Shown one piece after another: positions 1 through 64,000 of a stretch of 64,000 bases of DNA. How positions within the stretch are numbered: position 1 is the stretch's first letter; every line of letters starts with the position of its first letter. The DNA is from Heterodontus francisci (taxonomy: Eukaryota): NCBI RefSeq assembly GCF_036365525.1, contig NC_090371.1, positions 120,294,388 through 120,358,387 on the forward strand. The letters are read 5' to 3'. The notes beneath the pieces were generated by a model. The model was not told the DNA's origin, ran no database searches, and worked only from the letters and a program-made list of their open reading frames with translations. Both the position numbers and the translations under genes were made by a program.

Positions 1-1547
1 CCTCCAAGACCATTTACCACCATTCTGGTATTAACTGCACTCTCTGGGGGAAATGTCAGGCCTTTTCCCAGTAAAAGGGATGTGGAGGCCCCTGAGGATT
101 ACTGTGTGCATGCTTGTCCCACTCGAGGGGAATGGGGTCACTCTCCCTTCAGACACAAAATCCTGATAACCTTCAGAAATCCTATTAAACTTTCCTGCAC
201 CTATAGCAGTATGTTTCCTGGGCCTTCCTGCAGCTGCAGTTACAGCCACAGCTTGTTCAGCTGTGCTTTCCATCGGGGTCCTTTCTCCTTCACTGAGCGG
301 ATGTGCCCTGATTAACCCTGTAGTTTCCAGCAGTCAGCTCTTAGATGACCTGCTTTGTTACAATGGAAGCACACAAGTCTCCGGGTCTCACTCCTACTTA
401 CAGCAGCTTCCTTTTTGGCTGGAGGAAGGCCCCGGTGTCTCCTGCCTCTCTTTCTCTTCCAGGACCGCTTGGGTTTCTATCACCTTCCCACCCTTGTCCT
501 TTTCAGATTTCTGGAGGTGACTAGGAAAGGTTTTCCCCTGGAGAACCAACTTATATGTGAGAGCAAACTCATCAGCCAGAACTGCAGTTTACCTGGCTCT
601 ATGAACATTTTGATCCTCTACCTGTGTCTTTAGGGAGAATGGGAGAGAGTTTTTAAATTCCTCGAGCAAAATTACCTCTCTGAGGTTTTCAGAGCTGGGC
701 TGCTCTTTAAGCACCCTCAACCACTGGTCAAAAGCCAGCTGCTTACTTCTCTCAAACTCCAAATAAGTTTGATCAGCTTGCTTCTTGAGGTTTCAAAACT
801 TTTGGTTGTAGGCTTCCGGTACTAAATCATATGTCCCAAGGATAGCATTTTTTGTCAGTTCATAATTGCATGAACTCTTATCTGGCAACAGCGAGTAAAC
901 CTCATGGGTTTTTCCTGTTAGCTTACTTTGTAACAGAAGAGACCAAGTCTCAGCTGGCCACTTTATCTGCCTTGCAAGTTTTTCAAAAGATACAAAAAAT
1001 CCTTCCACGTCTCCCTCACTGATTTTTGGGATCAGTTGGGAGAATTTAAACAATTCAGTACACAGCCCTGAATCTTTATTCTCCATATTGGCCATGTTTT
1101 CACTGGGGTTACTCTGTTGCCCCCTAGTTAACTCAAGCCGCCTCAGCTCTGTTTCCTCACGTTCCTTCTTTCTTTCTCTCTCTCGTGTCTTTCTTTCTCT
1201 CTCTCCTGTCTTTCTTTCTCTCTCGCCTTTCTCTCTTTTTCTTTCTTCTGTCTCTCTCTTTCTGTCTCTCTTTCCCTGTCTTCTAATTCAAGTTTCCTCT
1301 GTTCCAATTGTATCTTTGCTGGCAATACCTCGTCGGAGTCTATTTCTAACTCTGTCTCTGCTTCTTCAGATTCAAGGGACAAATGGTTGGCCACTAGTCC
1401 TAGGAGTTTGGACTTTCTAACCTTAGCACGGACAATGATCCCACACTGCTCAGCCATATTTCTCAACTCCTCAATAGACAGTGCTTTTAACTTATCCCAA
1501 GTTACTTCACCCTGGCTTGGGGAGTTACTGGCTTCAGTTGCAGACAT
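1..1547 (-). mobile_element. Gypsy/Gmr1-like LTR retrotransposon, degraded gag (SCAN-like capsid, zinc knuckle) and start of protease; runs off the left edge
   Basis: ORFs 1143-1547 (coiled coil with ER/EK repeat), 793-1095 (FFVSFEKLARQIKWP..LLQSKLTGK) and 31-273 are collinear with the copy at 17006-18340; frameshifted. Confidence 0.85.
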
Positions 1548-1660
1548 GTTTGTATTCTAGCACACACAACCACAAGAAAACCTGTATTGAAATCTTTTCT
1601 CATTTTAACTGGGATCAATTTGACTTCCCACTTCCAATTTCTCGTTTGTCTGTGAGTTCG

Positions 1661-1680
1661 ATCCGGGACAGTAACCCCTA
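1661..1680 (-). other. Degenerate tRNA-Pro primer-binding site
   Basis: + strand atccgggacagtaaccccta resembles the reverse complement of TGGGGGCTCGTCCGGGAT and lies next to the LTR end. Confidence 0.55.
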
Positions 1681-1686
1681 CATTTC

Positions 1687-2628
1687 TGCTATGACCAGGT
1701 GAGGCATGGGTTTAGGACTTCCCTCTCGGCCTTTTCCTAGTTAAGCCATAACAGGGTTTAATTTTGAAAACACCCTGTATTTAGCTTCCCCTCAGTGAAT
1801 CCTTGTTCACTGCTCTCCAATTATAATGGCAAAGAAATCAATCAGACAGGTTTTCTTAAATCTAAACAAGAAAGGTATATGTTTATTAACCTTAAAACTC
1901 TAACTCGGTTAAAACTACTAAAAACATGCAATGCAACTACGCAAGCATGCATACGTGATAAACACACACGCAAGCAGAGATAGAGGAGGAGAAAGAAGGG
2001 GAAAGGTTTAAAGTAATAGCTGGAGTTCAATTACTTGTTTCGAGTTGGATGTAGAGTCTTTGATTGCAATTCAATCTTGCAGTTCTCGTTGGGGCCCAGT
2101 GCACACTTTCAAACGTGTTTTGCTGTAGGAGTCTTCTCTCTTGACGCTTGAGTTACTTCCGTGCTGGGGTCCCTGGAAATTCATGTGAGAGAGAGACAGG
2201 GAGAGATGCTCTCTTTTCAAGTTCAGTTGCAGTCTGTTTTCAAACTGTTCTGCGAGCACAATTCAACACTCCAAGTTGGCCAGCAGGTTAATCATAAAAC
2301 CAACTCCCTATCTGGACAACCTTTCCAGCAGTTTGTGAATTTCAAAGCTCTCGGTAGGGGCGGGGGTAGGGTGCAGTTCCGTCTCTTACACAGACAAGAT
2401 GTGGATCACGGTTGCCCAGACCAATCTCTGCTAATTGAATCAGTGAGCAGTTCCCATTGACTCTCTTTTTTATCAACTGTCTTTTAGAATGCAAAACAAG
2501 CAGTCATGTTTCCAGCCACTGTGATTTTAAACCAAGCTATTTTGTTCAGTCCAGTAACAGTTTAAAATTAAATATTCCATTTGACAAAATCAACATGTGT
2601 CACTTTGGCAGTTGTAGTTTTCGTGACA
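1687..2628 (-). mobile_element. 5' LTR of the Gmr1-like element
   Basis: TG...CA termini; the reverse complement starts tgtcacgaaaactac and is homologous to the LTRs at 13215 and 19743. Confidence 0.8.
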
Positions 2629-4888
2629 ATGTACTCTGGGTGGGGGACTTCAATGTCCATCATCAAGAGTAGCTCGATAGCACTACTACTGACTGAGCAG
2701 GCCGAGTCTTAAAGGACATAGCTTCTAGACTGGGTCTGCAGCAGGTGGTGAGGGAACCAACAAGAGGGAAAAACCTACTTGACCTTCTCCTCACCAATCT
2801 ACCTGTCGCAAATGCATCTGTCCATGACAGTATTGGCAGGAGTGACCGTTGCACAGTCTTTGTGGAGACGAAGTCTTGTCTTCACAGTGAGGGTACCCAC
2901 CATTGTGTTGTGCGAGACCGTGCTAAATGGGAAAGGTTTCGAACAGATCTAGCATCTCAAAACTGGGCATCCATGAGGTGGTGTGGGCAATCAGCAGCAG
3001 CAGAATTATATTCAACCACAATCTGTAACCTCATGGCCCGGCAGATTCCCCAACCTACCATTACCATCAAGCCAGGAGACCAACCCTGGTTCAATAAAGA
3101 GTGCAGGAGGACATGCCAGGTGCAGCACCAAGCATACTAAAAATGAGGTGTCAGCCTGGTGAAGCTACAACACAGGACAACTTGCATGCCAAACAGTGGA
3201 CGGGGCTAACAATCCCACAACCAACAAATCAGATCTAAGCTCTGCAGTCCTGCCACATCCAGCTGTGAATGGTGGTGGACAATTAAAAAACTGACAGGAG
3301 GAGGAAGCTCCACAAACATCGCCATCCTCAATGATGGGGGAGCCCAGCACATCAATGCAAAAGACAAGGCCAAAGCATTTGCAACCATTTTCAGCCAGAA
3401 GTGCCGAGTTGATGATCCATCTCAACCTCCTCCTGAGGTCCCCAGCAACACAGATGCCAGTCTTCAGCCAATCCGATTCACTCCACATAGTATCAAGAAA
3501 AGGCTGAAGGCACTGGATACTGCAAAGGCTATGTGGTAAATTGTCCAGGACAAATCCGACCCGGCCAATTACCGCCCTATCAGTAAAGTGATGGAAAGGG
3601 TCAATGATAGTGCTATCAAGCAGCACTTGCTGAACAATAACCTGCTCACTGACACTCAGTTTGGGTTCCACCAGGGCCACTCAGCTCCTGACCTCATTAC
3701 AGCCTTGGTCCAAACACAGATAAAAGAGCTGAACTCCAGAGGTGAAGTGAGAGTGACTGCCCTTGACATCAAGGTAGCATTTGACTAAGTATGGCATCAA
3801 GGAACCCTTGCAAAACTGGTGTCAATGGGAATCAGGGGGAAAACTCTACCTAGCACAAAGGCAAATGGTTGTGGTTGTTGGAGGTCAATCATCTCAGTCC
3901 CAGGACATCATTGCAGGAGTTCCTCAGGGTAGTGTCCTAGGCCCAACCATTTTCAGCTGCTTCATTAATAACCATCCTTCAATCATAAGGTCAAAAGTGG
4001 GGATGTTCGCTGATGATTGCACAATGTTCAGCACCATTAGCGGCTCCTCAGATACTGAAGCAGCCCATGTCCATATGCAGAAAGACTTGGACAACATCCA
4101 GGCTCTGGTTGTTAGGTGGCAAGTAACATATACGCCACACAAGTGCTCGGCAATGACCATCTCCAACAAGAGAGAATCTAACCATCTCCCCTTGACATTC
4201 AATGGCAATACCATCGATGAATCCCCCACTACCAACATCCTGGGGGTTACCATTGACCAGAAACTGAACTGGACTAGCTACATAAATACTGTGCCTTCAA
4301 GAGCAGGTCAGAGGTTGGGAATTCTGCAGCGTGTAACTCACCTCCTGACTCTCCAATGCCTGTCCACCATCTACAAGGCACAAGTCAGGAGTGTGATAGA
4401 ATACTCTCCACTTGTCTGGATGGGTACAGCTCCAACAACACCATCCAGGACAAAGCAGTCCACTTGATTGGCACCCCATTCATCATCTTCAACATTCAAT
4501 CCCTCCACCACCGATGCACAGTGGCAGCAGTGTGTACCATCTACAAGATACACTGCAGCAACGCACCAAGGCTCCTTTGACAGCACCTTCCAAACCCACA
4601 ACCTCTACCACCTAGAAGGACAAGGGCAGAAGATGCATGGGAACACCACCACCTGCAAGTTCCCCTCTAAGTCACACACCATCCTGACTTGGAACTTTAT
4701 CACCATTCCTTCACTGTTGCTGGTCAAAATCCTGGAACTCCCTTCCTAACAGCACTGTTGGTGCACCTACACCCCAAGGATGCAGCGGTTCAAGAAGGCA
4801 ACTCACTACCACCTTCTCAAGGGCAATTAGGGATTGGTAATAAATGCTGGCATAGCCAGCGATGCCCACATCCCCCGAACGAATAAAA
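2629..4888 (+). mobile_element. CR1-group LINE (same family as 13606-16895), 5'-truncated and degraded
   Basis: APE motif WVGDFNVHH, RT motifs GVPQGSVLGP and MFADD, shared 3' tail caagggcaattagggat...cccacatccc; internal deletion near 3535. Confidence 0.9.
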
Positions 4889-5163
4889 GTACATTTGTGA
4901 TTGAAGGCGGCTGTCCTAGCATTAATTCACACCTCTATTTACTTCCAGTTAATTTCAGGTGCAAACAGAAGACCTAAATTGCTTGCTTCGTATGAGCCAA
5001 GGGACCTTACAACACTACAACTGAGGGGACAGATTTTGTCAAAACAAATGAATCATGTTGAGCAACATTTTTTGCGCATTATTACTTAAACCCTTGTTTC
5101 ACCTCACAGAGGTGTAGATTTTCCAGTAAAAGCTTAAAAGTTTCCAAACGTTGGAAGAGTTCC

Positions 5164-5519
5164 TAAAGCCTGGCTCAGGTATAAAATTAAAACCCGACCC
5201 GGGCCCAACCTGACAACTGCCAACCCGACCCGGGCCCGAATCCTTTAATTTTTTTAAATGCCCGACCCGACCTGAACACGACACATGTAGTTGGGTTTGA
5301 TCGGGTTGCCAGGCTTGACTGCAGAGTGCAGAGTCCGGACTGCACGTTTCCCACCTTGACGTCCTGAATGTTCATTTGAAGATTACTTCCCGGAGCAAGG
5401 CAGCACTGTCCACGTCCAGCCCGACGCAACATCAGCCCAAATGCTGGACCCGGAAGAGAGAACCGACCCAACCCGAACCCGACACTTGTCGTCGGGTCTG
5501 GTCGGGTTGCCACGCTTTA
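5164..5519. mobile_element. Putative non-autonomous DNA transposon (hAT-like MITE)
   Basis: Terminal inverted repeats taaagcctggc / gccacgcttta and many cccga/tcggg subterminal repeats; no clean TSD. Confidence 0.55.
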
Positions 5520-6124
5520 ATTTATCCTGTGGATAAAAACTGCTTGGTCGGTGTCGTTACTTCAACAGTAGGTGGCAGTAGGTATTAAAAAATGAAACAT
5601 GGCGAATCTCAAGTTGATTTCTGAATATTGCTGGTTACTTAGTAATGCTTGTCGCATTGCATTTGATTTCTAAAACCTGAATTATTCAATGCAATATAAT
5701 GAATACTAAGCAATTTAAATGAAACAGGAGTATTTTGTAGTTTATGGAATTCCAGCAATAGCTGAAAAACTTTTTGAAGATTAAGTACAATGCGTAGATA
5801 TCTAAAATATCTTTGATAATACATTTGGGGATTTTATTTTCTCAGACTAGCCCAGAATTATGGATTTATAATTCTAATGATAAGAGTAATTGTTTTACTG
5901 TATTGGGAGCCACGCTCATGTCAAGAGGCTATTAAAATTTTGAAATATAAGTTTTGAAAATATACCTTACACACTTGCATATATGACAACCCACATTACA
6001 TAGAATTGTGTAGATTTGACAGCACGGAAACAGGCCATTTGACCCAACAGGTCTATACTGGTGTTTATGTGCTGCATAGGACCTCCTCCCACCCTGCTTC
6101 ATCTCACCCCAATATATCATCGAG

Positions 6125-9100
6125 TGATTGAGTCATACAGCACAGAAACAGGCCCTTCGGCCCATCGTGCCTGTGCCGGCCATCAAGTGCCTAAATATTC
6201 TAGTCCCATTTTCCATCATTTGGCCCGTAGCTTTGTATGCTATGGCATTTCAAGTGCTCATCTTAATACGTCTTAAATGTTATGAGGGTTCCTGCCTCTA
6301 CCACTTCTTCAGACAGTGTAATCCAGATTCCAACCACCCTCTGAGTGAAAAGATTTTTCCTCAAACCCCCTCTAAACCTTCTGCCCCTTACCTTAAATCT
6401 ATGCCCCCTGGTTATTGACCCCCTCCGCTAAAGTCTCTTCCTATCTAACCTATCAAAGCCCCTGATAATTTTGTATACCTCAGTCATGTCCCCCCTCAGC
6501 CTTCTCTGTTCTAAGGAAAACAACCCTAGCCTTTTCGGTCTCTCTTCATAGCTGAAATGCTCCAGCCCAGGCAACATCCTGGTGAATCTCCTGTGCACCC
6601 TCTCCAGTGAAATCACATCCTTCTATAGTGTGGTGCCCAGAACTGTACACAATACTCCAGCTGTTGCCTAACAAGCATTTTATACAGCTCCATCATAACC
6701 TCCCTGCTCTTATATTCTATGCCTCGGCTAATAAAGGCAAGTATCCCATATGCCTTCCTAACCACCTTATCTACCTGTGCTGCTGCCTTCAGTGATCTAT
6801 GGACAAGTACTCCAAGGTCCCTCTGGTCCTCTGTACTTCCTAGGGCCATACCATCCATTGTATATTCCCTTGCCTTGTTAGTCCTCCCAAAATGCATCAT
6901 CTCACACTTCTCAGGATTAAATTCCATTTGCCACTGCTCTGCCCGTCTTACCAGCCCATCTATATCATCCTGTAATCTAAGGCTTTCCTCCTCACTATTT
7001 ACAACACTACCAATTTTCGCATCATCTGCAAACTTACTTATCATGCCTCCTATATTCATGTCTAAATCATTAATGTACACTACAAACAGCAAGGGTCCCA
7101 GCACCGATCCCTGCGGTACATCACTGGTCACAGGCTTCCACTCGCAAAAACAACCCTTGACCATCACCCTCTGCCTTCTGCCACTAAGGCAATTTTGGAT
7201 CCAATTTGCCATATTTCCCTGGATCCCATGGGCTCTTACCTTCTTAACAATCTCGCATGCGGGACCTTATCAAAAGCCTTACTGAAGACTACATCACCTG
7301 CTGTACCCTTATCTACACATTGAGTCACCTGCTCGAAAAATTCAATCAAGTTAGTTAGACACGATCTCTCCCTGACAAAGCCATGCTGACTATCCCTGAT
7401 TATTCCCTGCCTCTCCAAATGGAGATTAATCCTGTCGCTCAGAACTTTTTCCAATAGTTTCCCTACCACTGATGTTAGACTCACTTGCCTGTAATTACCT
7501 GGTTTATCCCTGCTACCCTTCTTGAATAATGGTACCACATGCATTGTCCTCCAGTCCTCTGGCACCTCTCCCGTGGCCAGAGAGGATCTGAAAATTTGTA
7601 TCAGTGCCCCTACTATCACTTCCCTTGCCTCACACAACAGCCTGGGATACATCTCATCTGGGTCTGGGGATTTATCCACTTTTAAGCCCGCTAAAACATC
7701 TAATACTTCCTCCCTTTCAATGTTAATATGTTCAAGTATATTGCCACCTATGTTCTCCGGCTCCACACACAGATTGTCACTTTGGTCCCTAATGGGCCCT
7801 ACTCTTTCCCTGGTTATCCTCTTGCCCTTAATATACTTATAAAACGCCTTAGGATTTTCCTTTATATTGACCGCCAATGTTTTTTCATGTCCCCTCTTCC
7901 CTCTCCTAATTATTTTTTTAAGTACCCCCTACACTTTCTATACTCCTCTAATGCCTCCATTGTTTTCAGCGCTCTGAATCTGCCATAATCCTCCTTTTTT
8001 TTCCTGATGCAATACTCTATATCCCTTGACATCCAGGATTCCCTGGACTTGTTGGTCCTACCCTTCACCTTAATGGGTACATGTTGACTCTGAACTCTCA
8101 CTATTTCCTCCTCGAATGCCTCCCACTGGCCTGATGTAGACTTTTCTACAAGTAGCTGCTCCCAGTCCACTTTGGCCAGATCCTGTTTTATCAAATTGAA
8201 ATCTGCTTTCCCCCAATTCAGTACCTTTATTTCTGGCCCTTCTTTGTCCTTTTCCATAACTACCTTAAATCTTACGGAGTTATGGTCACTATCCCCGAAA
8301 TGCTCTCCCACTGATACTTCTACCACTTGTCCAGCTTCATTCCCTAGGATTAGGTCCAGTACTGCCCCTTGTAGGACTTTCTACGTACTGGCTCAAAAAG
8401 CTCTCCTGTATGCATTTTAAGAATTCCTCCCCTTTTAAGCCTTTTGCACCAAGATATTAGATGTTGAAATCCCCTACTATTATTACCCTATTATCTTTAC
8501 ACCTATCTGAGATTTGCCTACATATCTGTTCCTCTATCTCTTCCTGACTGTTTGGAGGCCTGTAGTACACGCCCAGCCAAGTGATTGCCCCCTTTTGTTC
8601 TTGAGTTCTACCCATATGGCCTCATTTGAGGAACCTTCTAAGATATCATCCCTCCTTACTACAATAATTGACTCCTTGATCAACAGTGCAATACCACCTC
8701 CTCTTTTATCCCCTCCCCTATCACGCCTGGAGATTCTATACCCTGGAATATTGAGTTGCCAGTCCTGCCCCTCCCTCAGACCTGTCTCTGTGATAGCAAT
8801 AATATCATAATCCCATGTGCTAATCAATGCCCTCAATTCATCTGCCTTATTAGTAAGACTCCTTGCATTAAAGTATATGCAATCCAACCTTGCATTTTTC
8901 ACTTGTGCTTTAACAGGTCTATATTTGCTCTGCCTTCCAGCCAAACTCAGTTTCTCTTCTATATTTGACTGTGCCTCACCCCCTACTATACCTCCACTCT
9001 GTATCCCACCCCCCTGCCAAATTAGTTTAAACCCCGCCCCCCCCCCCACAACAGCACTAGCAAACCTCCCAGCAAGGATGTTGGTCCTGTTCTGATTCAG

Positions 9101-10410
9101 GTGCAACCCGTCCAACTTGTACAGGTCCCACCTTTGCCAGAAACAGACCCAGTGATCCAGGAACCTAAAGCTCTCCCTCCTGCGTCATCTCCTCAGCCAC
9201 GCATTCATCTGCTCTATCCTCCTATTCCTATACTCACTAGCACGTGGCACAGGGAGTAATCCAGATAGTACAACCTTAGAGGTCCTGCTTTTTAATCTGC
9301 TACCTAGCTCCTTAAATTCTTGTTGCAGGACCTCATCCCTCTTTCTACCTATGTCATTGGTACCAATGTGTATCACGACCTCTGACTGTTCACCCTCCCC
9401 CTTCAGAATGTCCTGCAGCCACTCTGTAACATTCTTGACCTAAGCACCAGGGAGGCAACATACCATCCTGGAGCCTCGTTCGCGGCTACAGAAACGCCTA
9501 TCTGCACCCCTTATGATAGAATCCCCTATCACTATAGCTCTTCCACCCCTTTTCCTCTCCTGCTGTGCAGCAGAACCCTCCATGGTGCCACGGACCTGGC
9601 TGTTGCTGCTTTCCCCTGGGAGGTCAGCTCCCCCAACAGTATCCAAAGCGGTATATCTGTTTGAAAGCGGAATGGCCACAGGGGACTCCTGCAGTACCTG
9701 CCTGCGCCTACTACTCCGTCTGGTTTACACCCATCCCTTTTCTGTCTGTGCTGCCATTACCTGTGGTGTGACCACCTCACTAAGCGTGCTATCCACGACG
9801 TCCTCAGCATCGCGGACACTCCACAGTGAATCCACCCGCAGCTCCAGCTCCATATTGCTGGTAGTCAGTAGCTGCAAATGGATACATTTCCTGCACACAT
9901 GGTCGTCAGGGACGCTGGAAGCATTCCTGATTTTCCACATAGCGCAGGAGGAGCATATCACAGGGCTGTCTCCTGCCATGACTTACCCTTAGATTAATTA
10001 GTTACTCCCTTAATTAAAAAATACTAATTACACTAGGGGCCTTGTTCTACCCACTACAATCTAAAGTCCTTAATAAGTTACACTGAATTAAAAAAAAACA
10101 CTTTAGTAGTACTCACCTTATCACCAGAGGCTTTCTTTCAACAAAAAATCTTTCCCCTTTTTTTTAAGCTATTTAATTGCATTAACAGCTGGTACTCACC
10201 CAACCAATCATCTTGCAGATTTCCCATGATGTCACTGTAAGTTTTTTTTTTCGAGTCTCAGCGCACGTCGAGAGAGGGAGCAGGTCCGCCAGCCACCGCC
10301 GTTCGTCTTCAGGTAAGTGAAGGCCTTGAGCCCCGTGCTCTCTTTTACAGCTCCCTCTCCGGATCAGCTTCCGCCCAGGTCTGCCAGCTGCCGCCGCTCC
10401 TGTCTTCAGG
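6125..10410 (-). mobile_element. Near full-length CR1 LINE: 5' UTR, ORF1 (zinc finger plus SGNH esterase) and ORF2 (APE-RT), disrupted
   Basis: ORF1 pieces 9725-9979 (CSSC..CRKC), IVIGDS, HIGTND, DGLH; ORF2 pieces 6428-8880 (FNARSL, ITET, SDH, QGSVLGP, FADD); CR1 3' tail near 6130. Confidence 0.93.
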
Positions 10411-10544
10411 TATTCATTTAGCTTCCCCTTAAGTGTATCTATGCTACTTGTTTCAACTGTTCCATGTGGTAGTAAGTTCCAAATTTAACCACTCTCTCTT
10501 GCCTGAAATCCTCATTGGATTTATCAGTGACTATCTTATCACAG

Positions 10545-12407
10545 GGAGAATGCTGTCACTGAGACTGCCCTCAATGCAGCCCAGCCTCTACCAGTCATGG
10601 ATGAGCTGGACATACAGCCAACCAAATCGGAACTCAGTGATGCCATTGATTCTCTAGCCAGCGGAAAAGCCCCTGAAATTACCCCTGAAATAATCAAGAG
10701 TGCCAAGCCTGCTATACTCTCAGCACTACATGAACTGCTATGCCTGGGCTGGGACGAGGGAGCAGTACCCCAGGACATGCGCAATGCCAATATCATCACC
10801 CTCTATAAAAACAAAGGTGACCGCGGTGACTGCAACAACTACCGTGGAATCTCCCTGCTCAGCATAGTGGGGAAAGTCTTTGCTCGAGTCGCTCTGAACA
10901 GGCTCCAGAAGCTGGCCGAGCGCGTCTACCCTGAGGCACAGTGTGGTTTTCGTGCAGAGAGATCGACCATTGACATGCTGTTCTCCCTTCGTCAGATACA
11001 GGAGAAATGCCGTGAACAACAGATGCCCCTCTACATTGCTTTCATTGATCTCACCAAAGCTTTTGACCTCGTCAGCAGACGTGGTCTCTTCAGACTACTA
11101 GAAACGATCGGATGTCCACCAAAGCTACTAAGTATCATCACCTCATTCCATGACAATATGAAAGGCACAATTCAACATGGTGGCTCCTCATCAGAGCCCT
11201 TTCCTATCCTGAGTGGTGTGAAACAGGGCTGTGTTCTCGCACCCACACTTTTTGGGATTTTCTTCTCCCTGCTGCTTTCACATGCGTTCAAATCCTCTGA
11301 AGAAGGAATTTTCCTCCACACAAGATCAGGGGGCAGGTTGTTCAACCTTGCCCGTCTAAGAGCGAAGTCCAAAGTACGGAAAGTCCTCATCAGAGAACTC
11401 CTCTTTGCTGACGATGCTGCTTTAACATCTCACACTGAAGAGTGCCTGCAGAGTCTCATCGACAGGTTTGCGGCTGCCTGCAATGAATTTGGCCTAACCA
11501 TCAGCCTCAAGAAAACGAACATCATGGGGCAGGACGTCAGAAATGCTCCATCCATCAATATTGGCGACCACGCTCTGGAAGTGGTTCAAGAGTTCACCTA
11601 CCTAGGCTCAACTATCACCAGTAACCTGTCTCTAGATGCAGAAATCAACAAGCGCATGGGAAAGGCTTCCACTGCTATGTCCAGACTGGCCAAGAGAGTG
11701 TGGGAAAATGGCGCACTGACACGGAACACAAAAGTCCGAGTGTATCAGGCCTGTGTCCTCAGTACCTTGCTCTACGGCAGCGAGGCCTGGACAACGTATG
11801 CCAGCCAAGAGCGACGTCTCAATTCATTCCATCTTCGCTGCCTTCGGAGAATACTTGGCATCAGGTGGCAGGACTATATCTCCAACACAGAAGTCCTTGA
11901 AGCGGCCAACACCCCCAGCTTATACACACTACTGAGTCAGCGGCGCTTGAGACGGCTTGGCCATGTGAGCCGCATGGAAGATGGCAGGATCCCCAAAGAC
12001 ACATTGTACAGCGAGCTCGCCACTGGTATCAGACCCACCGGCCGTCCATGTCTCCGCTATAAAGACGTCTGCAAACGCGACATGAAATCGTGTGACATTG
12101 ATCACAAGTCGTGGGAGTCAGTTGCCAGCATTCGCCAGAGCTGGCGGGCAGCCATAAAGACAGGGCTAAATTGTGGCGAGTCGAAGAGACTTAGTAGTTG
12201 GCAGGAAAAAAGACAGAGGCGCAAGGGGAGAGCCAACTGTGCAACAGCCCGGACAAACAAATTTCTCTGCAGCACCTGTGGAAGAGCCTGTCACTCCAGA
12301 ATTGGCCTTTATAGCCACTCCAGGCGCTGCTTCACAAACCACTGACCACCTCCAGGAGCGTATCCATTGTCTCTCGAGATAAGGAGGCCCAAAAGAAAAA
12401 AAAAAGA
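10545..12407 (+). mobile_element. Young RTE-clade LINE, 5'-truncated, open RT ORF 10597-12345 (582 aa)
   Basis: GVKQGCVLAP, LLFADD, C-terminal CxxC..H zinc finger; 12-bp TSD atcttatcacag at 10533-10544 and 12408-12419. Confidence 0.95.
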
Positions 12408-12419
12408 ATCTTATCACAG

Positions 12420-13214
12420 AATCATAACTGTCACAGCGCAGAAAGAGGCCATTCAGCCCATCGTGGCTGCACCAGCTCTCCGAATGAGCAATTCACTCAG
12501 TTCCATTCTTCCAGTCTTCTCTCCACAACCCTGCACATTCTTCCTTTTCAGATAACAGCCTAATTCCCTTTTGAATGCCTCAATTGAACTTGCCTGCACC
12601 ACACTTTCAAGGAGTGCATTCCAGAGCTTAACCAGTCTCTGCGTGAAGCTTTTCCTCATGTCACTTTTGCTTTATTAGCCAATTTCTTTAAATCTGTGCC
12701 CTCTCATACTCAATCCTTTCATGAATTGGAGCAGTTTCTCTCTATCTACTCTGTTCAGACCCCTCACGATCTTGAATACCCCTATCAAATCACCTCTCAG
12801 CCTTCTGTTCTCCAAGGAAAACAGTCCCAACTTCTCCAATCTATCTCATAACTGAAATTCCTCCTCCCTGGAACCATACTTGTGAATCTTTTTTGTACCC
12901 TCTCCAATGCTTTGACATCTTTCCTAAACTGCAGTGCCCAGAACTGGACGCAACACTCCAGCTCCCAGAACTGGACGCAACACTCCAGCTGAGGCCGAAT
13001 TAGTGTCTTATACAAGTTTAACATAACCTCTTTTCTATTGTACTCTCTGCCCCTATTAATAAAACCCAGCATACTGTATGCTTTATTAACTGCTCTCTCA
13101 ACCTGTTTTGCCACCTTCACTAACTTATGAACATACACCCAGGTCACTCTGCTCCTGGGTGTTGTACCCTTTATTTTATACTGTTATTCCTACCAAACTG
13201 AATCACTTCACATT
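12420..13214 (-). mobile_element. CR1 3' fragment
   Basis: LYKTLIRPQLECCVQFW ORF remnant; contains a 27-bp tandem duplication at 12937-12990. Confidence 0.85.
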
Positions 13215-13605
13215 TGTGACGGAAATCACACCTTCCAAAATGAGACATATTAATTTCGTCATATGGAACATTATTTTTGAACTGTTACTGGACTTAAAAT
13301 AACTTGTTTAAAAAGACCACAACTGTGGCTGAAAACATGGCTGCACATTTACATTCTAAAAGACAGTTGCATGAAGAAGACAATGGGAGTATTCCCTGAT
13401 TCAATTAGCCAGATGGATTTTATCCACAGTGATGATCAAGAGACATTGAGAGTAATTGAGTCAGCATCCCAAAGCCCCCTGTGAGTGTCTGGTGAGCTTG
13501 AAGTAATCCACAAATCTCACAGGCAAGGCTGCTGTAAACAAGGCGTTGGTCATGTGACTACTGGCCAACCTGGAGTTAATTGAATTGAGCTCACAGAACA
13601 GTTTG

Positions 13606-16600
13606 GGTAGGCGGTGGTGTAGTGGTATTATCACTGGACTAGTAACCCAGAGACCCAGGGTATTTCTCTGGGGACATGGGTTCAAATCCCACCACAGCAG
13701 AAGGTGGAATTTGATATTTAATTAATAAATCTGGAATTAAAAAAAGCGAGTCTAATGATGGCCATGAAACCATTGTCGATTGTTGTAAAAACCCATCTGG
13801 TTCACTAATGTCCTTGAAGGAAGGAAATCTGCTGTCCTTACCTGGTCTGGCCTACATGTGACTCCAGACCCACAGCAATGTGGTTAACTCTTACATGCCC
13901 TCTGAAATGGCCTATCAAGCCACTCAGTTGTATCTAACCACTAGCAAGTCTATAAAAAGCAATGAAATTGGATGGACCATCCGGCATCGACCGAGGCACC
14001 GGAAACGACAACGGCAAACCCAGCCCTGTCGACCCTGCAAAGTCCTCCTTACTAACATCTGGGGGCTTGTGCCAAAGTTGGGAGAGCTGTCCCACAGACT
14101 AGTCAAGCAACAGCCTGACGTAGTCATACTCAAGAATCATACCTTGCAGATAATGTCCCAGACACTACCATCACCATCCCTGGGTATGTCCTCTCCCACC
14201 GGCAGGACAGACCCACCAAAGGTGGTGGCACAGTGCTATACAGTAGGGAGGGAGTTCCCCTGGGAGTCCTCAGCATCAACTCCGGACCCCATGAAGTCTC
14301 ATGGCATCAGGTCAAACATAGGCAAGGTAACCTCCTACTGATTACCACCTACTGCCCTCCCTCAGCTGATGACTCAATACTCCTCCATGTTGAACACCAC
14401 TTGGAGGAAGCACTGAGGGTGGCAAGGGCACAAAATGCGCTCTGGGTGGGGGACTTCAATGTCCATCACCAAGAGTGGCTCAGTAGCACCACTACTGACC
14501 GAGCTGGCCGAGTCCTAAAGGACATAGCTGCTAGACTGGGTCTGCGGCAGGTGGTGGGGGAACTAACACGAGGGAAAAACATACTTGACCTCATCCTCAC
14601 CAATCTGCCTGCCGCAGATGCTTCTGTCCATGACAGTATTGGTAGGAATGACCGCCGCACAGTACTTGTGGAGACGAAGTCCCACCTTCACATTGAGGAT
14701 ACCGTCCATCGTGTTGTGTGGCACTATCACCGTGCTAAATGGAATAGATTTCGAACAGATCTAGCAATGCAAAACTGGGCATCCATGAGGTGCTGTGGGC
14801 CATCAGCAGCAGCAGAATTGTACTCATCCACAATCTGTAACCTCATGGTCCGCATATCCCCCACTCTACCATTACCATCAAGCCAGGAGACCAACCCTGG
14901 TTCAATGAAGAGTGCAGGAGGGTATGCCAGGAGCAGCACCAGGCATACCTCAAAATGAGGTGTCAACCTGGTGAAGCTACAACCCAGGACTACTTGCATG
15001 CCAAACTGTGTAAGCAGCATGCGATAGACAGAGCTAAGTGATCCCATAACCAACGGAACAGATCTAAACTCTGCAGTCCTGCCACATCCAGCCGTAAATG
15101 GTGGTGGACAATTAAACAACTAACTGGAGGAGGTGGCTCCACAAATATCCCCATCCTCAATGATGGGGGAGCCCAGCACATCAGTGCAAAAGATAAGGCT
15201 GAAGCATTTGCAACAATCTTCAGCCAGAAGTGCCGAGTTGATGATCCATCTCTGCCTCCTCCTGAAATCCCCAGCATCACAGATGCCAGACGTCAACCAA
15301 TTCGATTCACTCCACGTGATATCAAGAAACGACTGAAGGCACTGGATACTGCAAAAGCTATGGGCCCTGACAATATTCCGGCAATAGTACTGAAGACCTG
15401 TGTTCCAGAACTTGCCGCGCCCCCAGCCAAGCTGTTCCAGTACAGCTACAACACTGGCATCTACCCGGCAATGTGGAAAATTGCCCAGGTATGTCCTGTA
15501 CACAAAAAGCAGGACAAGTCCAACCCGGCCAATTACCGCCCCATCAGCCTACTCTCAATCATCAGTAAAGTGATGGAAGGTGTCATCAACAGTGCCATCA
15601 AGCAGTATTTGCCTAGCAATAACCTGCTCAGTGACGCTCAGTTTGGGTTCCGCCAGGGCCACTCAGCCTCTGACCTCATTACAGCCTTGGTTCAAACATG
15701 GACAAAAGAGCTGAACTCAAGAGCTGAGGTGAGAGTGACTGCCCTTGACATAAAGGCAGCATTTGACCGAGTATGGCATCAAGGAGCCCAAGCAAAACCG
15801 AGGTCAATGGGAATCAGGGGGAAAACCCTCCACTGGCTGGAGTCGTACCTAGCGCAAAGGAAGATGGTTGTGATTGTTGGAGGTCAATCATCTCAGCTCC
15901 AGGACATCACTGCAGGAGTTCCTTGGGGTAGTGTCCCGGGCCCAACCATCTTCAGCTGCTTCATCAATAACCATCCTTCAATCATAAGGTCAGAAGTGGG
16001 GATGTTCGCTGATGATTGCACAATGTTCAGCACCATTGGTGACTCCTCAGATACTGAAGCAGTCCGTGTAGAAATGCAGCAAGACCTGGACGATATCCAG
16101 GCTTGGGCTGATAAGTGGCAAGTAACATTCGCACCACACAAGTGCCAGGCAATGACCATCTCCAACAAAAGAGAATCTAACCATCACCCCTTGACATTCA
16201 ACGGCATTACCATTGCTGAATCCCCCACTATCAACATCCTAGGGGCTACCATTGACCAGAAACTGAACTGGAGTAGCCATATAAATACTGTGGCTACAAG
16301 AGCAGGTCAGAGGCTAGGAATCCTGAGGCGAGTAACTCACCTCCTGGCTCCCCAAAGCCTGTCCACCATCTACAAGGCACAAGTCAGGAATACTCTCCAC
16401 TTGCCTGGATGGGTGCAGCTCCAACAACACTCAAGAAGCTCGACACCATCCAGGACAAAGCAGCCCGCTTGATTGGCACACCATCTACTAACATTCACTC
16501 CCTCCACCACCGACGCACAGTAGCAGCAGTGTGTACCATCTACAAGATGCACTGCAGCAATGCAACAAGGCTCCTTAGACAGCACCTTCCAAACCTGCGA

Positions 16601-16895
16601 CCTCTACCAACTAGAAGGACAAGGGCAGCAAATACATGGGAATACCACCACCTACAAGTTCCCCTCCAAGTCACACACGATCCTGGCTTGGAACTATATC
16701 GTCGTTCCTTCACTGTCGCTGGGTCAAAATCCTGGAACTCCCTTCCTAACAGCACTGTGGGTCTACCTACCCCAAATGGACTGCAGCGGTTCATGAAGGC
16801 AGCTCACCACCACCTTCTCAAGGGCAATTAGGGATGGGCAATAAATGCTGGCATAGCTGGTGACGCCCACATCCCATGAATGAATTAAAAAAAAA
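13606..16895 (+). mobile_element. Full-length compact CR1-group LINE (L2/Crack/Daphne-like, clade unresolved) with a tRNA-derived head and a single APE-RT reading frame carrying a few frameshifts
   Basis: Inserted cleanly into an LTR (cagtttg | LINE | aaaagagactgcaac); ORF pieces 13880-14341, 14233-14958, 15360-16472 and 16409-16831; A-tail. Confidence 0.92.
13615..13689 (+). promoter_or_regulatory. RNA polymerase III type-2 internal promoter (A box 13615-13625, B box 13679-13689)
   Basis: TGGTGTAGTGG and GGTTCAAATCC within a tRNA-like head at the LINE 5' end. Confidence 0.8.
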
Positions 16896-19800
16896 GAGAC
16901 TGCAACTGAACTTGAAGAAGCGAGCATCTTTCTCTCTCACACGTAAAGTTCCAGGGACCCACAGAAGTAACTCAAGCCTCAATACAGAAGACCAGCGAAA
17001 CAAGTTTGAAAAAGTGGCCAACTGAGATTTGGACTCGTCTGTTGCAAAGTAAACTAACGGGAAAAGCCCATGAGGTTTATTCCATGTTGCCAGATGAGAG
17101 TTCATGCAATTATGAACTGACAAAAAATGCTATCCTCGGTATATATGAGTTAGTACCAGAAGCCTACCGCCAGAAGTTTAGAAACCTCAAAAAGCAAGCT
17201 GATCAAACTTACTTGGAGTTTGAGGGGAGTAAGCAGCTGGCTTTTGACCAGTGGTTGAGGGGTCTTAAAGTGCAGCCCAGTTATGAAAACCTCAGAAAGG
17301 TAATTTTGCTAGAGGAATTTAAAAACTCTCTCCCACTCTCCATCAAGACACATGTGGAGGAACAAAAAGTTCATCGAGTGAAGCAAGCCACAGTTCTGGC
17401 TGATGAGTTTGCTCTAATATACAAGTCGGTTTCCCAGGGGAAAAACTTTCCTAGTCATCTCCACAAATCTGAAAAGGACAAAGGGTGGGAAGGTGATAGA
17501 AGCCCAAGCATTCCTGGGAGAGAAAGAAAAGCCGGAGACACTGGGGGCCCTCCTCCAGCCCAAAAGGAAGGTGCTGTAAGTATGAGTGAGACCTGGAGAC
17601 CTGTGTGCTTCCGTTATAATAAGTCAGGTCATCTAAGAGCTGACTGCTGGAAACTATGGGGAAAACCTGTAGAATTAATCAGGGCACATCCGCCTAGTGC
17701 AGGAGAAAGGACCCTGATGGAAAGCACAGCTGAACAAGCTGTGGCTTTAACTGCAGCAGTTGTAAGGCCAGAAAACATACTGCTATAGGTGCAGGTACAT
17801 TTAATAGGGTTCCTGAAGGTTATCAGGATTTTGTGTCTGAAGGGAGTGTAACCCTATACCCCTCGAGTGGGGCAAGCAAGCCCACAGTAATCCTCAGGGA
17901 CACAGAGGCCACCAGATCCCTTTTACTGGGAAAAGGCCTGATATTTCCCCCAGAGAGTGTAGTAAATAACAGAATGGTGGTAAATGGTATTGGAGGGCAG
18001 TGTACACCTGTACCTTTACATCGGGTGCACTTGGAGTGGTGACCTAGTTTCGGGACCGGTGACCGTAGGGATTGTTCCTAGTTTACCTGTGGACAGCGTT
18101 GACCTGCTCCTAGGTAATGATCTGGCGGGCGCGAAGGTGGTAGCCTCCCCAGTAGTGATAGAGAGACCGCAGGAGGTAAGAGACAGTGTCGTGGCAGGAA
18201 ATGGTCCCCTCCTGTTTCCCTACATGTCTAGTGAATCGGGCCATGATCAAACCAGCTGCCCCCAGAGGAGACTGAATTGGCACTGCAGACAGATGACAAT
18301 GAGGTCTGTCTGTCTGAGACTTTCTCTGGAAAGTTAAAGGACCCAGGGAATGAATTAAATAAATCTTCCCCAGCTAAGGCTCAGTGAACTGACCCAGTAC
18401 TGAGAGAGTTAGCACAGGCTGCCCAGTCTGAAATTGAAGCAGAGGGAGTCCCTGATTGCTACTATTTAAAGAATGAGGCACTGATGAGGAAATGGAGTTC
18501 TCCTCACAGACCTGAGAGCAAGGAGTGGACAGTAGTTCACCAGTTAATGTTGCCGCAGAGGTACTGGAGAGAAATATTAAGAATGTTAAGATTACAGTGG
18601 CTGTACATGTTGGTATACAAAAAGCCAAAGTCCGCATAAGACAGCAGTTTGACGGGCCAAAACTCCACAAAGATATGGTGGAGTACCGTAGGAGTTGCCA
18701 CATGTGCCCAGTTAAGGGGAAACCCCAACCTACAGTGAAATCTGCACCCCTAAGTCCTGTACCAGCGTTTGGAGGACCCTCTAGCAGAGGACTGTCGACT
18801 GTAAGGGACCCCTGATGAGAACAAAAGGTGACAGACAGGCACAAGGCTGGCAAGAGGTTAAAGAGGAAAGGGGAAAAAGGGACAAAAAGGACAGGTTAAA
18901 GGAGATCCGGGAGGTTTCCCAAATGGAAACCCCTACTGTCTGGTCAGCCAACCCCAAAATGTTGGGAAAATTAGACACACATCCTCTATGTAAATGCTGA
19001 CACTAGAAGCACCCCACCGGAGTTGCTAACAGCATTTACAGAAACCTGCAGGGGCAAAGAGAGTCCTCAGGAAGGCAGAGAAACTGTGAGGGTGATGCCT
19101 CATCTAGTCGAAGTGCTTCAGGGGAGTGCAGTAGAATCTGGACAAATACCTGCATGCAGGAATGTTCCAGAGGACAAAGCGTAGATTAGCAAAGAATCCA
19201 CCCCCACAGTCTGGAAAAAAAGGAACCAACCATGCTCTAAAGTGAAAACCACTTGCCTGACTCATCAGGGCACTGAAAGAGAGATCAGAGTGGATCCACC
19301 CATGCTGACTCCCATAAACAGAACTCCAAACCAGGGTTATTAAATCTCACCCTTACCCACCACCCCCCCTTCCCACCTCCCGCAGATCTCAACAGGAACA
19401 AAGGCGCGCTAGGCAGTCATGGAAATGCGCAAACTGCAAACCTCCCCAAAAATCACATGTTTACTTAGATGCCCATTCCCAACATATTGCAGGCTGGTAG
19501 TGAAGAAATTTCAAACCCCTTTAGGCAACACATAACTATCTCAGACCCACCTCAAGGGAAAAGGGGCAGTTTAAAACAGCACTGCTACAAAGGAAATACA
19601 GGCTGTAACAATTTTTAGGATTTCTGAATGAATGAGAGTGAATGAGAGAAATACATGTCTGTTTTCCTGTACCTTCTCTTCTTTCTATTTTTATCATGAA
19701 ATGCTCTCCTAATAGTGCATTTCATTCTGCTGGATGTGGAGGTGTGACAGAAACCACACCTTCCAAAATGAGGCATATTAATTTCATCATAAGAACATTA

Positions 19801-20437
19801 TTTTTGAACTGTTACTGGACTTGAAATAACTTGTTTAAAAAGACCACAAAAGTGGCTGAAAACATGGCTGCACATTTGCATTCTAAAAGACAGTTGCATG
19901 AAGAAGAAAATGGGAGTGCCTCCCTGATTCAATTAGCCAGATGGATTTTCCATAATGATGATGAAGAGAGATTGAGAGTCATTGATTCAGCATCCCACCG
20001 CTCCACTGTGAGTGTCAGGTGAGCTTGAAGGAATCCACAAATCTTGCAGGTGAGGCTGCTCTAAACGAGGAGCATGACTAATCTACTGGCCAACCTGGAT
20101 TTAATTGAATTGTGCTGTCATTGAACTTAAGCTTGTGCTATTCTGTATGTATCCTTCTTGTCCGATATATTAATACATTGATAGTACTGCATCATCTTCT
20201 GGAATGTCTTGGATAGAAACAAAGTGTAGTGGGCACTAGCGATGTAGAATTAAAGGAGTCCTAAAGAGCATTAGTTGTCTAAATAGGTAGAAAATCAAGA
20301 GGCTTTAGCTTTTGGTTCATAAGGGTTATGAAGTTTTCTAACCAGCGAAACCATTGTGAAGGTAACAGTTCATTAAAAATACCTTAAATTTAAATCATAC
20401 CGGTGGCAGAAAGTTGTGAGAGCATGTCCCATCCATG

Positions 20438-21960
20438 GAATCATAGAATCACAGTGCAGAAGGAGGCCATTCAGTCCTTCTTGTCTTTGCCTGCTCTCTA
20501 CAAGAGCAACTCACCTAGACCTACTATCCTACCCTTCCCCATAGCCCTGCGATTGAATCTGCCTCCTCCACACTCTCATGTTGTGCATTCCCAATTCTAA
20601 CCACCCGTTGCATAAAAGAAGATTTTTCTCATGTCGCCATTGGTTCTTTTGCCAATCACCTTAAATTGGCATCCTCCCGTTCTTGATTCTTCTGGCAATG
20701 GGACAGTTTCTCCCTATCTACCCTGTCCAACCCCTCATGATTTTGAACATCTCTATCAAATCTTCTCTCAACCTTCTCTTCTCTAAAGAGAACAACCCCA
20801 GATTTTCCAATCTATCCATGTAACTGAAGTCTCTTATCCCCAGAACCATTCTCGGAAATCTTCTCTGCACCCTCTCCAATGCCTTCACATCCTTCCTAAA
20901 GTGCGGTGCAAAGAATTCAACACAATACTCCAGTTGAGGCCAAACCAGTATTTTATAAAGGTTCACCAGAGCTTCTTTGTTTTTATGTTCTAAGCCTCTA
21001 TTTATAAAGCCCAGGATCCAGTATGCCCTTTTAACCACTTTCGCAACCTGCCCTGCCACCTTTAATAATTCGTACATATATACCCTCTGCTTCTGCCATC
21101 CCTTTAAAATTGCAATCTTTATTTTAAATTGCCTCTCTCATTCTTGCTACCAAAATGAATCACATCACACTTTTCTGCATTAAATTTCATCTTCCATGTG
21201 TGCACCCATTCCACCAGTCTGAATATGTCCTCTTGAAGTCAATCACTATCTTCCTCACAGGTCACAATACCTCCAAGTTTTGTGTCATCCACAAATTTTG
21301 ATATTGTGCCCTGTACACCCGAGTCTAAGTCATCAATATACATCAAGAAAAGCAGTGGTCATATTACCAGCCCCTGGGGAACCCCACAGTATACCTTCAT
21401 CCAGTCCTTCACCACTTCCTGTCACTCAGCCAACTTCGTATCCATGCTGCCACTGTCCCTTTTAATCCAGGGGCTTCAACTTTGCTGATAAGCCTCTTTT
21501 GTGCCACTTTTATCAAATGCCTTTTGGAAGTCCATGTTCAGGACATCAACTGCATTGCCCTCATCAACCCTCTCTGTTAGCTCATCAAAAAATTCAGGCA
21601 AGTTGATTAAACACAATTTTCCCTTAATAACTCAGTGCTGGTTTCCTTAATTAATCCACAATTTTCCAAGTGACTGTTAATGTCATCCCAAATTATCGTT
21701 TCTAAAAGTTTTCCCACCACTGAAGTTGAACTGACTCACCTGTAGTTGCTGGATTTATCTTTACACACTTTTTTGACCAAGGGCCAAGATTTGCAATTTT
21801 CCAGGTTTTTAGCACCAACCCTGTATCTAAGGAGGATTGAAAGGTTGTGGCCAGCAATTTCCATCCTTACTTCCATCAGCATCCTCAGATGCATCCCATC
21901 CAGTCCTGGTGCATTATCTACTTAAAGTACAGCCACCTTTTCTAATACCTCCACTTTATC
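20438..21960 (-). mobile_element. Degraded CR1 ORF2 3' half
   Basis: ORF 20718-21077 (LYKILVWPQLEYCVEFF) and CR1 3' tail near 20440. Confidence 0.85.
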
Positions 21961-22729
21961 AATTTTCTGTCCATCCAGTATCTCAACTACAATTTCATAA
22001 AATCAACCTTGCGGAAGGTCATTGCCATCAAAACCTATTCACTTATTCAGACTATTGTCCTGAAGAATTTTCCCATTGCTTCTGTTACCTTTGAGGTTTT
22101 ACACCACTACGGCAATTTTCAGCACTGCAGCCCCAGCTGATTAGTGAACTATGATGTCACACTATCATGTGTTAGCTGGCAATGTGTGCCAGTTGAACAT
22201 TAGAGCAGACTGATCAAATATTCAGGCAAATACTGTAACATAAACTGAAAATGCTAGTAATACACAGCCGGGCAGGCAGCATCTGTGCAGAGGGACACAG
22301 TTAGAGATAGAAATTCGGCCACATAGCACCAGTGTCAATGGTACTGCAGACACCGGATGCCCTTTGTCTGGGACATGCAGCGCTTCCAGCCACTTCTAGT
22401 GCAGCCGCAGGGTGCCCCATGCTGGGAAGGGCATTCACACGGACAGGCCATATATGCACCGGAAGCTTCCCAACTGGCCAGATTGTGACATCAAACCGTT
22501 GGTTTACAAATTACAAACTTGGAGCTTGTGGCTCCACTCCATGCATTTGTGTGTCACTCACAAAAGAGCAGGCTTACAGCTACAAGAGTGTCCCAACACT
22601 TTCTTTATTTAAATACTCAGGCACCTAACTTGCAGGTAGGTGATTTAGACTAACTTCTGCTACTGGAAAATTACGACGTTTCTGGAGTACTGTGGAGTGT
22701 TTTTGGAGTTGCTGTGGTGAGTTGCTGGA

Positions 22730-24420
22730 TTTGGCAGGGAGTGTTGTAACATCCATTCAGGGAGGGCAAAGGATTTGGTGACCAGTCCACACAAAGGCTA
22801 CATCAGGTATAGGAGCTGCAGCTGCAGTGCCTCAGGGTCTGCAGCATGACAAGAAGATGGAGTACAGGCTGCAGAGAGGGAAAGCTCTAGGTGATGCCCT
22901 CTGCCGACTTGGATCAGACTCCTCCATGCTCCTTGACAGAGACAGGAAGCTATCTGGCAGGCCAGTCAATGCACCCAGCATCTCGGTGTGCATCCTCATC
23001 AGCATTCTTCCATATGCCACTCCATTGAAGTCCTCATCTATAGCAGAGCTCATTTGCAACCTCACCCTTTCATGAGCTGACACAAACTATCATTCCCCCT
23101 GGCCTGGCCGCAGCCCACCCCTGTCCAGTGACTCACCAGGTGTTGATCTCGACTCGATACTAGCTTCTAAGGTAGGTGCAGTGCCAGTGTCTGAGCTGGC
23201 GGCTCTGTATGTCAGATCATGTGACAGGGCATCTTCATCAGCGATCTGATGCAGCTCCCTAGGGCTACTGTAGCTGGAGAGCTGGTAGCTCTTGGATGGG
23301 GAAAAGTAAAAGAGAAAGGAAAAGTTCTTGTGAGGGAAGGGGAGGGGGGGTGGGAATGGAAAGCAAGAGGTCCATGGTCGCACCATCAGCTGTTTGCACA
23401 ACATGTCAGATAGCAGGATGAGGGTGTGGTGGGAGTTGCGAAAGTGTATAAGGCAGGAGCATATCATGCCGAACATATCATCATATGGTTCTCAGTGATA
23501 CCAGATGCCATGGGTTCAGTCTCAGCTAGTCCCATGATAAGGAGAATAATTTCCTCTGTAGGGCTCAGGAGATGTGGCTATCTTTGTCCCTCACCGGTTC
23601 TGCTCTACTCCCTCCTGTTGTAAGCCACCTTATACTGCAAGAGAAAGGGAGGAATGTCAGTGATTGTGTTGCACTGGGTTTGGTAATGTGCCTTCCATGG
23701 ATGAATAGCTGGAGGGATGTGGAGGCAGCAAGAGGCGTGTGTGAGTCTGGCATCATTGGAATGTGTGTGAGACTGAGGTGGAGTATCTAGATGTTAGGCC
23801 TAAGTGTCAGGGACTGTTGATGGCTGAGTGATGAGGGTGTGATGCATTGAGCAGTGTGAGAGGTTGATGTTGGAGTGGGTAGGAGTTGTGTTTTGAAGAT
23901 GCATTCACTGACCTTAATTATTGCATGAATTCACTGAACTTCTTGTGGTATCACTGCCAGGTCCTCAAGCCCAGACTCCAGGCATTGACTTAAAAGCAAA
24001 ATACTGCAGATGCTGGAAATCTGAAACACCAACAAGAAATGCCGGAAATACTCAGCAGGTCTGGCAGCATCTGTGGAGAGAGAAGCAGAGTTAACGTTTC
24101 AGGTCAGTTCTGATGAAAGGTCACTGACCTGAAACGTTAACACTGCTTCTCTCTCCACAGATGCCGCCAGACCTGCTGAATATTTCCAGCATTTTTTGTT
24201 TGTGTTCCAGGCATTGACTTCCCTGGCCACCTGTTCCCATTCCCTTCGAAGGCTTGCCTTGAGGGCCTCCTGGTCCCCTGCAGGAACATGACCTCTCTCC
24301 TCCTGTCAATCTCCATCACTGAGGCCTCCAGCACTGCATTTGTGATCTTTGGAGCCCGGTCTCTTCCCTGGTGCTCCATTTCTGCAGCTCCTACTTGCAG
24401 TCAGTGTTAATACAGGCAGT
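22730..24420 (-). mobile_element. Harbinger/PIF-type transposon remnant (Myb/SANT-like ORF, multi-exon, degraded)
   Basis: From 24379: RAPKITNAVLEASVMEIDRRREVMF, then after a frameshift WEQVAREVNA..RTWQ*YHKKF; later KVAYNRRE*SRTG near 23620. Confidence 0.65.
23992..24205. mobile_element. Penelope-derived palindromic mini-element with a hammerhead-like core
   Basis: About 75-bp inverted arms around ctgatga-aaggtcactgacct-gaaa; 15-bp TSD tccaggcattgactt at 23977-23991 and 24206-24220. Confidence 0.8.
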
Positions 24421-24659
24421 CAGCAGCAGCTCCCTTCCATGAGTGCAGCTCCCCTTTAAGAGGGTCAGTTTGTGCTATCAGCACACGCAGCTCAGCTGCT
24501 TGCTGAGTACCCAGGCAGCCAGCAGCACTGGCCCTACTTGATTAATGCTACAATCAGGTAAATGTTCCCTCAATGGGAACAGGGCATAGACACGTTGCAA
24601 CCATGACCCCCCATATCTGAAAATGGGCCTTAATGAATTTTTAGTCCTTCATGTTTCAT

Positions 24660-24925
24660 GTCTGTGACCTACAGTCAGAACTGGAAAAAGTTAGAGATGT
24701 AACAGATTTTAAGCAAGCACAGGGGCAAGGAAATGGGGTGAGGGGGGGTGCGGGGGCAGGAAGGAGAAAATAAAAGAAAATGTCTGTGATATGGTGGAAA
24801 GCTGTAATGACTTAAATGGCAAAGGGGATGATAGTGTAAGGCATAAGGGGGTGGTAATGAGACAAGTAAAGCAACAAAAAATGGGTCTAGAATAGCTGTA
24901 AATGGCAAAAGCAGAATCATTCATA
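24660..24925 (-). mobile_element. Penelope-like terminal repeat fragment
   Basis: Similar to 43060-43300. Confidence 0.6.
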
Positions 24926-25680
24926 ATTTTTTTTGTAATATTCCAGTTTTGCAAGTGAATACAAGATAAATTGTACTGTATTCCAAAGTACTCTCCTGCT
25001 CATATTGAAGTACTGTCTTGACCACCCAATCAGGCAGTTTAACATTTTATTTGAAAGACAGCGTCTCCAATAATGCAGTACTTCCTCAGTACTGCACTGA
25101 TGTCAGACTGGATTTTGTGCTCTGGATGGGACTTCAACTGAACCATTCAACTTGGAGTTAGGACTGTCAAAGAGCCACTTATATACGTTTCTCATGTCTA
25201 TCCAAAACTCATTGCAAAATCCAGGCAGTTAAAAGTGTTAATCCAGCATTTAGGCCTGTGACCTCAAATCTTTAAGATCTTTATAGGCATAAATAAATTT
25301 TATGTTACATGAACTGTACAGCAAGGAGAAATGGTCCAACTGTGTCTGCTTATAGACTGGACTAAAATTAGTCCTGCACACTAATTTTCCCCAAGGTAGC
25401 AAGTTTTGTTCCAAATATTTTATGTAATCCTTCTTCCTCGTTAAATTAGTCCTTTAAATGAGGTCAGGCAAGAAGCTATAAATAGTACTGTTTAGCTTAC
25501 AGCTAGATTATGCAACTCCTCTGAGGATTTTAAGTGTTTTTGAAATACATTCAAGCAGTTGATCCATGTTGTGACTACTAATGCAGTCTTGTACATTTTC
25601 TCTCTACATCCCTCCTGGCTGTAATTATTTTACTTTCTCTTACAATATAGTACAAATGATGGTTTAAATGAGAAAAATAC

Positions 25681-26030
25681 TTTTATTTATTATTCGTTTG
25701 TGGGATGTGGGTGTCGCTGGCTAGGCCAGCATTTAGTGCCCATCCCTAATTGACCTTGAACTGAGTGGCTTGCTAGGCCATTTCAGAGGGCATTTTAAGA
25801 GCCAACCACATTGCTATGGGTCTGGAGTCACACATAGGCCAGACCAGGTAAGAACAGCAGATTTCCTTCTCTAAAGGAAATTAGTGAACCAGATTGGTTC
25901 AACAATCGGCAATGGTTTCATGGTCGTTATTAGACTAGCGTTTCTAATTCCAGATTTATTAATTGAATTCAAATTTCACCATCTGCCCTGTGGGATTTGA
26001 ACCCATGTCCCCAGAGCATTGGCCTGGGCT
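25681..26030 (-). mobile_element. tRNA-headed SINE sharing both ends with the 13606 LINE
   Basis: The reverse complement has the B box gggttcaaatccc, the core gtgactccagaccc..aagccactcagtt and the LINE 3' tail. Confidence 0.88.
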
Positions 26031-26811
26031 CTGCTGGAAATTAAATTACTGTTCTGGTTAATAACACATGGTTAAATCACCACTGTGGACCACAATCACA
26101 ATCTTTAATGAATCCTTATTCAAATTACTTCAATTGTCACTTATAAACTCCACATTGAACATCTTTTTTTAATGAACAGGTTTGTTCCAAATCAAACAGA
26201 AGAAAGTTGTTTGCAGTTTTAGTGCTTTATAAAGCTGATATCCACCCAGTGCCAACATGTTTAGCAACTGAAAAGAAAAATAATTTGCTGCTCTTTAACT
26301 CAGAACAATGCACAGTAAAACCAGTGGTTTGAATGGAAATGGGGACACCCCAGGGATCATTGTCTCATAGTCCTTCTATGCTTAGGAGCCAGTGAGGTTA
26401 ATGTAATTTAACTATTGGGAGATGAGTTTGCTCCACTGCATGCCCCAGCAAAAGTCAGCAGTCGGATGTTTACACAGATTGAGCAGAATGCATTGGGTGA
26501 TCAGAAGCAAATGGAGCTAGCACAGGAGAAGCTGTAAACATCTGGCCCAAAAGTCAGTTTATCCATTCTGAGGTGTTGAAGATCTAGACCTCAGGGTCCC
26601 TATTTTTAAAAGAGTTATACTTTCTTAGCATCAAAGATTACTGCAGTCATTGGAGCAACTGCCTGTGCGCAGCAGATAGTGTGGAGGAGTGCACAGCCTG
26701 CATATATGATGTGCTGATGTGGAAAATAGAAATTATATTGTGCAACACATAGCATGGACATCTACAGTGGAGTCCGCCATCTGGAGGCCCTAAAGCCAAT
26801 TTTACCATCCT

Positions 26812-27520
26812 TGATAGGTTGATAGGTAAATTGGCTATTATAAATTGCCCCTAGTATAGGTAGGTGGTAGGGGAAAGTGGGGATGTGGTAGGAATATGGG
26901 ATTAGTGTAGGGTTAGTATAAATGGTATTTGAGGCGGCCAACATCCCCAGCTTATACACACTACTGAGTCAGCGGCGCTTGAGATGGCTTGGCCATGTGA
27001 GCCGCATGGAAGATGGCAGGATCCCCAAAGACACATTGTACAGCGAGCTCGCCACTGGTATCAGACCCATCGGCCGTCCATGTCTCCACTTTAAAGACGT
27101 CTGCAAACGCGACATGAAATCCTGAGACATTGATCACAAGTCGTGGGAGTCAGTTGCCAGCGTTCGCCAGAGCTGGCGGACAGCCATAAAGGCGGGGCTA
27201 AAGTGTGGCGAGTCGAAGAGACTTAGCAGTTGGCAGGAAAAAAGACAGAGGCGCAAGGGAAGAGCCAACTGTGTAACAGCCCCGACAATCAAATTTTTCT
27301 GCAGCACCTGTGGAAGAGCCTGTCACTCTAGAATTGGCCTTTATAGCCACTCCAGGCGCTGCTCCACACACCACTCACCACCTCCAGGCGCTTACGCATT
27401 GTCTCTCGAGATAAGGAGGCCCAAAAGAAAAGTATAAATGGGTGGTTGATGGTCGGCACAGACTCGGTGGGCCGAAGGGCCTGTTTCAGTGCTGTATCTC
27501 TAAATAAAAAATAATAAAAA
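26812..27520 (+). mobile_element. HE1-like SINE 3' part interrupted by an RTE 3' fragment (26931-27430)
   Basis: RTE piece nearly identical to 11900-12395; 11-bp TSD agtataaatgg at 26915-26925 and 27431-27441; CR1-type SINE tail ggccgaagggcctgtttc. Confidence 0.88.
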
Positions 27521-28027
27521 TAAAATTAAAAAAAATCCCTTGTGAATGCTGAAACTGCTGCCATGCATACTAGTTGATCACTAGTTAGATTGCAAGGTAG
27601 AAGGGGTTCCTTATGAGGAAAGGTTGAGAAGGTTGGGCATATATTCATTGGAGTTTAGAAGAATGAGAGGTGACCTTATTGCAACATAAGATTCTCAGGG
27701 GGCTTTACAGGGTAGATGCTGAAAGGATGTTACCCCTCGTGGGGAATTAGTATTAGGGGGCTGAAGTGAAATACTGAGATTAGGCAAATCTACATATTTT
27801 GGGTAAGTACCCATGCCATTTCAGTGCAACTGGGGCATTTTTCCCAACAGTGGAGCAGAGGACAGGAATTTCACTTTGGCATCTTGCCTCAGCAGGCTCA
27901 AGCAGGCCAAGTCAGGCAAAGCAAAAGGAAGAAGGGTTGAAAGGCCCAAAATTCAAAGATGGCACAAAGAAAACAACAATTTTAAAAGTTGCTGGGCCCC
28001 TGGATTTAGTCCTGGCACACACTCTAT

Positions 28028-28810
28028 GGGCTGAATTGTGTGTCGCCAGAGGGGCTCCTAGCAATGGGCCAAAAAGACAGGGGGAGCCCTGCCTCAGCCA
28101 TTTGGAGTCCCCTCCCCGGCATGATTGTATGGCATTTGGGCAATTAGCAACTCAGTGCCAGGATCCTCGTCACTCTAAAGACGGGGATCCCACCTCCAAG
28201 AACTGCCAACCAATCAGAGGATCGGCAGCTCAATAGTATTGGCAGACCACTGGGAGCGGTGGCCACTGCTTATACTGCAGAGGCCTTGGACCAAGGCCCA
28301 GCGATGGAGACCGAGACCTCAGGTAAGTGAGGCGGGGTTGCTGGGCCCAGTCCGGCAGGGCCCGGCGATGGGTAAGGGAGGATGGGCATTGAGTACAGGG
28401 GAGGGGCAGGTCCAAGGAGGTGTTGACTTAATTGCAGGCAGACGCCCTCTGTGGGGCACAAATTCCCCATGTGGGAGGGCACTCCCCACCCCTCAAGCCA
28501 GCAGGAATGTTGCCTTGTTTTACTGGGAGACCTCCCCGCATGGTGGACGACCCCCCCCCCCCCCCCCACCCCCTGCTGCTGGCTTAAAGCCAGTGGGGAG
28601 GGAGGGGGCAAGGCCCTTAATTGACTATTAATAGGCCTCTTAAGGACTTCAGTGGCCTCTGGACCGGAAGACCCTCTTCAGCCTGTCCTGCCCTCGACAA
28701 AATTGCGGTCAGATGGGAAGGCGACCGGCCCTCTGCCCCACCTCGCAATTCTGTGGGCTCCCCCACACCAGCCTCCTAGCCTGTCTCCAGGGGCCAGTAA
28801 AATTCAGCCC
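28028..28810. mobile_element. GC-rich MITE (Harbinger-like)
   Basis: Terminal inverted repeats gggctgaatt / aattcagccc; the same terminus recurs at about 44945. Confidence 0.65.
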
Positions 28811-30697
28811 TGTGTCTGCTTCATTCAGGCATACAGTGTGCTGGGGCTGACTGAGGTAGAACTGGAGAAATTAGAGTGACTGATGTCATCCTACCGATCT
28901 AATTTATTTCAGTGATTTCAGCATGAAACAAAGTGGACACAAGAAATTCCCACCCCCTCCTATCAAAATGTGCACTGAGGCAAAAACAAGGGAAGAACCA
29001 ATGTAACCAAGACTCATGTTAAATTCCTCCCCAGCCCTCCAGATGACTGTAACTTTACTTGGACAGATGCTACAAATTTCTAGCCCACAGTTCACAGTGA
29101 ACATTGAGTTATAGCAAAGAATGAGATAAAAGTGGTAAAAGGTCTAATCCTGAATTTGGTATCTCAAACATCTGTGTGCATCCCATCAGAAGTGTTGAAG
29201 TGTGCCCACTTGGGACCTCAAATGTTGATGCTGCCAAAATGTGCGGGGTTCATGGCAAAACAGGTGCCTGTGCGCATCTCTGTCATCCGTTATGTTAGTA
29301 AGGCCAGAAAGTCATGTCTAGGGGCTACAAATCTCCCTCCCCTTTCTGGAAAGATGAAACAAGCATCACCTCTGCTTCCTTTATGAGGTTGCTTCCAAAT
29401 GTGTTTTTCTTTAAATTGGCAGGATCTTGGCCTGGATCTGCAGTGGGCTGTATACTTGGTCCCTATGAGGCTGAAAAAGCAGAAACTCCCAACATAGTGA
29501 GTCCCATCCTTGGCCCTGCCCTGATCCCAGCCCCTTTGATGTTGATGACTTTGTTTAGGATGGGGGACGCTCCATCACCAATTGATCATCAGGGAAATTC
29601 CAGTTCAAAGTCAGGGCCCAAAGGGTCCCGCTTAATCTGCAGCCTTCCAACGGTCTCCTGCTGATTGTGCTGGGGGTGCATTGGAAAGGCTGTGGATTTT
29701 TGAAGCCCCTTGTCCATTAGTTCTGTTGAACATCCAAGAACAGACCAGAGGATCACCAGTATGAAAGTAAATGGTGATAATCATGGTTTCAGAATGACAA
29801 CATCCTACCTAACTAATTTCTGTGCTTTTTCAGAGTGTTAAAGTAACAAAAATGAAGTAAATTTGTCTATTTTTAGTTCAATGGATGTCTCTTTAAATCC
29901 AGCCATTGTACCTAAGATGGTTTAAAAGTGACTGCAGTTGAAATTCTTGCACCAAACTTAAATTAATATAATGGAGTAAATTTCCATCTTCACTGGCTGG
30001 CGAGTAATCTGGCAGAGAGGATCTCTCACCCATTCTGGAACCTGCCTGATCATTGTTCTATTGATTTTCTTATAATTATTTTCTTGGAATGAGGAGTGGT
30101 AGGAAATTGTTGGATCTCACTATGAAAACTGTTTATTCATGTATTACACAGAAAATCAACAAGTTTGTTAGTTTTCAATCATGACCTGTCACAAGAGAAT
30201 ACTTTTAAGTCTACCTTTGGTAAACACAGGAGGATGCATATGTAAGTTATGACACGTGCAAGATTACAGTAACCAATCAACACAAGGGTTGTATGTTACA
30301 ATCCCTAGGTTACACTAATATGTAACTAGACACTGGATTGTAGGGGAAATTAGAGAAAAATAATCATAGAATCATAAAGCACAGAAGGCGGCCATTCGCC
30401 CTTAATGCCTGTATGTGCCAGTTTTTTGTAAGAGTTATCTAATTAGTCCCCTGCTCCTTCCACCACTGTCCCACAAATCTTTCCTTTTCAACTATATATA
30501 CAATTGTCTTTTGAAAGTTACTATTGAATCTGCTTGAAAATGGAGTCTATTTATGGGAGTTAATGATGACAGAGCTTGAAAGATAACTAGTTCAAAATCT
30601 GAAAATTTGCATCAGAGGTGCATGAGTGGAATTGTAGGATATGATATTTAGTCATTTGGTAGTACAGAACCTGAGAATTGCTGAAAATAGAAACATG

Positions 30698-30733
30698 TTG
30701 TCGAAGCTTTTCATCTTGCACTCATCAGGACAA
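30698..30733 (-). ncRNA. Minimal type-I hammerhead ribozyme within a Penelope-like terminal repeat (about 30650-30880)
   Basis: Reverse complement reads ttgtc-CTGATGA-gtgcaagat-GAAA-agct-TC-gacaa. Confidence 0.8.
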
Positions 30734-30879
30734 TATGCAAGAATAACCAATGTAAGGGAAAACAACAACTTATACTGCATGAGAAGAGAGCGCTGATTGG
30801 TTGGCAAGTGAACTCTGATTGGTAGAGGCGTTGCCATGAAGAATGCGCCAGTTTACAGTGACTGGCAGTTACTTGCCAC

Positions 30880-31265
30880 TTATCAACCCAAGCCTGTATG
30901 TTGTCCTAGTCTTGCTGCATATGGACATGGGCTGATTCAGTAACTGGGGAGTTGCAAATGTTAATGAACATCGTGCAATCATCAGCGAACATCCCCACTT
31001 CGGACTGAGATGATTGAAGGATGGTTATTAATGAAGCAGCTGAAGATGATTGGGCCTAGGACACTACTCTGAGGAACTCCTGCAGTGATGTCCTGGGACT
31101 GAGATTATTGATCTCCAACAACCACAACCATCTTCCTTTGTGTTAGGTATGACTCCAACCAGTGGAGAGCTTTCCCCCTAATTCCCATTAACTCCAGTTT
31201 TGCGAGGGCTCCTTGATGCCATGCTCGGTCAAATGCTGCCTTGATGGGGCAGTCACTCTCACCTC
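30880..31265 (-). mobile_element. RT fragment of the 13606-type LINE
   Basis: Reverse complement matches about 15730-16120. Confidence 0.8.
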
Positions 31266-31849
31266 ATGTTGGTGCCTCGGAACTTTTCATTATATCAAAG
31301 GTTCATTATAAATACAAGTTGTTGTTGTTGCTGAAACCTCCCACACACAGAAATCTCTTCTAGAAAGCAGAGGCAATTTTAAATTGCTACAGTGCTTTGC
31401 AAATGGAAAAGAAAAATATAATATAAAAATGCTTATAAATTAAAACAGGATGGATGCTAGGTTTGTCAATGTAGGTAATTTTTCTCCCTCTCCCTTCTAC
31501 CAGGATTTTATGAAACATATGCACTGATTTTGTAACAATCCCCTCATGAACTAAATGCAAATGTCACCTTCACAGGTAATGCTGCTGTTACTTATGAATT
31601 AAAACTTCATTTTGCTTGTAACATATATCAATTATTTGTGCTAAAGGACAAGAAATAAATCTTTACACTACTGAGTTACACAGTGGAAATATTATGGGGT
31701 ACTATTGTGTACTCCTGATCTCTATAACAAATGGAGCAATAGGAAGAATCCAAAGCTCTAAGTTACACATCCTCTGCGTTGCTTGGTATCTATGGCTTGC
31801 TGTCTCAATGTGACAGAGGCAATTGCCCTGAGATAAGGCAATTACTCTG

Positions 31850-34800
31850 TTCTTCTTAGGCAGTCCCTCAGTCATCGAGCTTCAGTATGCAGATGATGCT
31901 TGCATATGCACTCACTCTGAAACTGAGCTCCAGATCATTGTCGACTCCTTCTCCAAAGCATATGAGAAAATGGGTCTTTCACTAAACACTCGACCATTTC
32001 CAACCAGCTCCCACAGCACAACACTCTCTCCCCGTCAATCAAGATCAATGGCGAGATCCTGGAAAGTGTTGACCATTTTCCATATCTTGGGAGCCTCATA
32101 GAGTCATAGAATTATACAGCACAGAAACAGGCCTTTTGGCACATCGTGTCTGTGCCAGCCATCAAGCACCTATCTATTCTAATCCCATTTTCCAGCACTT
32201 GGCCCATAGCCTTGTATGCTATGGCATTTCAAGTGCACATCTAAATACTTCTTAAATGTTGTGAGGGTTCCTGCCTCTACCACCCGTTCAGGCAGTGTGT
32301 TCCAGATTCCAACCAACCTCTGGGTGAAAAAATCTTTCCTCAAATCCCCTCTAAACCTCCTGCCCCTTACCTTAAATCTATGCCCCTTGGTTATTGATCC
32401 CTCCGCTAAGGGAAAATGTTTCTTCCTATCTATCCCATCAATGCCCCTCATAATTTTGTATACCTCAATCAGGTCCCCCCTCAGCCTTCTCTGCTTTAAG
32501 GAAAACAATCCTAGCCTATCCAATCTCTCTTCATAGCTGAAATGCTCCAGCCCAGGTAACATCCTGGTGAATCTCCTCTGCACCCTCTCCAGTGAAATCA
32601 CATCCTTCCTATAGTGTGGTGACCAGAACTGTACACAGCTAGGCTGTGGCCTAACTAGCGTGTTATACAGCTTTATCATAACCTACCTGCTCTTATATTC
32701 TATGCCTTGGCTAATAAAGGCAAGTATCCCATACGCCTTCCTAACCACTTTATCTACCTGTGCTGCTACCTTCAGTGATCTAGGGACAAGTACACCAAGA
32801 TCCCTCTGACCCTCTGTAATTCCTTGGGTCCCACCACCCACCATTGTTTATTCCCTTGCCTTGTTAGTCCTCCCAAAATGCATCACCTCACACTTCTCAG
32901 GATTAAATTCCATTTGCCACTACTCTGCCCATCTTACCAGCCCATCTAAAACGTCCTGTAATCTAAGGCTTTCCTCCTCACTATTTATGACACCACCAAT
33001 TTTCATGTCTTCTGCGAACTTATTGATCATACCTTCTATATTCATGCCTAAATCATTAATGTACACTATAAACAGCAAGGGTCCCAGCACCGATCAATAC
33101 AGTACACCACTGGTCACAGTCTTCCACTCGCAAAAAACAACCCTAGACCATCACCCTCTGCCTCCTGCCACTAAGCCAATTTTGGATCCAATTTGCCAAA
33201 TTGCCCTGGATCCCATGGGCTTTTGCCTTCTTAACCAATCTCCCATGCGGGACCTTAACAAAAGCCTTATTGAAGTCCATGTAGACTACATCAACTGCCT
33301 TACCCTCATCTATACATCTAGACACCTCCTCGAAAAATTCAGTCAAGTTAGTTAGACATGATCTCTCCCTGACAAAGCCATGCTGACTATCCCTGATTAA
33401 TCCCTACCTCTCCAAGTGGAGATTAATCCTGTTACTCAGAATTTTTTCCAATAGTTTCCCTATCACTGATGTTAGATTCACTGGCCTGTAATTACCTGGT
33501 TTATTCCTGCTACCCTTCTTGAATAATGGTCCCACATTCACTGTCCTCCAGTCCTCTGGTACCTCTCCTGTGGCCAGAGAGGATTTGAAAATTTGTGTCA
33601 GAGCCCCTGCTATCTCCTCCCTTGCCTCACATAACTGTCTGGGATACATCTCATCTGGGCCTGGGGATTTATCCAATTTTAAGCCCGCTAAAACAGCTAA
33701 TACTGCCTCCCTTTCAATGCTAATTTGTTCAAGTATATCACAATCCCCCTCCCTGATCTCTATACCCACATCGTCCTTCTCCATAGTGAACACAGATGAA
33801 AAGTAATCATTTAAAACCTCACCTATGTCCTCCAGCTCCACACACAGACTACCACTCTGGTCCCTAATGGGCACTACTCTTTCCCTGGTTATCCTCTTGC
33901 CCTTAATATACTTATAAAACGTCTTGGGATTTTCCTTTATCTTGCCCGCCAGTATTTTTTTCATGTCCCCTCTTCGCTCTCCTAATTACTTTCTTAAAAG
34001 CCCCCTACACTTTTAGGCACTTTGAATCAGCCATAAGCCTCCTTTTTTTTCCTTATCCAATCCTCTATATCCCTTGACATCCAGAGTTCCCTGGACTTGT
34101 TGGTCCTACCCTTCACCTTAATGGGTACATGTTGGCCCTGAACTCTCACTATTTCCTTTTTGAATGACTCACACTGGTCTGATGTAGACTTTCCTACAAG
34201 TAGCTGCTCCCAGTCCACTTTGGCCAGATCCTGTTTTATCATATTGAAATCAGCCTTCCCCCAATTCAGTACCTTTATTTCTGGTCCATCTTGTCCTTTT
34301 CCATAACTACCTTAAATCTTACAGAGTTATGGTCACTATCCCCGAAATGCACCCCCACTGACATCTCTACCACTTGTCCGGCTTCATTCCCTAGGATTAG
34401 GTCCAGTACTGCCCCTTCTCTTGTAGGACTTTCTACATACTGGCTCAAAAAGCTGTCCTGTATGCAGTTTAAGAATTCCGCCCCCTTTAAGCCTTTTGCA
34501 CTAAGACAATCCCAGGTGATATTGGGGAAGTTGAAAACCCCTACTATTATTACCCTATTATTTTTACACCTCTCTGAGATTTGCCTACATATCCTCTATC
34601 TTTCCCTGACTGTTTGAAGGCCTGTAGTACACTCCCAGCCAAGTGATTGCCCCCTTTCTGTTTTTAAGTTCTACCCGTATGGCCTCATTCTAAGATATCA
34701 TCCCTCCTTACTGCAGTATTTGACTCCTTGATCAACAGTGCAATGCCATATCCTCTTTTACACCTTCCCCTGTCATGCTTGAAGATTCTATACCCTGGAA

Positions 34801-35612
34801 TATTGAGCTGCCAGTCCTGCCCTTCCCTCAACCATATCCTCTCATTGAAGGCAGACACAGACGACAAGGTTTATCATCACCTTAAATGTGTCAGCTCAGC
34901 CTTCGGCCAACTGAGGAAAAGAGTATTTGAGGATCAGAATCTCAAACCTGAGACCAAGATCATGGTTTACCGGGCAGTAGTGATCCCTGCGCTCCTGTAC
35001 ACTTTGAAGACTTGCAGAATCTACAGCAGGCACCTCAATGCACTAGAGAAGTACCACCAGAAAGGCCGCCGCAAGATCCTCCAAATCCATTGGCAAGAAA
35101 GATGGTCCACAAGCAGCGTCCTTTCCCAGGTCAACCTGCCCAGCATCGGGGTGCTAATCATCCAAAACGAGCTCCACTGGTCAGGACATACCATCCACAT
35201 GCCTGTCACCAGACTCCCGAAGCAGCTGTTCTACTCAGAACTTGGTCATGGCAGGAGATTCTCCCAGGAGTACAGCATAAACACTTTAGAGATGTCCTCA
35301 AAGTATCCCTGAAAAGACCAAACATCCCCATCAACTCGTGGGAGTCCCTGGCTTGTAACTGTCCTAGATGGAAAAAGCTCATTTGGGAAGGCATCGTACA
35401 CTTCGAGGGACTTCATCGGGAACATGCAGAGGTGAAGTCGAGGCATCGGAGGGAGCGCACAAACCTCATCTACCTGGCCATTCAAACACCACCTGCCCTC
35501 ACCATGGCAGAATCTGTAGATCACGCATTGGACATAATAGCCACCTCAGAAGCTTTCGAACCAAAATGGAAGCAAGTCATCCTGAATCCCGAGGGACTGC
35601 CTAAGAAGAAGT
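31850..35612 (+). mobile_element. Older RTE LINE split by a CR1 insertion (RTE parts 31850-32097 and 34839-35612)
   Basis: LQYADD..FPYLGSL | LSLKADTDD..SAFGQLRKRVF reads continuously across the CR1. Confidence 0.85.
32098..34838 (-). mobile_element. CR1 LINE, 5'-truncated, same subfamily as 6125-10410
   Basis: ORF2 pieces 32179-32679, 33143-33346, 33404-33964 and 34027-34242. Confidence 0.93.
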
Positions 35613-36169
35613 GTAATTGCCTCATCTCAGTGCAATTGCCTCTGTCAATTTACACTACCTGAAGGTGGGGAGAGAAATCTCTCCAAACTTCACCCATTCC
35701 CTCTCTAACCTCAATTCCTCTTCCCTTCCAGCTGAGGCTTTCAGCTTGTTTCGCCCCTTTTCTTCCTATTTCCCTTTCCCTCCTCTCCCACTTATTGAGT
35801 TACATATTCACCTGCTCCACCCCACAGCTCGCCTTTCCCTCCAACTGCTCTTTCTTTCTAAAGTGATTCCAATTTCCCTGCACTATATTCTACCCTCTAA
35901 CCCTACTTGACCTGAACGCTCGATCCTGAATCCTCATGTACAACACCAATGTATATTTCTCAGGCACCGTATATCTGCAAGGGCTGGCGTGTATAATGGT
36001 AAATAGTAACACCATTATTCTTTAAGTTTTGTAAGTTTCCTTTATTAGTTGTGAGTTTTCAGGTGGTGGCACTGGGACAATCTAATGTGTTAGAAAGGAA
36101 TAATCAATAGACAGCTCAGACAGGGGGAAGGAGACAGACAAACAGACAGAGCCCACACACAAGCCAGGC

Positions 36170-36345
36170 TGTCCGGCTCTCGGATGTTATGAAACTTTGC
36201 CGCAGTTGTTTTGTAACGGTTGCACTCGGCCCGCCCCCCTTCCCGCTCTCATCCAATGGTCGCTGCGATCTGCGGTCACGTGCGAGTGGCGGCTGGTTTG
36301 TCTGCAGCCGGCGGCTGTGAGTGCGCATGCGCCTGCCAGTCGAAC
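36170..36345 (+). promoter_or_regulatory. CpG-island promoter of the LONRF gene
   Basis: GC box about 36230-36239, CCAAT 36253-36257, E-box CACGTG 36277-36282, NRF1-type TGCGCATGCGC 36322-36332; CpG-rich to about 36900. Confidence 0.75.
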
Positions 36346-36922
36346 ATGTCGGCTGATCCGGACGGAATGACTGACGGCGGCGCTGAAGCGGCGGGCAACA
36401 AACCTCGGGACAGCCCAGGGCTGCCGCTGATGGGCCGGCACCGCCTGTCCCCACAACCGGCGGCGGCGCTGGAGCAGTGCTGGCTGGTCGGGAGCTGCGG
36501 GGCTCTGCAGCCCGAGCAGCTGGGGAGCCTAGTACAGTGTCTCCTGCACCGCATCAATAGGCGAGGCGGCGGGCAGCCGGGGGAGGGCCCCGGCACCCGG
36601 CTGCCCGAGGCCGACAGCCCGCTCAGGGGAGGAGGCCTCCTGGACTGTGGCGGCTGCCGAGAGCTGCTGTCTGAGCCCGTCACCTTGCGGTGCGGTCACA
36701 CTTGGTGCCGGCGCTGCCTCCGGCGGAGTCCCCGATGCCCGGGTTGCGGGGAGGCGGCCGCCGGCACTCAGTCTCTGCGCTCCAATGTCGTCCTCAGCCA
36801 CCTGTTGCCCAAGTGGTTCCCGGCCGAGGCGCGACGTATTCGGAACAAAGTGAAACTGGAGGAGCTTCTGGCCGAGTGTCGCTTCCCGGAGGCGTTAACC
36901 CTGCTCGAGCAACTGGAATTGA
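36346..36922 (+). CDS. LONRF1: LONRF1-like coding exon 1 (RING finger 1, start of TPR)
   Basis: ATG at 36346; CGGCRELLSEPVTLRCGHTWCRRC..CPGC and SNVVLSHLLPKWFP; donor a|gtaagt, phase 1. Paralog identity (LONRF1 versus lonrf1-like) and the start codon are uncertain. Confidence 0.88.
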
Positions 36923-37484
36923 GTAAGTGTCGGGACGGGAGAGGAGGAGGAGGGGGGGGGGTGGGAGCTGCTTTTCTGTTTGAGATTCAGAGATTTCACT
37001 CCCTTCCCTGGGTTTGACGAGTTCTGTTGTGTAACGAAGCGCTACATACACAGGGTTGTATAAGACTGGGAGGGGCACGTGTCTGAGCAATGATTCAGCC
37101 TCTTTAGGGGATTGATTAGTGACGGGTTTTTTTTAAGTGTTTACATTTTGGTTTTATTCAGGTCTTAGATGGTTATACTGCAACCGTATCAGCTTTGTTA
37201 CCCATGAGCTTACAGTCCTCCCAGACTGCAACTGTCTTTGTTATGCAAGCACTTCTAGTTTTTTTGTGCGAAGTTTTATTCATAGTCGCTTTCAGAAGCT
37301 GTCGCTGCAGTTCTGTCTTCTACAGAGTCCTGTTTATTTGCCACGACGTTTCTTGCAGCCCTTTCATTTTACAAGATAGATGTGTGATTAAATAGGGCAG
37401 AGTGGATCTTGTAGCGGATAGGCATCAAATATAATTGTGTTAATTAAAGTATTAAATATGTAGTGTATGTTTTCAAAATCAGTA

Positions 37485-38450
37485 GACACGGAGCAGGAGT
37501 AGGTCCCTCGAACCTGCACCGCTGTTCGTTAAGATCATGGCTGATCTGATTGTAACCTCAACTCCACATTCCCACCTACCCACAATAACTTTTCACCCCC
37601 TTTGCTTATCAAGAATCTATTACCTCTGCATTAAAATTATTCAAAAACTCTGCTTCCACTGCCTTTTGAGGAAGAGAGTTCCAAAAACTCACGACCCTCA
37701 GAGAAAAAATTTCTCATCTGTTGTAAATGGACGACCCCTCATTTTAAACAGTGACCCCCTAGTTCCAGATTCTCCCACAAGAGGAAACAAACTTTCCACA
37801 CCCATCCCTCAGAATCTTATAGGTTTCAACAAACTCTTCTAAATTCCAGCCTAGCCTGTCCAACCTTTCCTCATAAGACAGCCCACCCATTCCAGGTATT
37901 AAGCCGAGTAAACCTTCTCTGAACTGCTTCCAATGCATTTACATCCTTCTTTAAATAAGGAGACCAGTATTGTACTCAGTACTTCAGATGTGGTCTCGCC
38001 AATGCCCTGTATAACTAAAACATAACCTCGCTACTTTTGTATTCAATTCCCCTCGCAATAAATGAAAACATTCTATTAGCTTTCCTAATTTCTTGCTGTA
38101 CCTGCATACTAATCTTTTGTGATTCATGCACTAGAACACCCAGATCTTCTGCAATCTCTCATTATTTAAATAATATGCTTATTTTTATTCTTCCTGCCAA
38201 AATGGACAATTTCACATTTTCCCACATTATACTCCATTTGCCAGATCTTTGCCCACTCACTTAACCTATCTATATCCCTTTTGTAGCCTCCTTATGTCCT
38301 CCTTACAACTTGCTTTCCTACCTATCTTTGTGTCGTCAGCAAATTTAGCAACCATACCTTCGGTCCCTTCATACAAGTCATTTATATAAATTGTAAAAAG
38401 TTGAGGCCCCAGCACAGATCCGTGTGGCACACCACTTGTTACATCTTGCA
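37485..38450 (-). mobile_element. CR1 3' fragment in intron 1
   Basis: ORF 38266-38478 with GVPHGSVLGP and KFADD. Confidence 0.85.
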
Positions 38451-39151
38451 GTAATAACCTGTTATAACTGTAGACCACCTAAACATACAAACTCACATAG
38501 CACTTAGATTTAAAAAATATTCAATAGACTGCAAATAATTTGAGCTGTTTAGGTCAATATTACCAAGCTTGATCCCATGCTGCCACAAGTACTGGGGCAA
38601 TACAAGTTTCTAAATGATAAGAAATTAAAGTGTCTTTTAGCTGTTGTAGTTATTATTGTTGGCTGCTCATTATACAGGAAGTGATTTGGCCTGGCAATTC
38701 CATTTACTCATCAGCCCTGACCTCACCCCTCCCTATCCCTGTAACCCACTAGCTAAATACTGGCATTTTCCTACTTATTGGAGACAATCAAAATGTCAGC
38801 TTGAGCTGATCTGAAGGAGCAAGCATATTGATCAATCACCAGATCCTAAAAAGTATATGGGGAGATCTAATTATTTAACTAAAAGTTAAAGGAAGCATGA
38901 AAATTAAAGAAAAAGCAAATAATTGCACAAAGATGTGTGGCAGGTCAGAAGATTGGACAGAATATTTTTTAAAAAAGCAGTGAAGAATGATTAAAAGATT
39001 AATATGGAGGGAAAAATTATAGTATGAGAGAAAGCTAGCTAGAAATATAAAAACATGAGTTTCTATAGATATTTTAAAAAGAAAAGTGTTAACGAAGTGA
39101 GCGTTGGTCCTATGTCAGTTCTGTCACTTTGTAACTGTTGTGACTGTACTA

Positions 39152-39896
39152 CTTCTTTGGCCTCCTTATCTCGAGAGACAATGTGTAAGCGCCTGGAGGT
39201 GGTCATTGGTGTGTGGAGCAGCGCCTGGAGTGGCTATAAAGGCCAATTCTAGAGTGACAGGCTCTTGCACAGGTGCTGCAGAAAAATTTGTTTGTCGGGG
39301 CTGTTACACAGTTGACTCTTCCCTTGCGCCTCTGTCTTTTTTCCTGCCAACTGCTAAGTCTCTTCGACTCGCCACACTTTAGCCCCGCCTTTATGGCTGT
39401 CCGCCAGCTCTGGCGAACGCTGGCAACTGACTCCCACGACTTGTGATCAATGTCACAGGATTTCATGTCACGTTTGCAGACGTCTTTAAAGCGGAGACAT
39501 TGACGGCCGATGGGGCTGATACCAGTGGCGAGCTCGCTGTACAATGTGTCTTTGGGGATCCTACCATCTTCCATGTGGCTCACATGGCCAAGTCATCTCA
39601 AGCGCCGCTGACTCAGTAGTGTGTATAAGCTGGGGATGTTGGCCGCCTCGAGGACTTCTGTGTTGGAGATACGGTCCTGCCACCTGATGCCAAGTATTCT
39701 CCGGAGGCAGCGAAGATGGAATGAATTGAGACGTCGCTCTTGGCTGACATACGTTGTCCAGGCCTTGCTGCCATAGAGCAAGGTACTGAGGACACAGGCT
39801 TGATACACTCGGACTTTTGTGTTCCGTGTCAGTGCGCCATTTTCCCACACTTGGCCAGTCTGGACATAGCAGTGGAAGCCTTTCCCATGCGCTTGT
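39152..39896 (-). mobile_element. Young RTE 3' fragment in intron 1
   Basis: Near-identical to the reverse complement of about 11650-12395. Confidence 0.93.
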
Positions 39897-40044
39897 ACTT
39901 AGAATACTGTATATAGCTATGGTTGCTGCAGTAAAGGATGGATATTGCAGCTATTGAAAGGATAAGGAAGAGGATAACCAGGATTAAGGAGGGGCTGAAT
40001 TATAAAGTGATTATGCAAACTGGGCATGTTCTCAACACCAGCTT

Positions 40045-40320
40045 GTATTTATGTAGCATCTTTGATGTAATAAATCATCCCAAAGCATTTGTTAGGAACA
40101 TTATCTTTTAGAAAAGACACCAAACCACAAGGAAATATTAGGACAGATGCCCAAGGAGTAAGGTTTTAAGAAGTGTCTTAAAGGAGGAAAATGAGGTAGA
40201 GAAATGGAGAGGTGTCAGGAGGGTATTCCAGAACTTGTGGCCTAGGCAGCTGAAGGCAAGGCCGTCAGTGGTGGAGCAATTAAAATTGCAGATGCTCAAG
40301 AGGTCAGAGTTAGAGGAACT
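40045..40320 (-). mobile_element. L2-type LINE 3' fragment
   Basis: Remnant AFSCLGHKFWNTL..SSFKTLLKT and an L2-like tail. Confidence 0.65.
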
Positions 40321-41182
40321 CACTGGAAAAGAAAAGGTTGAGGTGATAGGACTGCTGTTTTTAGGATTCTAAAGGGATAAAATTATGTACAGAATGACCA
40401 GCTGTTTCATCTTGTCCAGAGCAGTTGAACTTGAGGACACTAGCTACACTTGAAGGGGGGTAAATTCAAATTCTGCAGAAACATTAGTTCAGTAAGCAAG
40501 CGGTAATTCTATTGGACAGGCTCCATAGGAAGATGGTGGAAATGGATATTGTTGATTAATGCAATGTGCGATACAACATGTATGTGGCAAGAGTAGCATT
40601 CCTAGGAGGTATAGGTGACTTTGGACCTGTAGTTACCAAAGTTTTCTACCACTGGAGGCTTTTCTTGCCTCATGTCTAGTTCTATTGTAGATTTAATTGA
40701 TAGCGATTGATTTCCACAATTTTGTTATATTGTGCAACTTTCAGGATGGTCAATGGACTCTGGTCTTTTCTAGTCTAGCAATTCCTATGTTGATCGCTTG
40801 CCATCTGAAGTAGTGTTTTAACCTGTCCTGAACATGCATGCATCTTCCTATACTGCAAATGCACTAGCTTAACAGTGATGAGTAAGTGCAACTGTAGAGT
40901 ATGGATCTCAAATTTTACCATATGGTTGCTAGAAGCACATAGATATGAGAAAAGTTGTACCAGGACTTCAATGGCCAAGTAAGGTTTCCCATAGCTTAAT
41001 CCAACCTCTGAGTCAATAAATTATGATCATTAATATATTTAAACTTTTACATAGAAGGGAGAGTTCCACACAACGCGCAAGCAGTGCGAGAAGCCTTGTC
41101 ACTGGTGTTCTCTGCTGAAACTTCTTGGTACAGAATGCTGATAGTCAATTTGTATTTTGAGTGTCTGACCTTTTTTTTTTAG

Positions 41183-41298
41183 AACCCAGTGACGCCCTAC
41201 AGAGCTACAGGGCTGATTCATATGCAGGTCTTCAACTCTTCAGAGAAGCTATTGAAGATATGGAAGCAGGGTGTTCAAGAAGGCCTGCTTGGCCAGAG
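41183..41298 (+). CDS. LONRF1: LONRF1-like coding exon 2 (TPR)
   Basis: poly-T ag|; PSDALQSYRADSYAGLQLFREAIED..WPE; |gtaggc; phase 1 to 0. Confidence 0.92.
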
Positions 41299-41544
41299 GT
41301 AGGCAAGATTGTGTATTTCATAGTTAAGGGGAAACTGCAGTCTTGCCCAATCCTAATTAATTTAGTGATCAAACTAATTTTTTCCATCATCTCTCCTTAT
41401 CCACAATCTTATCATAGTTGAATCCTGTACTTTGACCCTTAATCTACATTTCTTATAAATCGAAATTTTACAAGGACACTTAATGCAGTACTTCTTCAGT
41501 TCCTTTCTTTTGTGAGCCATTGAACAAAATCCCATCTGTGGCTT

Positions 41545-42390
41545 CAAAGGGATTCAGACAGACTTAGTGAGTGGGCAAGAACATGGCAGATGGAATATAA
41601 TATGGAAAAATGTGAGGTTATCCACTTTGGTAGGAGGAATAGATGTGCAGAATATTTCTAAAATGGTAAGAGATTAGAAAATGTAGATGAATAAAGGGAC
41701 CCGGGTGTCCTCGTCAATAAGTCACTGAAAGCTAACATGCAGGTGCAGCAAGCAATTAGGAAGGCTAATGGTATGTTAGCCTTTACCACAAGAGGATGAG
41801 AGTACAGGAGTAGCGAAGTTTTGCTTCAGTTGTATAGAACCTTGGTTAGACTGCACCTGAAGTACTGTGTGCTGTTTTGTCCCCCTTAGGAAGGATATTA
41901 TTGCTGTAGAGGGAGTCCAATGGAGGTTCACCAGACTTGTTCCCGGGATGGTGGGACTGTCGTATGAAGAGAGACTGGGGAAACAGGGCCTGTATTCTCT
42001 AGCGTTTCGAAGATTGTGAGGTGATCTCATTGAAACCTACAAAATACTGAGATAGACCGGGTAGATGCAGCTAAGTTTCCCCTGGTTCAGGAGTCTAGAA
42101 CCAGGGGACACCATTTCAAAATAAGGGCAAGCCACTTAGGACTGAGGTGAGGAGAAATTTCTTTACTCAGAGTGTTGGGAATCTTGAGTATTCTACCCCA
42201 GAGGGCTGTGGAAGCTCAGTCATTGAGTGTGTTTAAGTAGAGATTGACCTATTCTAAATACAAATGACATGAAGGGATATGGGGATAATGTGGGAAAAAG
42301 GCATTGAGTTGGATGATCAGCCATGATCATACTGAATGGCGGAGAAGGCTCGATGGGCTGAATGGCCTACTGTTCCTATGTCCCTATGTT
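41545..42390 (+). mobile_element. CR1 3' fragment in intron 2
   Basis: WQMEYN..KCEVIHFG through to the tail ggctgaatggcctact. Confidence 0.85.
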
Positions 42391-42949
42391 TCTGCCTATT
42401 CTGGTAGTTTAGGTGGACATGGTAATATTGAAGGAAGAGTGGAAAGTTTGTTCTCCTAGTGTCCTATGCACATATTGATGTTTGCTTTTACCCATGTAAC
42501 AGAAGTAACTCCAATTCAAAGTGGTTCATTTGGAACATTTGAAACATAAGTAAAATGCAAGTACTTTGTTTCTCCATCTCCCTCGTGTACCTACTGTGTC
42601 CAAATTGGAAAGGTTTTTGTTTTTCAGTGCTAATATCCCTGTCCTCATTGAATACAAAAAAACCTTTAATCTTTAGGCATTAGTAAAGCCCAATTTTAAA
42701 CTCCATTGAATCTGCATTAGCCTGATCCCTGTTTTAAAGTGCAAAAAAAAAGCATCACATTCGATGTTAATATGCTTGCTAGTGCTATAAAATTCTTTGC
42801 ATTTGTTTCACAAGTAATTTAAGAATTGTGTTTTCACTGTGCACAGCAGATGGGTAAGAGCCGTTCTGGAACAACTATTTTTATAACGTAATTAAAAAAA
42901 AAACTATTTGGATTGCCTTAAAAGGTAGCGTCAGGGTTGCATGCGAATA

Positions 42950-44026
42950 CAAAAGCAAAGTACTGTGCATGCTGGAAATCTGAAATAAAAACAGAAAATG
43001 CTGGAATTACATAGCAGGTCTGGTAGCATCTGTGGAGAGAAAAGCAGAGTTAATGTTTCAGGTCTTTGACCTTTTCATCCGAACTGGGGAAAAGTTAGAA
43101 ATAGGTTTTGAGCAAATTAAAGGGGGGGAGTTGAGAAAAAAGAACAAAAGGGAAGGTCTGTGATAGGGTGAAGGGCAGGACAGATTAATTGACAAGTTTC
43201 ATGGTGCTAGGCCAAGCGGGGTCGTAATGGGACAAAAAGCAAAAGATGCGTCCACAGGAGGTGTGACTGACTGACAGGATGGCTCCTGTCCAAATGCACA
43301 ATAAAGGAAATGAGAGGAAAATCAAACCAGCAAAGAAACACAAAACAAAATTATTGAACTCAAATGTTGAGTCTGGAAGTCTGTAAAGTGCCCAGTTCAA
43401 AGATGAGGGGCTTGTGTTGAGCTTCACTGGAACACTAGCAGTCCAAGGACAGAAAGGTCAGTGGCAGCAAGTTGGAGAATTAAAATGAATGGCGACTTGA
43501 AGCTCAGGGTCAAGCTTACGCACTGAATGTTGATATGAAAAGTGGTCATCCAGTCTGTTTGCCCGCACCCCCCCCACCGCCAAGTGTGGTTGTCTTTACA
43601 TTTTTTGGTTCTTCCACTGCAAAGGGCACTGATTTTTAAGGTGGTTGGAAAAAAAAGTAACTGATATGAGGCAAAACTTTTTTATGCAGTAGTGAGTGAT
43701 TAGAATCTAGATTGCACTGTCTGAGAAGTGTGGTGGAGGAAGATTCAATCGAGGCCTACAGAAGAGAACTGTATAATTTCTGAAGAAAAAATTGCAGGGC
43801 TACAGGACAAAGGCATGGGAATGGGACTAGGTGAATTGTTCTTGTAGAGAGTTGGCACAGACGCATTGGGCCACATGGCCTCCTGTGTTGTAACCATTCT
43901 GATTCTATTACATTTCTAACTTTTCCCAATTCTGATGAAAGGTCACAGACCTGAAATGTTAACTCTTTTTCCACAGATGCTGCCAGACCTGCTGAGTATT
44001 TCCAGCATTTTCTGTTTTTATTTCAG
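42950..44026 (-). mobile_element. Penelope-like element remnant with inverted terminal repeats; CR1 tail (43620-43905) inside
   Basis: 42950-43100 and 43910-44026 are inverted copies; degraded GIY-YIG C-terminus (HFNS..LGTL..EFNNF) on the minus strand at 43345-43555. Confidence 0.75.
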
Positions 44027-44194
44027 GATTGCATGGTTAAGTTGAAATTGTAATCTGGGCAAAGTTACCATAAAGCTGATCATTTGTTCAAGTTCACATG
44101 TAAATGTGTCTTGTACTGCATTTAAAACAACTGTGTCCATGTTAATTCACCCCCTAGGATGATGGGAAGTTTTCATTCATAATTGATACAACGC

Positions 44195-45490
44195 GGTGAG
44201 GTGAGAGTTACTGCCCTTGATATCAAGGCAGCATTTGAGTGAGTGTGGCAAAAAGGAGTCCTAGCAAAATTGAAATCAGGGGGGAAACTCCACTGACTGG
44301 AGTCATACATAGGAAGTCACTGACTGGAGTCATACATCCACAAAGGAAGGTAGTTTTGGTTTTTGGAGGCCAAACATCTAAGCCCTAGGACATCGCTGTA
44401 GGAGTTCCTCAGGGTAGTGTACTAAGCCCAAACATCTTCAGCTGCTGCATCAATGGCCTTCCTTCAGTCAGAAGTGGGGGTGTTTGCTGATGATTGCACA
44501 GTGTTCAGTACCTTTCGTGACTCCTCAGATACTGAAACAGTCCATGTCCACATGCAGCAAGACCTGGACAACATTCAGGCTTGGGCTGATAAGTGGCAAA
44601 TAACATTCGCACCACACAATTGCCAGGCAATGACCATATCCAACAAGAGAGAATCTAACCGTCTCCCCATGAAATTCAACAGCATTATAATCGCTGAATT
44701 CTCCCACCATCAACATCCTGGGGGTTACCATTGACCAAAACCTAACTGGTCCAGCCCTATAAATACTGTGGCTGCAAGAGCAGGTCAGAGATCAGAAAAG
44801 TAACTCACTTCCTGACTCCCCAAAGCTTGTCCACCATCTAGAAGGCAAAAGTCAGGAATGTGATGGTAATTTATAGAAATTTACAGCACAGAAGCAGGCC
44901 ATTCACCCTATGTTTGTGCACTGATATGCTCTTGAAATTACCTGGGGCTGAATTTTCCCAGCCCCTTGGAGATGGGTTTGGAAGCGGGGACGGCAGGGAA
45001 AGTACTAGGAAGCCTCTCCAATTGTGTGGAGGGTTCACACCATCCAGAACAAAGTGGTTTGTTTAATCAGCACCCCGATTCACCACCCTAAACATTCATT
45101 GCCTCCACCACACTGGCGCAGAGTGGCAGAAGTATGTATCATCTACAAGATGCACTGCAGAAACTTGCCCAGCCTCCTTCAACTGCACCTTTCAAATCCA
45201 TGACCTTTACCACCTAGAAGGACAAGGGCAGTAGATGTATGGAGACATATCAACTGCCAATCCCCCAAAGCCACACACCATCCTGACTTGGAACTATATT
45301 GCCATTCCATCACTGTCGCTGGGTCAAAATCCTGGAACTCCCTTCCTAACAGCACTGTGGGTGTCCCTACACCACATGGAGTGCAGCGGTTCAAGAAAGC
45401 ACTCACCACCACCTCGAGGGCAATTACAGATGGGCAACAAATGCTGGCCTTGCCAGTGACACACTCAATCCATGAAAGAGTTTAAAAAAC
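44195..45490 (+). mobile_element. Old 5'-truncated copy of the 13606-type LINE with a small insertion (about 44868-45065)
   Basis: GVFADDCTVF..WQITFAPHNC and the shared 3' tail. Confidence 0.85.
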
Positions 45491-47111
45491 TAACACATTT
45501 GACTTTTTAATTCTTTTTGGGTGACGGGCAGTTAAATGCATGACTCTCTGGGTTTTACCATGCCAAGGATTGTTGCTAAAAGTCTAACCACAGTTTTTCC
45601 TTAAATCTCATATCCCCATTAGGTTTCATGATTCAGTTGGTCACATTTTCTTCATGTAAAGAAGTTAGCTAATGCATGATTTAATTAGTCTGCAAATGCT
45701 AAAAACAAGACCAGTGATGGTAATTCAGTTATGACTCAAACTCAAATTGTGGATGGGGTTCAATGCTGTGTATTGAAAGATTATTATGTGATGGTAAATT
45801 AAGGGGACAAATATGCTGTCTGTTTAAAGAAAGGATCTTAATATCCATTCAACCTTTAAGAACTGAACAGGTTTCTCCTTCCATTTTTTTTTGTCTCAAT
45901 TTAAATGGAATGTTTATGACTTGAGTGGCACTGGGAGGATTTATTGAAGTCATGATGTAAAGCAGTTGAGTTGATCATTTACCCCACTATTTGTTTTCTA
46001 GTTTGTTGCTTCAGGTATCTAGGCACTAAATTCCTTCCAGCCACCTTCCTAATATTTATACTTGATTTAGATAAATACTTCATAGATTAAAAATTAATTT
46101 TAATATCCATGTAACTTTTTAAAGATACTGTTTATAATGGCACAAATTTTCCATGTGTTGATACTGTAACATTTATGCCCATATGTAGATTGTTCAAATT
46201 CAAATAGGGGCAAAATAATCCAATAAACATTAGAAAAATATTACATGGTGACTGAATTGGAGTGGAAGCATACTGTGGCAGATAGGATCTGGGTTCAGAG
46301 GCATGAGTCTTGCAAGTTCCTGACCTTCGCTGCAGTGTCAGGGAAAGGGACCATCCAAAGGCCAGGCATCTCTGCAAGGAAAAAAAATGAACATATGTGA
46401 TTCCTCATATCCTACACTTGTGTACCTCCTAAGGCATTTAGAAAGGCTTGGCAATAGATTACCTCTTGTTTCACCAGGCAGACAACAGATGAAAAAAAAA
46501 AGTTTTGGTGGTGGGGGGAGGGGTTTGGTGTCGTGGAAAAGGAAGAAAACGTTTTATATGAGTAGCATGAGGCTTATTTAAAAATGCACTCCCATTTCTG
46601 GACTAACCCAGAAATTGAGCTCATATTGTGAAATTGAATTTGTAGTTCTTGGTCTTGCAGCAGAAAATTACTATGAAAACTATTGAGTTGTCATTTTTTA
46701 AAAAAGACTAATGTTCTTCCAGAGAGGGAACCTGCCATCCTTAGCTAGTCTGGGCTACATGTTGTGGTTGGCTTTTACTGCCCTGAGGGAACTAGTTATG
46801 GATAATTACTGGCTGCCAGTAATGCCCACATTCCAAGTACAAGCTATTAAAAAGTTCAAGTAAAACCTAAATTAATATACCTAAGCATTTTGTGCTGTGT
46901 GGTGAATGAGATAACAGCAAAACTAAAAGTGAGTCTGAGCTTTCTATTCCATTGTGATTGTGTATGCTGCAATATTCAGTGATCAGTTTTCACGGTTTAA
47001 CGTGATCTTCAGGATTCAATCTTTCCAACGTTTTTGCCAATATTGATTTTGTGCTAATACATTCAATTCCTCTCAGCTATTTAATACTAACGAAATCTTG
47101 TTGTGAATCAG

Positions 47112-47340
47112 CAGATGTCAAATGTGCCAAAAACTGCAGAGGGAGAATTAGCATGCCTGAGTCGGACCCAGTCGATTCAGTTGCTACCTAGGGTGGAGAA
47201 CCTTGTTGGTTTGAAAAGGGTTTCTTCGGCTCCACTGCTTTCACGTCAAGAGAAGGCAGTTCTAATGAAAAGAAAGCTGTCTTTCAGTGATCAAGAAATA
47301 AAAGAGACTGGTAATGGAAAGAAGAAACACCAAAAGCAGG
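47112..47340 (+). CDS. LONRF1: LONRF1-like coding exon 3 (linker)
   Basis: LSRTQS..LKRVSSAPLLSRQEKAVLMKRKLS; branch point TACTAAC 47085-47091; alternative start 47115; donor g|gtcagt. Confidence 0.88.
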
Positions 47341-47924
47341 GTCAGTTACTAATTGAACCTTGTAATGCTAGTTTGCAAAACTGTTACACTGTTTTAGTTA
47401 ACTCTAAACCCAAAGCTCAACTATTTAAGAAAAATGAGTAAAAGTAATTTATACACTACTTTTCCCATACCAGAATTATTGCTGCTTAATGGAAGTGATT
47501 TTAATATTTCTTGTGCTTCAGGTAACTATTGACTAACATCATTAAGGTGGGGGGGGGGTTCTCCTTTTTGTATTTACAGGATATTTTTTAAAAAATAGAT
47601 TCTATTTTATTACTATGAGGATTTATTATGGAGAAGTGCTGAGTGTTTGTGCTCTCAATGTCAAGCCTAGCACTCCTAATCTGGGATAATTGAATTGTGC
47701 TGCTATAAAGACGGTTCTCTGAAATGAAGACTTAAGTAAATGTTTTATTAAAAAAAAAAGTGGTTTGCACTATTTAATTCCACTCTGTATTGTCACAAAA
47801 CGGTCCTTTTAAGTAACAAAAGTGATCTACTCCTGTGACCAAATTGGGAATATTTCTCTGTGGGTAATGAGCATTTTATTTTTCATTTTATAAAGTTTCT
47901 TTCTTAAAATGCACCTTTATTCAG

Positions 47925-48018
47925 ATACTGAACAACTGTTCCATTCGTCAAGTTCTGAGAAAACAATAACTAAGGATCTAGTAGATGCATCAGATTTTGA
48001 GTGTTCTCTTTGTATGAG
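47925..48018 (+). CDS. LONRF1: LONRF1-like coding exon 4 (start of RING 2)
   Basis: DLVDASDFECSLCMR; ttcag| and |gtaaga; phase 1 to 2. Confidence 0.93.
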
Positions 48019-48888
48019 GTAAGAAAACATTCTGTTGGAATGCAAATATGCACCAGAATTAACCCTGAGAAATATCTCTCCCTGTGCTGGTTGTTCTAAG
48101 TTTTCAGCTCCTGCATCAATACTAAATGGGTTCAAATAAAGGGGTAGCTTTATTACAGTAATAGCAACCACACTAAACTAAAATACTTGGATAACTTAAT
48201 GTTAAAAAAAATCCCTTTCACCTGGTCTAATTTAACTTGTTCAGGTAGGTTTTCTGGGTTGCAATTACAAGGTGGCTTGTACTTCTTGGCTTTAGTTGAA
48301 AATTGTTTTAGAAGTTTGACCTATTCTCTTTTTTTTTTTCCTCTCCCCCCCCCCCCCCCCCCCCTGTTTTCACTTTCATTTTATTTCTTTAAAACCCCCT
48401 TGTTTCCTTTTTTATTACCTGCTAGCCTTTTCACATTCCCTTTCAGCCCCTCCAGTTTACTTTTTCGCATCCCTGCTATATTTTCTATATTAATAATAAT
48501 CTGTTTATCATGAAACTCTATGCATTGCATGCTTTTTTGCATTAAAATATACCTTTGTGCACAATTCATCTCCTGTTTGAAGATTTCCTATTCCTGATGG
48601 GTCAACCCGTTGGCTAACCTTTTTGCTCAGTTATTTGGACCAGATTCTTTCTTATCTCTCTGAACTTTGCCATTTTTCCATTCAGCACCCTTATTTTTGA
48701 CTGCATTATTTGTGCTTTTGCAATTATTCTCTAACACTCATGCCAAATATTTGTTGTATTTCATTTCCCAGTACTTCAACAATTCTTGTTTCTTTGGACT
48801 GGAAACTTGCTGATCTGAGAAGGAGCCCTGGATGCATTCTAAAAAGCATTCTGTCTTTAACCACATACATTATGTATTCACTCAAGCC

Positions 48889-50281
48889 TTTATTTATTCT
48901 TTCATGGGATGTGGGCATTGCTGGCAAGGCCAGCATTTGTTGCCCATCCCTAATTGCCCTTGACAACTGAATGGCTTGCTTGGCCATTTCAGAGGGCAGT
49001 TAAGAGTCAACTTCATTGCTGTGGGTCTGGAGTCACATGTAGGCCAGTTGGCAGGCACTAAATAGTAGAGTGCCATAAGGATCTGTGCTGGGGCCACAGT
49101 TATTTACAATTTATATTAATCACTTAGATGAAGAGACAGAGTAATGTATCTAAGTTTGCTGATGATACAAAGGTAGGTGGAAAGATAAGCTGTGGGAAGG
49201 GCACAGTCTGCAAAGACAGGTTAAGAGAGTGGGCAACAAGATTGCAGATGGAGTATAATGTAGGGAAGTGTGAAGTTATGCACTTTGGTCGTAAGAATAG
49301 AAAAGCAGAATATTTTTTGAAAAGTGTGAAACTGGTCCATGTTCAGAGAGACTTGGGTGTGCTTGTACATGGAATGCAGAAAGTTAACATGCAGCTACAG
49401 CAAGCAATTAGGAAGTCAAATGGAATGTCGGCCTTTATTGCAAGGGGATTGGAGTACAGGACTAAGGAAGCGTTGCTACAATCGTACAGGGTTTTGGTGA
49501 GACCACATCTGGAATACTATGGGAAGTTTCAGTCTCCACATTTAAGAAAGGATGTTCTTGCATTGGAAGCAGTGCAGCAAAGGTTCACAAGATTGGTCCC
49601 TGGAATGAGGGGCTTGTCCTATGAGAGACTAAGTAAATTGGGGCTATATTCTCTGGAGTTTAGAAGGATGCTAGGCGATCTCATTGAAGCATACAAGATT
49701 CTGAAGGGGCTGGATAGGGTAATCACAGAGATTATTTCTGCTGGTCTGGGAATCTAAAACACGGGGGCACAGTCTCAGGATAAGGGACCAATCATTTAGG
49801 ACTGAGATGAGGAGAAATTACGTCACTCAAAGGGTTGTGAATCTTTGGAATTCTCTACCCCAGAGGGTAGTGGATGCTCCATTGTTGAATACATTTAAGG
49901 CCTGGATAAACAGATTTTTGGTGTCTCAGGATCAAGGGATATGACGAGCAGGCGGGAAAGTGGAGTTGAATCCTAAGATCAGCCATGATGGTTTTGAATG
50001 GTGGAGCAGGCTCGATGAGCCATATCATCTGCTGCTGCTCCTATTTCTTGTGTTCTTGTGTAAAGACAGCAGATTTCCTTCCCTGAAGGACATTAATGAA
50101 CCTGTTGGGCTTTTATGACAGTTGACAGTCTCAATAGTGGTGCATGAAACTAGCTTTCAATTCCAGATTATTAATTAATTGAATGTATTAATTTTAAATT
50201 CCACCAGCTACCGTGGTGAGATTTTAGCCTGGGCCTCTAGATTACTAGTCCAGTGACATTACCACTGCACCACTGTGTCCC
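48889..50281 (-). mobile_element. tRNA-headed SINE (13606-LINE related) interrupted by a + strand CR1 fragment (about 49056-50060)
   Basis: SINE tail and core at 48889-49055 resume at 50061 (taaagacagcagatttccttcc) and run to the head ccactgcaccac; CR1 ORF 49128-49757. Confidence 0.85.
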
Positions 50282-50920
50282 TGTTAGTACAGTTAAATCA
50301 CCCAACATTGTTGCCCTGCTGCACATCTCTGAACTCTCAGTAGATCTCCACCTCTGTTTCACTGTTTGACCTGTAATGCTTGAGGAGAATTATACCATAG
50401 CCCTTTTCAATTCTATCCATATGGATTCGGTCTTAACGCAACCCAGAATATCCTTTCATTCTACTGATGTGATGTAATCCTTCAGTGACTTTTCCCTCCC
50501 ATAACTATTTTTTTCCTGTAGCTTTTCTATTGTTAGAACCAGGAATGTTACGTTTCAGCCCTGTCCAAACTTGAGCCACATCATAGTTCTATTCTTCTAT
50601 AGTTATCAAATATCCAGTTTTGAAAGCTTGTGCATTCACATGCATACCACTCAATCCTGACTCCAGTTTTCTTTGAAACATTGTCTTTTGCTCTCTTTTT
50701 AATTTTTCATAATTCCAGTAGCTCTCCTCAGATGTTTATTTCTTGGTGCCTTCTTTCCTTTTCTCCTGATAATGTCTCACTTGATTTTCAACTTACGACG
50801 TTCATATGGAGCTGCTTTTTTTTGAAAGAATTTGCCTTTTATATATTATGATTTCAGTCAGCACTTGTGGTTGTGTTTTTAATACTTTGACTTATTGCAG
50901 CTCCCCATATAATATATTAA

Positions 50921-51088
<168 letters not shown>

Positions 51089-52491
51089 TAATTTTATAAT
51101 GGTCATTGTTTGACATTAACAGAAGAATTTCATTTTAAAAATTTAATATTTCTAGACAACACGCAAATTTAATTTGGAGTGTAACATGAAATGCTTGATA
51201 AATATTACAGGCCGCCCCCCACCCCCCAAATTAATTTTCACCAGTTTGATGAATCCTTTAATGACAGTAGAAGACTGCCATTTTAAGATTTATCTCCTAG
51301 TCAACAAAAGTCATCTTTGCTTTCTTCATTAGATGATTTTGAACTTCATGCTCTGGACCAGAGCTGTCAAACTGCTGAATTTGAAAAGTCATGAAGTGTT
51401 GCTGTCCATACCTTTAACTTTTTTCCTGTGCTTTTCAAGCAGACGGATCCTCATGTAGGATGGAACATATCCTTGTAGCATCAAGCACTCCTAGGTCAGG
51501 TCTAATTGTCTGATGCAGAGTAAACCTCCCTCTACTATTCATCGGCTAACAATTGAAGAGCAACCCCTGTTGCGCCAGTATATTTTTGTTTCCCACGCTA
51601 GCATCCCAATGAGATTGGCATTATTGTGCTGTATTGTATCTGGGGCAGTGTTATGCTGTAAACTTGTAATGCACTAGAAGTTGACTTGGGTCTGCTCAAA
51701 CTTATTTCACAAAGGCTCTGTCTGTTGTAAGAGTGCCTTCATGCTGTCTTGTCTTGGCTGGATTTGAACCTAGGTGTAAAGCCAATTGTTCTCCATTGTC
51801 ATCCAATACACTCAGTTTTCTGCCTATAGCTTTTTTTTTCCAGCCGTTCTAAAGAATAAGAGTAATCCTTTTCAGTTTGCATTTTAAGAAGCTCAAGCAA
51901 ATTAGCCTGAAATCTGTATTGGCATTTGATAATGAACTTGTGCTACTGTTCCTTCCAGTCTGTTGCAACTGTAAAATGAACCAGTCTGGGGTACTCTCCT
52001 GGTTCCAGTTGTGAGGAAACTACTGTCCATGGTTAAAATGGCCACTGCAATCAGTGTTCTCATTTGGATTCACTGGGAATCCTATTACCTAAGCACTGGG
52101 GATATTACAGGATATCATTTGCATTCTGATTAGTCAGCAAAACTACTAATCTTGAGAGTTATGGAGAGTTTGGCAGCTCAGTGACTCCCTCTATTTGGTG
52201 TGTCATGTTCCATTCCTACAGCGGTGGAAGACGACCCAGGCTGGCCACAATGCTAGGCATCTCCTTTAAAATGACCAGAGGATTGGTTATTCTAACTACA
52301 ATATGGAATGTATTTTTAAAATGGCAAATGATTAAATTGGCCCTTTTATATAATCGAACAAGTTTTTTTAAATTTATTGCCCATCATTTCCTTCCCCGCT
52401 CAAAATCCTAACACCGTAGTGTAACTGTAGTGAAATTAACAGCTAGTGTTGAATTTAAATTGTGTGTATTCTCTTGGTCCTGACATCTCTG

Positions 52492-52625
52492 CCTTGGTGA
52501 AAGGTCACCGAGCTGAAACGTTAACACACTCTCTCGCTCGACAGATGCGGCCAGACCCGCTGAGTATTTCTAGCATGTTCTGTTTTTATTTCTGATTTCC
52601 AGCATCTGCAGCACTTTGCTTTTAC
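52492..52625 (+). mobile_element. Penelope-like terminal repeat fragment
   Basis: Similar to 24110-24200 and 43930-44026. Confidence 0.7.
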
Positions 52626-52698
52626 TTACCTCTGCCTTAATGATGGATGTATTGCATAAAATAAGAAACCAGGCAATCAAAAGTATCTTTCTGTTTAG

Positions 52699-52820
52699 TA
52701 TCTCGAAAATAGGAAGTATGCTGTCACCTACTTATTGGAAGAAGTGATTGCAAGGTACCTTTCTGAAGAACTGCGTGAAAGGCAAAGGGTTCACAATGAA
52801 GAAACTGCAGAACTTTCAAA
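52699..52820 (+). CDS. LONRF1: LONRF1-like coding exon 6
   Basis: YLENRKYAVTYLLEEVIARYLSEELRERQRVHNEETAELS; phase 0 to 2. Confidence 0.95.
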
Positions 52821-53186
52821 GTAAGTTTCTGTTAATCACAAAATACTTCACACTGCTAGAGTTAAGAATTTAAATAAGTGGTCCAAACAGAATCCCTTTT
52901 GAATTGAGGTAAAGAATAGCAAGGGATTGATATTACTGAGTATTATGGACTGCCAAACTGTATTTAAGAAAAATTGAGAACAATGTTTATTGAGAAATTA
53001 GAGAGGGATTATTGATATTCGTGTCATTATTATAGGAGATTTTAATTATTCAAAAACAGGATGGATTAGGGAATATGTGGTGAGAGAGGTGGTTTTCTCA
53101 GTTAATACAATAAAGGAGATGCTCTTGACCTGGTTTTGGCTAATGAAGCAGAGCAAATATAGATAGGGAACTATTGGGAAATGGTG

Positions 53187-54126
53187 ACATAAGAACATAA
53201 TAGGAGCAGGTATAGGCCATTTGGCACTTCAGGCCTGCTCCTCCATTCAACAAGAGCATGGCTGATCTATGCACCTTCCTGCACCATCCCCAAATCCTTA
53301 ATTCCCTTAGTATCGAAAAATATATTGACCGCTGTCTTGTATATACTCAACAACTGAGATTGCACAGTTCTGGAGTAGAGAATTCCAAGGATTCACAACC
53401 CTTTGCGTGAAGAAATTTCTCATCTCAGTCCTAAATGGCCAACCCCTTATTCTGAGACTGTGACCCCATGTTCCAGATTCCCCAGCCGGGAGAAACATTT
53501 TCTCAGCATCTATTCTGTCCAGCCTATAAGAATTTTATATGGTTTAATTATATCACCACTCATTCATCTAAACTCAAGGGAAATTTACAGGGCCTAGTCT
53601 ACTCACTCTCCTCATAGGACAATCCCCTCATCCCAAAAATCAATCTAGTGAACCTTCATTGCACTCCCTCCTGGGCAAGTATGTTCTTCCCTGGATAAGA
53701 TGAAAATTATATGGTACTCCAGGTGTGGTCTCGCCAAGACTCTATACAACTGCAGTAAGACGTCTGTACTCTTATTTGCCAATCCCTTTCCAATAAAGGC
53801 TAACATACTATCTACTTTCCTGATTGCTTGCTGTACCAGCATGTTGGCTTTCTGTGATTCATATACAAGGACGCCCAGATCCCCCTCCAAACATTTTCCA
53901 GTCTCCCCATTCAAAAAAAAATCTTTTATTTTTCCTGCCAAAATGGATCGCTTCACACTTGCCACATATAATGATTTAGATGAGGGGACCAAGCACAATG
54001 TATCCAAGTTTGCTGATGATACAAAGTTAGGTGGGAAAGTAAGTGGTGAGGAGGATGCAAGGAGACTGCAGAGGGAATTAGACAGTTGGATGAGGCAGCA
54101 AGAACATGGCAGATGGAATATGAATG
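53187..54126 (-). mobile_element. CR1 3' fragment with an inverted 5' segment
   Basis: 53187-53967 on the minus strand (tail to KCEAIHFG); 53968-54126 on the plus strand (NDLDEG..KFADD..WQMEY). Confidence 0.85.
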
Positions 54127-54138
54127 CCTTAGTACTGA

Positions 54139-54576
<438 letters not shown>

Positions 54577-55989
54577 TAATCACCAAATAAGTTATTTTCA
54601 ACAGTAAAAATACCAGCCAATAATGAAATTGAAGCTTAGAAATGCACAATTTTACAAGTGGAATGGCACTGGAATTTTTTGAATTTTGAAGAATTGTATA
54701 GGAATAACTAGATAAAATAAAGGCTTAAAGGAGCTGGATTTGCAACAACTTTTAGCTCTGAAAAATAAGTTAAGTACTTTCATAACCATAAATAGATATT
54801 ATTGAGCTGGAAAGAACAAATTTGCATTCCAATTCTAAAATAATGTGCTTGAGCAGAGGATATCACCAATATTGTAACATCATGACATTACAAAACATCC
54901 TTCAGTGAACATAGCCAGTCCATTCAAGGATTGGATGAAGAATGCTTCTTAGAGGAAAGGCCTCACAGGTCTGCAAATTTTGACAGATGATACCAAAATG
55001 AGGTATTAATGCTTTAGAAGGCTAAAAATGGAGCAAAGGGATCTTGATCAGCTGAGGGATTGGGCTAAAACGTGGCAAATGGAATTCAATGTTAGCAAGT
55101 GTGATGTGGCACATTTTGGTGAAGAAAAATGGAAGTTATACTCTGAATAGAAGTAGGCTCAATGTCATGGGTAAGTGAAGGGTTTTGGAATATAGGTTCA
55201 CAGAACATTTAAAGTAGAAACTTGGGTTGATATCTTTTTTTAGGAAAAGATATAGAATTCTAGCTATCAAGATTGAAAAAGAAATCCCGAGAATAAGACC
55301 TTTACTGGTTCTGATATTCTGCAATGAGAAAGGGTGGCTTAATAGAAGATCAAGGATGTGTTGTCTGCAATTTTCCTCCCATTAATATCAATGGATGGAA
55401 ATTTGCAGACAGAATACCCACCCATTGTACGTGAAAAGTCCAGTCCTGAAATTGGCTTATAGTCTGACAAATAAGTGAGTACAAAGGCCCAAGCTGTTTG
55501 TCCAAATTTACGGTAGTCTTGAGACCCAAATGTGCTGTTTGTACCACAGCAAAATGTGCCTGAAGTTCCATAATACCATCAAGTTCTAGCTTAGTTGACA
55601 TGTTCATCATCCATTAGCCCACACAGTATTTTCAGAAGGTTTAAAACCTAGAGTTCAGCAGCATTGCAGAATCAGCAAATCGCAACAGATAATTATATAT
55701 TTATAAACTATGGTAATGTGTTTATAAACCTTCATAGCTTCTTGTGCCTGTGATACTCGAGACTAGCAGACTTCATTTGCTTTCAGTAACACAATCTCCA
55801 GTATGTTCTGAGTTAATGGGGAAAGAGTAAAAGATGGAACATGCGATTATCTATTTTCAATAAATTCAGAAGCAATAAGGGAAGTGTCAAGGCTATAGAG
55901 CAGAGTAGCAATTTGGGTAAAAATCAGTGGGTCAGGAAGGACTGGAGAGTTTAATCAAGGTAATGGGGCATTAGTGACTAGGGTGACAC

Positions 55990-58918
55990 TAGGAGAAAAA
56001 TAAAGCTAAAGGCAATATATATATATATATATATATCCGTCCGTCCATCATTTGTGACAAAATAGATGAATTAATCGCATAGAAACTTTAATGGGTTGAT
56101 CTACTAGCCATTGTAGAGGCATGGCCAAGGTTGGGAATTAAATATTTCAGGATATTTGACCTAAAAAAGAGAGAGGCAAAATGAAAAAGGAGGCGGGTTG
56201 CCCTGATTATAAAGGATGGAATAAAGATAGTAGAAACAATCTTGGCTGGGCAAATAAAGATGTAGAATCAGTTTGGGTGGAACTAAGAAATTTATTTAGA
56301 GATACAGCACTGAAACAGGCCCTTCGGCCCACCGAGTCTGTGCCGACCAACAACCACCCAATTATACTAACCCTGCAGTAATCCCATATTCCCTATCACC
56401 TATCTACACTAGGGGCAATTTACAATGGCCAATTTACCTATCAACCTGCAAGTCTTTGGCTGAGAGAGGAAACCGGAGCACCCGGCGAAAACCCACGCAG
56501 TCATAGGGAGAACTTGCAAACTCCGTACAGGCAGTACCCAGAATCGAACCCGGGTCCCTGGAGCTGTGAGGTTGCAGTGCTAACCACTGCGCCACTGTGT
56601 TGCCCCGGGCCCAGGCATAGAAAACAATGGTTTATAGGCCCCCTGACAGTAGTTGTTATGTCAGGCAGAGTATAAATCAGGAAATTAGGGATGCATATAG
56701 CAAGAGTAGACAGTAATCATGGGGGAGTTTAAACTTCATATTGACTGGGTAAACCAAATTTTCAGTAATAGTATGGACGAGTTCATGGAATGCATCAGAA
56801 GATCAAGAAACAATCTAGAGATCAGGCTATTTTAGATCTAGTTTTGTGCAATGAGATGGGGTTAATCTTGAAATAAATGGCCTCTTGGGAAGGGGGACCA
56901 TAATATGATAGAATTTTATATTGCGTTTGAGAGTGATTTCGTTAAGTCTGACACAAGGGTCTTAAATCTGAACAAAGCAAACTATGTCTATATGAGGGGT
57001 GAGTTGGCTGAGGTAGATTGGAAAACTAGATTAAAAGATATGATGGTGGATAGGCAATGGCAAATATGATTTCATAATTTGCAACAAATATACATTCCCC
57101 TAAGGAATAAAATCTCACAGGAAAAGTCCAACTGTGGCTAATGAGGAGTTAAAGATAGTAATAGATTAAAGGAAGAGACTTATAATATTGCCAACAAGAG
57201 TAGTGAGCCTGTGAATTAGGAGTCTTTTAAAATTCAGCAAAGGATGACCAAGAAATTGATTAAGAAAGCAAAAATAGGATATGAAAGTAAATTAGCTAGA
57301 GACATAAAAATAGATTGTAAAAGCTTCTATAGGTATGTGTAAAGGGAGATTAAACATGGGTCCTTTTAAAAGCAGAGTCAAGAGAAATTATAATGGAATA
57401 AGGAAATGATAGACATTAAACAATGGTTTTGCACTTGTCTTCACAATAGAAGACACAACATTCTGGAACTAATGAGCACAGGGTCTAGTGAAAATGAGGG
57501 ACTTCAGGATATTGGTATTAGTAAAGAATACAGGAGGAATCAATGGGACTAGAACCCTATACCCTAGGGTTTAAGAGGTGGCTACTGAGATGTGGATGTT
57601 TTGGTTTTGATCTTCTCGAATTTCCTGGATTCTAGAATGGTCCCCATGGTTTGGTAGGTGACAAGCATAACCCCATATTCAAGAAAGGAGATCTAGAGAA
57701 AAAGAGTAACTATAGGCCAGTTAGCCTGGTATTCATAGGAGAGAAAATGCTGGAATCTATTAGGGACATGATTGGAACATATAAATTGTGATTGGGCAGA
57801 GCCAACAAGGATTTATGAAAGGGAAATCGAGCCAATAAGATGGATAAGGGGAAACTAGTGGCTGTATTGTATTTGTAATTTCAAAAAGCATTCAATAAGG
57901 TGCCACACAAGGTTATTGCCCAGAATTGGGGCTGATGGTATGGGGGTATAGTTAACAGACAGAAAACATTGGAGTAGGAGTAAACTGGTCATTTTCAGGT
58001 TGTAACTAGTGGGGTACTTCAAGGATCAGTGCTTGGGATTTGGCTATTTACGATCTTTATCAATGACACGGATGAAGGGACTGAGAGTAATATATCCAAG
58101 TTTGCTGACGATACAAAGTTAGGTGGGAAAGAGAATTGTAAGGAGGATGCAAAGAGGCTGAAAAAGGATTTGGACAGATTGTGAGTGGGCAAGAATGTGA
58201 CAGATAGGATATAATGTGGTGAAATGTGATACCCACTTTGGAAAAAAAAAAGAAAAACAGAATTTTTTTTAAATGGTGAGAAACTGGGAAATGTAAGTAT
58301 GCAGAGGGAATTGGGTGTATTTATACAAAAATCACATTGTTAGCTTGCAGGTACAGCAAGCTATTAGGAAAGCACATGGTATGTTTGCCTTTACAAAGGG
58401 GTTGGAGTAAAAAAAAAAGTCTTAACTGCAATTGTTTACAGCCTTCGTGAGACCACACCTGGAGTACTATAGAGTTCTGGTTTCCAATAAGGAAGGTTAT
58501 ATTTACCTTTTTAGAGGATAGATTTGAGTAGATCCAGCCTATATTCTCGAGTTTAGAAAAATAAGATCTCATTGAAACATGTATAATTCTTAAAGGGCTT
58601 CACAGGGTAGATGCACAGGGAATATTTCCCCTGGCTGGGGTCTAGAACTCGGGGTTACAATCTTAGAGCAAAGGGTCAGCTATTTAGGACTGAGATCAGG
58701 AGAATTTTCTTCACGTGAAGGGTTGTGATCCTCTGAATTCTCTTATCACAGAGAGCTGTGGTTGAGTATATTCAAGTCTGAGATTGACAGATCTTTTGAT
58801 ACTAAGGGAATTGAGGGATATGGGAATAGTGCAGAAAAGTGTAGCCGATGTAGATGATCAGCCTTATTGAATGGAGGAGCAGGCTTGGGCCAAATGGCCT
58901 ACTCCTGTTCCTATTTCT
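55990..58918 (+). mobile_element. Long, heavily degraded CR1 ORF2
   Basis: ESVWVELR, GEFK/GDF region, KFADD at about 58100, CR1 tail near 58900; (AT)n at 56015-56036. Confidence 0.8.
56292..56605 (-). mobile_element. HE1-like V-SINE, full length, inserted in the old CR1
   Basis: Reverse complement has a tRNA head (gtggcgcagtgg, gggttcgattc), the V-domain gggtgctccggtttcctc and a CR1-type tail. Confidence 0.88.
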
Positions 58919-58965
58919 TAAGTCCTATTCTTTGATTTCATGAAAGCGATATCCATTATTTACAG

Positions 58966-59128
58966 ATTTACAGATTTTGGCTGTATGCTGCATATACGAA
59001 ACATTCACTTCCTTCCTGATGGGCGATCTATTGTGGACACTGTTGGAGGAAATTGTTTCAAGGTTTTGGAAAGAGGGCAAAAGGATGGATATTACATTGC
59101 CAATATTGAATACTTGAAAGATGTTAAG
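58966..59128 (+). CDS. LONRF1: LONRF1-like coding exon 8
   Basis: FTDFGCMLHIRNIHFLPDGRSIVDTVGG..IEYLKDVK; phase 2 to 0. Confidence 0.96.
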
Positions 59129-59603
59129 GTAAAGATCATTTGCAGCACTTAAATGTAATGCAAATTGTAGTGGATCTCCATTAATTTCAATGGACAGCAT
59201 ATCCAATAGGCCCACAGCTCTCCACTCAAATTTTTGATGGAAAGTTTTGCCCAATGAGAGCAAACACTGGGAGCACAGATGTGTAAATTTCCCCCTTTAC
59301 TATCATATCAAATTGTCATGTTTTTACATGTCTTTGTTTCTATTTTTTTTAAAAACTTGATGGTGTAGTGGTTTGAATTTGGTTTTGGTTATCTTACCTA
59401 CAGTTACGATATACTATATTAATGCCGCTATATAGTTCAGCTCAAGTGGTTATTGATGTAACTTGCTGTATCTTAGCAATTTTCAGATTTCATATTTTCC
59501 ACTGTAGCATATTGGATATAACAGACTATTTAACAAAAGAAGCAGTTTGTCACTGTTTCCACTTTAAAGGTCAGCTTTTAAATATAAATCCATATTTTTT
59601 CAG

Positions 59604-59753
59604 GTTGCAGGGGAGGAGTTGGTTAAACTTGTGGATCTTCATGACGAAGTATATGCACAAGCTTGCAAGTGGTTTCAAAACTTGAAGAGTAGATTCCATA
59701 GTCAAATCCTTCAGCATTTTGGACCAATGCCAGAAAGGGATACAAATATACAG
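59604..59753 (+). CDS. LONRF1: LONRF1-like coding exon 9
   Basis: LHDEVYAQACKWFQNLKSRFHSQILQHFGPMPE; phase 0 to 0. Confidence 0.95.
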
Positions 59754-59996
59754 GTATGTGGATGCCAAGATGAATAATATTGTACTTCAGTGTTGTCCAC
59801 AACTCTAATTCAGTAAGTCACAATGAATGTGGGCTCTTCAAATTCTTATCTTTGCACACTGCTACAAGTCACAGTAAAAATAGTACCCAAATGTGATGCA
59901 CCACAGCACTTTGCAAGAGGTGGGAAGTTCAAACACTGAGCAGGAATTGGGAGAGATCTTGGGTGAGACAAGGGAAGTTGAACATGTAACCTTAAG

Positions 59997-62181
59997 GGAA
60001 GGCCAACTATACCAAAATTCGGCAGGAGCTGGGGAATGTAGATTGGGAGCAGCTGTTTGAAGGTAAATCCACATTTGATATGTGGGAGGCTTTTAAAGAG
60101 AGGTTGATTAGCGTGCAGGAGAGACATGTTCCTGTGAAAATGAGGGATAGAAATGGCAAGATTAGGGAACCATGGATGACAGGTGAAATTGTGAGACTAG
60201 CTAAGAGGAAAAAGGAAGCATACATAAGGTCTAGGAGACTGGAGACTGAAGAAAGACGAAGCTTTGAAAGAATATCGGGAATGTAGGACCAATCCGAAAC
60301 GCGGAATTAAGAGGGCTAAAAGGGGTCATGAAATATCTTTAGTAAACAGGGTTAAGGAAAATCCCAAAGCCTTTTATTCATACATAAGGAGCAAGAGGGT
60401 AACTAGAGAAAGGATTGGCCCACTCAAGGACAAAGGAGGAAAGTTATGCGTGGAGTCAGAGAAAATGGGTGAGATTTTAAACAAGTACTTTGCATCGGTA
60501 TTCACCGAGGAGAGGGACATGACGGATGTTGAGGTTAGGGACAGATGTTTGATTACTCTAGGTCAAGTCGGCATAAGGAGGGAGGAAGTGTTGGGTATTC
60601 TAAAAGGCATTAAGGTGGACAAGTCCCCAGGTCCGGATGGGATCTATCCTAGGTTACTGAGGGAAGCGAGAGAGGAAATAGCTGGGGCCTTAACAGATAT
60701 CTTTGCAGCATCCTTAAACACGGGTGAGGTCCCGGAGGACTGGAGAATTGCTAATGTTGTCCCCTTGTTTAAGAAGGGTAGCAGGGAAAATCCAGGTAAT
60801 TATAGACCGGTGAGTCTGACGTCAGTGGTAGGGAAGCTGCTGGAGAAGATACTGAGGGATAGGATCTATTCCCATTTGGAAGAAAATGAGCTCATCAGTG
60901 ATAGACAACATGGTTTTGTGCAGGGAAGGTCATGTCTTACCAACTTAATAGAATTCTTTGACGAAGTGACAAAGTTGATTGATGAGGGAAGGGCTGTAGA
61001 TGTCATATACATGGACTTCAGTAAGGCGTTTGATAAGGTTCCCCATGATAGGCTGATGGAGAAAGTGAAGTTGCATGGGGTCCAGGGTGTACTAGCTAGA
61101 TGGATAAAGAACTGGCTGGGCAACAGGAGACAGAGAGTAGCAGTGGAAGGGAATTTCTCAAAATGGAGACGTGTGACCAGTGGTGTTCCACAGGGATGCG
61201 TGCTGGGACCACTGTTGTTTGTGATATACATAAATGATTTGGAGGAAAGTATAGGTGGTCTGATTAGCAAGTTTGCAGACGACACTAAGATTGGTGAAGT
61301 AGCAGATAGTGAAGGAGACTGTCAGAGAATACAGCAGAATATAGATAGATTGGAGAGTTGGACAGAGAAATGGCAGATGGAGTTCAATCAGGGCAAATGC
61401 GAGGTGATGCATTTTGGAAGATCCAATTCAAGAGTGAACTATACAATAAATGGAAAAGTCCTGGGGAAAATTGATGTAGAGAGATTTGGGTGTTCAGGTC
61501 CATTGTTCCCTGAAGGTGGCAACGCAGGTCAGTAGAATGGTCAAGAAGGCATACGGCATGCTTTCCTTCATCAGACGGGGTATTGAGTACAAGAGTTGGC
61601 AGGTCATGTTACAGTTGTATAGGACTTTGGTTCAGCCACATTTGGAATACTGCGTGCAGTTCTGGTCGCCACATTACCAAAAGGATGTAGATGCTTTGGA
61701 GAGGGTGCAGAGGAGGTTCACCAGGATGTTGCCTGGTATGGAGGGCGCTAGCTATGAAGAGAGGTTGAGTAGATTAGGATTATTTTCATTAGAAAGACGG
61801 AGGTTGAGGGGGGACCTGATTGAGGTGTACAAAATCATGAGAGGTATAGACAGGCTGGATAGCAACAAGCTTTTTCCCAGAGTGGGGGATTCAATTACTA
61901 GGGGTCACGAGTTCAAAGTGAGAGGGGAAAAGTTTAGGGGGGGATATGCGTGGAAAGTTCTTTACGCAGAGGGTGGTGGGTGCCTGGAATGCGTTGCCAG
62001 CGGAGGTGGTAGACGCAGGCACGATAGCGTCTTAAGATGTATCTAGACAGATACATGAATGGGCAGGAAGCAAAGTGATACAGACCCTCAGAAAATAGGT
62101 GACATGTTTAGATAGAGGATCTGGATCGGCGCAGGCTTGGAGGGCCGAAGGGCCTGTTCCTGTGCTGTAATTTTCTTTGTT
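59997..62181 (+). mobile_element. Relatively young CR1, 5'-truncated, in the last intron
   Basis: ORFs 60264-61535 and 61486-62046; flanking cttaag direct repeat at 59991-59996 and 62182-62187. Confidence 0.93.
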
Positions 62182-62494
62182 CTTAAGACTTTTGGAAGAT
62201 GTAGGCCAGATGAAGCAAGGTGGAGGAGTTTAGGAAGAAAATCCTAGAGGACAGGGCTGTGATAGCTAAAAGCTGTGCCACAGGTGGGTGAAGCAGGAGA
62301 GGGGGATACACAGTATTCCAGTTTAGAGTGGAAGATCTATGCTTTTTTTGACATTCTAGTTGTCGTCATAATAACATTTTTAGTGTAAGTTCAGTTTTAA
62401 GTGCAAAGTCACCTTGATTTTTGGAAATAGTGAGGCCTGTGCAAGCTTCTGTCTTAGTCGATCAGTTAGTGTGAATGACCATACATACAATGCA

Positions 62495-62686
62495 GTTTTA
62501 TCCCCTAATCAACACAACTAAAACTATGATTTGGCCATATATATCATTGGTGTTTGCAGAACCTTACACTGTACAAATTGGTTGTTGTGTTGTCCTATAT
62601 TACAACAGTAGCTACACTTTAAAAGTACTTAATTGGCATGTCTTGAGGTGGTGAAAGGAGAAATATAAAAGCAAGTGCGTTTCCTT
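62495..62686 (+). mobile_element. SacSINE1/Deu-SINE-like 3' remnant
   Basis: cctatattacaacagtagctacactttaaaagtacttaattggc..gtgaaagg..atataaaagcaagt resembles the recalled consensus; a second piece lies at about 25030-25110 on the minus strand. Confidence 0.6.
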
Positions 62687-62705
62687 AAGTTATATTTGTA
62701 TTTAG

Positions 62706-62870
62706 GGCCCTCCAAATGGACCTGCTTGGTGTTGGTGGCTTCTTGCTGTTCTTCCTGTGGATCCCAAATATCAGCTCTCTGTCTTGTCCATGACATCCTT
62801 GAAGAACCGCTTAATCAAAATTCAGAAGATTTTGACTTACTTCTCCAGTGCAAGAGATCAATCCAAGTGA
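62706..62870 (+). CDS. LONRF1: LONRF1-like last coding exon with stop
   Basis: PNGPAWCWWLLAVLPVDPKYQLSVLSM..RDQSK-TGA; the exons sum to 1890 nt (629 aa plus stop). Confidence 0.96.
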   Translation, partial: GPPNGPAWCWWLLAVLPVDPKYQLSVLSMTSLKNRLIKIQKILTYFSSARDQSK

Positions 62871-64000
62871 CAATCTGCCTGGACTTGCTTCAAGGACCAT
62901 CCAATCCTCTTTCCAATCATGATCGGATTAATTGCTATTTTTTATATGCACTGCTGATTTCACAGAGATCTAAGAAGCAGGTATGGTCATAAAAGGAATT
63001 GCAAAATATGCTGTAAACAGAAAAAAACCTGACCTTTATTTATTTCGTCCCGTGAAGAGTGGCTGTGATAGACCATTATTCCACTCTAGGTTATTTGTGA
63101 AATTTTGAATAGCAGGAATTCCATGATTTTTTTTTTGTACTTATTTTTGATGTACTGATTATTTGAACAGATGCAATGAGTTCAGAGCACTACAGATATG
63201 CTCTGGCCTTTGAAAGCTATAATTATTTGAAATTTGAAAACTGTCATTTGCATAGATATTTCAGATTTGTCACCATCTACGCTGAACTGACTGAATCTTG
63301 CTGGGGTATGGGTTCTGGCAACCCTCCAGTACTTTGCCAAAATGTGAGACTGATGTGCAGCAGGCTATTTGACTATGGAAGCTATCACAGCTGCACATCA
63401 TCTGCCCTGACTCATTGGCACCACATGCTCACTTTCTAGTAAGAGTAGCTGGATAGTAGTTAAGAGCAGTTTTCTCCTTCCTTAACATCCCACTCGTGAC
63501 CCTGGTCAAAAATGGCCAACTCAACACACAACCAGGTATCAAACCTAGGACTTTCTAGTCTATATGGCTTATCACACCATGCGAATGCTGAATATACTCT
63601 CCAATCCATCAGACAAGATAGGATTCCAGATTCTTTTAATGCTATATTCTAATTTTTCAATTCTGCAGAATGGTATCACTACGCTGTGCAGTAATCGTGT
63701 ATCATAACCACTTTCTAATTCCAATAAATTAGGCCAGCCTTAAAACCACCAGATGTTTTGAGACTTGAATCTATATCCACTCAAGAACAGTTTACGTTTG
63801 GCTAATATATTTCATTGCTGAAAAGTGAACTGTAAGCTCTTCTGTTTTTGTTTTAAAAAGCAAAATTCGATACATTTAGTGTCATGGTTTGTATTTTTGC
63901 TCCATGAATTTGTAATTTTTTTTCCTGATTAAGTGCTGGTATTGTGTAAATATGCCAGGTATTGACTTCATCTGTAAATTTGTAAAATGTTTCTACAATA
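62871..64000 (+). other. 3' UTR with a candidate polyadenylation signal AATAAA at 63723-63728
   Basis: AU-rich sequence after the stop; the window ends in ..caata, possibly a second signal. Confidence 0.6.

Follow-up and report, generated by a model that had tools for sequence, protein, structure and literature searches.

A tRNA-headed Zenon LINE of Heterodontus francisci with a sequence design that fits transcription by RNA polymerase III

The elasmobranch LINE Zenon carries a tRNA-derived head with A and B boxes and encodes its enzymes in a frame free of RNA polymerase III (Pol III) terminators, a sequence design that fits Pol III transcription well. In the 64,000-nucleotide stretch analysed here (the window), positions 13606–16895 are a dead, decayed copy of this element. 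The family is the Zenon of PMC13343379, as catalogued in its main text and supplement rows, and hence is already known as a LINE. A tRNA-type promoter combined with the lack of T-runs and of an in-frame start codon makes a protein-coding RNA produced by Pol III likely, and we consider it probable, with appreciable reservation, that active Zenon would be transcribed end to end by Pol III from the boxes of its head. Of the Pol III interpretation advanced by the initial annotation, the family-wide head and the terminator-free frame stand, while transcription by Pol II with avoidance of T-tracts still fits and the family proved to be catalogued.

The element, its head and its companion SINE

13606–16895, forward strand: decayed Zenon LINE of full length that diverges by 3.2% from the family majority and has no target duplication
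13606–13699, forward: tRNA-derived head with a long variable arm, common to the companion SINE
13615–13625, forward: A box; the family majority fits the consensus
13661–13667, forward: TATTTCT, the one motif in the young majority that resembles a non-canonical terminator; about half of the young heads have it and the old lineage does not
13679–13689, forward: B box; its spacing from the A box is 53 bases in both lineages, young and old
13940–16831, forward: frame for APE endonuclease and reverse transcriptase (Exo_endo_phos_2, RVT_1), interrupted in the present copy; ORF1 absent
16832–16895, forward: 3′ UTR common to LINE and SINE, AATAAA at 16840–16845, short A tail
2628–4888, forward: older 5′-truncated Zenon copy with two private TTTT
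25682–26033, reverse: 5′-damaged companion SINE copy, in which head and leader are followed directly by the final ~75 bases of the LINE
48889–49047, reverse: 5′-truncated companion SINE copy

The frame of the copy at 13606–16895 is broken by 1-base deletions near 14132 and 14851, a stop at 15039 and a 10-base deletion near 16386. The clean insertion originally described is present, and an empty insertion site is visible at 2107–2283, but the element does not lie in an LTR as had been claimed. The insertion point is ~14 bases inside the end of the match between the LTR pair 13215–13591/19743–20116, which places it just inside the LTR element. No convincing target duplication was found among 16 copies examined. 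The older copy reads TTTT at 3388 and 3950, where TCTT is found in the younger copy, as had been noted, and the family majority is TCTT at both positions; a search with the older copy as query returned mostly young copies.

In agreement with Zenon, a member of the CR1 group, the family has a single APE and reverse transcriptase frame without ORF1 and a poly-A tail (median A run of 7–8 in parsed tails), and a 14-base leader word is present in seven rows of the PMC13343379 supplement, the first 400 letters of which match by eye. A reverse transcriptase tree containing unlabelled relatives only gave low support. The family frame, 975 codons in a ~3.3-kb element, is under purifying selection, the codon changes that separate the young and old lineages being synonymous in 62 cases and non-synonymous in 29. 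No in-frame AUG precedes the endonuclease in the family, the first in-frame ATG occurring at codon 284 of 975. Zenon, with the SINE counted in, accounts for ~5% of a 0.79-Mb sample of the H. francisci genome. Relatives of the Zenon protein were absent from viral contigs. Eighty of 464 metagenome relatives were kept, 76 with a frame of 250 or more codons; no clear tRNA head was found among the 80, in which ARAGORN at a lowered threshold produced scattered weak calls, and two short metagenome frames lack T4 but contain TTT. Contigs of public runs X15 and X17 span the whole element, are possibly derived from DNA, and show no start, strand or cap.

The tRNA-like head and both boxes were found exactly where they had been proposed, each box in this copy carrying one CpG-type change. 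ARAGORN called a tRNA at 13611–13699, while the only Rfam match on this copy was a sub-threshold one to tRNA-Sec (E 0.32). Contrary to the initial annotation, head and frame are not directly joined; a ~240-base leader separates the B box from the coding start. Most copies reaching the 5′ end carry the head, with 25 of the 30 best full-query loci extending into it, or 19 of 24 after six with shared flanks were dropped. When loci were picked by element positions 353–505 (the frame start) alone, head or leader was found upstream in 29 of 30, a set that includes the copy at 13606–16895 and three identical duplicates; 21 reach the first 8 bases, one is cut at 348, and no headless full-length form occurs among the 30. 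The head is also present in the older lineage (50 copies in this comparison; 54 in the ATG and spacing counts below) and in 7/7 elasmobranch consensus rows from five species, within the first 400 letters of the PMC13343379 supplement. Thus, the tRNA head is a family trait and not a one-off. The lineages differ at 2/18 non-CpG sites within the A and B boxes vs 12/51 between them, where change is faster than at four-fold sites (32/241), and the box changes sit at purine-degenerate positions of the consensus.

The companion SINE is the Zenon element minus its coding part, the two having head, 5′ start and tail in common. Young LINE and SINE copies begin at one and the same point, 10 bases before the A box, with a G at −10 in 82% of 35 LINE and 87% of 24 SINE copies. 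AATAAA near the 3′ end is retained in 103/114 matched tails. An origin of the SINE by splicing was rejected, its junction not falling on GT..AG. T4–5 precedes the A tail in 8/39 parsed young LINE tails, and the reading of such runs as traces of Pol III oligo-U ends was also rejected because the combined T and A length is constant and TTTTAAAA exceeds AAAATTTT by 130 to 26 in random DNA.

Terminator deficit and the transcribing polymerase

On the forward strand, 13606–16895 contains no run of four or more T and eight TTT, as well as 17 runs of at least four A, confirming what had been read from the copy, and it lies within the longest TTTT-free gap of the window (13418–17242). The neighbouring RTE at 10545–12407, described as having several TTTT, has five T4+ runs. 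TTTT absence is significant in base shuffles (0 vs 4.5, P 0.009) and not clearly so in synonymous-codon shuffles (0 vs 2.1, P 0.08); alone it is weakly beyond chance, the strong signal being a deficit of TTT, with 4 observed vs 13.0 expected and 0/5000 shuffles as low. The family majority lacks T4 whereas control LINEs contain it, as the suggested purge of terminators would predict. Across 24 copies (76 kb) there are 8 T4 runs, none of them shared by two copies. The TTT deficit is present in every third of the frame, and the observed/expected ratio of 0.31 compares with a lowest value of 0.73 among the 76 metagenome LINE frames.

Terminators were counted as T4+, T3VT, TVT3 and T2[AC]T2, a set taken from the portion of PMC3141230 available. 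The Zenon sense coding strand contains 0 canonical or non-canonical terminators vs 6.0 expected (1/3000 codon shuffles), while the antisense strand contains 27 vs 28.6 expected. Same-genome controls retain theirs, RTE with 12 vs 17.4 expected and CR1 with 21 vs 22.1, and 0/76 metagenome frames are terminator-free. The old lineage has 0 terminators in 2062 bases. As expected of a Pol III unit, frame and 3′ UTR contain none; the head of young copies has a single weak motif.

The deficit is mostly one of any T-T step across codon junctions (6 vs 25.0 expected), with T-TC, T-TA and T-TG depleted as well. TTT spanning junctions occurs at 0/27 and 0/26 chances in Zenon vs 8/47 and 8/51 in RTE, and once junction T-T is held fixed TTT is no longer clearly deficient (4 vs 5.5, P 0.15). 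Human Pol III is not stopped by isolated TTT (PMC3141230, as far as the available text extends), which together with the junction-wide deficit indicates a purge that goes further than Pol III alone would require. RTE is also short of T-rich windows (5-of-8 windows 29 vs 54.6; T-T 0.65).

Under the Pol III reading, TFIIIC would bind the A and B boxes, and Pol III would start ~10 bases upstream of the A box, read 3.3 kb and stop at the first T-run in the flank, read-through of this length being possible, we propose, because selection removed T-runs. The encoded reverse transcriptase would recognise the 3′ UTR and prime at the A tail, and the companion SINE would arise repeatedly by loss of the coding part.

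The strongest competitor, which we regard as unlikely but in need of serious consideration, is transcription by Pol II as in other LINEs, the head being, or lying within, an internal Pol II promoter. On a short unit without introns T-tracts would halt Pol II as well, and T-runs would be avoided for that reason. The prevailing view assigns LINEs to Pol II (PMC5786205, in the part available), and T-tracts within the first kilobases, near promoters, terminate mammalian Pol II (PMC11610936, likewise). However, the ends reported in the accessible part of the latter are T6-type and promoter-proximal, whereas the Zenon deficit concerns TTT over the whole 2.9 kb, and the RTE and CR1 of this genome, which are about as long, still have 12 and 21 terminator-like sites. 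The milder T-cluster deficit of RTE and the tolerance of TATTTCT, a weak Pol III terminator, in young heads favour Pol II, as does the retained AATAAA, but AATAAA and ATTAAA also occur at element positions 118 and 130; furthermore, the boxes are intact and the start is identical to that of the SINE.

There is only a slim chance that the head serves as a Pol III promoter for the SINE alone, with the LINE expressed from host read-through transcripts, keeping or re-acquiring its head by template switching and owing its T deficit to mutational bias of the reverse transcriptase or to selection against UU, for instance by a putative antiviral nuclease. The dinucleotide-wide nature of the deficit, with no TTA among 92 leucines in addition to the loss of T-T, would suit this, the heads of the SINE and the LINE have evolved in step, and LINE-small RNA chimeras do form (PMC13174262, in the section available). 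Conversely, the family has a sharp 5′ end at the SINE start and yielded no headless full-length locus in the 30 cited above, the deficit is strand-specific and T-specific, and TA at junctions is less depleted in Zenon (55/69.8) than in RTE (38/74.0). A one-off SINE-LINE chimera lacking TTTT by chance, to which the low T content (0.21) and the P of 0.08 would lend themselves, counts as refuted by the head on nearly all 5′-complete copies in two lineages and five other species and by the 1/3000 terminator deficit.

The leader and the start of the enzyme frame

13780–13929, forward: conserved leader, common to the SINE; 7/148 non-CpG sites differ between lineages vs 32/241 four-fold sites
13811–13840, forward: compact H-type pseudoknot predicted for the family; the present copy carries mutations in it
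13902–13927, forward: predicted hairpin with a 7-base anticodon-like loop holding the family's last in-frame stop codon (mutated here)
13940–13942, forward: family GCT codon (ACT in this copy), loop-complementary, in the enzyme frame; predicted frame-setting point
13962–13964, forward: out-of-frame ATG at the start of a 46-codon frame; the old lineage has ATA here

The leader is constrained between lineages (P 0.008), its last hairpin differing at 0/26 sites. We tentatively suggest that uncapped RNA may be translated through this leader: the anticodon-like loop of the hairpin would pair with the GCU codon 12 bases downstream, a pairing that would set the enzyme frame without AUG, and the start would work like pseudoknot I of dicistrovirus intergenic IRESs. 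The loop/codon pattern occurs in head and leader only, being absent from the Zenon frame, RTE and CR1; it arises in 8/3000 shuffles, a figure for a pattern chosen after being seen. The distance from GCT to the enzyme is 33 bases in 42/45 young and 37/54 old copies, and the frame is kept in both lineages and, by eye, in 4/5 published species (PMC13343379 rows), one being 3 bases shorter after the GCT codon and 1 base shorter before it. The three Squalus rows are out of register or unscorable for the pattern. The pairing comprises only 3–4 bases, in the enzyme frame and with little covariation; compensatory changes are nearly absent, one being seen by eye in a published row in which two adjoining pairs are broken. 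The leader folds no better than shuffles (z −1.06), and Rfam, run on the mutated copy at 13606–16895 only, returned no IRES family at E ≤ 1. The hairpin word was rejected as a link to viral contigs: a 15-base word gave 120 chance matches, the longest alignment was 35 bases (E 1.1) and the best E was 0.007 over 22 bases.

Independently of the polymerase, it is plausible, if short of probable, that translation involves no IRES-like fold and uses the out-of-frame ATG at 13962 followed by a −1 frameshift, or read-through or re-initiation after a short upstream frame ending at the TAG in the hairpin loop. This ATG is kept in the consensus of all five published species, as far as the rows extend, in-frame ATGs lie upstream of the TAG in both lineages, and CR1 ORF2 of the same genome is also without an early ATG. 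Against this, 94% of the 54 copies of the old lineage read ATA in place of the ATG, the distance from TAG to GCT is off by 1 base in one published row judged by eye, and homologues have a basic N-terminus, like that of the enzyme frame.

Pol III transcription together with an IRES-like start is a doubtful conjunction on present sequence evidence. If both hold, Zenon would be an autonomous retrotransposon with a Pol III-made 3.3-kb coding RNA and a cap-free, dicistrovirus-like tandem-pseudoknot IRES from a cellular genome; conceivably, such an element would have been running in sharks and rays since before their split, and the SINE it spawned might keep a ribosome-binding leader. By the usual account, Pol II transcribes LINEs and Pol III makes RNAs that are short and non-coding. 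Neither rule would survive a successful LINE family that operates by Pol III; such a family would mean that Pol III is able to make a translated 3-kb RNA in animals, and would offer a route for SINE origin from LINEs in which the head is already in place. It would also represent a compact natural cassette of promoter, cap-free start and endonuclease-reverse transcriptase, of interest for gene insertion tools.

Comparison with known systems

R2 and other ribozyme-headed non-LTR elements produce uncapped RNA without a Pol II promoter of their own and are translated from non-AUG starts. R2 RNA, however, is co-transcribed by Pol I and processed by an HDV-like ribozyme, and the R2 element is site-specific, with an endonuclease other than that of Zenon. 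No Pol III-transcribed LINE is described in the titles and abstract openings of the literature searched.

The elasmobranch Zenon rows in the available part of PMC13343379 (CarCar, HypSab, RhiTyp, ScyCan, SquAca) have the same head, leader and frame start by eye, main lengths of 3244–3314, no ORF1 and an A tail, whereas its hagfish and coelacanth rows do not start with this head. The main text mentions neither tRNA nor polymerase III, and head, terminator purge, companion SINE and non-AUG start are absent from the portion of its Zenon account available. Lepidopteran Zenon likewise repeatedly yields a short, internally deleted derivative of its 5′ and 3′ parts, Persaeus, for which the accessible text of PMC6740152 gives no tRNA homology and no Pol III promoter, whereas the shared 5′ part of shark Zenon is a tRNA head with boxes.

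The tRNA-derived SINE2 elements with bipartite LINE parts (PMC5786205) and SacSINE1 and CmiSINE of cartilaginous fish (PMC5499810) likewise combine, in the parts of these articles available, a tRNA head, Pol III boxes and a LINE-derived tail. The SacSINE1 and CmiSINE tail is derived from L2 and that of the companion SINE from Zenon. The published SINEs are short and non-coding and gained their head after deletion, whereas in the shark family it is the LINE itself, with its 975-codon frame, that bears A and B boxes in a tRNA-derived head.

Type 6 dicistrovirus intergenic IRESs, as described in the available portions of PMC10275262 and bioRxiv 2024.04.17.590008, comprise 120–190 bases with tandem pseudoknots, the last of which pairs an anticodon-loop mimic to a codon and sets a non-AUG frame. 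The Zenon leader has no Rfam match to them, and the named L1.1 motifs were not recognised by eye. With predicted pseudoknots before a non-AUG frame and a short pairing, it is a candidate works-alike; type 6 IRESs are reported in these sources from viruses, whereas the Zenon leader belongs to a cellular genome.

The Zenon copy and its family

The features of the Zenon LINE copy in the window, all on the + strand, are as follows.
13606-16895, Zenon LINE copy
13606-13699, tRNA-like head
13615-13625, A box
13679-13689, B box
13780-13929, leader (family positions 171-320)
13940, site of the family's GCT codon (family position 331), ACT in this copy

Both boxes were found where the initial annotation had placed them, the head is called as a tRNA by ARAGORN (13611-13699), and the proposed APE-RT coding is borne out by Pfam matches to an APE endonuclease and a reverse transcriptase. 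An Rfam search of the copy gave sub-threshold matches only. The frame is dead, carrying two 1-base deletions, one stop and one 10-base deletion. The claimed insertion into an LTR holds with regard to an empty site at 2107-2283 but not to its exact place, which is just inside the LTR element, ~14 bases beyond the LTR match 13215-13591/19743-20116, and no target duplication accompanies the insertion of 13606-16895. The interrupted host is an LTR retrotransposon-like element (13215-20116) whose terminal repeats (13215-13591 and 19743-20116) are 88% identical, with 16916-17788 holding a gag-like frame; an inverted relative occupies 1-2629. Elsewhere, 50060-50273 (-) matches head and leader at 69% identity and may represent a SINE or LINE lineage of far greater age.

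A first look through the 6.0-Gb genome turned up 33,507 candidates, and among the best 30 loci the head is present in 25, as expected of a family trait and not of a one-off chimera; with six loci of shared flanks removed, it is reached in 19 of the 24 best. Because the full query favours full-length copies, the search was repeated with positions 353-505 only. In the resulting 30 loci, including the window copy and three identical duplicates, head or leader lies upstream in 29, the first 8 bases are reached in 21, one is cut at 348, and no alternative shared 5' region was found. A sample of 80 evenly spaced stretches of 10 kb each, of which one is all N, contains 41.8 kb (~5%) of family and companion SINE. 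Taken column by column, the majority sequence from 24 copies (2.3–7.6% divergent from it) has 3298 bases and a single frame of 975 codons stop to stop, and lacks an ORF1. An older lineage of the same layout was discovered through two old copies in a random genome sample; of 56 distinct loci, 50 were used and 6 closer to the young form removed, and its codons differ from the young majority by 62 synonymous and 29 non-synonymous changes. Half or more of the family's words are present in public runs from at least five organisms. One Zenon copy inside another, together with the flanking DNA, recurs across several small contigs (loci L012, L015-L018, L020, L021), through segmental duplication or assembly redundancy.

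T runs, promoter and transcription

As judged from its sequence, the Zenon LINE is probably transcribed by Pol III. The reported absence of TTTT from 13606-16895 is confirmed (0 T4 runs, 8 TTT), as are the abundance of AAAA (17 runs of at least four A), the TTTT of the neighbouring RTE (5 T4+ runs over 1.9 kb) and the reading of both TTTT sites of the sister copy (2628-4888) as TCTT in the family majority. The majority frame contains 4 TTT runs versus 13.0 expected from synonymous-codon shuffles (0/5000 shuffles as low), and A, C and G runs match expectation. The purging of T4 from the consensus stands as a count (0 versus 2.1) but not in significance (P only 0.08). No TTT deficit is observed in the control LINE families of the same genome (RTE 25 vs 26.5, CR1 34 vs 36.4) or in 76 metagenome LINE frames (lowest ratio 0.73, median 1.0, Zenon 0.31). 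With non-canonical terminators (as listed in the available text of PMC3141230) added to the canonical, the Zenon sense strand contains 0 versus 6.0 expected (1/3000 shuffles) and the antisense strand 27 versus 28.6; RTE has 12 vs 17.4 (P 0.03), CR1 21 vs 22.1, and none of the 76 metagenome frames has zero. The deficit extends over every third of the frame and is shared by the old lineage, and each of 8 T4 runs within 76 kb of Zenon copies is private.

The head is conserved at its boxes, where 2/18 non-CpG positions differ between young and old lineages versus 12/51 between the boxes, the 53-base spacing being the same in both. The box changes sit on purine-degenerate positions of the A/B-box consensus. 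The companion SINE comprises LINE positions 1 to ~320 joined to the last ~75 bases, and young LINE and SINE share a start 10 bases upstream of the A box (82% of 35, 87% of 24). At 41 diagnostic sites, 34 SINE heads span old-like to young-like in parallel with 88 LINE heads, and the SINE junction occurs in four types, all at one spot; this head range and these junctions fit repeated SINE birth by deletion, the rival being the opposite direction, repeated head exchange. The head between the boxes (13626-13678; 12/51) changes faster than four-fold sites (32/241), a rate that could come from evasion of host silencing or from exchange of heads.

Transcription by Pol II is unlikely but has AATAAA, retained in 103/114 Zenon tails, on its side, as well as TATTTCT in approximately half of young heads; near promoters Pol II too ends at T-tracts (PMC11610936, available text), and isolated TTT was no terminator in the human assays described in the available text of PMC3141230. 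Also against the Pol III reading, the core of the signal is a scarcity of any T on both sides of a codon junction (6 vs 25.0; RTE 24 vs 36.7), and the TTT deficit loses significance once this is held fixed. Expression by read-through, with a T deficit of different cause, is improbable.

The young RTE family (10531-12407, loci L031-L050; copies 97–99% alike, one majority frame of 1069 codons) retains T4 runs but also has fewer T-rich windows than expected (5 T in 8: 29 vs 54.6). In a random DNA sample (L241-L320), TTTTAAAA is five times commoner than AAAATTTT (130 vs 26), and several repeats end in A tails of the form T4-5A5-7, suggesting a general A-run-to-palindrome conversion.

Leader and translation start

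An uncapped Pol III RNA would require another way of starting translation. The earliest in-frame ATG of the family majority is codon 284, beyond the endonuclease; from the last in-frame stop to the endonuclease the sole ATG is out of frame, is present in the published sequence of all five species and reads ATA in 94% of old-lineage copies. In the CR1 family represented by the copy at 6400-9300 (-), ATG first appears at codon 271 of a 988-codon majority frame. Leader positions 171-320 are constrained (7/148 lineage differences vs 32/241 four-fold sites, P 0.008). A predicted hairpin at 293-318, identical in both lineages, has a 7-base loop of anticodon type. The loop triplet is the complement of a GCT that lies at 331, in the enzyme frame and twelve bases past the hairpin, and a second compact pseudoknot may form at 202-231. 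This loop/codon pattern, chosen after the fact, occurs in 8/3000 shuffles and is confined to head and leader, with none in the frames of Zenon, RTE and CR1. In the A-rich stretch following the GCT, 9/16 sites changed between lineages, leaving the frame unshifted. By eye, the register is kept in the published rows of 4/5 species (18, 18, 18 and 15 bases), including a whale shark row although its linker before the GCT is 1 base shorter, and three Squalus rows are out of register or unscorable (17, 10, unscorable). In the family majority, the head anticodon loop (13637-13643) and the leader hairpin loop (13912-13918) differ by one base; the latter may be a remnant of a duplicated tRNA arm.

By analogy with type 6 IRESs, an IRES-like start of the enzyme frame is possible though less likely than not, and the leader is not classed as a type 6 member because the loop-codon pairing is only 3-4 bases, leader folding energy is unremarkable (z -1.06), an Rfam search of the mutated window copy found no IRES, and covariation in the leader is nearly absent. 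Read-through, re-initiation or frameshifting are plausible alternative ways of making the enzyme.

Relation to known elements

A 14-base leader word occurs in seven rows of the available PMC13343379 supplement. Each of these rows is an elasmobranch Zenon consensus, the species being five sharks and rays, and their opening 400 letters agree by eye with head, leader and frame start. Zenon is defined in that paper by an absent ORF1 and an A tail, and the available main text gave no match to tRNA or polymerase III; CR1-Zenon-like LINEs receive a single mention in the available text of a whale shark preprint. The closest protein relatives, some from lancelet and insects, are 35–45% identical. Three annotated shark proteins (P0002, P0013, P0016) contain pieces 70–86% identical to the Zenon frame, which probably reflect exonisation of copies or faulty gene models. 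The family itself is already known. Its design, undescribed in the literature covered, combines a tRNA head with kept boxes, a SINE-like start, strand-specific terminator loss, a constrained leader and the lack of an AUG start. Open full-text literature yielded no account of a LINE made by Pol III.

Hagfish and coelacanth Zenon rows of the same supplement begin differently from the window family. In the available text on lepidopteran Zenon and Persaeus (PMC6740152), a short element is likewise born repeatedly by deletion, the origin proposed here for the shark SINE. The putative Zenon hairpin and its GCT match the pseudoknot I layout of type 6 IRESs, as described in the available parts of PMC10275262 and bioRxiv 2024.04.17.590008.

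Follow-up and report, generated by a model that had tools for sequence, protein, structure and literature searches.

The 64,000-nt stretch of Heterodontus francisci DNA analysed here (hereafter the window) raises a question of ancestry. It holds three copies of a short interspersed element of about 400 nt, a non-coding SINE with a LINE-derived 3′ tail, in which the two ends of an autonomous LINE family, 5′ and 3′, are joined and no foreign part is present. How did a SINE come to consist of the two ends of a LINE, which of the two elements came first, and which RNA polymerase transcribes the LINE?

The composition of the SINE is apparent from pairwise alignment. Specifically, copy 1 (25682-26033, minus strand) matches LINE positions 13648-13929 with 86.6% identity over 283 columns (E 1e-89) and positions 16818-16895 with 83.3% identity over 78 columns (E 2e-18), and these two LINE-derived parts abut at 25759. 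The initial annotation had described the SINE as the 5′ end of the LINE followed by its last 70 or so nucleotides with the stop codon, and the alignments bear this out; indeed, the LINE stop codon at 16829-16831 falls within the tail that both elements share. Copy 1, which had been placed at 25681-26030, is real but cut short before the A box: it lacks the first ~42 nt of the element and keeps the B box. Copy 2 (48889-50273, minus strand), previously drawn from 48889 to 50281, has the same make-up but is not continuous, as a CR1-type fragment of ~1 kb at about 49059-50060, encoding a piece of a CR1-type reverse transcriptase (RT), splits it into a 5′ part (50273-50060, 68.6% identity by BLAST) and a 3′ part (49047-48889) with 90.6% identity to the LINE 5′ part and 84.6% to the tail. 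This copy carries the other of two head subtypes and keeps the A box only. The third copy, reported as a fragment near 46700-46850, likewise exists (alignment score 37.3, against 11.4 ± 1.9 and a maximum of 18.7 in 300 shuffles), extends over about 46622-46853 (plus strand), is heavily decayed and apparently has an earlier joint into the tail. As candidate target-site duplications, the SINE flanks show only 5-6-nt matches that are not flush with the element ends.

The initial annotation named a shared 5′ part much more diverged than the shared tail as a finding that would speak against its proposal. This is not the pattern observed: the LINE and SINE copy 1 are identical at 245 of 274 positions (89%) in the 5′ part, the last 83 nt of that part agree at 89-92% among the LINE and both SINE copies, and the tail agrees at 85-87%. 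The SINE is composed of the head, body and tail of the elasmobranch Zenon LINE described below.

The LINE is represented by a full-length, Zenon-type copy of ~3.29 kb at 13606-16891 (plus strand, as are all of its parts). It opens with a tRNA-like head (13606-13700) that has an A box at 13615-13625, a B box from 13679 and a long variable-arm stem. ARAGORN calls a tRNA-Thr(AGT) at 13611-13699, its sole call in the whole window, and both boxes are intact in a scan with consensus motifs. The top Rfam match to the head is tRNA-Sec at 19.6 bits, under the gathering score of 47; over 13400-14100 no family reached its gathering score and no ribozyme family was among the entries. The head is followed by a 5′ UTR segment of ~230 nt (13701-13929), the body, which is common to LINE and SINE, and then by a LINE-only spacer of ~110 nt (13930-14038). 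One open reading frame (ORF) at 14039-16831 joins an APE endonuclease to an RT (PF14529, E 7e-12; PF00078, E 1e-34; PF03372 also matched). The endonuclease is preceded by ~430 nt only, and ORF1 is absent. Comparison with protein P0002 by tblastn aligns the LINE ORF in four pieces with changing frames, which indicates three frame breaks in this copy. The tail shared with the SINE (16818-16891) comprises the last codons, the stop codon, a short UTR and an A-run that ends at about 16891-16895, part of which may be the A4 of the target itself. Folding of the 5′ 455 nt gives a z score of -2.5, and the hairpin that the tail can form (z 0.08) is not above shuffles.

Judged by its sequence, this element is the elasmobranch Zenon (CR1-Zenon) of PMC13343379; the two agree in the single ORF, the A-ending tail, the length of about 3.29 kb and the first 400 nt. 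The main text of that paper contains neither 'tRNA' nor 'promoter' and has 'SINE' once, in a reference; the head, the derived SINE and the depletion of T-runs discussed below are undescribed for elasmobranch Zenon in that text. CR1-Zenon-like repeats are also named in the available part of a whale-shark preprint (10.1101/443036). A FastTree phylogeny of 38 RT pieces, which included no named Zenon reference and from which the metagenome relative L004 was dropped and L053 left out, separates the LINE from the CR1 elements of the window and groups it, in a 0.91 clade, with two Armadillidium proteins and a set of unnamed single-ORF relatives; another relative, L001, falls in the same broad clade.

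The insertion site indicates that the head entered together with the coding part. In a self-comparison of the window, an empty paralogous site at 2150-2330 (minus strand) runs uninterrupted across 13605/16892, and this LTR-type paralogue sets the insertion bounds at 13605/13606 and ~16891. Because the border coincides with the head, head and coding part entered as one 3.29-kb unit. No target-site duplication was seen against the empty paralogue, and no leftover SINE tail was found 3′ of the LINE at the insertion. The LTR-type host repeat itself (16916-18800, plus strand; paralogue at 1-2640, minus strand) occurs at least twice in the window, and its gag-like frame carries a SCAN domain (PF02023, E 1e-12).

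Is the head a regular part of this LINE or an accident of one copy? Only one copy within the window reaches the 5′ end, and three other pieces stop short: a 5′-truncated copy at 2628-4888 (plus strand, 88.6% to 14434-16889), a more diverged 5′-truncated copy at 44195-45489 (plus strand, 84.9%) and an internal fragment at 30868-31266 (minus strand, 87.6%). Such a distribution would fit a one-off chimera, formed when a single 5′-truncated LINE became fused with a SINE or landed within one. Published consensuses refute this explanation. Supplementary Table 2 of PMC13343379 (2026) holds 10 Zenon consensuses, and the first 400 nt of each were compared with the window. All seven elasmobranch consensuses begin with head and body and then enter the spacer, as judged by eye beyond the junction motif; this 13-nt motif is exact in six of them, all Zenon rows, and differs by one letter in the seventh. 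The seven carry the codes CarCar, HypSab, RhiTyp, ScyCan and SquAca-1/2/3, which makes five species codes, one of them a ray. We take these to stand for white shark, stingray, whale shark, catshark and spiny dogfish, respectively. Two other motifs from the window, in the 3′ tail and at the endonuclease start, have no exact match in the supplement file of PMC13343379.

Gene models and contig depth agree with the consensuses. With the translated 13862-14134 segment as query, HMMER returned seven matches, the best being the whale-shark gene model P0241, which runs from body through junction into endonuclease with 72% identity over query positions 16-90; models P0242 and P0245 likewise start in body-derived frames. 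One further match, P0246, was set aside as a low-complexity repeat, and a word-index protein search across the junction returned no match where HMMER did. In contigs from four runs, representing four coded organisms, the depth of the LINE-only spacer is ~19- to 88-fold over that of flank bins. Spacer depth is similar in order of magnitude to that of the next bin, at 1.06M versus 0.83M in run X1, 1.58M versus 3.56M in X5, 0.25M versus 0.54M in X7 and 30k versus 26k in X15, where depths are contig values rather than copy numbers and counting was incomplete in three of the runs. None of the loose ends listed (24 of 20,040) falls at 13930-13970. Thus the elasmobranch Zenon LINE family normally starts, at its 5′ end, with the tRNA-like head and its A and B boxes, and the restriction to one LINE copy that the initial annotation had named as contrary evidence does not hold. 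With seven of seven consensuses headed, the gene models, the high spacer depth and the lack of a leftover SINE tail, we regard a one-off chimera as vanishingly improbable. Elsewhere, a protein search of viral contigs for other copies confirmed none of 50 candidates, DNA motif searches of viral and of genome contigs found 0, and motif searches in the supplements of PMC4824008 (without its file 1) and PMC5804259 gave no match.

Outside the elasmobranchs the head was not found. It is absent by eye from the first 400 nt of the two hagfish consensuses and the one coelacanth Zenon consensus. A metagenome scan yielded 80 distant LINE relatives (27-49% identity), many of them too short or cut at the 5′ end; none belongs to the LINE family itself, none has a match to the head (best E 0.95), and no tRNA was found in the 49 of 80 that were scanned. 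L001 (41% identity), which has a single ORF, an A tail and ~950 nt upstream of the ORF, is without the head. Because the head is missing from the hagfish and coelacanth consensuses and from the relatives tested, it appears to be an acquisition of the elasmobranch lineage. The 5′ region of L001 has a ~60-nt tandem duplication at 385-482, and a similar stretch is visible by eye in EptBur_Zenon-2; this stretch is possibly an ancestral Zenon 5′ element that was replaced by the tRNA head.

An acquired head leaves two orders of events to be weighed. In one, the Zenon lineage would have gained its tRNA-derived head at the base of the shark and ray lineages or earlier, and a head-bearing LINE would then have lost ~2.9 kb of internal sequence to give the SINE, probably through a template jump during reverse transcription. 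In the other, a tRNA-SINE with a Zenon tail existed first and donated its head and body to the LINE by a template switch at the body/tail border. The absence of the head from hagfish and coelacanth Zenon and from L001 is what the SINE-first order would lead one to expect, as the head must have been acquired; tRNA-SINEs with Zenon tails do exist in bivalves and butterflies according to the portions of PMC6685494 and PMC11481361 at hand; and short shared letters can be seen by eye at the consensus joint. However, this order requires that the switch strike the body/tail border by chance. A deletion needs no such coincidence, since the SINE body ends exactly where LINE-only sequence starts.

Joints between body and tail in the contigs bear further on this choice. 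The joint of the SINE is seen in all four runs, and 14 of the 15 joints listed (of 20,799 in the four runs) lead from 13885-13930 to 16815-16820, where left ends lie mostly near 13928-13930 and part of their spread is noise from the alignment of diverged copies. In one joint, from 13937 to 16798 (a single row in run X15, depth 651), LINE-only letters are retained at either side, and this joint must for that reason derive from the LINE; the SINE-first order leaves it unexplained without further exchange. High-depth joints also lie inside the ORF (14319-15136 and 15850-16289, run X5), which suggests that the Zenon LINE yields other amplified deletion forms besides the SINE.

The head subtypes point the same way. 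The head of SINE copy 1 is nearer the window LINE (161 of 187 positions) than SINE copy 2 (118 of 165), a comparison of three sequences with no root, although in the 3′ body the three lie at equal distances from one another (89-92%). The head of SINE copy 2 matches a motif of the Squalus consensus with 1 mismatch in 15, where the window LINE has 3; this motif test is not significant on its own, as 26 of 100 shuffles give two matches. The Squalus-type subtype also appears by eye, among the 24 loose ends listed, as ends at 13778-13780 in three runs. By sequence, both head subtypes occur on LINEs and on SINEs, so that SINE copies seem to follow different LINE head subtypes, which the SINE-first order would again explain only by further exchange. 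We therefore rate it improbable and consider it very probable that the Zenon lineage acquired the head at the root of the sharks and rays or earlier, and that an internal deletion of the headed LINE then produced the SINE. Such a deletion origin, or sequence exchange, probably happened more than once. The initial annotation had offered an internal-deletion derivative and a captured head as alternatives; given a head absent outside elasmobranchs and a deletion-type joint, the two are most likely successive steps.

Related arrangements have been described, although each differs from the one seen here. As far as the excerpted texts of PMC5786205 and PMC7245038 go, Bov-A/Bov-tA, RIME/ingi, NARTc/L1Tc, Vingi and the R2 SIDEs resemble the Zenon-derived SINE in joining the 5′ and 3′ parts of an autonomous LINE and in being copied in trans. 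In the bipartite model of these papers, however, the parent is a Pol II LINE and the head is added after the deletion, whereas the shark Zenon parent is already headed; the sources of ORF-less bipartite forms named in the relevant part of PMC5786205 are RTE, Ingi, Vingi and R2 only, and not Zenon. ZenoSINE (PMC6685494) and the bivalve HCD-SINEs (PMC11481361) share with the present system mobilization by a Zenon LINE through a common 3′ end, but in the sections of these papers at hand the reported homology to Zenon is confined to the tail (35-61 bp in bivalves). The TRIMp3 elements Cassandra, Helenus and Ajax, as treated in the excerpt of PMC10886601, are likewise non-SINE retrotransposons with a Pol III promoter derived from a small RNA; they are short, non-autonomous LTR elements, whereas the Zenon LINE is protein-coding, non-LTR and of autonomous type.

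Among the tRNA-headed SINEs of cartilaginous fishes, SacSINE1 (a DeuSINE with an L2 tail), SINE2-1_CM (CORE) and HE1 (a V-SINE) are set apart from the present SINE by their descriptions, which in the extracts of PMC5499810, PMC2746220, PMC3747384 and PMC5753468 list L2-2_CM or HER1 as partners rather than Zenon. Identity with DeuSINE/SacSINE1 was dropped on a motif test: the two Deu motifs shown in fig. S4 of PMC7245038 match neither the SINE nor the 5′ part of the LINE and are at chance level elsewhere in the window. One motif each for the UCON3 and Meta domains gave 0 matches with three mismatches allowed, so that the body matches none of these motif sets. The open literature, as distinct from subscription papers, Repbase and Dfam, yielded no account of a tRNA-headed LINE or of the SINE at issue. 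The Zenon LINE whose 5′ end is of SINE type and the SINE made of its two ends are real, family-wide and apparently unremarked.

Does the head serve the LINE itself as a promoter? Runs of at least four T terminate Pol III. The LINE copy, at 3286 nt, has no such run (T4) on its sense strand, the ORF included, and 17 on the antisense strand; the first T4 3′ of the LINE lies at 17242. This zero comes from one copy, and T-runs in the published consensuses can be judged on the first 400 nt at most. Shuffling of bases predicts 4.8 T4 runs (P 0.004) and 23.3 runs of three (T3) where 8 are observed. Synonymous resampling of 823 codons predicts 3.9 T4 runs (P 0.011) and 18.7 T3 runs against 5 observed (0 of 1000 resamplings), and A4 and C4 runs are normal under this control. 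A dinucleotide-preserving shuffle predicts 1.8 T4 runs and is not significant (P 0.13), because TT itself is depleted (o/e 0.70). Weak terminators number 0 against 1.4 expected, which is also not significant.

Other elements differ from the LINE in this respect. In the window, each of the four CR1 regions tested, and likewise the RTE and the LTR region, contains 4-16 T4 runs. The T3 ratio is 0.27 for the LINE, and the minimum is 0.61 among relatives whose ORF reaches at least 300 aa (68 of 80); each of the 29 relatives with an ORF of at least 800 aa has at least three T4 runs. Two short, GC-rich relatives, L004 and L038, are also free of T4. The closest metagenome relative, L053 (1-2146, 49% identity), has the T3 ratio of 0.61 and a TTT/TTC count of 2/11; it is T-poor yet contains T4 runs, and it lacks its 5′ end. 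Within the window, the copy at 2628-4888 is depleted for T3 only (9 versus 17.4 expected; T4 2 versus 3.7), and the copy at 44195-45489 shows no depletion (T3 15 versus 12.0; T4 3 versus 2.8). Four of the five T4 runs in these older copies align to sites of the young copy that are not T4. Finally, none of nine population-majority changes to T, among 40 of 581 rows, would give a run above 2.

A sense strand purged of T-runs is what would be expected if Pol III made the whole LINE RNA, and we lean slightly toward the reading in which the head functions as the LINE's promoter and RNA polymerase III would produce the entire 3.3-kb RNA. The term 'Pol III LINE' used in the initial annotation thus gains indirect support from T-run avoidance. 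The same anatomy and the same deletion origin could instead be combined with a translated LINE RNA made by Pol II, with Pol III serving the short derivative only. Pol II would then start in the head or body, in the spacer or by read-through from upstream, and T-run avoidance would reflect a codon or RNA-stability bias. This alternative conforms to the standard view, in which Pol II transcribes non-LTR retrotransposons (PMC10886601 and PMC5786205, in excerpt) and SINEs are Pol III units of limited length (PMC10886601); a translated, uncapped Pol III RNA of 3.3 kb indeed conflicts with general statements in the excerpted PMC10886601. It is also favored by the outcome of the dinucleotide shuffle, by the older copy that lacks depletion and by the general preference for C-ending codons in the LINE ORF. 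Nevertheless, the depletion survives control for third positions, spares A4 and C4 and is the strongest among 69 sequences, and the full-length copy has both boxes intact, which makes transcription of the coding RNA by Pol II rather unlikely in our estimation.

Transcription of the LINE by Pol III would bear on how its protein is made. The endonuclease frame of the LINE copy has no methionine over its first ~240 residues. An AUG at 13962 in the spacer, which opens a 46-codon overlapping frame (13962-14102), is kept in six of the seven elasmobranch consensuses (by eye) and is out of frame with the endonuclease. The in-frame AUGs at 13895 and 13907, which are open in the window copy, were rejected as the family start, as a TAG follows them in six of the seven consensuses (by eye). 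These sequences suggest that the LINE ORF would start either through a frameshift from the 13962 frame or at a non-AUG codon. Since no in-frame AUG lies near the endonuclease start, non-standard translation of an uncapped RNA would be expected. The whale-shark gene models P0242 and P0244 join the 13962-14102 frame to the endonuclease, and this join is possibly a programmed frameshift or an artefact of the gene caller.

Viewed as a whole, a headed Zenon LINE, a SINE formed from it by deletion and a Pol III promoter for the LINE make up the explanation that we find reasonably probable. The SINE would retain both cis-elements, namely the promoter and the RT-recognition tail, and the LINE protein would copy it in trans; Pol III would transcribe the whole LINE RNA from the head, and this uncapped RNA would be translated by a non-standard route. 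To the broadest version we assign even chances: an autonomous coding retrotransposon, Pol III-driven from end to end and abundant in sharks and rays, that would keep shedding SINEs by deletion and whose uncapped RNA, lacking a conventional start, would be translated into a protein of ~930 residues. If true, it would erase the polymerase-based border between LINEs and SINEs and provide a direct model for the origin of SINE bodies. Confirmed Pol III transcription of a coding RNA would be categorically new, and an abundant headed family makes the questions of whether a Pol III-made, translated mRNA exists in nature and by what means it is translated directly testable. The deletion would lead from a LINE to a tRNA-SINE in one step and would explain where one SINE body came from, a matter that is called enigmatic in the consulted portion of PMC5786205. 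In practice, shark repeat libraries will split or mislabel the headed Zenon family and its SINE.

Several other features of the window deserve mention. An RTE-type ORF at 10531-12345 (plus strand) is open over 604 codons, and near-identical 3′ pieces lie at 26929-27431 and 39153-39896; their 94-97% identity indicates that this RTE family is young. Another short interspersed repeat, which has inverted matches inside it, occurs at 23991-24216, 42951-43102, 43912-44031 and 52495-52624. Lastly, a GC-rich open frame at 36217-37017 (plus strand) encodes a RING-type Cys/His pattern and is probably the first exon of a host gene.
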